From the NCBI GenBank assembly GCA_011109175.1, contig RDEW01000003.1:124001-188000 (forward strand): 64,000 bases of DNA. The letters are read 5' to 3'. Each line of letters starts with the position of its first letter. Position 1 is the first letter of the stretch. The notes under the pieces are model-generated. The model was given only the letters and a program-made list of their open reading frames with translations, ran no database searches and was not told where the DNA came from. The position numbers were made by a program, and so were the translations under genes. Source of the DNA: Dicyema japonicum (Eukaryota > Animalia > Dicyemida). Positions 1-64,000 of the stretch are shown here, piece after piece.

Positions 1-429
1 GGGTATAAGAATACGCCGATTTTAATTAAACCTTTGATAACTATGTCTTTAAGATGCCTTAGAACAGAAAATTGGTTACAAAAGCTCTTTATCTGAGTTA
101 CAATATTTTCTATTCGGTTAAGCAATTATGCAAACAAGTTTTTTAAATACAAGACGCTAATCAGATCCCACGTGTTTTAAGTAGCTTTCCAGAGTTCTTA
201 AACCATGTCTAACAATTTGTTGGCAACTCTGGTTTTGGGACTAAGCCGCATGTTCTCTATTATGTGGAGGTCCAGCAACTGAGTGAATATTGTGGCAGCA
301 TATTCATTCTATAGTTAAAAATCCTTTCTAGATTGTAGCAACGTGCTCATCTCGCTGGGATACACGGAGTGAAAGCACGTGCTTGGTAAAAACTACTAAA
401 CAGAAATTCTAAATCGATTTAACGGAAAA

Positions 430-650
430 CATAGATAATTGGCGGGAAGGTTGAGGTGGTGAAGTACCTTTATTGCACGAAATGTTTACTTAGCTTCATG
501 ATGGAAGAAAGTCCATGCCTTCCTTTTTCTCGTGACCACGAACGAGGTGATGGATTCAGAGGATATTAGAAACCTTAAGTTCTGAACAAAGGAAGTGCCG
601 GATGCAAGTATGACTGAGGTTCGAATTTCGTCCATCCAAATTGTAAGACG
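430..650 (-). repeat. Dispersed repeat family D (probable LINE C-terminal/3' fragment); related copies ~9880-10070(+), 27710-27900(-), 35115-35330(-), 44660-44750(-), 60930-61110(-)
   Basis: Shared blocks such as gaggtga(t/c)gga...gttctgaacaaagga recur at all listed loci; translations resemble each other (xSFVQNLxFLISxESITS). Confidence 0.6.
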
Positions 651-1695
651 ACTGGCAAAATTATCCTAAGTCTTCCACGGAATCGGTCCATCTTCCATAG
701 CTCTGTTCTACGGGGATGCCAACTTCATCCTGTGCCGAATAGTCTCTAGCAAGACTACATTATCTCCAGGCTTACACTCGCATTTCTTGTAGATTCCTCT
801 GCATGAGATCCTGGGAAGTCAGCCCATTCCTGTTATTTTTCTCAGGTGATATCAGTGGTCCAGTCCCCCGGATAATGTAATAATGAGCCACATCACCAGC
901 TCAGCCTTTCCGATCAGTTAAGTGAAGAATGACACTGCTGGAATGCGAACCCGCAGCCTCGATGGGACCCCAACCACTAGCTTTGAAACGACAGAGAACT
1001 GCTCGGTATCATGTAACGAGCACTTTGAATCGTTTAGATGAATTATGGTTCCAGAGTGATTCTTGGAACGTCGTTTTTTCCAGTGATCCACTGTTTCATT
1101 ACTCTGCGCTCTTTTCTAAATAGCTGTTATCTTAGCGGCATTTTTCCACGAGATAGATGGTCCCCACTTAGAGAACACATAAGAAATACACGGTTTGATA
1201 TACAAGTTATTTACCTCCCTAGAATATGGTGGATGCTGATATCTGAGAGGCCTTTCAGTAGATTGATGAAGTTGTATTTGTCAGCACTTTTTCGACGCAC
1301 CACGATGGGTATTGATTCCATGTACAGTTCGTGAGAAAAGTTCCAGATTTTTAAAAAGTCGCAGAAAACAACGACGCTTTCCTCTCTTGAAAGTTGAGGG
1401 AAGAGCTCTCCGAACAAGGTAGCTCGTTTTTAGGGAAAAACGAATTTATTTTCTTATCCTCGCAGAGGAAATGGCAAACCTCCATGCGACGCAGTCGTAT
1501 TCCACCGGAAAGATGATCACACTGATTCAGGTTGCAGTTGAAAAGGGACTCTTCTTTACTACCACCGTCAAGCATTCCACTTTTGAAACCCCGTCTTACT
1601 GGTTTATATACGGTTTTTACAAATTTTCCATTAAATAGTACAAAAAGTGATTCTATCATTACAAAAAAGTAATATCGTTTCTATTTGCATAATAC

Positions 1696-2466
1696 TCACT
1701 GTCTATAAATCCGTCTCCTCCCAAAATTATATCTCCCCCCATAATTACCCACGTTGGGATTTTGGAAGTTTTGAAGTGGTCGATTCTGATATGGTGGATC
1801 ATGGAAATGGCTAATTCGATGTTGAGAAGGGATCAATTCCCGTGGACCATAATACATATTTTCTGCATAGTAACTCCCTGTTTGAGGAATATTTTGGGGA
1901 TTTATTGGCTGTTTTTGAGTTTGTTGAGCTTTGATGTTGATCTTACTTATTTTGGCCCGTTGGTTGTTGAACCACGTATTAACATGCTTCGTAGAAAGAG
2001 AAAGTTTCTCGGCGATTCGTTTCTTTTCGTCGTTTGAAGGATTGGAGTTCTTCTCAAAAGCCTCAATTAATCCCCTTCTTTGATATTCATATTTATTATT
2101 TTTCAGTCTCCTCGTAACATCCCATATTGAGCTGGGGGGAGGATTATTTTTTCGGAGTGATGTTTTATTAGTGACAGATTTTCCCTGAGGAATGTTCGCT
2201 GTATTTTGCTTTGTTCCATCCTCAGAAGTCTCATTTGCTTCGGCTTCTTTGAATATTTGGAACCTTCTTTTTTGGAAATGTACTTTGTGCCAGAGTTCAC
2301 GGAGTTCGAAGTGATATTTCTCTTCAAAGTAATTATTTTGAATATAGTCTAATATTTCATCATATGAGGCCTCAATTTCTCTCTGAGCACATGTTTCAAG
2401 CATTTCCTTGATGATTTCTACGGGGGTTTCTTTCTTCGATTCGGCGTATGAATTGTCGTCGGTCAT
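1696..2466 (-). CDS. Divergent SIX/sine oculis-class homeodomain protein, intronless, 256 aa
   Basis: The C-terminal SIX-domain signature (YFEEKYHFELRELWHKVHF ~ FSPHNHPKLQQLWLKAHY) and the linker NPPPSSIWD (~FPLPRTIWD) precede a homeodomain (..PSNDEKKRIAEKLSLSTKHVNTWFNNQRAK); Q/P/N/G-rich tail. Confidence 0.8.
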   Translation of the reverse strand: MTDDNSYAESKKETPVEIIKEMLETCAQREIEASYDEILDYIQNNYFEEKYHFELRELWHKVHFQKRRFQIFKEAEANETSEDGTKQNTANIPQGKSVTNKTSLRKNNPPPSSIWDVTRRLKNNKYEYQRRGLIEAFEKNSNPSNDEKKRIAEKLSLSTKHVNTWFNNQRAKISKINIKAQQTQKQPINPQNIPQTGSYYAENMYYGPRELIPSQHRISHFHDPPYQNRPLQNFQNPNVGNYGGRYNFGRRRIYRQ

Positions 2467-2904
2467 GTAATAATATTAACGAAAGCGTGATATAAATTTC
2501 CTTGGATTACGCGTCTATGTGAAAAGTTATCAGAAAACAAATCCACTTTGATAAAAATAACGAAGGTCACACTTCATTCGGTAAGCTCATTTATTACACA
2601 GGACGGATTGGGAGTTAATCGCATAGCCAATGTTTAGAGAGAACTATTGTGCCGTTCTGGGTTCATTCCTTTTTGTTCCTGTAACTCGACAGAATGCTTC
2701 GACTAACTCCATAGTGCTGATGCACCCGTTTAGTTGTTAAATATGAGATGTTCTCCCAAATTGTTGATTATTACTTAACAATTTATTTAATCTAAATAAG
2801 TCATTTGGTTTTCCAGAACATTGGGCTCGCAATTATGAGAGGTAACTCCCATTGCGTGCTCAATGCCTGCAGGTCATAATGAAGACCTGTCATAATTTTA
2901 ATTT

Positions 2905-3145
2905 AAATTATTAAAATTATTCCAAAAGACAAAGGGTAACCAAACTAACTAACTCCTGATTAGTTTTAGCGTTCCAGAACTTGTCTCCAGGTAACGACAT
3001 TGTCCCCAAGGAAGAATAGTTGGATCCTCGTGATACCGGCCAGGCATTGGGCGTCTCCTCAGTAATGTGGATCCATTAATGTCATCGGAAAAAAAATAAT
3101 TTAGAACAACTTGCCACATAGCACCGCATGGCGCCACGCGGCCCT
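2905..3145 (-). mobile_element. Short non-autonomous retroposon, family A (5' hairpin head + LINE-like 3' end)
   Basis: Head GCCGCGTGGCGCCATGCGGTGCTATGTGGC; body gaggagacgcccaatgcctggccgg...gaggatccaactatt shared with 8295-8510, 10120-10345, 56776-56990 and 60340-60590. Confidence 0.75.
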
Positions 3146-3440
3146 AAATTAATTTCTAAAGTAAATCATTTTGCACGAATAAATAATTAAAAATTTAAAA
3201 ATTACTAAGTTATCAAGAAAAAATTAATTAAAAAGAGATATTAATTTTTAATTTAAACTTTTGCTCAACCCTTTTCTGTGTGATATTCCTGAGTTGGTTA
3301 TCCAAATGTGTTGATCTTATGTTATGAGGAAAATATAATTGTTGCTGTTAAGGTTTGATTTCCATATATGGCTGCCGTGATGGTCTAGCCATACATTAGC
3401 CGGATTTACGACTGTTTATGCGGCAATGTTGTTAGTATCT

Positions 3441-3571
3441 ACATCCAAATAGTGATAGACTATTCAAGTTCGTCTTTGAAGATAAAGAAAATCAACTCAA
3501 TCCAACGTCTAACATCCAAATAGTGATAGACTATTCAGTTCGTATTTGAAGATAAAGAAAATCAACTCAAT
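3441..3571. repeat. Tandem duplication, ~71-bp period, 2 copies
   Basis: acatccaaatagtgatagactattc...gataaagaaaatcaactcaat occurs at 3441-3501 and 3512-3571. Confidence 0.9.
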
Positions 3572-3599
3572 GGTTATATCAAAGCATGTGCAACACAAG

Positions 3600-4850
3600 G
3601 AACAGTGTTATTAGTTAGCCTCTTCCATTCTTTACGATTACATGAAATCGATGTCAGCTCGTCTCCCGTCTTTAGGAATTTCCTTACTTTTTGGAGGTCT
3701 TTGTGATAGGGAGTGTTTTCCTTGGTCGGCTACGGAAGCATTTCTCCTCTAACATGAAGTGGTCCCATCACCACATTTGCCGGAGCAGCGAGATCCATAC
3801 GCAGGATGTTTCCAAACAGTCTTCACCGGGCGTCAGTGATGTCCAGGCTTTGGAGGACAACTCATGCATTTTTTATAAATTCCAGCATTCGAGATCGTCA
3901 AGCCAGTGGTGAATGCCAAATAACATTCTAATCTGTCTTCTGTAAATCTCATCGAGTCTCATCGATTCCGCAATTGAACAGGCCCAACATACAAATGCAG
4001 ATTAATATCAAGTCCTTTAGCCATCCCTTTATGAGTTTTTGCATTGCTACTCCTGAAAATGTTTTCCTTTTGATAATGTTTTCTGTCTCTCCCATTAGGG
4101 ATCCAAGCTTATTAACGTTCATCAAGGATGTTGTCCATTCTTTTAATTTCGGTTATTTCAGTATTGTCCCGGTTTACGATTAGGAACCATTCATCCAATT
4201 TGACCGGTGCATTTTTCAGTAGATGTGAAAGAGCTTTGTATCCTCAGATATGAAATCCACATCATCCGAGTACACGACTTTTTCTATTTTTCTTTCGTAA
4301 CACGTTCTTAGATCCCTTAGTGCAGGTTTGAGTTATATCACAAAAAGTAAGAAAGAGAGAATCTCCCCGAGGAGTGCCGATTGTAGTCTTGAAAGGCCTG
4401 AATATAGTTCTTCCAATCCTGAATGACAGTTCAGTATTAGAGAGCAGTAGTCGGATAATCCTATGTAATGATTGGTCCACAAATTGTTGTAGGACATCCA
4501 TTAGCTTGTTCCTGCTAATAGATCTAAAGCTCTACTAGATATATCGATCCCCGGGATGGTCGTAGTATTTTTATATCTTTGAGCTGTTGCACACCGCCAC
4601 CTAATGCTCCACAGAATGTACGATGTCGGTTACAATTTCGACTGCACTCGAAAGCATAGGAAATCTTAAAAGTTATTTTGAAAATAGAGGGTGTCCTCAT
4701 GAAAATGCAAAAAGAGCCATATTTCTTATAGCTTTGCCAGGCGGACACACTTATGATCAAGGAATGCTATTCACTTCTTTTTTATGTTGTGTCTGAGTCC
4801 TTTATCTACGATCTGGTCAAGCTAAAGCACCGTAGATGAGTGGAACCTTC
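3600..4850 (-). mobile_element. Degenerate RTE-clade non-LTR retrotransposon (RT and C-terminal fragments)
   Basis: RIIRLLLSNTELSFRIG..FKTTIGTPRGDSL is homologous to the RT at 39558-39899; RPRKTLP C-terminal motif; stops and frameshifts. Confidence 0.7.
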
Positions 4851-5169
4851 AGTCTTGATGTACAGCAGCGAGATTCGAACCAAAGGCCATTAGGCTTTTA
4901 CCACCAGAAACTTAATATGTCGCGAGCCGAAGGTGAAATCGAGCCGCATACGATATTTGACATCTGTCTTTTTTTTCTTTTTGAAATTTGGGCATTTTTA
5001 CCTGAAAATAATTTTTATTTAAAAGAAATTTTCTATATTTTTTGGCGTATTATTTTTTTTTGCAAATAAAATTAAAAGGCTGACAATCTATCATATTTTC
5101 ACGTTGATCTAATGCCGTCTACAACAATGTCTTCAAAATAAGCTATTACGAGGAATCTGCAAAATAAAA

Positions 5170-5460
5170 GTGGGATTAAAGTCGCTGAAAATCTGTGATG
5201 TTTTTAAGGTGTCTTAGCCATGAAAATTTTTGCAATCAGATAATGGAACCCAATTCAAGAACTTGCATATTACCAAACTATGTCAAGGATGCAAAATTAA
5301 TCATCCATGGAAGACCGAACAATCCGCGAAGGTACGGGATAATTGAACGCTTCAACCAGACCATTACAGGGAGTTTATCGAAAATGTTGAACTATGATGA
5401 CCAGAAACGGTGGATAACTTAAAAAATTCATATACAAAAAAATCATGGAACGAATCCTTC
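5170..5460 (+). mobile_element. Degenerate rve integrase fragment (Gypsy/Ginger-like)
   Basis: IIHGRPNNPRRYGIIERFNQTI resembles the integrase core HGRPxHPQSQGxxERxNxT, including the catalytic E. Confidence 0.6.
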
Positions 5461-5981
5461 TTTTAGGTTGATGAAATTCGAGCATGATCAGTTACCATTG
5501 TTGCAAATTTGTCCAACAATTATGTTAACGCTAAGATGGCGGTATGACAGTGACGTATATCGTCGGTGATGTCATTCTCTGCTCGCGACATAATATAAAA
5601 AAGAGTGGCAAAAAATCAAAATATATAAATTAGTCTTTTAAAATATTTGTTTTGTCCAAAATGGTATTGAATCTAACGCCAATAGGATAAAGAACTCTAT
5701 TAATGAAATATCTTTCCCCAATATTCATTGGATGTTGCTTTGTTTCCAACAAAACGACGTCCCCAATTTTGCAGTCTGTTGAGGTTTTGTTTAGAGCTTT
5801 TACTACATAGGACTTATTAAAATGCTAAAAATTATAATTCATCAAACCGTCATTAAATTCTCATCTAAAATCGCCCTATAATATCCGACATCGACCAACT
5901 TTTTGCTGTAACATTGAAGCACACGTCCAACAATCATGATAGATTTAAAAAAATTAATTATTAGTTTCAAATTATTAAAAT

Positions 5982-7293
5982 TTAAAAATTAGTAAGACAA
6001 ATATTTTTTCTCGCAATATTAACAGCCTCTCTAATTTGTCGGATATATGACAATTTTTTGTAAGTGACGACGAGTTTGTGATAGTTCTGTGCATCCAAGT
6101 TAGTATTCTTCATGCTGGAGAAAAGTTTATTCGGGCTGATTTTTGTCTCTTCTATACAAATCCGTTGGACTTTGTTTTGATTGCAGGTGGGAAAGTTTAA
6201 CCCATCGATTAAGAGTTCTTTTCGAAGATTCACGATTGATCCGTCGTTTTCGCATGAGATGAGTCGATTGACTCCATATTTCCGAGAAAGTCCCACTTTT
6301 GCCCTGCAATACCACTTCAGTATTTTTCTAACCGTGTTCCATCTTAGAGCACCTGTGCTGCTTATTGGTATGCGTTTTGTTATCTTGTGGAGAATAAAAT
6401 TGCAGCATTCGTGCTGTTTGGCGAGACAGGCTTCTGAGTAAAGACTCCTCCCCATTTTATTTTTCGCTAGCAGACATGAGACGTTATTTCGAATGAACAA
6501 TTTAAATATTTGAAGATTTCCCAATTTCACTGAAAGATGGGCAGGTGTCGTCCACGTGTCCACCAAGCTTTCATTCATACACCATTCTCGCTCAGGAATA
6601 TTCCCAATGGACTCGCTCGGCATTGCCTTTTTCTCCAAACAAAATATTATGAGGTCCAACATGTTATACCAGGTCCCGATGTAAAGAGCCACCTAATATG
6701 GTTAATTTAACTCCCACTTTAAGCTGGAAGTTGTAGACGGTGGGATTAGTCGAAAGATTCTTTTCAAGCCATGAGCTGGATTTCAGAATAACCATGCGGA
6801 CGAAATTTTCCCATTCTACAATAATTTGCATGGAAAGATTGGACATGTGAGTGACTCCATAATCCACGAGGTTATAGTTATCGAAGAGAACTGTTTCTTT
6901 GTCCTTCAGAATGTATATCAGGCATATTGGAATCCCCGTTCTGTCGCTCATTATTTGTCTTAACTGAGCGACATTCAAATTTCTAATTTTTTCTTGAATT
7001 TCGATGACTTTATTTACAGGAACGTCACATGTCACCAAAATAGATGACTTTGATTTGTTTCGCTCTTTAATAATAAGCTTGCTGTAGTTTTCTGTCACAA
7101 TATCCCCAACGAGCCAATCATTTTGGAGACTCCCGCCATTATATTGAAAATAATAGTAATCCAGATTATTTCTATTCATTTCTAGTATTTTCATATTTTC
7201 CTTTAAGAACTCGTCAATAATTTCCCCAAATGTGTTTATTCCTTTGACGGATTTGTTGTAGAGCTTTCGCTTAAATAAAATCGTTACTATCAT
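5982..7293 (-). CDS. ANKUB1: Ankyrin repeat and ubiquitin domain-containing protein 1; 2 exons, 25-nt intron 6693-6717
   Basis: Two ubiquitin-like domains (YNGGSLQNDW, LRQIMSDRTGIP, LFDNYNLVDYG), then FQLK|VALYIG, PEREWC and TPAHLS ankyrin repeats, collinear with ANKUB1 as recalled. Confidence 0.85.
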
Positions 7294-8034
7294 TCTAAAG
7301 TCGAGCGGGAATTTTAGTTATTAAAGGAATGCTTACGTAGTGAGCAATTAACCGTGGTGTCAACCGTAATTGAGTAAAGAGACATAAATTCACAATAAAC
7401 GCTATTTTTTAAATTTCCTAGGAGTCATCCATAATTGATTTATTTATGAATGCACTATTTATGGTTTTTTTTTCCGGTTGAATTAATTAGCAAATATTTT
7501 AAGGTCAGTTTTTTTTTAATTTCATAGCTTTTAAATATTCAACTTTTGGTTGAGTTAGTGACGTGACTCAATTGCGCGAAATCTTAATCACATATAAGGA
7601 TATCAGAGAATTTTACCGTTCTATCATTCAATTTTATAGGTTTGAACGATATTTCCAAACGATTGACGTGATTATTTACAGTGCCACTATTGGATTCTTT
7701 TGGTTTTACTGAGATCGCGGACCAGTTATATTGGTTTTACTGCGTTCCCTGAAGATATCATTCAAATGGTGAAGACACGACTTTCAAAAATAGATTGACC
7801 TCATTCTATTAATTTAATGTCACTAAACTTGAATTTTTACGTTAGAAATGACGTTAAAATAAAATTCCAAATTTTTTAAAAATTTTAATTTTTTCAAAAT
7901 TTGTTTATTTATTAAAATTTAAATTTCAAAAATTCATTAAGTTTTGTTAATCTACGCCGACTTTATCAACGCTGCGTTTGTTTTTACGATAGTTATCTAA
8001 ATCAACTGGAGGAACCACTGGGTTTGCGAACGTT

Positions 8035-8280
8035 TTTATTATTATTTATTTATTACTACCCCCAGGCTTGCAAACTTTAATAAGCCAAACACAAAGTGAC
8101 AACTAATTAATTCAAAGGAGAACATCTGCTTGTGTCGATCAAGTCCATACACCAATAGTACATAACAGACTTCTGTTTCCGAAGATAGGTAGTGAAGTAG
8201 GTTCGTTCTCTTCCATTTTCGTCCACGTCCTACCGTGCGGTCATCACATCATTCTTCAGGGGAAGAGTTTTGATTAAGTA
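8035..8280 (-). mobile_element. Short LINE-3'-end retroposon, family C; related copies 35758-36040(-) and 49440-49630(+)
   Basis: Shared acagacttc..gaag..aggt..gaagtaggt block, ttaattagt motif and (TAAA)n-like tail. Confidence 0.65.
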
Positions 8281-8294
8281 CATCATTCTTCAAG

Positions 8295-8510
8295 GGCGCC
8301 ATGTGGTGCTAGTGGTTAGTTGGACAAAAATTATTAAATTCATCTTACTGAGGAGACGCCCAATGCCTGGACGGCATTAAGAGGATCCAACTATTTTTTC
8401 CTCGGGTGACAATGTCGTTACCTGGATTCAAGTTCTTGAACGCTGGAACGAGTCAGGATCAAGGAGTTAGTTAGTTTAGTTACCCTTGGTCTAGGAATAA
8501 ATTTAATTTA
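8295..8510 (+). mobile_element. Family A short retroposon
   Basis: ggcgccatgtggtgctagtggt head; gaggagacgcccaatgcctgg body; ggagttagttagtttagttaccc end. Confidence 0.75.
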
Positions 8511-10119
8511 ATAACGGATAAACTTCACCTGTGGATTAAAAATGTAGAATACTAAAATATAAAAATTGTCTAAATTTTAATGAAAATTAAAAGTTTTTGA
8601 ATTAATACAGAAAATTGAATTAAAATATTAAAAAAGTGAAAATTTAACATTTAATGAATTTAAATCGATTTTACTTACAGTTGGCTTCGGTTTGGGGCCT
8701 TACTTTCTGAGGAAACCGTTTAATTTACTAACCCTGGATAAGCTGATTTTGGTTTCTAGATAAAAATCTGCGGATTTGAGAATTTTTTCATACTCCATAT
8801 TTCCAATCTTCATTCCACTCTTACACCCCACGCTATATCCCAATGTCCTCTTATTATGTCAATTTTGTGTCTTACCTCAAAAGGGTGTTTTGTTCCACCA
8901 CAGATTCTCACGCGGAATTTAACTCGGCTGTGGTTTCGCTAGGATGGTTATAGGACAGTGGAACTCAACACATTATGGGAAAATGTTGGAAGTTCAATTG
9001 GTCTCTCTCAAGTGCAAGGAGACCTAGATTTCCCTACAAGATATTGGAAGCTGTCATATTCCACGATTGCTGACAGTCAATCTCGGAGCGAAAAGCACCG
9101 TTAGAGTGTTTGTTGACCATGACACTGAAGGTGTCGACTGGGCCCATTATAGAACGTGCAAAACTAAAAAGATGTGTAGATCATCTAAACCTCAAATCTG
9201 GACGGGACTCAAACCCTCATCATACAGTCTTTTTATCCAGAATGTAGGCTTCAGATATCTCCCGAGTCTTAACGTCGACTATGCTTACGAGAGAAATGAA
9301 GACAAGAGTTTTTATTCATTATGAAGCTACGTGCAAAATAAATGCGTTACCACCCCAACCTTCCTATCAATTAATTACATGGTTAACTGATCAGCTCATG
9401 TAATCAAATGATATAAAATTTTAAATTATTTTAATCTAATTAAGGGTTTTCTTTAAATTTAAAGTTTTACACTCAGAACTTCAAGCATAATTTTCACGGA
9501 GGTTACAATGTCTAATAATCACTTGACCCTATAATTCCTAGAATACCCTGGCGTGCTTCAGACTGGTCCCCAGTTTCCTAAATGTTAGCGAAGCTGGGGC
9601 TAACAGTCCAATTTAAATAGTCTTCAGATCAAGTTCTACATGTGTACCCCTTAACCTAATTTTATTAACCCCAAATATGCCGAGAAGTTTTAATAGAAAC
9701 AGTCAATTCAGTGCATCTATCGAACCAATGTAAACACTGTTAGTGCATGGCCTACTAACCAATAAGGTACACTATCCACTAAGCTGTCTTATTTGAGTAT
9801 TCGATCAGCGTTTCCATCAATCATCATGGTTAACATAGAACCATATTAACTGGCATCTTATATGTGCAGCTTGACAGATGGTCCTACGAGTCTTTCAATT
9901 TCGGGAAGACGGGATTTGAATCCGGCTCTTCCTTTGTTCAAAACTTCGGGTTTCTGATATCTCCCGAGTCCATCACCTCGTCCATGGTCGCGAGAAGAAC
10001 AAGGGGATTGACTCACATTCATCATTCATCCAGCAAGTTAATGAAATGTCCTTAAATAACTGTGATTTCTGCGGACACACAATATCAGCCATTTTAGCAT
10101 AAAATAATAAATAAAATTA

Positions 10120-10345
10120 TTCCAAAAACCAAGGCTAAAACCGAACTAGCTCCTTGATCCTGACGGGTTCCAGCGATTCCAGAATTTGTCCCCATGTAAC
10201 GAAAATGTCTCCCGGTGGAAAGAATAGTTGGATCCTTTTGCATACCGCCCAGGCATTGGGCGTCTCCTTAATAAGGTAGATCCAATGACGTCATCAAAGA
10301 GAAGGAAACTAAATTTTTAACCAACTAGCCACATAGCACCATGAG
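10120..10345 (-). mobile_element. Family A short retroposon
   Basis: Reverse complement of the family A body (ggagacgcccaatgcctggg...ggatccaactatt). Confidence 0.75.
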
Positions 10346-10359
10346 GTTTCATCAAAACT

Positions 10360-10720
10360 TGTAATGCTTTATGAAATCTCTTTCACTGTAAGATTTGCCA
10401 CCCATGGGGATCATTCGACTGAGTTCATAGCCTGCAGTAACAGAAGCGACATTGGCTTGATCTATTTTTGTAAAACATGGTTGTTGCTGTGTCATCTTAG
10501 CCTTCAATTCTTTTAGTGTCTAACACACATTAGACCCTCGTATTTGACACATGTTACGTGCATTTATGGACTTAAGTAAATAAGTGCTCAGCCAAACACG
10601 TGGAAGTACGCACCTTGTAGGAAAGTATCGTTGTTCTGGGAACGTTCGTATATAAGAGTGAACGTAAAGTTTAAGTGTACAAACGTCTTCTGACCATGTA
10701 AAACGCTCATAACCGTGGCC
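10360..10720 (-). mobile_element. Degenerate hAT (GTF2IRD2/SPIN-type) transposase N-terminal remnant
   Basis: ASVTAGYELSRMIPMGGKSYSE resembles the ASYxVxxLIAKxGKPFxEGE motif. Confidence 0.45.
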
Positions 10721-10829
10721 TGTCAATTTGACGTTATTGACAGAAATCCACTGCTTTTCTCTGGTGGTCTCGTTTTAATGACCGGGTTCGCCCCAATATC
10801 GTCGACTGTATAACGATCCTTTGTGCGCC

Positions 10830-12270
10830 CGCGGTTGCTGCCAATTAACTATTCGGAGAAACTAAATTACAGGGTAACACGCCTGGTCCTCTTCTTTTTC
10901 ATTCCCCGCTGGATTTATCATATTATGCAAGATGTTTCTACTCCCATCAATTTATGGTACCTCGAAAATTGTATCCTTGGAGGGAGCCTTGAAGACGTCA
11001 TATCGAAAGTAACCTCGATTTCTGAGAATAGGTGCAAGATTGGTCTTGTGGTTAGTTAACATGACGTGAGTGCGGAATCATTTGGCTACTTCAGAAAACG
11101 AATGGAAGATATTGTCCCGAATGTTCGAACTATTCTCTCTTGAATTCCGTGGATGTGGAATAGAGAAAAATTGAATAAGGGAATCTTTAAACGACAAAAA
11201 GACGCTTCTGTGAATGTTCAAGACAGATTGTTCTCTCTAGACAGGCATGTCGGACTTTTTATGCTCAAAAACTGTCTCCTGCTACCAAAATGCTTTTCAA
11301 CTTTCAAAGTTCCCCTTGTTATCATGAAGACAATCTCCTATCTCTCTTTGAGGATTGGGAATTACCGTACCTTCAGATGCTGTATTAAGTGCATCGAAGA
11401 ATCCTCATAGCTCTCGAAGAATTTTATGGATAAGGTCCTCAACTCTTATTCCGGACTGAATGTATCTGACATTATCGGGAAATGAGGACTTGTGAAAGGA
11501 CCTATACTTTAATGTTCCGGTTGGCGGCGCTAATCAGAATGCGTATTCGAGACATGTCTTTAAAAAAGAAGGAGCATATTGAGAGCACCGGGGATGTGAG
11601 AAGACTTGCATTCCTCAAAACTGCTAGCTTCCACTAAACAGGTTCCCCTGAACTCCTATCTTGTGCCGAGATTGCTAACCTTCTGAATAATGAGGTAGCG
11701 CTACGTCTGTCTTAAAGGATGTGCGGAGCGAAAATTTCATTGTAGTCCTTTGATCCATATGGCTACCATCCACTGTTGAGCAGGTTGAGCGCGGGTCGTT
11801 TCCCAAGACATGCCTGTCTCAACGTGATGTTGAAAAACGCAAATTCCTCTGCTGGCCACCACCGCATTTGGAGTCGACTGGTCTAATCCTAGACGATGCC
11901 AAAAGCCTTTACGGGATGACAACATTCCCTTTTGCTAATGGTCGGGTTTGGGACGCTATGTGTGTTGATATGTATACTCTCAGAAAAAATTTGGCAGCTT
12001 CAGTCTCGAACCCATGCCATGCTTCTAAGCAAGACGAGGATCAGATGAGAATAAAGTACCAAAGTATTACTGAGGTTCACTTGTTTTTCCCATTTGCTGT
12101 TGAGACGTCGGAAATCCTTGGGCCAAAGCTGACGATCTAGTCCGTCGGATCGGCTCAATGATCCAAAGGGTCACCAAGGATCCATGTGAGACTAGATAGC
12201 TTCTAAAGCGTATCGTCACAGAAAACAGTGTGCGTATCTCGATAGATAGCTATCGTCACTCACTCTATTA
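10830..12270 (+). mobile_element. Degenerate CRE-clade non-LTR retrotransposon (RT + RLE)
   Basis: NLWYLENCILGG (YLDD-like), LFSLDRHVGLFMLKNCLLLPK thumb and GMTTFPFANGRVWDAMCVD...FPFAVETS RLE; related 3' fragments at ~21650-21790(+) and ~26290-26410(-). Confidence 0.75.
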
Positions 12271-13019
12271 GAAGTGGAGACGATAGTCAGATAATGCAAA
12301 GCCAATGATATGGTTATGACGACATAGCCATGATGCTTTTCAAGGAGAGTCTGATTATCTTGTTTGGTGTTTACGACCTTATATAATCTGCATGAGTGAT
12401 TTTAACAGAATTTAAGAAACTTGTTTAAATTTTCTACGCTGTAATCTTCGTCATGAATCTTTCCGTCAGCTATTAAAACATGTTTAATAACCAACCAATG
12501 TCTAGTTCTTGCTGATACAAAAATTCCCAGAAATGGACGGATAATAAGCTTGTTTAATGAAATATCAACTTTTGAATTGTTTCTTCGTTACGTTGCTATC
12601 GTGAGAGGCAAGCTGCATCCATTATAGATAAATTTACTAACTCTCGGTAAATTTTGACTTATCTGAATTAATTTAATATTTAATATTTATTTTTAAAAAT
12701 TGTTTTTTAATATGGCAAACCTTTTAATACATTAATATACTATTTGACGCATGGTTGCCACGTTGTTGTGGTTGGTTCTTTTTTATTTTATTTTTCTACT
12801 GTATTGACATATTTTTTCTTCAACTATATATATATTATTGGATTTATCAAATGGTGTCGAAAGCTGTGATCAAAATGTACAAAATATATATATTTTGATA
12901 ACCTACCGATTTGGATTATTCTCCACTGTTTGATTTTCTCCTTCTTATCACGATCTGTTTTGAAAATTTTTAAAAATTGTATTTTTTATGGAAAATATAT
13001 TTTTATTACTATTTTTTTT

Positions 13020-13690
13020 ATTAACAAAATTTTTTTTAACAATTAAACAAATGTCAGTTGAGGAAGCCTGCTGCGTGGATTGCGAACGAGTTCCCTCGGA
13101 GTATGGCTATTCCGATCTTTTGTCTTAGCCATAACCCTTCTCGTTGATCCCTTTTCTTTCTGGCAAACAATCCTCCGAGTTCTTGCAAGAATTCAGCCGT
13201 CATTGGACCAACGGCTCCCGATGATTCGGTCGCAACAGGAGTGAATCGGTAGCGATCCCCGAGGCAAGAATATTTCTTGATTTTTAGGTTTTCCGCGGTC
13301 GAAGCAGCTGCTCCAGGTGTCTGAACAGATTTAAAAATGTTCGTGCTTGAGAACGTGTCTATGCAAGTTGCGTCCCAGACCAAAGATCTTCCAGACGTGA
13401 AGGGGAAAAGGGTCATCCCGTCAGGTCTCTTCCCATCTCCTCGATCAAGACCCACTGGTTCAAGCTGTGCTGGGAAGCCTGAAGCCTTCAGAGCTCTGAC
13501 GATCACATCATTCAGAGCGGCATGACGTGGTCCCCTTCCGGCGCTTCTTCTGCAGGACAGCGGGTGCAATCCTTTCGCATCGGCATCGGTGCTCCTGGCA
13601 AACGTCTAGTCTCAGCCTTTGTCCGATTCCAATTCTCAAAGAATCGTCGTCCAAAAGGTCCCGAGGTTTGGGCAAGGTATTGCACCCATT
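13020..13690 (-). mobile_element. 5'-truncated CRE-clade element (zinc knuckle + RLE)
   Basis: HPLSCRRSAG..RHAALND..DGKRPDGMTLFPF..LVWDATCID..PVATESSG..LRGN; ~95% identical by eye to 20403-20640 over ~200 bp. Confidence 0.9.
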
Positions 13691-14399
13691 ACTATTTTGA
13701 AATTTTATTTTTTGAAGAAAATTTTTGTTATTGCGTCGAACTCGTTTTTATTTATGTCCCATGAACTTGACCAAATAGCTGTTATACGGAGTCGTTGGTT
13801 CCCATTTTCTTTTCTTGCACAATTTAGAATAACCTCCACGTTCTGCAATAATTTTAATGAGGTAGAACCATCCCTCGCTTTCGTAGATAAGTCTGGGAAG
13901 AATCACATTCCGAAAGATAAAGAGCATGGAATCAACGTCTAGCTTCAGTCTTCTAGTACAGTGCCAGCAGAGCCTTTTTCCTTCGCCCTTCGATGTCCTT
14001 CATGTATGATCCTCTTTCATCGACTGAAATCCCCAGGTATTTCAATGACGAAACTCTTGGTATACAGTATATGTTTTTTGTTTTGGAATCATTTCTCGGG
14101 TCAATTTATTTTTTTATGGAAAAATATTATGTTTTCCTGACATATTTGCACACAACATCACTGAAACTCTCCCATGGGTAGGATTTCAACAATGTAGTTT
14201 TAGTTGTATTCGCTGTCAAAATATTTTCAGTTATATTTTTTCAGAATCTGAGTTACATTCCAAATCAAGCATTTCCCTCTAGAGAAGGGGAAGACGGGCG
14301 TTTCTCATTTCCCCTACCGGTTCCAGAGACGATATTAATCAATTATTTCAGAAGGTTAACTGCTTTTTAAGTGGTTTAAAATAGTTTTGGCACAGAATG

Positions 14400-14960
14400 A
14401 GGGCATGATTCACAGGTATCACACAAAACAGCACAGTCGAAAATATGAGAACAAAGAATGGCATTAATGAGTTTATTCATACAAATGCAGCCATTAAAAA
14501 ATCTGCACTTGTTTGGTTTGATATCATCCGATGGGTGTTATTTTGCGCTTTCCGACATTCTAAATTTTGCTATTTAATTTTTATGTGAACCTCTCAACAC
14601 TCTGCGTATGTGCACCTGTCCTCGGGTCTACAAAATTTCGTCTGCAAATTTATAAACGAATTGTTTTTTCGACGAAACTGTCTTGCCTTCAAGCCACTTA
14701 CTTAAAAATAAAGTACTCTCTTATTATGCCATTTCTGACAGAACTATAAGTTCGACACCCGCTTTTATCGCACACCCATGTTGTATTCGTTGCTGATGGA
14801 GAAGGGTCATCAAATGTCTTTTAAGGCATTTCTTTCGGGAAGATTCCAACCTCCTGAAGGAAGGCAACTGACTCCATTTCAAAATGTGGTAGTTCGTAGT
14901 CCCTCAGTTTTGAATATTTTCGCATAACAACTGTATCACTCATCCCCACAAGCTGGTAAA
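14400..14960 (-). mobile_element. Internally deleted Merlin (ISXO2/IS1595-like) DNA transposon remnant
   Basis: The minus strand gives FLQEVGIFPKEMP..WVCDKSGCRTYSSVRNG and NFVDPRTGAHTQSVERF, the Merlin NFVDPxTGAHTQxIE signature. Confidence 0.65.
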
Positions 14961-15660
14961 AAATTTATAATAACATTTACAAATTTGGCATTGTTCATTT
15001 TTTTAATTTTATATCTAATGTTCAAAAAAATTTCATTTATTCATTTAGAGACTTATTTCGTGAAGCATGTGTTGCAAAAGTACTGCGCATCTCCTTCAAA
15101 TCGTCAGGGGAAATGCGTTTTCAATTATAGAGCAGCCAGCAGTTGTTAACTGTTAGTTTTTGTGTTTAAAAAAATATGGTTATATAAAAAATAAATTGGA
15201 ATTTGACTTCATATTTTATAACTTAAATCATAAATTAGGTTTTTGTTGGATTTAAGTTGTTAAAATTAAGGTTCTGTTTCAGAGAGTATAGATAAAGAAT
15301 CTTAGAACGATCGACCACAGCATATTTGGCTTCTTTGAATGATTTTTTTGATATTCCTTAATTGTTATAATTAGCTAAATGTTGGTAATCCCAAATATAA
15401 TATACTTGCTTGGCTCAAATTTGAAACCTTAGGGATCTTATGTAGGATTGCTTTAATTTGCTGCAAAAATATTACTGGTTACCATCACCTTTCATTTGTA
15501 ATCTGAAAGCTATCATGTTTAACTTACATTACGATTAGAATATTTAAGTTATTTTTCGCATTTTTTAATTTCACTAGGATGTGTGCTCAAAGATTTTATT
15601 GCCTTTTTTTAATTAATAGGTTACGGTAAAATATTTTGAATACTAGACAATAATGAATGT

Positions 15661-15699
15661 TCTAACCCAACTCTAATCCCAACCCTAACCCCCTAATCC
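15661..15699. repeat. Short degenerate (CCCTAA)n telomere-like tract
   Basis: tctaacccaactctaatcccaaccctaaccccctaatcc. Confidence 0.4.
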
Positions 15700-16199
15700 G
15701 AAATACATACAATAGCTTATGATTGGCAGCCATTCTTGAATCAACAAGTTAATCAGATTCGGAAATAATATAACATATTTTGCCATCAAAAGAAATGTTA
15801 TTGAAATTAATATAGTTAATAGATTTCTTACTTTAAACATCATTTGATTGCTTCTAGACCAAATGAATGATTCCAAGTGGACTTAATCGATGTCAAAAAA
15901 TTGAGTACTTCAAATGAAGACTAAAATGGATTTTAACTGTAATTGATATTAACATTAAATATGCTATATGCCTTTAAAATAGGAGATAAAATATTTTTAT
16001 AATTATTTTTTGTTCTCATGGTAAAGGATTATGGAATCCGTCATAAGACTTAACTGTTTTGAGATGCCTTATGAAGAACCACTGTGAAAATATCTGATTT
16101 TCTCATTCCATCTACCGATTCTAGGATCAATGAGGTCACTAATGCTTACTCGGATATGATTTTCTTTGAATAAGTTGAACATAAAAGGTCCTAGTCAAG

Positions 16200-17150
16200 C
16201 ACAATAAGCCGGACATTGTGGTAAACGATAGGGAGTCTGGCCAATTCCTTATAGAATTTGACATTACCTCTCAAGATACAAACGAGATGAGGCTGCATTT
16301 TAAAGCACCTGGGAATGCAAGGACTGAAAAGGGTTTGATGGAATCTGCATTTAAAGCACCTGGGAATGCAAGGACTGAAAGCAATAACAGACATAATTTC
16401 TGTGTCCATCAACACCTGCAGAATTCCTGCATTATGGAAAAATCCAAAATAATCCAATCTTGAAGCCCAAGAAAGATCCTTCGGATCGGGATCTTTCATG
16501 CAATTTCACTACTATCTGTAGTATCGAAAATTGTTGAACGTTTTGTATTGAAAGTAATATCGAAGTATCTTCCTTTCCCTGATTTTCAACATGGTTTTCG
16601 TCCACAATACTCAACATTAACACATCTCTCTACCCTAACCCAATATATCTCTGATGGTTTTAACAATTATAATCCTCCCAAACGGACTATCCTCGCATCG
16701 ATCGACCTAACAAAGGCGTTCGATCGAACATCAAAGCGCGTGCTAAGTAACAAAATTCTTGTATCTGGAATTCCTCCACGTCTTCAGAATTGGTTAACAA
16801 ATTTCCTCTCTGGAAGAATTGGTCGAGCTGAAATTATGTCATGTCTATCTCATTACAGACTCCTTCCAAATGGAGTTCCCCAAGGCTTTGTTTTATCATT
16901 CACTTTATTCAACATACACCTAAGCGACATTCCAATCAATTCCAAGACACTTCTACTATTGTATGCGGATGACATGATTGTTGCCTCTAAAGACATTGAC
17001 GTTAACGAAGCAACTAAGGATGTTCGGATCCACTTGAACACTTTTGAATAGTGGCTTAGAGCAAACCACCTATCCCCCTCTCCATCGAAATTCACCGTCA
17101 CTGTATTCACGTCCAACCGCCGCCAAATAAATTTTCAACCAACTTTAACG
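16200..17150 (+). mobile_element. Ingi/Vingi-like LINE reverse transcriptase fragment, with an internal 36-bp duplication (16293-16329 / 16345-16380)
   Basis: FQHGFRPQYST..GFNNYNPPKRTILASIDLTKAFD, GVPQG and YADD motifs; in-frame stop at ~17049. Confidence 0.85.
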
Positions 17151-17399
17151 CAGATATCTTCAATATGCGGTTCGGTACCACCAAATCTGTGGCAAACGTA
17201 AAATTACTTCTCAAAACTCATGTAATGAATACTACGTGTCACCAAGACGAGCTTGTGTGGGTACGAGGGAGGAGCATCGGGAAAGAATGAGGATTTTGGC
17301 GGAACGCATCGGGATCACGTGATACTTAGTTTTGGTTTTATCGTGGTCTTGGGTGTTAAATAAAATAAAAGAAGAAAATCAGCAGAGCGTCGAGAAGAC

Positions 17400-19666
17400 G
17401 GAGATTGCCTGTTTCACTAAGTGCTTGGAATAGTTTCATGCCGGATTCAAGAGATCAAGTCGATGCCCCGGGATAAACGAAAACCAACCAGGAAAATTCC
17501 TTATCGGTTTCTCAAAAAGGATATATTATCCGGATTGAATTATGCTGTGGGATACTATATCAATAGTATACCCCCGAATACAATGGAAGATATTAAGATA
17601 TTTTTATGCAACACAATGCTCATATGAAACACTACTACTGTTCACAAGGAGAGCAACTGGCTACAATCAATGAATAGAGACTTACAAAACTAAAGAATCA
17701 CGCTGAGAAAATCAGCGCACTAGTTGGGTCATCAGGAAGTCAGAAGTATGATGATTCGACGAAAGAAGCTTTGTGTGCTTATGCATACAAGAAGTCAAAA
17801 AAGGAGATCTTGAGAGAGTGTTGTGTACAAATCAATGAAGTCCAGAAAGGAATTTCGAAGAGACAATTTATGCTTTGAGCTTAAAAAAGGCGCTTTTATA
17901 GGAAAATGAGAGAGGAAGGCCGCTGCTCTGTGTACAATTTTGAGATCGAGGAATGTTCAGCTTTTTTGGAAAAAATGTGGAAGGAAAATGATAAGAAGGA
18001 TATGGGATTCTCTATATCCAAAAGGATTACTGGGGAAGAGGAGACGTATGCTGAGTTCTCGAAAGAAGGATTGTTGGAATAATCAAACTATTGCCTAATT
18101 GGAGAGCGTGCGGTGTGATGGGATCTAATGAAGTAGAAAAGGTGATAAAAGAAAAATCGACTCCTGAGTCATGGTTTTTCGCTGGTGTCACCAAAGAAAG
18201 AGGTTTGTGACTCACCGAAGGACCTTAGACCGATCACGTGAATATCTAACCTCTATAAATTGACAACAAAGTGGGTGAATAGCAAGCTGAGCAAATATAT
18301 TGAAGCATTCGATCTAATCAGTGATATCCAGTTAGGAACTCGTAGAATGTGCCAGGGCGCAAAGGATCAAGCCTTGGTCAACCAATGCATTAACAAACAG
18401 TCGGCCAATTTACGCTCGACTTGGATCGATGTAAAGAAAGCGTTCGATTCTGAGGATCATGACTTTCTGTACGATGTTTCAGAAAACTTATGGATTAATA
18501 CGTTTATAAAAAAAACTTGTGAAAATGTGGACACTTCAACTAAAATTTAGTGGAAAATTACTTGGTGTGGTGAATCTTAGAAGGGGAATATTACAGGAGA
18601 TTCTTTATCTCCACAGTTATTTGTATGATTGATCCGTTGAGTCGACTATTAATGGTAAATACCTTAAAGTGACCATGGATGCTGAGGGAAATACTCCTAC
18701 CTATGCTACTAACCACTTTGTTTATGGATGATCTCAAATTGATATCCTATGAGGATGACACAATGCTAAGAATGATGAACGAAGTTGGAAAATTTTTTGA
18801 TGCGGCTGGACTGTAGCATAATATAGACAAATCATCCACAAATTTTGATTGTGTAGCTAAAAAAGCTATGCTACTTGACGGTCTTGGAGGATATCGATAT
18901 CTTGACGTATTAGAAGACAAATATAGTAACGTCATGAAGACTAATATGATGAAGTATACTTATGCAGAAGTGGAGAATAGGATCGTGATCTTACGAAGAC
19001 TAAATTGAATAGTGTTACCTTCTTCAAGGCAATCAATGAGCATGCGACTTCTCTATATAATTATTATAGGACTCATTGAAATTGACCTGATGAGTTTGAG
19101 GCAATTGACAAGTGTATACGTAGTATACTCATAAATGGTCGGATTCACTGTAATCCTGCAAATAAAGAAAGATTGTATTTACAGCCAGATTTTCTTGGAG
19201 GAGGATTAACTTCTGTTTGTGTGTAAAAGTGAAAGAATACTTCTACATTTTACAATGACCTGCAACACAAGTCCAACAAATGTTTGGAAGAGCAGGAATC
19301 CTACAGGTCGTGAACGCAAAGAAAAATCATATGGCCACAATCGTAGGATTCCTAGCTGGAAAATACCGATTAGAGACAAGCGACTTAAATCTAAAACAAC
19401 TAAAGGATGTACAACAAATGGAGCGTTAGAAAAGATAAAAAGAAAACCTATGCATGCTATGATGTTCAATTCAACAGAAGATCAGAATGTTGATATCAAA
19501 CAATTTATCCAATGGTCAATCGCCGGGAACAACTTTCCAAGGACCGAGGGATTGCTATGCTATGTCCAGGATCGGAATGTTTTCTTCGAAGAAAATGGCG
19601 CAAAATCCAGTCATTGCAATTCAGCGAAAAAAAACAGTGGATCATCTGCCAACAAGGTGTGGAAGA
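17400..19666 (+). mobile_element. Degenerate R4/Dong-clade RLE non-LTR retrotransposon, running into the N gap
   Basis: QLGTRRMCQGAKDQAL..WIDVKKAFDS, RGILQ-DSLSP, FMDDLKL, NKERLYL..LGGGL, QDRN and the knuckle HCNSAKKTVDHLPTRC. Confidence 0.85.
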
Positions 19667-20402
19667 NNNNNNNNNNNNNNNNNNNNNNNNNNNNNNNNNN
19701 NNNNNNNNNNNNNNNNNNNNNNNNNNNNNNNNNNNNNNNNNNNNNNNNNNNNNNNNNNNNNNNNNNNNNNNNNNNNNNNNNNNNNNNNNNNNNNNNNNNN
19801 NNNNNNNNNNNNNNNNNNNNNNNNNNNNNNNNNNNNNNNNNNNNNNNNNNNNNNNNNNNNNNNNNNNNNNNNNNNNNNNNNNNNNNNNNNNNNNNNNNNN
19901 NNNNNNNNNNNNNNNNNNNNNNNNNNNNNNNNNNNNNNNNNNNNNNNNNNNNNNNNNNNNNNNNNNNNNNNNNNNNNNNNNNNNNNNNNNNNNNNNNNNN
20001 NNNNNNNNNNNNNNNNNNNNNNNNNNNNNNNNNNNNNNNNNNNNNNNNNNNNNNNNNNNNNNNNNNNNNNNNNNNNNNNNNNNNNNNNNNNNNNNNNNNN
20101 NNNNNNNNNNNNNNNNNNNNNNNNNNNNNNNNNNNNNNNNNNNNNNNNNNNNNNNNNNNNNNNNNNNNNNNNNNNNNNNNNNNNNNNNNNNNNNNNNNNN
20201 NNNNNNNNNNNNNNNNNNNNNNNNNNNNNNNNNNNNNNNNNNNNNNNNNNNNNNNNNNNNNNNNNNNNNNNNNNNNNNNNNNNNNNNNNNNNNNNNNNNN
20301 NNNNNNNNNNNNNNNNNNNNNNNNNNNNNNNNNNNNNNNNNNNNNNNNNNNNNNNNNNNNNNNNNNNNNNNNNNNNNNNNNNNNNNNNNNNNNNNNNNNN
20401 NN
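19667..20402. other. Assembly gap (736 N)
   Basis: Run of N. Confidence 1.
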
Positions 20403-20650
20403 TCGGGGATCGCTACCGATTTACTCCTGTTGCGACGAATCATCGGGAGCCATTGGTCCAATGACGGCTGAGTTCTTGCGAGAACTCGGAGGACTGCTTG
20501 CCAGAAAGAAAAGGGATCAACGAGAAGGGTTATGGCTAAGACAAAAGATTGGAATAGCCATACTCCGAGGGAACTCGTTCGCAATCCACGCAACAGGCTT
20601 CTTAAACTGACATTTGTTTAATTGTTAAAAAAATATTTTGTTTAAAAAAA
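20403..20650 (+). mobile_element. 3' end of a CRE element, same subfamily as 13020-13690
   Basis: Near-identical sequence, including the stop codon and the tgacatttgtttaattgttaaaaaaa tail. Confidence 0.9.
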
Positions 20651-21073
20651 GAAGAATTAATTAAATTGAAAAATGATGAAGAACTCAAAATCAAATTCAA
20701 AAGTGAAAACTTTTCACAGTTCTGGGGATCTAAATTAATGAAGATAAAAGTCCCGAAATTATGGAAAAAAATGACTCCAATTATTTTATGTTTTCCGACT
20801 TCATATTGCGTAGAAAGAGGATTTAGCACTCTCGGCAATGTCATCGAGAAAAAACGAAACAAAGTAAATGTACAAGAGGAGATATAAGGATTGCACTAAC
20901 GAAAAGAAATGCAAATTTAGAGACTCTTGTGAATACTCATCAATTAAAACTGATTTTTAAATAAAAAATATTTCTTAAATAATTTCTGTACGTGGTAATA
21001 ACTTTTTGACTTGTGGACTGAGGGGCGAAAAAAAATTTGCGGGGCCGATTAATAAAAAGGGTAAGAACCACTG
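20650..21073 (+). mobile_element. 3' end of a Buster/Charlie hAT (dimerisation domain + right TIR)
   Basis: FPTSYCVERGFS..KKRN motif; TIR ..taagaaccactg ending at 21073, followed by ccctagag (NNNTANNN). Confidence 0.8.
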
Positions 21074-23675
21074 CCCTAGAGAGTCTGACATTGGAGTATG
21101 AGGCAGTGCCCGGAGATGCTATATGGGCAGAGGGTTCAATTGGACAGGGCGCTCTAGAAGTTGTTTCAGCAACTAGAATCGAACCTGTCTGAGGAGGCTG
21201 ACGAACAAGCAGGCGAGGAAGTTTGCTGATTATTTAATATTAGCTTTTTTATTGTTGGTTAAATAAAGTAGGTTTATTATATTTAATCATCCAAAATGTA
21301 AGAATGTGGATTCTACGAAAGACACTCAACTAAAATATATGTCAAATTCATCTCCAATGGTTTAAATATTCTTAACTCACACGTGAGAGCCGATCTTGTC
21401 TTAGTTGATATAGAGAAGGCTTTCAAATCCCGGAAGATTCTTACCGAAAAAAATCTTCATGATGTCGATTAACAAAAAACTCAAGTAATGGTTGCCTAAC
21501 TTAATTAAAGGTCGCATGGGCTAAGTGATGACAAACAACCAAAAATTAAACGTGCGACATCTTTCAAATGGTCCCAGGTCATGCTTCTAATCAAGCCGAG
21601 GAACAGAAGAGAAGTAATACCGAAGCATTACTGAGGATTACTTTTTTATCCCATTTGCTGTTAAGACGTCAGGAATCCTTAGCCCACAAGCTGACGATCA
21701 AGTCCATTGGATCGGCTTAATGATCCAAAGGGTCACCAAGAATCCACGTGAGACTGGATGGCTTCTAGAGCGTAGATCGGTAGCTATCGTCAGAAGAAAC
21801 ATCATGACCATTCAACTCCCTGACTTTTACCATTTTTTAATAACAACATTTGACATTATTGAAAAAAACTAAAATAAAATTCTTCACGCGAACTCAAAAA
21901 TATATAAAAACATCAAACTAGCAAAAAATAACATAACTTGTGGTTCGACAATCAACAGTGATGTTGAAATCTAGATTATTTTTTTGATAAAAATTATAAT
22001 TATTCACAGTTTATTTACTTACCTCAGATCGATGCTACTAAAATCGACATGATGAGAAATGCACATGTTTCAATACCAGTAAAAATACGGCTATACAATG
22101 CTTTCGTCCTACTTATACCAGTCCATTCAAGTGAAGGAGACTGATGGCAACTCACAGAGATGTACCTGTGTGACGCAAAAAAACGAAGAATTATAATTTT
22201 TAACTTACATGTATCTCCTCAGTCCGTCATTGGTCCAAGCTTACGGAAAGAAAGAACACAAAGGCTTTTAGAGTATGTAGACAATTCGTGCAACAGAGGT
22301 ACGTTACCACCTGAACCTTCCGACTGAATCGTTTTGCATTTTTGTTTTAAATATTATTTATGATTAATTAATATTATTATATTCCCTACACGAAAATCAT
22401 TCTTTGTATACTTATTTTTTTAATTAAATTACACATTTTTTTGTTCTTCGATAGTTTAGATACGAGCCAATCTCGGTCTAAATCAGGAAGCTAAATGGAG
22501 GCTCTTTGACAAGTACTGAGAATAGACTTGGAGGCCTCAGCAGACATGGACTTATTCGTTTCTGACGCTCCTCAAGTACACCTCCCGTTGTTCACGACGG
22601 GGACCTCCAAAAGATTGGGAAACGCTCAGAAAAGTAGAGGATCGGGATGGACTACGAGAGCTTTCTTATGATAAGGGAAAGTGGAGGAAGATGACGTAAT
22701 GCCATTCGACGTAATAATAGGCATGTTTCAGGATGAAGATCTACAACGTCTTCCTTCAACAGGAAAATCCGATTTGGAGACAATATTGAAGTCTGAACTT
22801 AACTGAAAAGATGAACGTTATGCACATTTATAATATCAAGGAGTTTCTCCAATCGATTTGCACTTTGCCTATTGTCAATAGCGTCAATCTCTCACATTAC
22901 TTAGAAGTGCTGATTTGTCACAAAGGAGACCTCAAGAAGACATTGTAATGAGGAGAATATTATATGATCGTACTTTTAGATAATTACTATACAAATCAAA
23001 AACGAGACAAAAATGAATAAATCTTATTCTAATGACTATTGCCCCTTACAGTAATCATCCCCCTCTTACAGGAGTTAACTGCCAACTCTAGTCAATCGAA
23101 TCTTCTCTTCCTGGATGTCCGCAGAACCGCCACATGATAGTCCATAGTACAACTGACCATCTAAATCGCTGGGAATTGCTTTTCTCCTCTTGGGGAGTTT
23201 ACCACCGACTTATTCCCTCTCTTCACATTGGAATCAGTCATTTCTTATCTCCCAGCATTTAATGGTATATCCTCACAATTGAGACATCCCACTTCCGCAG
23301 TTAGTCTGAACAGAGATCTTCACCGTAGACCTTACCCCGTGCTTGTGTTCAGTCAAATGTCACAATGTTATTTTTTACTAAAAATTATTGGTAAATTTAC
23401 CGAATAAAAAAATTAAATTGCCTGGAAATAAATCTACCACAAAATTATGATAACATTAAAACTGATAGTCTGCTTGATTCAACAAATTGGCTAACTCTAT
23501 CGAATTACAATTTTGTTAGTTTATATTCTCCAAATTCTGATGGAATTTCAACCAGAATTTAATCAATCTTTAAAATTTTTGATACTTCAAAATCCAATTA
23601 ATCACGCAAATGAAATTGGAAAATTCCAAACGTAATAAATTTTGATATAAATAAGTGGCTGCGAATTACATTAAA

Positions 23676-25770
23676 ATGTCAAGCGACACTAAAAATATAG
23701 CGCATAATGAAACTTGGGGGAATAAACTCGACTTTTTGGTATCCACAATTGGGTTATCCATTGGTTTCGGAAATGTTTGGAGATTTCCCTATCTGTGTTA
23801 CAAACACGGTGGAGGTTTACTTTATTTTAACATCTCAGGGGCATTTCTGATACCTTACTTTATCTCTGTCTTCCTTTGCGGAATTCCTTTGCTTTATATT
23901 GAAAGTATTGTCGGACAAATGACAAGAAGATCGTCTCTTAAAGCATGGAAGTTCACCCCCTTTTTGCAGGGTGATAGAATTTGAGTGATCTAACTATTTT
24001 AGGTATCGGAATAGCTTGTTCGTTGGCAAACTTTTATTTGGGGACATTTTACATCGTTCTGTTATCCTGGACTTCCTATTACCTCTTTGTTTCATTCAAA
24101 AAACCATTCCCTTGGACATATTGTGACCCCGAATGGGCAACTAAAAAATGTCAAACCAACTTTTCGAACTTTCTAGCCAACTCTTCTCAATACACAGATC
24201 CAGTAAATGAATATTTTAAGTAATATCTTCTTAAGCTATTTTAGTAACAAAGTTCTAAAAGTCACAAACTCAATCGGTGAGGTTGGTGGTCTAAATTTGC
24301 CACTCGTCGGATGTATGGTCTTCTCCTATACTCTGTGCTACATCATAATTTTCAAAGGAATCAGAGTTTCTGGAAAAGTTTGGAGTAAAATGCTATATTT
24401 CAGATAATGTACGTTACTGCATTATTTCCATTCATTCTCCTCTTCGTTTTGCTGGGAAGAAGCGTCAGTCTTAAAGGATCTATTCAAGGAGTTAATACTT
24501 TTTGAATCCCGATATAAAAAAGCTAGCATCACTTGAGGTCTTATATTATTCCTGAATGTTAAATCTAATCAATATCACCTATTATAGTCTATATTACGAG
24601 GGTCTTTAGATATGGTCAGATGCAGGAACCCAAATATTCTTTTCTTATACATTAGCATGTGGCGTTTTTACTGCATTGGGTTCTCATAATAAGACAGATC
24701 ACAATACTTACCGGTATAGAAGACAAATAGGCATACACGACTAATTCTACAATCTATTAATTTCATGTTTCTAATGTCTTTAGAGATGTCTTTGGATATT
24801 CAATAATGAACACATTATGTAGTATAATCGCTGGATTTGTTATTTTCCGGTTCTTGGATTCATGGCGAATCGTCAGCATGTACCGATTGAGGCAGTAACC
24901 GACTCTGGTAATCATAATGGTTTATATTTAGGTCCTGGATTGGCTTATATCGCGTATCCACGTGCCCTAGCAGAACTCAGTGATCCAAATGCCTGGGCAG
25001 TACTATTTTTTATTTCCTTGATATTTCTTGGCATAGACAGCGAGGTTTTACGTTTTAGTGAATTATAGTTCGTAACCTTGGAAGCCACAGTCTTGGCAAT
25101 TGAGGATGTTACCGAAGGACATTTCAACATTAAGTACCGCAAAGAACTGATCACACTCATTGTCTGTCTCGTGTCTTTTTGTGTGAGTCTGACAATGGTC
25201 ACTAATGTATTTTGCGTATAAACCCCTCAGGGTGGAATATACGTGTTCGAAATATTCAACTATTTCCCTGTAAGTAAAGTAGTCGTCTTTGTGGGACTCT
25301 TGGAAGCCATCAATGTCGTCTTTGTTTATGGTTTGTAGATTTTGGATATTTAAGGTTATGATCGTTTGCTGAATGACATGAAGATCCTAAATATGAAACC
25401 CCCGGATTTATTTTCAAATGGATCATTATTATTTTCACTCCAGCATACACATTGGTGGGCTCATATGTACTTATCTTGCAGATCATTTTCATCCTCAGTT
25501 CGATAACAGCTTCTGATATAAGCTACAGAGATTATCGTTTTCCGACGTGGTCCATTGGAATCGGATGGATGCTTTCAGCCTCAGTAATTTTCCCAATTAT
25601 AGCGTGTCCTATTTATAACATGTACATGTACAACGAGGGTTCACTCCTAACAGTTAATTTCACGGTTAAAGTTTAAGAGATTCAAAAGACTATTCATCTC
25701 ATCTTGTATAGTCACAAATGAGTTGCAGGAAGAAATTGAAAATCGGCAAATCAAACAAAATAAGCTTTAA
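23676..25770 (+). CDS. SLC6 sodium:neurotransmitter symporter (GABA/taurine/creatine-like), ~13 exons; three apparent 1-bp frameshifts
   Basis: [55 protein letters not shown] and GIDSEF; introns e.g. 23815-23838, 23971-24002, 24220-24244, 24378-24403, 24538-24609, 24714-24783, 24908-24931. Confidence 0.9.
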
Positions 25771-26419
25771 TTAGTTAACATTCTTTAATTTAAACTAACA
25801 AAATTTATTTAGTTTTTTTAAATAAAATTAAGGTCCATACATTTTTGTTTTTTTTTAATTCTTAAATTCTGTTGAATTCTTTCTTTCATATAAGCAGTTT
25901 TGACTGGACGACAACAAAAGATGATGAGGGCAGCTACTCTAGCTAACAGCCCCCTCTATGAAGCCATGAACGAATACCTTAATAAGATATCCTTTCTGGA
26001 GAGCCATCCAGGATTCTCGCCCACATCGGATAGGACCTCCCAATGTCGGGGTGGAGTCACTTAGTTGGGAACTTTTTTTTTTCTTTTTAACCGGGTGATC
26101 CTGTGGTAACAATAATTTCAGATAAAACGCCTATCATCAAATTATGCAATTTAGTCTGACTTTTCTGTTCAACTTTATGGAAAATCACTTCAATCTGGTA
26201 GTTGTAGCAAATCTGAATTTAATATCAAAAATAATTTAATTAATATAGGGAGTTTGAATCATCAAGCTGTTTCCTCTGACAATAATCATCGAGATACTGT
26301 TTCGAAGCCATCCATTCTCATTTAGATCCTTGGTGACCACTTAGATCATTCATTTCATCCGACGGACTAGATCTTCCGCTTGTGGGCCAAGGATTCCTGA
26401 CGTCTTTACAGAAACTGGG

Positions 26420-26980
26420 ATTATTTATTTATTAACCCCGGGATCACCGAGAAAGAAAGACAAAAGTAAAGTCAAATAGTTAGGTGATCCCAGTTCCCGC
26501 AACCAAACGTACCGTGTGCGTCTCCATTGTTCCCACTGTCGAACGGAAATGCCTTCTTTGATCCTTGCAGAGCAAGCCGATTGGGGAAGGAAATTTCTTA
26601 GCCAACCGATTTTCTTTTGCGTGGAACAGTGAGAGGCTTAGTGGGTGTCCATATTCCTCGCAAATGCGGAGAAATCCGGAACCAAATTTACGAGTTGTAG
26701 ATTCCGTCAGCAGGGGAGGTATTTTTGTTCCACATTCTGGTCCCAGCATAAGTATCGTTTTCCTTTGCAGTAAGTTTAGTTTTTGGATAGTGGTCTCTGA
26801 TAACGCGAATCTCCACACAGCAGAGGCATATTCCACAGCTGGCGCGATTGTCTGGCGGTATATGGTTCCGATTGCTTTATTGCAAATGGGATAAACAAGT
26901 GATCCTCCGAAATACTTCAGTACTTGCTTTTCTTCAGATCCTCGAAGCAAGTCCGAGACTGAAGAGGCCAAATTTTTGAG
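26420..26980 (-). mobile_element. 5'-truncated Vingi-like LINE (ORF C-terminus + 3' UTR); related pieces at ~1050-1560(-) and 30430-31130(+)
   Basis: IYRQTIAPAVEYASAVW (LINE thumb/C-terminal motif) through TGIT*, then ggggttaataaataaat tail. Confidence 0.75.
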
Positions 26981-28813
26981 AATAGCAATTAAAACGTGGA
27001 AATAAAAAAATCACATAAAATAAATTGTAATTGAATTTTGATTGTGGTTGAACACTAAACATTCTAATGCCCTCAAAATTTCTATGTTTGGTTTTTGATT
27101 AAAGTTACAGTCAGCTAAGCGGCTAAAGAGGGGAAGTCACTAATAGGGGGATGTCACCTTTATCGACTTTCTACCTTCTACATATATTATAGAGTGTGGA
27201 AATCCATTATTCGCTGCGGAAAAGACAGATAAGTCTAAAGGAAAAAAATAAGTAGGTTCCTCCGCCTGTTCACATTCCGCAAATCGCTGTCGAGACAACT
27301 AGAGTATAAGCAAGAAGTCACCGTTTTTTATCGAAAGGCTGGGATGTCTAACCACACTCAGAAGAAAGCCAGTAGCCCCTACAGTTAATCTCCACTTCAG
27401 TTGTGAGGCAACGCCTATAATTATGTCGAGAAAATCAATAGTTAGATTAATAAACGCTCTTGATTTTATTTTAAACAAATTCTCTCAATTTCCAGTTTAC
27501 ATGGAATCATTGTAATCTGTAGACATAACAATTAAAAAACAGAAATAAAAACCCATAAATAAATTGCAGTTTTAATTGGATTTTGATGAGGTGGTCAAAC
27601 ACGTGCGATAATGTATTCTTTAGGAATGTCTTTAGGCCGTCGTTTCGCAAAAATTTTAAGAAACCACCTTTTTTTGATTATTGAGACAATGTTATACTTA
27701 GCCAGTGGTTAATGGGGCGGAAGGTTGAGGTTACGACGTCTTTATTGCAGAAAATGTCTAGTTAGGTTCATAGTGTATGAAACCCCTTGTTTTTCTCTCC
27801 GTGAATATGGATGAGGTGACGGACTCGGGAGACATCGGAAACCTGAAGTTCTGAACAAAGAATGTATCGACGCCTGTAGGACCCAGGTTTGAAATCGAAA
27901 ATGAAAGAGCTTAGAAGATTATCTGTCAGGGAGTGCACGTGTTAGAATAATAGTCAATATGATCACATGTATGCTGCTAATAATAATGGTCTCGTCTTCT
28001 TTATAAACACATCGGGAACTCGACGTTTTGAACTAAGAACTGTCGGATACACTAAGTGTGCAGGTTCAAATCCCATCTGTCACAATATTCGAAGGAATTC
28101 GGTGAAGTATGTCTTTGGGGTAAAGAGGGGAATTGTTGGTTCGATTGTTAATTCTCGAACATTCTATTATTAACAAAAATTGAATTAATTACTGTCACGG
28201 TCCGTTGAAATAAAAGCCGATTTATGTTAATGTAAGCTTGAATGATTTTTTATTAACACAAAATTAAGTTAATTTATTAAATTAAAAACAATCAATCCGA
28301 GCTGACATGACTGCGTGGTTACTCCCTCTCAGGATTGCGAACGAGATTCGCTCAAATGATCAGCAGCGCTAGTGGAGATGACGCAAAATTAAGTAAGGTT
28401 AACTGTGAGGACAATTAAAATACCATGAGTACTACCCCGATTGGAATCTTCCTGGGGTCCTTTGTCATCCAGACATCACTCAGTAATCTTGACGTATGAG
28501 AACAGATCCGAGCCTTTCAAATAGAAAGGAGCCATTCTCTCTTCCACAGTCATCCTTACTCGTCTCAACAGTTTCTCTTGGTCCTCATTCAGCTTAGCGT
28601 CGGACCCCATACAAAGAACAACCCTGATAGCAGACTACTTAAACTTTACCGACAAAATGATTTTCTCTCCTCTGGGAGTCTAAGGCAAACTTATTGAACA
28701 AGATCTTCAATAAACCATAATTCCCAAAAAAAACTATCAAAAACAAAGATAACATCACTGAACATAACAAATAGTAACCATACGAAAATTAAAGTACACG
28801 TGGAAATACAAAA

Positions 28814-29672
28814 TTAATCAGAATGAGTATCTCCATTGTTGTGACCATTACTTCGCCTGCTTTCACCAGAATTGCTTCTCGAACAACTCGACCTACTCCT
28901 AGAACTCACACTCCTTGAATTCGAAGACCTCCGTGAACTCGATTCCCTTCATTATCACAAGCCACAACCTCGGTTTTCTTCTCTTATTCTGAGAAGACCC
29001 AGAACTGCCGCTAGAACACGATCTCTTCCTTCTTCTCCTCACATCTGGACTAGACGACTCCCTCAGGTCACTGATTACCTTCAGAACCCGACCGTTCAGC
29101 TCATAATTGTCAAATTTGTCTACCGCACGCTCCATGTCTTTCCTCGAGTAAAACTCCACCAATCTGAATAAAGTAATCCAAATTACCCTTCACGTTTCCT
29201 GTGTTTGTGAGCGTCTGCATAAGTGACATCCCCAGCCTTCCGCATGAGGTCCTTCAAATCCTTTAAAATTCCATAAATTCGAGTAAACTTGCCAGCTCAC
29301 AGCGGAGGACAGATTCTCCACGATGATTCGATACTTTGTTCGGATTGGGTGACCGTACTGTTCCATATATCGAGGTTTTCCATCGTAAGAAGACCTATTC
29401 GATCCCCGACTCCTGGCATAATCAAGGTGGACGCTAAAAATAGGTTAGAATCATTACTTTTCACCGCAGATTGGATGTCCGTTCAGATCCCTTATGGCAT
29501 CCTCGGCATTTTTGGATGATCTGAATTCCTGAAATGAGGAAAATAAACGAACGACAAAGCCGTATCCATTTTTTACGAGAATATCAATCACTCCTCTGTG
29601 ATTCCTGAAGAAGTGTTCTATATCAGATTTACGCGCAGCTGTGGATAGTTTACCAATGTGAATTCTGGACAT
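28814..29672 (-). CDS. SR splicing factor of the SRSF4/5/6 (SRp55/B52) type; 6 exons
   Basis: RRM1 (KNGYGFV|EF), RRM2 with SWQ|DLKD and an RS-rich tail; introns of 22-28 nt, e.g. 29529-29552 and 28947-28968. Confidence 0.9.
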
Positions 29673-29869
29673 CTACGGAAGGAATATTTATTTCAAATAG
29701 CTTTAAGTTCTCATTAAGACCAAAAACGAAAAAACCCCAACCTCACACAATGTTCACGATTTATTTTATTATTATTTAGCAAATAAATATTAACTTAAAA
29801 TATAATTTAAAATTATTAAATGTTCTATAATTCCACAAAATCAGTATTTTTTAGAATAAGCCAATCTTA

Positions 29870-30385
29870 CCTGCAGAAACTAAATATAATCAAACCGCTC
29901 TTGAAGTTCAGGCCGTCACAGGAATGCGCCCTCGTCGTGTTCAATCAATTCCTAAAGCCGACGATTGAGTATGCTTGTGCCTCATTGGCCTATGGAGCTT
30001 CGATATCAAATTCATTCAAGATCGATTCCCTAATTGGCAAACTGGCACGTCTAACGAATCTACCACCCGATCTTTCCCCCTCCCCCAATGCTTGACCACG
30101 CCGCAATCAAAAATAATGGCTCCGGCTTCATCGGTCTGTGTGGCCAAGAAACAAGTCGTTTCTTCCATTCAAGGCTAGAGGCCTCAAATACACGAAATAA
30201 GGGAGAAAACCCACCCCTCTTCAAACTCTAATGAAAGATGATCGTCGTCTATTCAGGAAAGCCGTGGGTACTCTGGAGAAAGATAGGAAAAACCTCTCGA
30301 TCCTGTTGAGGTGTACCGGGATCACTTAATTAGTTGGTTTACTCCTTTTTTCTTGGTGTTCTCTTTTCGGGGTTATTAAATAAAT
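29870..30385 (+). mobile_element. 5'-truncated copy of the LINE at 32160-35115
   Basis: Nearly identical to 34620-35110, including the 3' UTR and tail. Confidence 0.9.
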
Positions 30386-32159
30386 AATAAATGATAATAC
30401 CTGCAGAAGTTTAACGTTGCACGTGCGCTTGTCGGGAAAATTCCTTTGACTTTGGATGCTTCAGTTGCAGCACTCTACCGACAAACTATCGCGCCGGCTG
30501 TGGAGTACGCCTATGTTGCGTGGAGATTCGCGTTTTCAGAAACTACGTTCCACATACTCAATTCATTATACCAAAAAACTATTCATATGATGGACCCTTA
30601 TATTAGATTAATGCTTAATCCGCTACTCACGGAAGCTACGACCCGTAGTTGCGGATCCGGATTCATAGAAAACCCGCTTGGCCTGTCCTTTGACAAAGAA
30701 AAAGAAAGTCGATTGGCTAAGAAGTTCCTCTCCCCAATCGGATTCCTCTGCAGGGATGAGAGAAAGCTTTTTCGAGTTTTGGCTCGATTGATTGCGGGAA
30801 TTGAGATTATCTAACTGTCTGACGTTTGTCTTACTTTCTCGGTGATTCTGGGGTTCTCAATAAATAAATAAGCCAATCAGACGTTGAGAAATGGCCAGAG
30901 CTTCCTACGTACCTGAAGGAGCTAGGAAACCTATTCAGAGAAAGAGCGGACCATGCAGAGGAATTCAGATCGACAATAAACAAAAGTGCACTCCGATAGA
31001 ATTTTTCTGCAGACATAAGAGAAGACACTTCAGGAGTGGAGTTGGTTTGCTGGCGGAGTATTCGAGAGATGTTGGAAGCTGGGATCACCTCATTTTCTTG
31101 GTAATCTTGGGCTTTGAAAATAATAAAAGCCAATCAGAGGAAATTTGGATGAAACAAACTTGTAGGAAGGATACTATGGGGTATATCACAAGCTTAACCC
31201 TAAGTATTCATATGCTTAAACACGGGGGTGCAATTAACTAAGTAAAATTGGGACTCGCTGTTTATGGTGTGAATAATCTCTGGAAGTTTTCGAATGTTTT
31301 ATTTCCCCTTGACCATCAAGTCTTTTAAGGCGAACTGACTTGGCGGCTTTCACGTTTTCTACCTTTAGCGGAAATGGGGTTAGTGATTTAATTAAAGAAC
31401 ATGTGAACCATTCATTGGTAGACTCAGTCTTGTAGGAAAAATAAATGGCTTTCACATGGATCTAACACTGTATGTCACTTCGATTAGTCACTGTTTTTCA
31501 AGGTTTATCATAATCAGTGGAAATTGCTCTTTTTTTAAGAATAGTTAACAATAACTCATTTCCCTTAACCGATCTTACCTTATATGAATCTGTCACACAG
31601 CTTCTCGAATTTTTGGAATCATCATTGTAGTATACTTCATTTACACTTAATTCAAATTCAAAATATGTCTCTAAAAGACTCATGGAATTCGAGCGTTGCA
31701 GGCGAAAGGGAACCAGACGTTTCAACCGCGAGCGGAAAAACAAAAAATCTCCGGGAAGGATCGCTTACTTTCCCCGTTTTGACCTCTCATCCTTCTCATG
31801 GCTGAATTGGAAATAATTTTGAGTACTGCATGATGTCTCAAGGTCAGTTCTAAATGACATGACTCAGTTTTTTTCAATCAAATAATTTTATCTCGAAAAA
31901 TGACTTGAAAAACTGCTAGATTTTAGCTCACTGACACGATCACTTTGTTAGCTTGTCCCATTGTCACATAGAACTCTATAAAAGTCAGTTATAGAGTATT
32001 TTGAATCCCATAGGCACGTGCATCAAATTAAATCACGGATTTCCTTTCAATTTATAGTTTAGCAGAAAAATAGAATTTTTATCAGTCAAAAAATTATTTA
32101 AAATAATATTGCCGTACACAAAAAACGAGACCAGTCAACCAAGTGGATAATTTTTGGAA

Positions 32160-35115
32160 TTTTCTCGTGGCGTAATGTGGTTACCTTTTGTGGTGGCGCT
32201 CAGTGTAATAATACACCAAAAAGAACCATTTGCTCTTCCCCATCCAGACTCCTTATGTCTGGATGGTATACCTCAATTGGAAACTCGAGATGTTGTTTGT
32301 TCCCCTGGATTCTATTGCTTTCTGGAGATATTGAACAAAACCCTGGACCAGAACCCTTGTTATTATGCAACTCAATGCTAACGGAATAAAAACAAAAATT
32401 CTGGAGTTACGATGTTAATTAGCTAAGCAAAAGATTGACATCTGCCTTATCCGGAAGTCAAAACTTTCTACAAAGAGTACAACCCCACTTTTTCCTGGAT
32501 ACATCTCTATCAGAAAAGACTGCATTGGACGTGGTGGCGGCTTACTCACCATTATTAAAAACGGTTTATCCTTCCACGATGTGAGCTCGCAAGTGGATGA
32601 TTTAATTCTACAGGACAAGACCGTGGAACAAATTTTTATTGATCTTATTAATGAGTCAGAACATCTTATTCTAATAAACATTTACATTCCACCGCCGGGA
32701 TCCTGTCCTAATAACTATGTTCCGAAGCTCGACAAACTGCAAAAAATTCGAAATGTGTTACTATGTGGAGATTTCAACGCCAAACATCCGCAATGGCTCA
32801 GTATTCAGTCGGTAGACAAGAGGGGGAGTCTAATTATCGACTCTCTCGAAAAAATGGTGATTCTGAATCACCCGAATATCTTCACAAGGACACCTGTCCG
32901 AAGAAATGACAACCCAACCTCCCCCGACATATCCTTTGCTTCCTCTAGGATTGCCCCGAAGATTTCATGGAACGTCTCCTACGATTTTCATAGTGATCAT
33001 AATCCGATTATATTAAACCTGAGCCGATTCAATAACTCACGTAGAATTAAAGCAACCTTCAAGGTATATAAGAAAGCTGACTGGTCGAATTTCAAACTTT
33101 TCATTGACCATAACCTAATACATTTTGATCCCACCTCATTTTGCTCCATCGACAAAGCAGTGAACCATCTAAACCATGTATTCCTTCAAGCTGAAAAGTT
33201 GTTTGTACCACGTGCAGTTTAAAAATCCTACAAGCCTACTCTGGACTCGGAGACTCGTCTTCTCGTCAAACAAAGAAACTCCCTGAAGATGAATCATCTG
33301 CAAACCTCTTCTGATTTGGAAAATATAAAATGCTTAAATCAGAGAATTACAAAGCTTATCAGAGAAAAGAAAGATAGGGCGTGGAAGTGCCTATTATCAT
33401 CTATTGGACATATGAAATCCACGAGTCTTTTATGGAAAACTATTCGTCGAATCAAGCTAAACTTATCAGATGTATCAGAATCTTTTTCTGCTCAAAATAC
33501 TGTGCAAGCTAACAACCTAATGAAATATTACGCATCCATAAGTCACATAGACTTCTCGAAATCTCATTCTTGTCACCTTCGGAATTTAATGCCTAAACCA
33601 ACTTTGTGGATCAATTTATTTACGCATGCCGAGGTCACACAGGCTATAGGATCGATGGAGAAATTTCATACGTGTGGTCCTGACGGTATTCCGGGAATTT
33701 TGCTAAAACACCTTGGTAATGTTGCAATCATTTCGAATTGCGTCAATTTTTAATTTATCTTTTAACAAGAACGTCATCCCATGCAAATGGAAGAACTCAC
33801 TTATAATACCCCTCCTAAAACTAGGAAAACCAAAAACCTTATCTTTTTCCTACCGTCCAATTACATTAACATGCGCATTATCGCGCTTAACGGAGGAACT
33901 CGTACTCTGGAAAATTAAACACAATTTGCCCTACTGCCACTTACAACATAGTTTCTAATGTGAGCGTTCAACTACGACATATTTGATTTCACTGTCTCAA
34001 TATTTATCAGAAAGATTCAACGAACCGAAACGCCATCTACGGACAATAGTGGTTTACCTGGATTTCCAGAAGGTGTTCAATTCTGTTTCGAGAACATTAC
34101 ACACAAATAAGGATTTTGACACCACTATTCAGCAGGCTATGAAAAAATGGATAGCTAATTTTCTCTCTGGAAGAAGAGGACGTGTCTGTATAGACCACGC
34201 AAGATAGAGGTCTCGTCTCCTACCAATTGGCGTCCCTCAAGGATCGCCCCTCTCCGGTGTTATTCAACTTATTCCTCAACAATTTACCCTGCCCTGGAGG
34301 AGCAGATTCAATGCTTCTCACTTATGCTGACGACATAATCATCGCTAGCAGGAACAAATACGTGGGTACAGCAAAATCAGAGCTTCAGTCACGTATTAAC
34401 AACCTGGGAGCCTGGTTGAAGTTGAATCGTCTCTCCATATCCGGGAATAAATCAAGTATACAATCTTCACCACGGACAGAAAAGAAAAACATACACTGAT
34501 TTGAACATTTATGGAGACTCCTTACCACTACAGATTCGTCCAACTATCCTGGGAGTGACATTAGACCCTTTGATGACATTTTCTCAACATGTGAAGAACG
34601 TTATGACAAAGGGTCTCAGGAAACTTAATATAATCAAACCACTCTTGAAGTCCAGGCCGTCACAGGAATGCGCCCTCGTCTTGTTCAATCAACTCCTAAA
34701 ACCGACGATTGAGTATGCTTGTGCCTCATGGGCCTATGGAGCTTCGATATCAAATTCACTCAAGATCAATTCCCTAATTGGCAAACTAGCACGTCTAACG
34801 AATCTACCCCCCAATGCTTGACCACGCCGCAATCAAAAATAATGGCTCCGGCTTCATCGGTCTGTGTGGCCAAGAAACAAGTCGTTTCTTCCATTCAAGG
34901 CTAGTGGCCTCAAATACACGAAATTTGGGGAAAAAACCCCCTCTTCAAACTCTAATGAAAGATGATCGTCGTCTATTTAGGAAAGCCGTGGGTACTCTGG
35001 AGGAACACAGGAGATACCTCTCGATCCTGTTGAGGCTTACCGGGATCACTTAATTAGTTGGTTTACTCCTACTTTTTTGGTGTTCTTTTTTCGGGGTTAT
35101 TAAATAAATAAATAC
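32160..35115 (+). mobile_element. Near full-length Ingi/Vingi-like LINE: 2A peptide - APE endonuclease - RT; inactivated by stops and frameshifts
   Basis: QLNANG, RGGGLL, INIYIPP, CGDFNAKH and SDHNPI (APE); CGPDGI, YRPITL, LDFQKVF, GVPQG, YADD and ILGVTLD (RT); cggggttattaaataaataaa tail. Confidence 0.9.
32309..32350 (+). other. 2A-like ribosome-skipping (StopGo) motif ILLLSGDIEQNPGP
   Basis: Matches the D(V/I)ExNPGP consensus with a hydrophobic LLL run upstream, immediately before the APE domain. Confidence 0.9.
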
Positions 35116-36153
35116 ATAAATAATTGGCCAAGAGGCTGAGGTGGTGATGAAATGTCTACTATTGTGGATGAAAGCCTTTATCTTTTTTCTTCTTGTGAAC
35201 ATGAATGAGGTGACGGACCCAGAAGACATCCGAAGCTGCGCGTTCTGAACAGAGGAAGTGTCAATCTTACACAGCTCAAAATTGATAGAACTTGGAAGGC
35301 CATCAGTCTGAAGCTGTCCGTATAGGATGTCAGAAATAAATGGTCCCAGAGAGTTACTGGACATCAACATTCACGGATAAGCACAAACTTAATGTCCACA
35401 ACCACAAAAGTCAAGCAAAACTCAATACCCCACGCTCAACACATGGAATACCCAAATCCTAGGAAACACACCCGAAGAATTAAAAGGATCTACTAATAGA
35501 AGTGTCATAAGTACCTGATCAAAATCCCAATTGTCCCGGATCCGCTGTACATTTCGGCTGCAGGTTCCACATATCTACGCTTCTTTGGATTGACGAGTGA
35601 CGCCGTCATCAGTGAATACTTCACTGTGGAACTCAAAAAAAAATCCAAGAACATTTGTTGGTTCCAATTCTAACATTAATTATCATAACTGTGCCCTTCT
35701 CTAATAAAGTGCGTGTCACGCCGGATATGTATTATGACTTTATGGTCGTGTCTCTACTTTTTATTAACCCAAGACTGCTAAGCCCAGCTCAAACAGTCAC
35801 AACTAATTAATCCGAGGAAGGAATCCAAGGGAGAAAGTCTACTTGTGCAGACCGAATCCATCCTCCAATAGCTTATTACAGACTTCCGCTTCTGAAGAGA
35901 GGTGGGGAAGTAGGTCCACTCTTCTATTTGCATCACACGTCCTACCGGCGCAGACATCACTTCATTCTTCGGCAGAAGAGTTTTCATAACGTAACCTTCA
36001 CCAGTAGATTTGGTCAGGGGGAAGGTGTCTCTCCTCATAGTAACAGTGATGATTTAAAATAAATGACCAATATCATGTTCACTTAAACAACGTGGTAACG
36101 GATCACACAAACATCTACCATTTATTGAATTAAAATCATAATAAAAAAGAATA

Positions 36154-37223
36154 TCATTTCAGTCTCCACGTAATATCAACATCATCCGTTCGATATCTAC
36201 AATTAAGTCAAATTTACCTCTGTTTGATGAATGTCTCTGATAATTCAGTTTCCCCCGACGACAAATATTGCATTATTCCAGCTCGAGCAATCATGGCTCC
36301 ATTATCAATACAAAATGACTCGTCTGTGGCAAATAACTCAGCCCCCCTTTCCTGAGCCATAATATTGAGCATTTCATGGAGCCTTTCATTGCATCCAACA
36401 CCTCCACAGACAAGAACCTGGTTTGAATTACAGTTGGTCATGGCTCTCTCCGTTATTTCGACGAGCATTGCAAACACACACTCTTGCAGAGAAAAGCATA
36501 AATCTGCCACGGAATATTCCTCAAGATATGAATCCACCTTCGCCTCCAAATGAGAGAGAAGTCCAGAGAAGGAGACGTCCATTCCCTTCACACAGTAGGG
36601 CAACAATATAAAGGATTCCCCACTAAAATTAAACCCCCAAGCTAAACTTTTTTGCCAGCTGTTCAATGTTGTATCCAGGACTGGGGTCGTTTGAGATCAA
36701 AATAACAAAAATTGCTACCTTTACTATTCTAGCAAACCTATCCAGACAGTTTCCAACGGCAATATCAATCGTCTCCCCAAAAATGTGGTACCGTCCCTCT
36801 CTGTAGGCTATAACCTGAGTGTTCCCCCCAGAAACGTAAAGAATCGTGGGATTGTCCGCACCTGTGACCATTCGTGCCATCTCTATGTGGCCAATACAGT
36901 GATTGACTGCAATAATGGGGACATTCCATAATTGGGCCAAAGTCCTACTCACAACAGCCACAAGGGAGAGAGGAGCCCCCATCCCTGGACCTCGAGTGAA
37001 ACAGATTATGTCGACGTCTTTTGAGTTATGTTTGGCCTCATTCATAGCTTCTTCCAAAAGCGATAAAATTTGACCTTGTGATGTGTTGCCACTATTCGTG
37101 GTTGAAATCCTTCACCGACTGGAGCACAGTAAGTTCTCCGTGGATTAGCTAAAACCACGTTATCTCTGAGTATGCCATTCCAAGTTTGTTGCGCTTCCTT
37201 CGAATCCAATTGCAAACCACCAT
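36154..37223 (-). CDS. OSGEP: tRNA N6-threonylcarbamoyltransferase (KEOPS Kae1); several apparent 1-bp deletions in exon 1
   Basis: [63 protein letters not shown] and IDNGAMIA. Confidence 0.95.
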
Positions 37224-37329
37224 CGAGAATTTTTTTTTTAAATTTATTTATTATTAAAATATTGTCTTTATTTTAAAAATTATTTTTGTTTGAAATTTTT
37301 CTGTTATTATTATTAAGGCACTTTCACGA

Positions 37330-40300
37330 AAGCCATAATGTTTATCACCCCGCATGTGCAACACTCTTAGAAACAATATTTAGCGTTAATCTCTTCCATC
37401 CTTTTCTGTCGAATGCTAGTGATCTCAATTCGTCCGGTCGTCCCCGTCTTTAGATTTTTTCTCACACGATTTAGATCTTCGTTTAATGCAATCGGAAGTG
37501 TCGATCTAGGTCATCCGCGAAGGGTTTGTCGCAACTGTCAAAATAATCTTCCATCGCTTTGTTAGCGGTGCGTCCGGGTTTATTCTTAATACATGTCCAA
37601 TAGCCTCCACCGGGGATCTATCACATCCTTGCTGATACGAACACTACAATTGTTATAAATACCACTGGTTGATCTTCTACGTGGCTACTCGATTTTGAGT
37701 AAGCTTCTTAGTTGCCTTCTGTGGAACGAATCCAGTTTCAATAGTTCGTTGAAAGACTTCCCAGGTCCCAGCGTTGTACATTAGGATCGGTTTCACAAAG
37801 GCGTTGTAAAGCCTGCATCTGATGTTAATTCAAAGTCCTTTGGCTCTTAGCCATCCTTTCCTCACTTTAGCCCAGAGGTTGTCAAACGGTGTGCCCGCGG
37901 CACACTTAGTGTGCCGCGAGACAATTTCTAGTGTGCCGCCTGCCAAATACAAATTTGAATAAATTTATATACATTTTTTGACCTAATTAATTTAAAAAGA
38001 TAAATAAATTAAAATAATCATTTTTTTTATTATATATTAAATGACATTTACATTGGTTAACCATTATTTAATAATTTTTTAATAACGTGCGCATCAACGT
38101 GGTTATGGGTAAATCAGTTGTCGTTATTATAAAGATTCTTATTTGTCATTTGGATTTATATGCAAAGATAAAAATAAACTACCTCAATGTCTAATTTGTA
38201 TGGATTTTTGGCAAATGATGCTATGGTTCCTAGCAAACTAAAGAGACATTTTACTTCCAAGCATCCGGATTATTCCGAAAAATCTGTGGATTATTTTATC
38301 CATTTGAAAAAACAACACAAGTATTATTTAGTTTTTACTATGAATCGTAGATCTAGTCAAATGATGTTCAGTGAAATTTTTGTAAACACAAAGGAATCAT
38401 TGAAATGTTCATACCTGATCTCAGAATTGATAGCAAAACAACTAAAACCTCACACTATTGGCGAAAACTTGATAATCCCTGCTTGTCGTATTATTGCTCG
38501 GACAATGTTTGGTCATAAATATGAACAAAAAATAATGAAGATACCTTTGTCAGATAACACTGTTTCTCGTCGGATTTGTGCTTTGTTGGAGAATATTGCA
38601 AGTATGCAAGGAGGTTCTGAGACTATTTTATCGTTGACGGACAAATTAAATTCTTTGAAAATGAAAATCAGTTTTGGAGAAAAAGGGTTTTAGATGGCGA
38701 TTATACTATGTTTCCTAATACGAATGGTTTATTTTATATTTTAATTATAATAAGGATATAATGGTGAATCGATACAGGGACTGATTAATGAATATTTAAT
38801 AATTTTGGAAAACAAAATGGATGCTTATTTTCCAGACTTAGAAATTGAAAAATTCGATTGGGTTATTATTTTTTAAATATTTTTTAGATACGAAATCCTT
38901 TTCTTGTGTCAGAATCAAAACACTTATCTGTTAAAGAAAATGAAGAACTTATTGCACACTGTTTAATGATCGATCTTTAAAATTAATGATGACGGAGTTA
39001 GACATTGGAGAATTCTGGATATATATTCGAAACATATATCCCAGTTTATCAAAACAAGCACTGACCATAATTTTACAGTTCTCAACGACCTATTTATGCG
39101 AAACAGGTTTTTTCTACGCTGCATAATATGAAATATAACAAACGTGAAAGTTTGAAACATTGATGCTGAAATGCGGGTGGCTTTGTCAACCATTCGACCT
39201 GATATTGATGTTATTCGACCTGATAAAAACAATAATAATTAAGATTTTATTTTTATTATTAATAAAAATTTGGGGATTAAATTCTCAATTTTTGTACTTA
39301 GTTTTACACATCTTAAAAATTTAATTTTTTTAATGTGTGCCGTGGATTATTTTTTTACAATTAGTGTGCCGCGGGAATTATTTTTTGAAAAGCTCTGCTT
39401 AGCCATTGTCGCATTTGCCAGTGTTTTCCTTCTTAGTATATCTTCAGCGTCTCCTAGTAGAGAGCCGAGCTTATTAGTACATCTCCATCTTCCATGAGTA
39501 ATATCATCTTCTCTTTTGATTTCAGTTTTGTTTACATTTACGCTGAGAAACCATTTCTCAAGCTCCGCAGGTGCATTTTCTAGTAGGTGTTGGAGTGCGG
39601 TCGCGTCCCGTGATACGAAATTCTTCTATGTCTCCTATATAGAATTTACGGAGATCGCGGAATACAGATTCAAGGTATATGGTTAATAGTAAAGGGGAGA
39701 AGGAATCACCCTGGGGTGTCCCAATCGTTGTTTTGAAAGTGTGGGAAGTTGCTCCTTCTGTCCTCACAGATAGTCTTCTGTTTGCAAGTAGTAGTCTAAT
39801 TATCCTAACCGACGATTCATCCAATATTTGCTCAAACACATTCATCAGTTCCTGTCTGTTTATTGAGTCAAAAGCTCTGGAGAGATCTATTCCCAACACG
39901 GTCGTTGCGCTCTTGAATCTTTGGTGCGTTGCACAGCACCATCTATGGCTCCATACTATGTCCGTCGTACACCCCTTCTCGGAACCAACTTTGACTTGAT
40001 GTTAAGTATAGATCGCCACACCCTTTATCCGGCTTAGTGCAATGTTTGCCAGAACCTTGCGTATCCGAGTTCAAAGTATATCGGGCGGAGATTTTCTACT
40101 GGTCATTTTGCTTTGTTCGGTTTTTGTATGAGTATTAATAATCATTTTCAAGTCCTGAATCGGTATTAGTTTCAAAGATGTCATTTAGGGTTTTTGCAAT
40201 TGTTCTAAGTTTTTTTGGCCCATATTTTAAGCTCAGGCTTATGTTGTCTGGCCCAGCACTCTTGTTTTCTTCATTTATTTAGCTAATTCACTCTTCTACT

Positions 40301-41530
40301 GTGATTGGATTTTTAGCGCCTGTTCTTCCTTGGAAAGGGGGAAATTCCTCATTTCTTATTCAACATTTCAAAATGACGTGCAATTAATTCGGCTTTTTAT
40401 TCTGGGTTACCTACGAATTTTCCATTTTTGTCTTTGATGTGAAAGGTGTTTTGTCCTTTCTTTGTCCGCAGCAGCCGCAAAGCCGCATACATCTTGAATT
40501 GTCTTTTAGGCATTCCACATCTTTTATAGGTATGTAATAATTTTTCGTGAATGTTGTCTGTTCATCTTTTTGATTTTTATTTTAATTCTTTGTTGGATTT
40601 TAAGCTCTTTTTTTACTCTCGTCTGACTTGTTTGCCGCTTTTAGCCTTAGCTCTCTGCAATGCTTTGCCATATCTGGCACGTTCGGGTGGTGATTTAATT
40701 TTAGAGCGTAATGATTTCGAACTCCAAAACATATATCAGCCGACTTGGAGATTACCTGCTTTGTTTGATTCCACAGAGTTCGTACTGATGATTCCGGTAC
40801 GGTTTTCTTCATGAGAGTCTCTATTTGTTCGTGAATTTAGCACTACAGGTGGGCTCTAACCACAATTTTTCTGTCTGAAAGTATATATCGGGTCTTTGTC
40901 TCGCCTTGTTCGCGTTTTCAATATATTTGTTCTCAGTCAAGTGCTTTTTTACAGAAAGTTCTGCAATAACGATCCTATGGTCGCTGTCAGTTGTTGTCCC
41001 CTGGTAGGAACGTGCATCATTTATCAGGTGTTTATCAGACTTTCGGCAGATAATGTAGTCGATTTGATTTTATATATTCTCTCCGACAGAGTCATGTCGT
41101 CTTGTGGCGACCTGAGTGCGTGAAGGCCGTGTTGCACAGGAATAGGCTATTTGCCTCGCAGAAGTTCCCAGAGAGGCTCCAGATGCATTTCTCCTTCCGC
41201 GCCCGTGTCTTCTAATAGAGGATTCTTCGGGTCCTATTCGCATTCCGGCCTTTGCGTTCATATCTCCCACAACAAAGACAAGGGACGAGGACGAATTATT
41301 TTCTGTTATGAGAGTTATTTATGCATGAAAACTGCACTTCGGCTTTACCGCTTTGCTTTTTCTAGCCTCAAGACAACCACAAGAGGGGCTCTTCATCTCT
41401 TTTTCTGGTCCACCTTAGAGTTCTGCGTTGCACCAAATAGACCTGACAGATGTCTGGGCGTTAGCTCTGGTAGTTACTTTCCTCTTAACCTCCAGTATCT
41501 TTCACTTGAAAGGACTGGGGGTAAATAAAT
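37330..41530 (-). mobile_element. Degenerate RTE-clade LINE (APE-RT) interrupted by a hAT
   Basis: MGDMNAKAG..GRGRRNASG, NQIDYII, TDSDHRIV (APE); IDLSRAFDSI, GTPQGDSFSP (RT); RLYNAFVKPILMYNAGTW and GHVLR (C-terminus). Confidence 0.85.
37873..39396 (+). mobile_element. Internally deleted Buster/Charlie hAT (ZBED5/SCAND3-like transposase remnant)
   Basis: Imperfect TIRs cagaggttgtcaaa / tttgaaagctctg, subterminal tgtgccgcg repeats and TSD ctttagcc / cttagcc; LANDAMVPSKLKRHF, KPHTIGENLI and PLSDNTVSRRI motifs. Confidence 0.9.
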
Positions 41531-43659
41531 GAAAACAGCACTTTCACGAGACCCTTAATACTTATAGCTCGCCGTGGGCAGGACGTACACTTTATTTTAG
41601 AGTGAAGAACAGCCATGCTAACCAATCGTTAAAGAGAGCCGAGGTATGTTCTTTTTTTCTCTTGGTTTCGTGTGAGTCCCAGTTGACAATCCGATTCCGA
41701 AGTGGGGTATTCACCGATGGGGGCATCAATCGTCATGCCAAGAAGCATTGTATGTGTGGACCTTTAGTCGGAATGGACAGGAACGAAATTCGAATGGGAA
41801 ACAGTTCTTATGCGTGAATCAGTGTGAGGTAGCTTTGGTTAGCATTTCTTAATATAACAACTGTTTCTGAGCTAGTTTCCCCCCACTGGCTATTTGATCA
41901 AAGATTTTCTCTTTCCCTTTCTGTTCCTTATTTCTTTCGTTCCGTTTAATAGCATCATGGATCCACCTGTCTCAGGTGATGCCCAGTGGCATGATGCCAC
42001 GAGAAAGGATAATTTGTTTTCCCCCGCTCCATAGGTATCTGTGACAAATTGTTCCGGGGTGTTATCAACCTCATTATAGTGAGGAATGTCAGTGAAATGA
42101 CAAACAAGACACCTTTCCTAAAAATCGGGACGGGGTTTAAGTGGGATCTTAATATTTTGACGAACCACATTTTATTAAAAAAACCCAAAAAATTAAAACA
42201 AGTTAGTTCACTAATTTACCCGTTGAGTCACTTACAGTAACACAATTATTACCTTCGGAAAGAGTCATATTGAAATCTAAAAGATATAATTAAGTTATGG
42301 CTGTGACATTGATGCTTCTTAACCTTTCTTTAGAATAACAAAAAAAACACCTTCGATAATTCGAATCATTTTTTCTAGGCATTAAACTGATGGAATACCC
42401 AATTCTAGATTAATTTGCGATTTGTTAAAATTGTCCCTTCCAAAAATCAGTGAGAAGCATGTACCCAACAAGATCAGTTTGATGAACATTTTACTGAACC
42501 TGATGGAGTCTATTTATATTAGAAAATTAGCATAATACACAGAAACGATTTTTGAAAAAAAACTCTTATGACTTTTCCAACTCCTTTGCTCATTCAATAA
42601 GGAATTCTCACGACTAGGCGTTATTCTATACCCTGGTTCTAGGTAGTTATGCAAAAACCATTAAGAAATGACCCACGATAAACACTGTATACCCGATAAG
42701 AATGCCCACGTTTTAACAAAAATCTGAAACATTTGTTTACGAACATGAAATAGAGAAACGTCTAAATAATGAAACCCCTGTGGATTTTGCTTAGTTATGA
42801 TTGGTAGAGGAGGTTGTACTTGGATAGGAAACTATTTGCCAAAACCAGGAAACATGACAAATCTATGAATATAATTCACGAGGGCGTATATGTATAATTT
42901 TATTTATTAACTTTGGGAACCACAAGAAGAAAGACAAGAGTTGTCATCTAACACGTAATCCCTGTCTTCATGTCTAGTTTTCTCATACGGTTTGCGTGGA
43001 ATCCTGGATTAACCCCCATAGAGGTAAAGGTCTTTTCTCACTTATTTGACAGGCTTCTAATCTGACTTCCGGTTTAACCTCTCGTATGGTTGACCATGCA
43101 CATTGATCTATGTCTAGTTCACAGTCAAGTCCAGAACCCGTGAGCAACTAGGACCTCTATTATTTTCCTTGAGAATCAACTCCCCCGCCTCCTTAATAGG
43201 AGTATTGCTTAATGTCTGAGATCTATGCGATGTCAATGTTAGAGGAGACTGAGAAACTGTGATGACCAAGGTCAATTCCATCTTCTCCCCCTTCTCAAAA
43301 CCCGAACTAGAGTCAAATCCTTTCAAATTTGAGATCATAAACATGACTTTTCGCGATATCTACCAACGATATCTGTTTTTCCCTGGAATATCAACAATGG
43401 GCAAGACACTATTTGCTGACTCCGCTCTATTCCACTCAAAAATCTCAACTTTCCTACCAACAAAGAATAACTCAGCACTGTTTTTTTTACGCACAATCTC
43501 ACTCTTCTTGATACCCATACTTTTTCCTATGGGACTTTCACCTTACTCAGCGCATTTTTTTCTCGCTACGGACAACCCCGTTTTAAAAAGATGAACCTCT
43601 TGATGGTTGATGTTAAAAAATTTGCCAAAAATTTTGACACATTGGGAATTTCTGAATGG

Positions 43660-43800
43660 AAAAAAGAAATGTGCTTAATTTGTGGTGGAGAGCACAATAT
43701 GAACTCTCGCTTGGTTAAAGACAGTGAAAGGACATGTATTAATTGCGGGACGGTTGATCATTTTGCGTGTTACGGTGGTTTCTCTTCAACGAAGGCTGCT
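43660..43800 (+). mobile_element. Gag/ORF1-like zinc-knuckle remnant
   Basis: CLICGGEH... and CINCGTVDHFAC tandem CCHC-like motifs. Confidence 0.5.
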
Positions 43801-43919
43801 CTGGAGACAGAAACACGAAAGACATAAATAAGATGGTGTTTCTACCTGTTAAGTGAGTCAAAGCTGACGTTGATCAAAGTTCCAGTTTTTTTTGGAGAGC
43901 ACGTGCCAGCACACGTGGC

Positions 43920-44227
43920 AATCAAGCTCCAGCTTCGGATACACTGAGAAAGTAAAGTAAATAACTAGTTATCCAGTTTCCACTTCTACAGAAACAGAGT
44001 CCATCCGGAATAAGCATAAAAAAGACGTCCATAATTGCAGTTGTGGAAACCTCTCCAGTGGAGTGGGGGAGAGCAAATGATTTTTTTTCGTGCCAGCCAA
44101 ACACTGGGCGTCACTTAGACAGGTGGATCACATGACGCTATTCTAATAGAAAAAGAAAGAGAGGAACAGATAAACGAACAGAAAGCTTCAACCAATTAGC
44201 TACGCAGCACCACATGGGGCCACGGGA
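43920..44227 (-). mobile_element. Family A' short retroposon; near copy at 45225-45541, related pieces at 41880-42040(+) and 62270-62590(+)
   Basis: Hairpin head ..gtggccccatgtggtgctgcgtagc; shared ccagtttccacttctacagaaacagagtccatc block. Confidence 0.8.
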
Positions 44228-45224
44228 GATACGTCTCGATTGCATTCCCAATTTCATTGATTGCTCCTTTACCTATTTTTCTAACCGCTCCAGAAGTTTA
44301 GAAGGTGATTAATATGAAGCGATCCCCAAGGGCTGAGTATTTCTTCAATTTCTTTGTTCAGCAGAATCGGCATTTGAGTAGATTCGTAATACTTTTTCTC
44401 AATCATTTTACATGTATCTGCCTCATGGGTCCACTACCATTCTTGAAGTTGCCAAAATTATTTATTTTCACTTATTCCAATCACATTCCTAATCTCTGGA
44501 GCGGTTAAGAGAATGGATTAAGGAGTCGTCAACAAAATTGGGAGTGCTATTTCGGCACAACTAAGAGACACTTGCGAAGGTAGATGACTTTCACACTACC
44601 GTGGTAAGGTCATCGTCCGTGTTATAATTTTCATGATGATAAAAATCGCGTCTTTTCTCATGAACATGGACAAAGTAACGAACTCAAGAAACATCGGAAA
44701 TTCCAAGTTAACAAAGGTATCAGATGAGCGAGGACCCAGATTCGAATGTACTCCCAACATTTACCAACTTTGAAGAACAAAATTCTAGTAACCTCAAAAT
44801 GCTCCGTTAACAGAGATTTCATTAATATGGCGGCTAAGCATAATAATTAGCCATTGATGTAATGAGTGACAAATTCTGACGCTATTGAGGTGACGCAGTA
44901 GAACAGTGGCTCTTAACGGGGGCGCAGCGCTGGAACATAATAGGGGGCGCTGGAATTTTAATTTTTTAGTACGAGGTTTTCCATCCTAAGAAACTTGATG
45001 CAGATGTTAATTAGTTTTTCGTTTGACATATAATTATGAAAACTGTCTTATGATTAATCAAATATTTAGAAAATTCGAAGATGCTTGAAAAAACCTATTA
45101 GCATCATACAAAATATCGCAATTGATAGTAAAATCAAGAAAACCTCATACTATTGAAGAGTCCTTAATATAACTGTCAAAGAAATATTTGATTTAATGGT
45201 TGATTGTGATCAAATAAGTTAATT

Positions 45225-45541
45225 ATTATTATTTATTAACCCCGGATACACCGAGAAAGAAGTTAAAGTAACCAACTAATTAAGTGTATCCAGTTTCCAC
45301 TTCTACAGAAACAGAGTCCATCAGCATAAAGGGTAAGACGTCCATTACATGCAGTTGTGGAAACCCCTCCAGTGGAGTGGGCAAGAGTAAATGATCCTTT
45401 TTTATGCCTGCCTGGCACTGGGCGTTACCTAGACAAGTGGATCACATGACGCCACTCTATTAGGAAGAGAGAGGAGGAACAGACAAGCGAACAGAAAAAT
45501 TAAATCAATTAACCACGCAGCACCAGATGGCGCCACGCGGC
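45225..45541 (-). mobile_element. Family A' short retroposon inserted in the hAT
   Basis: Head GCCGCGTGGCGCCATCTGGTGCTGCGTGGT; 3' end ttaattagttgg...ccggggttaataaataat. Confidence 0.85.
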
Positions 45542-45555
45542 AAAATAGAAATGAC

Positions 45556-45737
45556 CCTCTGAGCAATAGTTCTGTCTCCTCCAGAATTGATAAGTTAATT
45601 AATTCCTCTGAGCAATAGTTCTGTCTCCTCCAGAATTGATAAGTTAATTAATTCCTCTGAGCAATAGTTCTGTCTCTCCAGAATTGATAAGTTAATTAAT
45701 TCCTCTGAGCAATAGTTCTGTCTCCTCCAGAATTGAT
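45556..45737. repeat. 49-bp tandem array, ~3.7 copies
   Basis: Unit cctctgagcaatagttctgtctcctccagaattgataagttaattaatt starts at 45556, 45605, 45654 and 45702. Confidence 0.95.
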
Positions 45738-47419
45738 GAAATGCAAAAAAATTTAAGAAAATTAAATTTTATTAACTAATTTTAATGTGAGAATTAAATC
45801 TGCTTTCCTTCTTCTATTCCTTCAGAACAGGGACTCAGTTTGATGACGGCGTACGTAAGAGTTGCATAAGATCTTCATCAGTTAATTGGTTGCGAAATTT
45901 GGTTTTGATCCGTGTGATTCTGTTGAACAGAGCTTCACAAACATACGTTGATCCAAATACAGACGCATTTTTATGCGCATTCGTAACCAAGTTGAGTATA
46001 TTTCTTGAGAGTTTTAAAATTGAAATTCTACTCCAAAATTGTAATAGTTGACTTTTCTTAAATATTGTGGTGAGCTCCATATCCGACTGCATTTCAATGA
46101 GCTCCATTTGAAATTCGTCTGGAGCGGTTGCAGGATCTATTCTTATAGGAGTAGAAAATAATTTCATCATTGGAAGGGCACCCTTGAAATTATTAAAAAT
46201 TCTATCAGATTCTTCAACTAGATCGCGAATAACTTGAGTATATTTCTTGAGTATATCTAACACGTTTTTCACGCATCACAAAAAATATTAATGATATTAA
46301 TTTATTAAAATTAATGCAAAAATATTCAATATAAAAACAATAGTTAAAATGTAATATTTTTTTAATTTTAAGCGGGTCACACCTGAGTAACAGCGGGCCG
46401 CTTTTGTAACCACTTGTTATGATAAACAAATTTTTCAATTCAGATTGATGAGTCAACATGTACTGATAGTATTGCATTATTTTTTTAATTTACGTACGTT
46501 ATGTCAATCAAAGTGGTATAATTCATGAATAATTTTTATTTTCTGAACACCTTTAACTCAACACAAAAGGCTTGACAATTTTTTAAAATTAAATCTTAAG
46601 GGAATTTTGATGCTTCAAAATTGTATCAAAAGGGGGCGCTGACTTAAAAAAGGTTAAGAACCGCTGCAGTAGAACGAGAAGTTCTATGAGCCAAAGACCC
46701 CACGCACGTACAAAAATGTAATTCAAATAAGGCCATGCTAGATTCAAACGCTTATTTCAACTTTTAATAACTCTGGATATACCACGGAAATAGGTTATAC
46801 CCAGTTCATCGATCGGATTGGGACTTATCTTTCCTAGCATCACGTTTCTCCAAAATACCCCCCATGATTAAAACCTTCCACTGGAGTAGAGAAGAAGAGG
46901 ATCCATTTCGGATGCCAGGATCTCGTTAATTGAGTGAATCCAATGACCCCTCTAGGAATTGAAGAAGGCAAAGACCATAAAGGAAATCCTTCGATCAAGT
47001 AGGCGGCGTTGTGGAATCGAAGCCACAGCTAAATTCGACGCAAGCGACACCACTAATCACTCACTACGTTATCTAGTTTATATCAACCTACATTATGAAT
47101 CGATGTAAAAATACTACTAACCACATGAATTTTCCAAAAAGTCTAACTAACATCAATAGGAGAAACAATATTCTATTTAAAGATAATGTTAGTGAAGCAT
47201 CAAATTTTATCGATTAGTGTAAAATGCGCTAATAATTAAATCTACGTCAAAACCTACCAACAATCACTAAAGTACGTGACACAATAACAGATTAATGAAC
47301 AAATAATATTAAATTATAATAAACATTTTTAATTTCAACATTTTATTTATTGTAAATTAAAAACATTAAAGAAGCTTATTATTATATTATTTTACTTTTA
47401 AATTAATTCTACAATTAGG

Positions 47420-48465
47420 ATGGAGGTTTGTTTTCATGTAATCTTAATAGGTAAACTACGACGAATCTAATGAGACTAGATGTCGCGTATCACCCGGTCC
47501 GGAACTCACAAAGGTCAAAGAAAAGGACAAATTTTATCTGATAAGCTTCGATCTCCTCCCAGAATGGCTGAAGGACAATGAATATATCCTCAATCATCAC
47601 CGTCCCCCTTTATATTCTCACATTGCTTGTTTTTTCTCCTGTTTTCGAATGCATACAGAAACCTTCAATATTTGGACTCACTTCATTGGTTCGCTGAAAT
47701 GAACAATTTTAGGATTCTTGATTGTCGTCTCGATGTTCATCGACCTCCTTATTTCCGGTTTTGACCATTTTGAACACTTTGAATTGACTGACTACTGTGC
47801 CTATCTGATCTTCCTCTTAAGTGCTTCATCCTGTCTTCTTTTCTCCACTACCTTCCACACGATGATGTGCCATTCCGAGGGATTGTACAAAATCTACAAC
47901 CGGTCCTTAATTTCTTTTATAGAAGGATCGACTACTGTGGGATCTCGATTCTAATAGTCGGCTCTTTCGTCCCCAAATTGTTTTATTACTACTATTCCTC
48001 TCATCCCCTACTTTTCATGTGTTACAGCACCCTGATAATAACATTTGGAGTCATTTCCACTTCTGTTTCTATGCTCCCCTTCTTTTCGAAACCGAAATAT
48101 AGACCAATTCGGGCAGGTAAAGAGAACTTGTAATTTCAGGTCTTTTCGTGTTCTTTGGGCTTTTTGGAATATTCCCCATTATTCACTACATCCAGATAAA
48201 CGGGATTTGGTTCTCGTTTATGAAGAGTTCATTGGGATGGGTTATCATAGAGGGTCTCTTCTACATAGTCGGCGCCGTCATTTACGCGTTAAGGATCCCA
48301 GAGAAACTATTTCCTGGAAAATTTGATATTTATGTTGAGTTTGAGTTTTACTGGTAGTGCCACAGTCATCAGATTTTCCACATAATGGTCGTCGGGGGGA
48401 TTCTTTGTCATTATTATTCACTCAATAAAATAACACGTCACATCTACAACGATAGGATTCGGTAA
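47420..48465 (+). CDS. PAQR family membrane protein (adiponectin receptor-like); 6 exons
   Basis: LPEWLKDNEYI..HRPP, FRMHTETFNIWTH, IDYCGIS, RIPEKLFPGKFDIYCHSHQIFH; introns 47426-47450, 47689-47712 and others. Confidence 0.9.
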
Positions 48466-50811
48466 TATTGCTAAAAAACTTATTGATTTTTATTTGTTTT
48501 AGTCAATAATTAACCCTTAAACGCCTAAAGTGAGCTAAGTATCCTTCAGCAGCTAAATAAGGCTCATTTCGCTATTCTCGTAGCATTTCTCTCAGAATTT
48601 CAAAAAAGACTTAGAGTACGGTTTATTGTGATGGAACAGGTAAATGAGATTATTGTAATGTTTATCAATAATTTACGTGACACATCAATAACCGCATTTA
48701 GTTGACCTGCCCAGTTATGTTATTTTATGAACGGCAGTTAGCCTATTTGGAAATTCTCGGGGGACACTGTTTTCTATTGATTAGGAAAAATCCCGAGGCT
48801 TTGGCTATTCAAACATTTTCAGGAACTAATGTGTGGATGCCAGTAAATGTTATGATAAGCTTAACTTAGCTTGAGAAAAATACATGACTAGTGGCTTGGT
48901 GCGGAACGATCCACATCACTCAGGAGATCCCCATGTCTTGCCGGTTTCAAAAATTCCTCCAGTAGAGAGGTTTCCACATGGATACTTGGTAAAACCAGTG
49001 TTATTAAAAACACATAGCTTTGTGCTCACTCATGGGATACGGTCCCTTGGAGACAAGAAAATACTGAGGCCCAGACCTCCTAAGGTCAGAGCTTTAGGGC
49101 CGCCAGAATGACATTTCGGTTTGGACATACTCCATCTCTTTTTGCCTGTTTTGGAACACCGAAACGTGACCTGAAAGCACAAGATCTCCTGGAGTGATTT
49201 GTCCTGGAGATTCTCTTCTTATGTGTTAATGAAGCAGGGTCAGCAGGTTAATTTGAAGACTTCAAAATTGCAATTTTCAACATCAGAGGACTCGCTTCGA
49301 ACACTAAACATAAGACCTTATGCGTGGATCGAGGAGGAAAGCTACACGGAGAAAACTGGTAGAACGGATGGTATGTGCACGGTACAAGCGGAACTCTGAG
49401 TATTCATATCTCCTTGGCCAAGTCTATACATTATGAAAACTTTTCCACTAAAGAATGAAGTGATGTCGAAAATGGAAGATAGCGGACCTACTTCTCCACC
49501 TCTCTTCGGAAGCCTGTAATGAACTATTTAGAATGGTATCGGTCGACACAGGCAGATGTTCCCCCTTTGGTTCCTTCATTTGATTAATTAGTCGTGACTT
49601 TATGCTGGGCTTACCAAAGGTTGTAACCTTGGGGTCAATAGATTTTCATATGCTTATGGGTAACGCGGGGGTGCATTTTACTAACTAACTTTTAAAGAAA
49701 ATTCAAGTTGGCCTATTATTCTACCTGATCAAGAAATTAGAACCGCATACGTGTAAATCGTTTTATTATCCCCTCGCATTTGTCAGCCCTAACTTCCCTG
49801 GAGAAAACGGAGAGATAAAAAAATATTTCAAAAACTAATTGTTTCGCGTTCAAGTCTCAAAAACTCGGACATAGAAATCCACCATGAGGATACTCTTTTG
49901 AAAGTCAACCTCTTCCATACAACTCTATTGTTATCTAGGCCTCTCAGTTAGTCATTCCAGAAACATCACGGAGAGAGTTAAGTTTCTATTGGCATTAAAA
50001 ATTACATGATCCACGTGGGATGAGAAAAAAAGGGAATGGTCATAAATGATCCCAAGTATTTTTTCTGTTTTTTTTCACAGGGAGAACTTTTCAAAATATC
50101 TTTACTTCCAATTGAATACTAAACTGTCGACGATCAGAAGTAAAAAATTTAATGGTGGAATTAGAGGAAGGGGTAAGTTGATAGTCGAGTAGCCATGATG
50201 TAGAATATCGAGATTTGCTTGTAGCCTTGTGGAGATTTCATCAATGTTATTGTGTTTGGAAGCGATTATTAATCATCTGCGTAGGAGAGTGAGCTCCTTG
50301 TTTCTCAGTAATACTAAAAGACCCTCTTCACCCCCAAAGGGATTTTTTCTCAGAAAATCCCTCTAGCTGCTATCAAGTAGTCAGTTAGTTAAATACACTC
50401 CCGCGTTACCGCAAAAAAAATAAATAGTTAGGGTTCCGTGTGTTCAGAGCTCTTCACTATCCGTTCTACCAGCTTTCTCCGTGTAGCTTTCCCCCTCGCA
50501 CGTCTCCGCAGATTATCGAGGAATCCATGCATAAGGAAAGTGTTCGAGCGAGCCCCCTGACATTGAAAGTTGCAATTGTAAACCGGGTAAAACAGAGAGA
50601 CTGAGAGTGTGATAAAACATAGACATTTTTGGAAAGGTGTCAAAAACTCAATTTATTTATTTACTCAATTGAATTATAGAGTACACAGTCTTAAAAATTG
50701 TATATTTTTTAAACGTTTTCAAAAATATATTAAATTAATACTTTAAATATTTAAGTTTAAAATTAAATTTATTTTTACATAAATTGGTTTTGAATTCACG
50801 TGCGTGAGTGA

Positions 50812-53035
50812 ATGACTCTTGTGAAGACAAATCCTAACCTTTCACGATCAAAACGCAAAAAAATAGCAAAATTATTCCAAAAGCACATGTAATTAATATT
50901 TATAATTATAGCCCCCTCCGAACCAAGAAAGACTGGGAAGAAATCTATGAAGACTCAAAAAATGCTGATAAAGATGGGATAAGGGAACTCCTGCCTACTA
51001 AAATTGGCTCTAAACTTTACCAAAGATTTATTCACGAAGAAAGTCAGCCAGAAATAGCCGAGAAGTCGGTCAAAATTAAAAAATCAGCCAAAACTGAGCA
51101 AATCCAGAAGTCTAAACTCGAACACTTCGCAAATCTGTCTTTTCCCGAGTTTTCTGCCAACGTAGCGAATATTTGTACTTCCGTGATTTCTTCCCCCACC
51201 GAAAATGTAAGGAGATCTAATAATCTCAGATCGAGAAACTTTCTGCGTTAATAAAATACCTCGCTGCTTATCCTGAAGAAATCCATCGAAGGGACGTGGC
51301 AGTGAACTCTCTTTTTGACGTTTTTTCTGATTTGACTCCGGGATACCGAATCCGCTCACTGGAAAAGTCAGGGAACGAGAAAACTCGGGTTCTCCGTTTT
51401 TCCGTTAGTTTAGCTCAAAAAAGAGACCAGAGCTCAGCAATCCTTCGATTCCTCGTTTTTGATGCTTTACAAGAAATTCCTGAATTTCCTTATTACCACC
51501 GTCACCGAAAAGGAGCTTGAAATTCAAGTTCCCTTCAGTATTTTGGGAGAACTCGTCCTCCGTAATCCAAACTTTAACTTCTCGGAGATAATTATCACCT
51601 TTTTAGTCCGCGTCCTTACATTTTCGGAGGAGGTCTGAAGTTATGGGTCATTTAGAAACGGGAGTTGGCGAAAAGCTATCTAATTCAACTTTTGGGGGAC
51701 GACGAACTTGGAGAGACGACTTTGAAGGTCCTGAATGCTGTTTCTACATTCTCTAAGAGCTCGGATTCTATCTCACTTGAGGTATGCTCGTTTCTCATTT
51801 CAGATGGCTCAAATATTGATGCACGTGCGAATTGATGACTCTGCGAGTATGCGTGCTCTGGATGAGCTGAAATCCACAGAGAATAAGAAAAGTCGTCAAA
51901 ACATGTCGAGAAGAGAACGAAAGGTATGGTTTTTCCGCATTTCAGGAAAACCGTGAATTCCGTATTCTCGAGAAGGAGATGCGGCACACTGAAATTTGCG
52001 AAAACAAGACACGTGTTGCAGAATTGGTTATTTTTGTTTAATATTCCTTACAGCAAGCCCAAATACTAGAAAAGATGTTTTACATTTTCTGCCGTGTCTT
52101 GAAAAATGTCCAATTAGAGGGACCCATACTCTCAGCGGTCCTTTCCGGACTCTCAAAGTACGCAAAGCACGTGAATATTGAGCTGGTGAACGATTTGCTG
52201 ATCATATTCAAGCGAATGCTCAGTGAGGTAATGTGGTGGCTGATAATTAGTTGGATTTGACTGACTCTGACAGGATAAATGTGGTCAAAACAGCCTTCTC
52301 TATAACTGCGGGGGAGATGTTACTCTCTGTGTGGAGCAGAACACGTTTTTTAGGCAGTTAAACGAGTCGATTTTGATGGTTGGTGGAGGTTTGGAATTCT
52401 TATGAGTTTAGGCCCTGATCAGGATATAGTTTCACTCATTGAATGTCTCCAGGTTGTTATAACCACGTGTCTGTGTCAGGTGGTTGTTTATTTATACGCT
52501 AGGTGAATTCGGACAGCATTGAGGATGTTCTCTGCCGATTAACTGCCATTTGCTTGCATGCTCAGCCCCCAGCTGTGTTGGCTTACTTTGCTCTCGCGAG
52601 AAGACTGATTTTGGTTTGTTTGTTTTCTTTATTAGCAGAGTGGTGGACGGAAAATGTCTGCTGCATTGTTGGGAGGTGAAGACAGTGTATTTTCCTTTAC
52701 ATCCAACTGTGGGGACTCCTCTGATTTGGATGGAGTGAATTGGCAGTTATCTCTGCTGAAGAGACATTATCATAAGAGTGTGAGGGACTGTGTTGATGGA
52801 ATGATGGCCATGGCCTCTGGGAAGATTGATGCTTTAAATTTTCTGGAGAAGGAGTTTGGGAGGTTTTAATTTTAGTTTTTCTGGTAAAGAGTTGGCTGAA
52901 TCCCTTATTGATTGTAAGTCTCTGACTTTGAATTGTGAAAAGCCAATGAACCCCGCAAAGAAAAAGTGGACGGGATTTTTATTCAGTGAATTTCAGCACT
53001 ACTATGATGATTTGTGTAAAAATAGTTTTATTTGA
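50812..53035 (+). CDS. NOC3L: Nucleolar complex protein 3 homolog, multi-exon; ends approximate
   Basis: RELLP, DLTPGYRIRSL, NPNFNFSE and ILSAVLSGLSKYAKHVNIEL..DLL match the recalled NOC3/CBF domain; tiny introns. Confidence 0.8.
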
Positions 53036-53699
53036 TTATTTTAATATAAACTTTTACGATTTACTTTTTTTGAGTTGAGTTATTGATGTGAGACTGCTTT
53101 ATTATTTACGCTCGATTCCTTTAAATGAAGGAACCCGGTGGCTAACGTAAGTAACTACCAAAAGCGGACGGTCTCAGATATTCAGCAGGTATAGAGTAGA
53201 AATCGATGGTGGATCATGCCAATTGGTTTATTCTTAAAGACGTTTAAATATTTTACCCTTTGTGCTCCGATGACGTTGCTTCTCTGAACAATATTTTATG
53301 CATTACACTACACAGATAGTTTTAATAATTATCTTGTTCCTCATCAAGGTGACTCGTCCGTTTTCTAATTTCCTGCAGGACAAGATCCAAATCCATACAA
53401 AATGCATCGATCAATGGATATTTTAATTTTTTGGGATATTTAATTTTAAACAGTTTGTATCAAGTTTCGTTGGCTTGAAGGTGACGCATCAGTGAACATC
53501 TCATTGTGGAGCCGGATCTTCTATAAAGGACATACACCCAACAAAAAAAATAAGTGAAGAGCATTCCTTGGTTCTCCCTCTACGATCAGTTAGCATAACT
53601 GTTCTTACGTGTCCTACCTGGGAGGAGCGATGGCTAATATGCCTCTTTGTAAAGTGCAAAATTATTAATATTATAAATTGTGGTTACAGGGTCATTTTG

Positions 53700-54625
53700 G
53701 TTTGTAATTTATAAATACTTTGGACGTCTCACTTCCTGCACATCTGTCTTCATTCACGGCCTGCGAACCTTCTACACTCCCTACCCGAATTTCAATTGAC
53801 CAAGACATAATCCACGCACGAGAAGCCTGTAATGCCACCAACCTCCCCCTGCCTCTTTCACAAGACTGCCAGCGAAACCTGGACAATTTATTATGTTGGA
53901 AATCATTTGGACTCCTACTGGAATCAGCCAATCAGCACCGACGCGCTTGTTTGCTTTCGGGGGCTTCCCCTGAGAGCGGAGCTTGGCTAAACGCCATCCC
54001 CAATGGAGTTCTGGGCACCTTTCGGATGATGAATGCGTTAGAAGTGGTATCTCTCTGCGGCTGGGACTGAAAGTATGTGTACCTCACCCGTGCCGATGTG
54101 GCATCCTGATAGACTGCTATGGCCTGCACCCTCTCGCCTGCAAGAGGAGCGCTGGCAGATCTCCAAGGCACAAGGCTTTGAATGAGATTGTCAAGCGGGC
54201 TATGGATGCTGCTGGACACTCGGCCATTCTTGAACCGGTCGGGTTATGTAGAAGTGACGGGAAACGACCGGACGGGATGACCATATTTCCCTTTGAGGCC
54301 GGGAAACCACTTGTTTGGGACGTGACATGTACAGACACGTTCGCCCCGAACAATCTTCACGAGTGCGCTTCAAGGGCATGCTCTGCAGCCGTCAAGGCGG
54401 AGAAGGCCAAACTCGAAAAATATGGCGACCTTCCCGATAATGTCCAATTTGTTCCCTTGCTACGGAGACTTCCGGATCCTACTTTCCCTCTACACTCGAG
54501 TTTTTCGGACGGATCACCTCATGCACCGGAGATCTGCGGGAACGCCGCTGGCTATTTGAGCGAATTTCGCTTGCAATTCTGAGAGGAAACAGCCACGCAG
54601 TGAGGGCGGCAACTAACTAACTTAT
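53700..54625 (+). mobile_element. 5'-truncated CRE-clade element, second subfamily; 3' scraps at ~28290-28400(-) and 59375-59475(-)
   Basis: ASPESGAWLNAIP, CRCG..HPLAC, RH..LN, DGKRPDG and LVWDVTC; frameshifted. Confidence 0.9.
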
Positions 54626-54769
54626 GTTTTGACCAAAATAATATTTATAAATTTGTTTTTTTAATTTATAAATTAAAATTTATTAAAATACGATATCTGA
54701 AATATTTATCTGACAAAGAGCGTAAAATTAATATCTTGGCAACAAAATGTTAACTTATTAACGTAGTAA

Positions 54770-56678
54770 ATGCCATTTGGTGATTACGAAAAGTTAAGGG
54801 TGATTGGCACAGGCAGTTACGGACAGATTTGGTTAGTCAAGTCCCATTCAGACAAACGACAAGTTAGGGTCTTAATTTTACAATTAGTACGTCATAAAGG
54901 AGATTTCCTTCTCAACAAGTCAAAAAGGGAACAAAAAAGCGCCACAAAAGAAGTCCAACTTTTCTCAGATTTAAAACATCCGAACATAGTGTTATATAAA
55001 GAATCTTTTGCAGTTGATGGGGGAAACTTCACATAGTAATGGATTTTTGTTCTGGGGGAGATCTCTATACAATACTAAGAGCAAGAAAGAACAAATATTT
55101 GGAGGAGAAACAGGTTGTAGAATGGTCCATCCAAATTGCCTTGGCTTTGAGGGTTATTAGCTTTTTTATCGTAGTATTTGCACGGAAAAAACATATTACA
55201 CAGAGATCTGAAAACTCAGAACATCTTTCTTAGCAAAAGTCAGATTATCAAACTGGGGGATTTTGGAATTTCAAGGTTAGTCCACTAAATCACGTTAGAA
55301 TGCTTGATTCTGCGTCTGACATGGCCACCACCGTTATAGGGACTCCATATTATATGAGTCCGGAACTCTTCTCTAACAAACCATACAGCTACAAGTCTGA
55401 CATGTGGTCGTTCGGTTGCTGCATGTACGAGATGTTATCCCTTCGTCATGCCTTTGACGCTTCCAGCATGCAATCACTGGTTTTTAAAATTTTGAGAGGA
55501 AAGGTGGTTTAACTTAACTATTCTTAGTTCCCCCCTCTCCCAAAAGAGTATTCGAGTCAACTGGTCGATCTAGTGAAATCGACCCTTGACCTATCACCAG
55601 AAAATAGACCCTCCATTTCCCGATTCCTTTCGACGACATACATACGACAGAATATCCAAAAATTGCTAGATTCAATCAAAAAGTCATTTTTTTATAAAAT
55701 AACAAGACAGGCGGAGTATGGGAAACAGAATAAAGAATTTCATTTCTTCGAGCACATCATCGTCTTCTGAAATCAAATCTTCAAGTGATGACCGATCTTC
55801 CAGAGTACTTCTCCCGTCAAAAGAAATTTATGTGAAAAGACCTCCAACTCCTCACGAAGAAACAGAAAGGGTTTCGCTTTACTAATTTTCCAGTCCATGA
55901 GTGCGAGGGAACGAAGAAGGGCCAGACAAAGTGAATGTGAAAATTGTAAAAAATCCAAATAACCAACCTAGTGAGTTCATCAGATCAATCGGAGGGGAAG
56001 CCAGTGTTAATTCAAAAGCAGCCAATCCCCATACCAAAATACGCTTTCCTGGATTCATTGAGAATTAACAGAAAAAGGATGATGATCGTTCTATAATTGA
56101 TAATATCGTAGAAAAAAGAGGCCAACGATGCCAAGAAAGTGGTCCTTCGATCGGAGAAACCTTTATTTCAGCGAAAGACTTCTGATTTCGAAAATTCTGA
56201 AGGTAGTGACACGAGTGACCAACCCAAGTGATATTATAGGAAGTTAATTTTAGTGTGGAAATTGAAAAACTTGCTGTATGTTTGGGGAATACACTACAGG
56301 CAGTCGAAAAATTCACGGAAGACCAGAAACCGAGACCTCCTCTACTTCCCTGTGGTCGGTCTCAGTCATTCAGGCACATTAGAAGCCCAAAAAATTCATT
56401 TCCAGAACAGGTGGAAAGATGTGCGCGACTTGAGGAGACGATTACTTCCTTGAAAAAGTACTTCTAATATTGATTTTCAGAGAATGTATTGAGTGCTTTG
56501 GGGAGGAGTTGTTTGAAAAAGTAATGAATATTATATCCGTCTACTTTAATGACGAAATCGAAGTAAATCGAAATTTTATTTTTAGAACAAATTGGTGAAC
56601 TTGTTGGGGAGGGAAAAAACAAATAAGCATATCAAACTCATCAACACACTCAAATTCTGCTATGAGATGTCAAATTAA
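54770..56678 (+). CDS. NEK4: NIMA-related kinase, NEK4-like; two apparent 1-bp deletions in exon 2
   Basis: [38 protein letters not shown] and [16 protein letters not shown]; C-terminal LKFCYEMSN* resembles the NEK4 end. Confidence 0.85.
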
Positions 56679-56775
56679 ATTTTTATTGACCTTATTAGTT
56701 AATAATCTCTGTAAAAATAATTTTTTGTTAATTAACGATTTTACACTTTCAGAAAATAATCGGATTAACCAATAT

Positions 56776-56990
56776 GGCCGCGTGTTGCCATGTGACTACT
56801 TGATTGAATATTTCTCTTTTTCGCTCTGGTAGCGTCATTGGATCCACCTTACTCATGAGACACCCAATACCTGGTCGGCATTCAAAAGGATCCATCTGCT
56901 CATTCAATTGGAGACAATTTCGCTCCCTGGTGACGAGTTCTAGAATCGACCTCAGCTCTCCTGACAACCTGCAACATACGAGTCAATGAT
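56776..56990 (+). mobile_element. Family A short retroposon with a shortened hairpin
   Basis: Starts GGCCGCGTGTTGCCATGTGAC; gagacacccaatacctggtcggcatt..ggatcc body. Confidence 0.7.
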
Positions 56991-57305
56991 GGAATCTCTT
57001 TTTAGGAAGTTTCCATCCCTTTTTCTGCTGCATCTCTGATCGACATTACTTGAAAATATTCATCTTCATCTAGCTTCTCGTCGAGCCATTTGTGTAGGGC
57101 AATCTTGATCCCTGCTCTCCTCGATTTTTCAAGAAGCAAGATAGAACGGTCTTTGTATGCAGTGTAATACCATCCTTCCAGTCCATAAAAGAGTGATGGA
57201 ATGATCGTACGTTAAAAAGAATGATGGAATGACCTTTTCGAGTCTCAATTTCCTCATTCACAAGATCGCACAATGTGCTCCCAGATTTCTCAAAAGCTGT
57301 TCGAG

Positions 57306-57875
57306 GGTACTAGGACATTTGGACGACAGACATTTGGCCGACAGATATTAGGCCGACTGATATTAGGCCGACTGACATTAGGCCGACAGACATTAGGCCG
57401 ACTGACATTTGGCCGACAGATATTAGGCCGACAAACATTTGGCGACAGATATTAGGGCGACAGACGTTTGGCCGACAGGACATTAGCCGACATCATTGTT
57501 TAGTTTGGAAATGTGGAATGTACACGACAGACAGGCAGAAGGCCTCCCAAAAACTACGAATTCACTTGAAGGATGGAACAGATCTTTTTCACAAAGAGTG
57601 TCTATAAAACATTTAACTATTTGTCGGCTTGTTGCAAAAATACGAAAAAGAACAGTCAGAGTGGGAGCTCACAGTAGTACAAGTGATGGCCGGAATAACA
57701 ATAAAACAAGTAAAGAAGTACCAGGATGTGAAAAAATAATAAACAGTATTATTGAAAAATATGATGAATACACTCCAGTAGAAATTTGACTGTTTTATCT
57801 TGAATTTTATCTTTGAATTTTAAAACCAGATTTTCCTGGCGGCTAAATGTTCTATCGGCCAAATGTCCGGACACC
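57306..57875 (+). mobile_element. Non-autonomous Mutator-like (MULE) element, 570 bp
   Basis: Imperfect TIRs GGTACTAGGACATTTGG / reverse complement GGTGTCCGGACATTTGG; flanks gttcgag / gttccgag; WNVHDR..LPKTTNSLEGWN transposase C-terminal remnant. Confidence 0.8.
57314..57495. repeat. 15-bp minisatellite (gacatt(t/a)ggccgac(a/t)), ~12 units, subterminal to the MULE
   Basis: Direct reading of the tandem units. Confidence 0.95.
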
Positions 57876-58149
57876 GTTCCGAGATACTTTCAGGGAGCTC
57901 ATAATGTACCGTCCAAGATGTGTCCAGGGCAAGGTTTTGAGATCAGAATGTAATGAAAACTAAAGACGACGACTCTCGTAACCCAAAAACATCGAAGATA
58001 CTTAGAACCTTGAACCAAATCGACTAAGCGAGATTCGACCCGGGTACATCATGTGAGATTCACATCGATTAAAAAATAACGAATCAATTAAAAAATAATA
58101 AACTGTGATAGAGAACAGTTATTTTAACGCATGTGAAGCAAAAATATAA

Positions 58150-58510
58150 GAGAATTAGTTAGGTTGCTCCAAGCTCTTCTGTTCTTAGCTAGGTCCCTCA
58201 GTGTGTCCAGATCGTCACGAGATGCCAATGTTTTCTTCACGGCTTTCAGATCGTTCTGTAAAACGACCGGGAGGGTTGTTCTCGGTCTTCCAAAAAAGCG
58301 TTTTACATTGGAGGAGTAATAATCTTTTATTGCGATATTCGGGGGAGGGGGATATCGGGTCCAACCTCAGGACGTGTCCAAAAAGTTCAAACGATAGCTA
58401 ATGATCTCGAGACTTAATGGTGTACAGTCACACTTATTGTACAGTCCTTTCCGCGAGATCTTGGATGGCCAGGACATTCCAGTTGTTTCTTAGATGATTC
58501 TGCGAAACGA
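58150..58510 (-). mobile_element. RTE C-terminal fragment; similar scraps at ~700-900(-), 22050-22120(+) and 22450-22700(+)
   Basis: WPSKISRKGLYNKCDCTP..GRPRTTLPVVLQNDL..RRAW. Confidence 0.7.
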
Positions 58511-60339
58511 TACTAATAATTGTTAATAAAAAATACATTTCTAAAGTTTTTTCTTGATCTTTTCATTAAATATCTGAAATTATTAATTTTTTCCTTATTA
58601 TTTTGGAGAGTTCGTGATTTCCTGCAAACCAACATCCACCAAAATCATTGATTGAATGTAGCTTTTGTATCTAAAAATTCACGAAAAGTGGTTGACCAAA
58701 CTATTTTTAGATAAAATTTATTAAAAATGTAATTTTAAATTTTTTAATTTAGTATCTGGCTTATTCAGAAGGTCGGAATCGCCATTCTCAAAGGCAATTG
58801 TCTTGGATCCGTGAAGCAGTGTTAAAATAGAACATATTTCCGTGCTAACTCCTTTCCTTTATAAATTAATTTTCCATTTTGCTCATAAGTTTTAGTATTC
58901 GGCCGGCTTATTGTATGTTTGATACAATTTTTTTCAAAGAACACAAATCAAAAAATTAAAATTATCATAACTTTTTGACCCGGCTTATATGTTTGGTGTT
59001 AACTTTTTATCTTCATCTAGAATTGTGACTATTTTTCCTTCGGGATTCGTTACTGTATATTTTTTCGTTGAAATTTCGTCGTATGAGGGGTATTTTCTAT
59101 TAGCTACGTTTACGTCCCCGTTGTGGCGTATTAAAATTTCATCACCATCGGCAATTTCGTCGTACTTACAGTTTTTTTATTTTCCGCCTGATTTGACAAT
59201 ATTTTCCGTAGTTAGTGGTTTAGTCGCAAGCATTCGTTTAGACTAAAATTGTTAGAATTACCTGACAATAAACACATTTAGATACCACAGTAGCCACTTC
59301 ACTGCGTCTTACACCATAAATGGTGACAATAAACCAATTTTTTAACAAGTATATAAATTATTTCCTTAAACAATAGAAGTCAGGTAGTTGCCGCCCTCAC
59401 TGCGTGGCTGTTCCCTCTCAAAATTGCGAGCGAAATTCGTTCAAATAGCCAGCGGCGTTCACGGGGATCTCCAGTGACAATAAACTATAATTTATCACGT
59501 CCAAAGTGATTTAGATTATGTTGAGCCTAATTTAAATCAGCAAATATGCAACTTCAATGTATTTTAGTTAATTTAGCTTCCTCAATAAAAAATAGACCAT
59601 TTTTATTAATGTAGGCCGCGGATTCCTTGAAACTGAAACTTTGTGCATATCGCTAGATTTTTGCCCTTTCTCTCTAGTCAATTAATTATCGAGTTGTCCC
59701 GATTCACTGAAAATCTTAATTTTTCAATTGCTTCTCGTGTCAATTCCACTAGAGCCATATTTTATAATTGATATTTTAAAAAAAAAAATATATATATAAA
59801 TTTTATTTTTTTATTATTAATATTTTCTTCCAATGAATTTTTTTCTGAAAAAATATTTTTTTCGTATTTTGAGCATTGATTTCTCGGCTCTGGCGTCTCA
59901 CAGATCTGGACTGTGACATTCTGTTATAAAAATTAAAAATTTTGAATTTATGTAATGGTTGCCATGACTTATTTGCCCCACTGTATGTCAAACCTAAGGA
60001 TTAGAGGATTTGTGGTTATGGGGGTGCAAACTAGTCTAAACTTTAATCGTGCGAGAAGTGCAACTAATTTGTGTGCAGTCGTAAGGGTGCCAAGTGGGTC
60101 AATTGTGGTTATTATGATTGGTCTGTGGGATGAACCAATCGCTTGGTAAAGATCTCTTTTCTATACTCATTGGAAGTCTCTCATAATGGCGGATATCGAT
60201 TGACGTGGGTGCTTGAAAAAGATACATATCAATCCGACCATAGGAACAGGATATACCTTAATTAGATGTAACTACCTTGAGAAAACAACTGAGACGTTAA
60301 AGTCCTTATCTTAACTCGAGGACATTCCTCTATGTATAT

Positions 60340-60590
60340 AAAACTAAAGACCAAGGGTAAAATCAAACTAATTAATTCCTTGATCTTGACGCGTTCCAGC
60401 AGAATCATCACCCAGGCACAGTGATCCAGGAGATGTTGTCCAGGGAGCTGAGGTCGATTCCAGAACTTGTCGACAGAGAAAGAAATTGCCACCTGGTGGA
60501 ATGAATAGATGGAATGCCGGCCAGGCATTGGGCGTTTCCTGAATTTGGTGGACGCCACTTCAATCAACTAGCCACATGGCAACACATAAC
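60340..60590 (-). mobile_element. Family A short retroposon
   Basis: gtgttgccatgtggctag head; ggaaacgcccaatgcctggccggc body; ggaattaattagtttg end. Confidence 0.7.
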
Positions 60591-61489
60591 ATCACGTGGA
60601 CGTAAAAGTGTTGACCTAAAGAAATAAACTTATGATAGTAAATAAAACCTGAAGATACGTAGTTAATAGCCACGTGGATTGGATTTGAAATCTGACATAT
60701 CAGCATGTTATGAAGAGAGAACAAAACCAATCGGAGATGGCTTACATGTTGTCACGTGTGACATAAGTGGTGTTTTAGCGTCTACATGTAGAATTTCATT
60801 ATAAGAACCCAGTTGGAAGACCCAAGCCATTTTAATTAGTATTCAGTTTAATTAGTATCAGGTTTGGGGGCAATATTCTTTGAACTATAACCCTCATTGA
60901 TTTTTTACCTGACCTAACCAGTTAGCGAGTGGTAAATTAACGGGAAAACTGAGGTGGCGAAGTTCTCTTGTCTACTTAACTTCATGGTGGATAAAACCCC
61001 TTGTCTTCCTTCTTGAGATCATGGACGAGATGACGGACCCTGGAGGCATTGGAAGCCCGAAATTTTGAACAAAGGAAGAATCAGAGTCACGTAGGATTAA
61101 GGTTTGACTCCCAACCAGTAACCAGTACAAGATTTAGAGAACCTGGGTGGTTATCTGTCATAAAATCGAAAACCTCCAACGCCTTTTCTCAATATTGATC
61201 ACCTCCTTGTTACCTTTTCTTCACTGCTCCTCTCACCCGATCGGCTCCCTTGTTAAACCCTTGCACTGGGTGCCACTTGAAACAGGTGGATTCATATCAA
61301 AAAGGATTTTAAAGAGACAAGCCCATTTCAAGCTTTTAAACAAATAAATCAGAGCCATCCGACAGATCTCTGGTGGCGTCTGTTTTCACTTGTCACTTTC
61401 CTGATGGCCATCGGTTTCGTTCGCTTGAAGGACCGGGGGTAATTAAATAAAATGCAAACTATTATTTAGCTGAAATATAAATTTAAAAA

Positions 61490-62050
61490 TCACAGTTTCA
61501 TCATCACTTCGAAATCATGAAATGTGACTCGTCCGTCACCGTCTCTGTCGACCTCTCTAAGAAATCATAATTACTGTCCAACTTAAAGGAGGACTCGATT
61601 AAATTTGACTTTTCTATCAGTGAAGGGGGAAAGCATTGAGATAAATCTTGAATTTTGATAAACCCTTTATCTGTTGGTTAAGATTTTTGTTAACTTTCCA
61701 CGTCTAAAGCCGCAAAGGAGGCTCTGATGAAGTCATCGTCCGTGTAAAATTTTAGTTTTGAGTCAATGTTTCAATTTGTATGAATTGTAGTCGATTTCTA
61801 CAATCATTTTACACATTTACTTTCATTTCTGTCGAACAATTTCGCTATCTCAGACTAAATTTAGTAGTATTCAATGTACCTTCGATGGTTTACACCCGAA
61901 AAGAGACAACATGGCCAGTTTATAGTCATTCTTGGATATTCCCTCCCCATTGATATCATATTTTGAATAAATCTTGAAATAAACGGAAATGGCAACTCTA
62001 TCAACTCTTTCTTGCAAACAAAAAACTTTCGCACTAACATGCCCCTGCAT
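61490..62050 (-). CDS. EFCAB11: EF-hand calcium-binding domain-containing protein 11; absent from the ORF track because of tiny introns; one apparent frameshift near 61775
   Basis: Spliced translation gives ..DYKLAMLSLFGCKPSK..FAALDV..KGFI..REVDRDGDGRVTFHDFE, matching the recalled EFCAB11 motifs LFGYKPSK and FREVDRDSDGHVSFRDFE. Confidence 0.8.
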
Positions 62051-62952
62051 TTCTATGGTAACAACAATTGTATTTTAATAATTCAGATTTCAAGACATTG
62101 AGGTGGATGACGTACCCCTATTGAGCGAATGTCTTGATCTCCCCAAGGTGGATGTGACCTTTCGTTCTTTTTATTGTAGGAAGTGAAAATGATGAACTTT
62201 AAGACATTGGATATACGATGCTTCCGATAGAAGAAGCTTAGGATACACTATTTTTTAAGTTTGGGTCAGCCTGGCACAAAATTTGGGGGAACAAGAAAAG
62301 ATTTCTGCCTGTTTCTTCTGTTCCTCTTCCCTTTTCGAATAGAATGATGTCATATGTTCCACCTGTCTCAAGTGGCACCCAGTGCAAGGGTGGTACGAAA
62401 AATGATTATTTGTATCTCCCACTTCACTGAAGGGGTTCCCAAAACAGCAAGTAATGGACGTCTTTTACCTTTTCTGCAGGTTCTGGATGAAGTTGTGTGC
62501 CATTGGACGGACTCTTCTGTGATAGTGGGAACTGGATACACTCTGGATATACCGAGAAGGAAGTTAACAATTAAAATTAAATGAAATAAACTTTAATTAA
62601 AAAAATTTTAATGGAAAACAATTAAAAGCTAATTAAAATTTTTAATTAAAAAAATTAATTGAAAATTAAATTAAAAAACTCGCCTATAAAATTTGTTTAG
62701 TCTATGAAAATCAATAGTTCGAGGTCTCCCGACATTAGATTAAAGCGATCCAACTGAGCCTTGTGTTTTTAGACTGCATTTTCTAAGAGCCACGTCACCA
62801 GCTAAACCAAATGAAAATAAAGTTAGAATTTTATTAAAAATTAAAATAATCACAGATAAATTAAATTTTGGTTATTTTTTATTATTAAATTAATATAAAT
62901 ATAAAATTGAAAATAAAATAAAATTTTTGAAATCATTATAAAATTAGAGCTT

Positions 62953-63994
62953 ATGTCCGATAACTTAACAGACGTATCTTCAGCTATTAGTGTGAATTGT
63001 AGCAATGAAATGCTACTAACAGTGAATCAAATCTCGCAAATACAATTCGAAAATTCATTAGTAGTCATAAAGTCTTTCATGCGATTCGTTCATGATTATT
63101 ATGATGAGATTCGTACGCTCAAGGCTAAAAAAATAGAGGTAGCTATAACATAATATTGAAGTTGTTGAAATGGATGGATAGTTGGAACTACTGGTTCGAT
63201 TCGCAACTTCATGGTGATGATTTAAAAGATTCACCTAATTTGGAAATTTTTTTTAAAAGCTATTTTGTACAAAAAAATATGAAAATTCGCCAAATTAAGG
63301 AAATTGAAGAAAGATTCTATATTTGGCAAGACCGATTGCAATTAGAAAACCACAAGCTTCTCAGTACAGATTTCCTTGAGGTATTTTATTATGAAAACGT
63401 TGCAGATACTGGACGAGAAGTTGTTCTTACTAAATAATTCCGAAAAGACGTTTCTCAATATCGTTTATAGGGAAAGAGATAAGTAATCAAGTATTTTTTC
63501 AAAATAGGGAATTTTTTAATAGCCAATATATTAAAACATTCTTTGCTCGTTCCTTCCAATTTAATCAGTGGTTGGATGACAAATATGATGAGCTACCAAC
63601 TCCCAGGCAGTTAAGAACTCTCCCAATTAGAGTATATTTCAAGACTGATTTTCAGATTTTGAATTTTATGATCGACACCGTCATCAATGGCTTCAATAAC
63701 GTGGATAATGATTCTGATGATGTTTTTAAAGATTTATTTGTAATGTCTGAATATATTAGGTTTCTAATGTGCTAATCGTGCTGTTTAGTTACCACTGCGA
63801 TGATTCAAAGCAAGTTATCAAAGAGATCAGTAAGATCGAACATAAATACAGACATGTTCTGAATAGTGCAACTTTTTATAAATTGGATTTAAATGTTGGT
63901 ATCATAAATTATCGTTTAGGGGTTTTATGACGATCATGAACTGGATCCAGAGCTTATAGACTTTTATAGTAAAATTATTGTATTTACGACATAA
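62953..63994 (+). CDS. Uncharacterised multi-exon protein (~290 aa)
   Basis: Six GT-AG introns of 23-29 nt (e.g. 63139-63161, 63632-63655) join the ORF pieces into one continuous frame ending in TAA at 63992-63994; no family recognised. Confidence 0.7.
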
Positions 63995-64000
63995 TGAGTT

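Follow-up and report, generated by a model that had tools for sequence, protein, structure and literature searches.

A superfamily of short retroposons in the genome of Dicyema japonicum with a hairpin head probably derived from a tRNA-Arg gene

A short element lying near the start of a 64-kb stretch of the Dicyema japonicum genome (hereafter the window, meaning the whole stretch of DNA that was analyzed) begins with a 30-nt hairpin which recurs at the head of other elements dispersed along the same DNA, and this raises the question of what these elements are and where their common head has come from. An earlier note on this DNA had taken them for an undescribed system of short, non-autonomous retroposons, similar to the RIME and SIDER elements of trypanosomatids, that end in LINE-derived tails and carry a new kind of structured RNA at their 5' end.

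The sequence examined comprised the 64-kb window, 60 loci of about 3.2 kb and one locus of 7 kb (about 260 kb of local sequence), together with genome count tables, and the genome searched was the D. japonicum assembly of 67,542,437 bases in 377 contigs. The draft genome has been described as having 67.5 Mb in 377 scaffolds, a GC content of 36.7%, and 49% repeats (PMC6736024), and the GC content of the window is approximately 37%. A homeobox gene is also found within the window. Of the sequencing runs listed, those that have most of a test stretch in common with it are four runs of one sample, probably the DNA from which the assembly was made, and none is recorded as RNA.

The seven intervals listed in the earlier note all proved, by BLAST and by the reading of the sequence, to be copies or fragments of one repeat group, and the 30-nt head was recovered exactly as quoted at 3113-3142 of the minus strand, with no chance match in 100 shuffles. 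The copies found in the window, and the parts of the best-preserved ones, are as follows.

2905..3145, minus strand: full-length family A copy, 87% identical to the 249-nt consensus over positions 1-245
3127..3143, minus strand: segment homologous to tRNA-Arg(ACG) positions 1-17 (acceptor 5' strand, D-stem 5' strand, degraded box A)
3113..3142, minus strand: head hairpin with a 13-bp stem, a 4-nt loop and 4 G.U pairs (exact match; folding)
3089..3112, minus strand: linker with the terminal T run, which is T8 in the 2905-3145 copy and T4 in the A consensus
3022..3086, minus strand: core module common to families A, B, C and older relatives (nhmmer)
2905..2956, minus strand: family A 3' tail with an AT-rich end, its 3' boundary sharp across 30 aligned copies
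8295..8511, plus strand: A copy that starts inside the head and has an internal deletion before the core (BLAST to A consensus 9-50 and 77-249)
10106..10341, minus strand: A copy truncated at head position ~18, keeping only the 3' arm (BLAST, consensus 18-248, 86% identity)
41880..42030, plus strand: older relative without a hairpin head, which has the linker, the polypyrimidine tract and the core (nhmmer core E 7e-18)
43936..44227, minus strand: older family B copy, 81% identical to the neighboring B copy over positions 9-303
45223..45545, minus strand: full-length family B copy with a TTTT leader (genome hits)
45512..45541, minus strand: B-head hairpin (folding)
45244..45291, minus strand: stem-loop in the LINE-derived B tail (MFE and centroid folds; homologous to LINE 3' UTRs)
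45223-45243, minus strand: (ATAA)n after the B tail stem-loop (sequence)
56776..56946, plus strand: C-type copy with the short head GGCCGCGTGTTGCCATGTGAC, which has one 10-nt unit and not two; its core matches A consensus 67-178
60344..60587, minus strand: C'-type copy in which the head is short, the core is shortened and the A-type 3' region is longer (BLAST to A consensus; sequence)
62250..62545, plus strand: older B-like relative with no recognizable hairpin head, 77% identical to B positions 63-211

At least two families of bodies and tails had been thought to share the one head, and this was confirmed for family A (249 nt) and family B (approximately 320 bp, the A' of the earlier description), both of which are short, non-coding, and dispersed, with stops in all frames across the head. 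The two families are alike over their first ~130 nt, which contain the head, a linker with a terminal T run, a polypyrimidine tract that is short in A and runs to about 40 nt in B, and a core of about 60 nt, and they are wholly different beyond this point. The 30 family A copies aligned with their flanks have sharp 5' and 3' boundaries between unrelated flanking sequences, and the 249-nt consensus was built from these 30 genomic copies.

The 67.5 Mb of the genome hold 536 occurrences of a 20-mer of the head when up to one mismatch is allowed, and none of its reversed control, while a 22-mer from the middle of family B has 1084 occurrences and its controls none. The genome search with the whole family A element returned 761 first-look candidates, and the 40 scored hits, nearly all of which cover positions 3-236 of the 241-nt query, are 81-86% identical to it; the equivalent search with family B returned 1905 first-look candidates and 40 hits of 91-96% identity, almost all of them covering positions 1-313 of 317. 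The repeat copies found in these searches are spread over most contigs. Mean identity of the copies to their consensus is 91.6% in family A and 97.0% in family B; family A is the older and family B the younger, with more than 1000 copies. These families appear to be undescribed, as had been suggested, given that a search of the available literature found no description of them, that the D. japonicum genome paper describes no SINE (PMC6736024), and that only unrelated primers were matched when the motifs of the A and B elements were searched in papers. A scan of metagenomes with one head pattern and one core pattern also gave 0 matches, a result with little bearing on other animals.

The hairpin itself, described as a 13-bp stem and 4-nt loop with a signature of G.U pairs, is a strong fold on the sense strand (-24.4 kcal/mol, z -3.9, for the A copy; for the B copy, -22.9 kcal/mol, z -5.4), while the antisense head folds no better than its shuffles; the G.U signature can be considered real because the strong fold is limited to the sense strand. 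The three 3'-arm changes that had been pointed out in the B head at 45512-45541 of the minus strand are present and are all transitions, and the consensus heads of A1, A2, and B differ only by 3'-arm transitions opposite G or U, by which the pairing is kept. Covariation, which had been expected in such a head, was not significant when 32 heads were compared in a shuffled-partner test, where standard pairs filled 90.1% of the pair cells versus 89.2 +/- 0.5% after the shuffling of partners (35 of the 500 shuffles were as high), and where the pairs with changes on both sides numbered two, which equals the shuffle mean. Transitions are, in any case, tolerated at 7 of the 13 positions of the 3' arm. 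One head variant (locus L043) was considered as a compensatory change from C-G to U-A and rejected, as this combination occurs once in the genome. The evidence for selection on the structure of the hairpin is weak.

The inner helix had been noted as shortened in the copies at 56776 and 60590, and the heads of these copies are indeed shorter by exactly one 10-nt unit: the long head is made up of two tandem units of 10 nt, GGCGCCATGT and GGTGCTATGT, of which the C-type heads hold exactly one. As the first unit, GGCGCCATGT, contains the palindrome GGCGCC, the duplication alone is enough to make the stem. The hairpins of the short heads (7-8 bp) are no more stable than shuffles, with -6.9 kcal/mol (z -0.8) in the 56776 copy and -5.2 kcal/mol (z -0.2) in the 60587 copy.

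No tRNA, 5S, 7SL, snRNA, or ribozyme family was found by Rfam in the whole window at the gathering thresholds, and the A and B copies matched nothing at E<=10, a tRNA model included, apart from one HgcG hit in the AT-rich tail that was judged spurious. Hammerhead and HDV-like layouts were compared by eye with the core and the head, and neither fits.

Rather than a new kind of structured RNA, the 5' arm of the head corresponds to the beginning of the tRNA-Arg(ACG) gene of D. japonicum itself. When the 67.5 Mb were scanned for the 11-mer CCGCGTGGCGC of the elements followed by a box B at the distance found in tRNAs, exactly two loci were returned (G000:C179:34569 and C367:765280), both of which encode the same tRNA-Arg(ACG) of canonical form, its discriminator base being followed directly by a T4 terminator; the cloverleaf and anticodon were confirmed by ARAGORN. 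The head is identical to this tRNA at 14 of the 15 positions from 3 to 17 (shuffle p 0.0005-0.0015), and the two have a common start, the homology beginning at +1 or +2 of the tRNA in most full copies. The G5.U68 wobble of the hairpin is already found in tRNA-Arg(ACG). The same program detected no tRNA within the window or in 59 loci, and no full cloverleaf in the heads of the elements.

The 3' side of the head also resembles this tRNA. The 3' arm of family B holds the motif GCGTGGT, identical to the sequence of tRNA-Arg(ACG) in which the T stem ends and the acceptor 3' strand follows, and the AAT...TAATTTTTCT after it is similar to GATAATTTTCTTTT, the trailer found at one of these two genes. 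Taken alone, the alignment of the 3' arm and linker of A and B with the 3' end of the tRNA is marginal (p 0.05-0.16, with about 0.05 for the linker). An older relative at L003:995-1060, which has a linker, polypyrimidine tract, core, and B-type tail like those of the A/B superfamily, aligns with tRNA-Arg over a stretch that starts at the anticodon loop, takes in the T arm (GGGTTTGACATCC) and reaches a T5 run (p 0.002), and its acceptor 3' strand and discriminator, CGTGGTCGA, match the tRNA at 9 of 9 positions. There is good support for a derivation of the 5' arm from tRNA-Arg, and the linker with its T run is probably a fossil of the tRNA 3' acceptor strand and its terminator trailer.

This T run is a nearly constant part of the elements, with at least four T's within 35 nt 3' of the hairpin in all 30 A copies and in 30 of the 31 B copies; in the A consensus it is a T4 at position 49, and in the B consensus a T5 at position 43. 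The termination of Pol III transcripts would, therefore, be expected inside the element. The promoter is equally poor in the consensus comparison, where the box-A remnant TGGCGCCATGTGG differs from the TGGCGCAATGG of the tRNA by a change of the near-invariant A14 to C and by an insertion of 1 nt, and where no box B is recognizable in the A and B heads, the best motif of the core, GGATCCACC, fitting about 5 of the 9 specified positions. A canonical tRNA SINE inserted into an A head at locus L046, by comparison, combines well-formed A and B boxes with the absence of any T4 over 315 nt. Pol III is the polymerase to be expected by analogy, but with such signals the chances that it serves the A and B families are roughly even, and their RNA may come from read-through or Pol II transcripts instead, in which the hairpin might contribute to the definition or protection of the 5' end.

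Downstream of the linker, the core profile (nhmmer) had 84 hits across the 260 kb of local sequence. A hairpin head precedes the core in 62 of these, and the remaining hits are truncated copies or older relatives with different 5' sequences.

The ends of the copies are those of retroposons. Target Site Duplications (TSDs) of 9-25 bp flank many of the 32 copies listed, and at least 14 B copies have either a TSD of at least 12 bp or a clear shorter one, with 0-22 extra nucleotides usually lying between the upstream TSD and the head. Of 28 B copies, 22 carry the leader TTT(T) upstream of +1 and another 4 carry ATAAG, and because these last leader nucleotides are shared, the transcribed unit is likely to begin a few nucleotides 5' of the head; the A2 copies have a ragged start within the first 2-6 nt.

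It had also been claimed that the shared 5' start rules out a random 5' truncation, which proved too strong. When 22-mers of family B were counted in the genome with at most 2 mismatches, the number of occurrences was 1032 in the tail (286-307) and 1084 in the middle (166-187), 782 in the core (96-117), and 534 at the head-linker junction (17-38), a drop toward the 5' end which indicates that the head has been lost or has diverged in about half of the B copies that keep the tail. The start at the head is preferred and not universal, a pattern that the partial 5' truncation of LINE-mediated retroposition would give.

In a second reading of the head, the hairpin would be a functional RNA element selected in the master copies, either as a mimic of the tRNA minihelix or as an element of stability or protein binding, and not a mere fossil. 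In the minihelix version, the 13 bp would be comparable to the 12-bp stack of the tRNA acceptor and T arm, and RNase P or some other enzyme that handles tRNAs would set a precise 5' end on read-through transcripts. The strong fold with its G.U pairs on the sense strand only, the consensus differences of A1, A2, and B, all of which spare the pairing, and the start of homology at +1/+2 speak for this reading, as does the presence of the long form on the two most prolific families, while short-headed C-type copies are rare among the loci sampled locally. Deficient Pol III signals (a degraded box A, no box B, and the T5 run) point the same way, as they would make another way of producing the 5' end welcome. 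The non-significant covariation, however, speaks against it; the only compensatory-looking pair is found in a single copy, and the pairing can be explained by the duplication of a palindrome together with the complementarity inherited from the acceptor stem, at a 3' arm where 7 of the 13 positions tolerate transitions anyway. In addition, the subfamily leaders TTTT and ATAAG found upstream of +1 in family B argue against a cleavage exactly at +1, and the ribozyme models of Rfam have no match. A functional hairpin of this kind is thus rather unlikely, and somewhat less likely again is the more specific proposal that it acts as a selected processing or stability signal, for example, as an RNase P-type definer of the 5' end by which read-through or Pol II transcripts would be turned into SINE RNA capable of retroposition with no need of a working Pol III promoter, although this, if true, would represent a novel mechanism of 5'-end formation in SINEs.

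The other extremity of the elements leads to the LINEs, three of which end in the window in a sequence homologous to the B tail.

26420..26520, minus strand: LINE 3' end homologous to the B tail, identical at 66 of 81 positions and 92% over the last 39 nt, with TGIT*, a 3' UTR and (TAAA)n
30290..30390, plus strand: LINE 3' end homologous to the B tail, identical at 76 of 101 positions
35010..35110, plus strand: 3' end of the LINE copy at ~32154-35110, homologous to the B tail, identical at 70 of 99 positions

The LINE copy at ~32154-35110 has about 3 kb, with an APE endonuclease at 32581-33222 and a reverse transcriptase (RT) reaching 34499. The last codons are TGIT-stop in the LINE and TGYT-stop at the same place in family B, followed by a 3' UTR with a stem-loop and by (ATAA)n. 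The idea that the bodies of the elements end in LINE codons and a LINE 3' UTR therefore stands for family B, on the strength of these three window LINE ends, but not for family A, the tail of which has only a motif of ~30-40 nt in common with the LINE 3' UTRs (23 of 31 and 28 of 40 positions). The peptide search for a partner LINE of the A/C tail yielded 150 hits, all in open frames of at most 142 aa, and hence no such partner. An intact LINE relative (locus L061) has a compact, single ORF of 906 aa with APE endonuclease and RT domains, and it has the 3' UTR motif CACTTAATTAGTT. The head and core of the short elements are found neither in this LINE nor in the LINE copies of the window, which are the few that were read. 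The B tail can be regarded as the usual loan, by a SINE, of an RNA signal recognized by the reverse transcriptase of its LINE.

A LINE-derived tail could also mean that the whole element is an internally deleted LINE, of the kind represented by RIME, NARTc, and SIDER, with the head as the 5' hallmark of the LINE, and this is what the earlier note had favored. In its support, the B tail has the terminal codons and 3' UTR of a LINE, the frame that ends at the LINE-like stop of family B is open for ~53 codons back into the core, and the 5' junctions are ragged, with extra nucleotides, as is common in LINE-type integration. The 5' arm of the head, however, is the 5' end of tRNA-Arg, and no LINE copy examined has either the head or the core, whether in L061 or in the window. 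Stops are found in all frames after the head, and one head and core are combined with different tails, as in modular SINEs. The translated bodies of the elements, searched by tblastn against the 260 kb of local sequence, matched nothing other than copies of the same elements, and the core was accordingly rejected as LINE coding sequence. An origin by deletion from a LINE is, as such, very improbable.

That the element is no retroposon at all, being instead a DNA transposon or MITE, or a segmental or satellite repeat, is almost certainly wrong, as the inverted repeat inside the head and the AT-rich flanks would agree with it, but the anatomy of the element refutes it, with no terminal inverted repeats, a polar, LINE-type 3' end, TSDs that vary in length from 9 to 25 bp, copies dispersed over most contigs, and 22-mer counts that fall toward the 5' end.

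These elements are non-autonomous retroposons with TSDs, with homology to tRNA-Arg in the 5' arm and to a LINE in the B tail, and they probably form a tRNA-Arg(ACG)-derived SINE superfamily of the dicyemid genome, in which the head is an internally deleted tRNA-Arg. The earlier claim of short, non-autonomous retroposons with a LINE tail is thus upheld by the common head, the TSDs, and the B tail, while the origin that had been ascribed to them, similar to that of RIME and SIDER, is not supported.

The superfamily would have started from a whole tRNA-Arg gene, with its own terminator included. The lineage of A, B, and C would then have lost the central part of the tRNA by a deletion that removed the anticodon and T arms and spared the 5' strands of the acceptor and the D stem together with a remnant of box A. 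This deletion may have brought the complementary strands of the acceptor side next to each other, in the short, 7-bp form still seen in the C-type copies, and the tandem duplication of 10 nt containing the palindrome GGCGCC would have lengthened the hairpin to 13 bp, with later C-to-T transitions giving rise to its G.U pairs. The hairpin would, in this case, be a by-product of its history of deletion and duplication; we infer the exact route of this deletion-then-duplication path.

The resulting element would be a composite of the tRNA-Arg head, the linker with its T run and polypyrimidine tract, the common core, and a 3' tail copied from a LINE. The reverse transcriptase of the partner LINE presumably recognizes this tail and copies the SINE RNA by target-primed reverse transcription, which would generate the TSDs and the 5' truncation of part of the copies. 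Transcription by Pol III, the binding of the tail by the LINE protein, and the target-primed reverse transcription itself are the steps that may be inferred from this anatomy.

These findings are of interest for the biology of the dicyemids: although these parasites are extremely reduced, repeats make up half of the 67.5-Mb genome. In the dicyemid genome paper, these repeats were ascribed, in rather loose terms, to copies of the LINE ORF2 (PMC6736024). The SINE families account for thousands of insertions, which may serve as markers for the history of populations and species. They would also display the stepwise wearing-down of a tRNA gene, with its terminator, to a hairpin head in an element that is still highly active, and the success of family B in the face of its poor Pol III signals is a small puzzle on the making of SINE RNA.

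Among the known systems, tRNA-like structures processed by RNase P and RNase Z include those of the MALAT1 mascRNA type and the tRNA minihelix substrates. The dicyemid head is similar to these in the presence of an acceptor-derived helix of ~12-13 bp at the start of a longer RNA, and it is unlike them in having no T loop and in the leader nucleotides that are kept in the copies.

The RIME, NARTc, and SIDER elements of the trypanosomatids and the R2 SIDE elements have a 5' module in common with their autonomous LINE, and the modules of L1Tc and R2 include a self-cleaving ribozyme. The dicyemid elements are comparable in that they, too, are short, non-autonomous counterparts of LINEs, their 5' module being conserved and their 3' end of the LINE type. 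On the other hand, their 5' module comes from a tRNA gene, is absent from the LINE copies examined, and has no match to a ribozyme model, and their host is a dicyemid, not a trypanosomatid with ingi or L1Tc as the partner. They are not, then, of the RIME/SIDER type, because their 5' end comes from a tRNA and not from a LINE.

The closest counterparts are the tRNA-derived SINEs with LINE tails, such as the tortoise Pol III/SINE with the CR1 tail, the salmonid HpaI and SmaI elements with that of RSg-1, and the eel UnaSINE1 with that of UnaL2. The dicyemid elements are similar to this SINE2 class in the build of head, body, and tail, the head from a host tRNA, the tail copied from a LINE with its stem-loop and short terminal repeats, the TSDs, the hundreds to thousands of copies, and the subfamilies of different ages. 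They are unlike it in that the tRNA part of the head is limited to the first ~17 nt of the tRNA and, probably, the acceptor 3' strand, folded into one long hairpin, and in that the A and B families have no box B and a degraded box A, and keep inside the element a T4-T5 run that is probably the terminator of the tRNA gene.

In SINEBase, the build of a SINE is defined as a head, a body or central domain, and a tail (PMC3531059), and superfamilies with a shared central domain include CORE, Deu, V, and Ceph, as well as the MESC and SOLA SINEs of mollusks and the HCD SINEs of bivalves (PMC3531059, PMC4758252, PMC11481361). The dicyemid elements resemble these in the combination of one core with different heads, or versions of a head, and with LINE tails within one genome; their core is so far known from the D. 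japonicum genome alone, and the resemblance meant here is one of build. Apart from the mismatch between the poor Pol III signals and the success of family B, the system is an ordinary modular SINE, and its unusual traits are the reduction of the tRNA to a hairpin and the retained terminator.

The head of the SINEs, a hairpin of about 30 nt, is likely derived from the tRNA-Arg(ACG) genes found on two contigs of the assembly, which are identical to one another and both carry the acceptor wobble G5.U68. The 3' ends of the two genes read CGTTTT and CGATAATTTTCTTTT, and thus a T4 run lies directly 3' of the tRNA in both.

G000:C179:34567-34643, plus strand, tRNA-Arg(ACG) gene
G000:C367:765255-765340, minus strand, tRNA-Arg(ACG) gene

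In the family B copy at 45225-45541(-), the frame closed by the LINE-like stop can be followed without interruption for some 53 codons back into the core, and two frames of 62-76 codons are open in the C' copy at 60344-60587(-). As no LINE protein match was found for the open frames of these two copies, they may be either the product of chance or a remnant of a LINE coding origin of the body.

Tandem repeats are also present near two of the copies. In the orientation of the element, the family B copy at 45545 is immediately preceded by an array of four 49-nt units (45579-45737), the first of which overlaps the initial bases of the head. Another array, of some 13 units of 15 nt (GACATTAGGCCGACA-like; 57299-57492), follows the C-type element a few hundred bases further downstream.

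LINEs of related families have left no fewer than five 3' ends in the 64-kb window, and the five listed here all have AT-rich terminal repeats and, in the 3' UTR, a shared motif around TTAATTAGTTGG.

12057-12214, LINE 3' end
21618-21815, LINE 3' end
26254-26421, minus strand, LINE 3' end
30290-30390, LINE 3' end
35010-35110, LINE 3' end

Several family A copies (flanks in loci L004, L006, L015 and L025) immediately adjoin a B-type or LINE tail at its ...GGGGTTA(A/T)TAAAT(AAAT)n end, which suggests that family A favours the AT-rich tail repeats as integration sites, giving rise to nested insertions.

The stretch at 19219-20610, flanked by inverted 215-nt arms (13014-13228 and 20436-20650), has long open frames in several frames of both strands, a low GC content (29-31%) and strongly positive GC/AT skew, and gives the impression of repetitive DNA, or of DNA with an odd composition, rather than of a single gene.

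At L046, a locus outside the window, a family A copy has its head interrupted by the antisense insertion of a canonical tRNA-derived SINE with a box A (TGGCATAGTAGTTAGG) and a box B (GGTTCGATTCT), and with no T4 run in its approximately 315 nt.

L046:2766-3080 (= G000:C345, minus strand), canonical tRNA-derived SINE

Since 15 bp of that head (GGTGCTATCTGGCTA) were duplicated on insertion, the D. japonicum genome has a second active SINE family, of the classical type, which is younger than the family A copy that holds the insertion.
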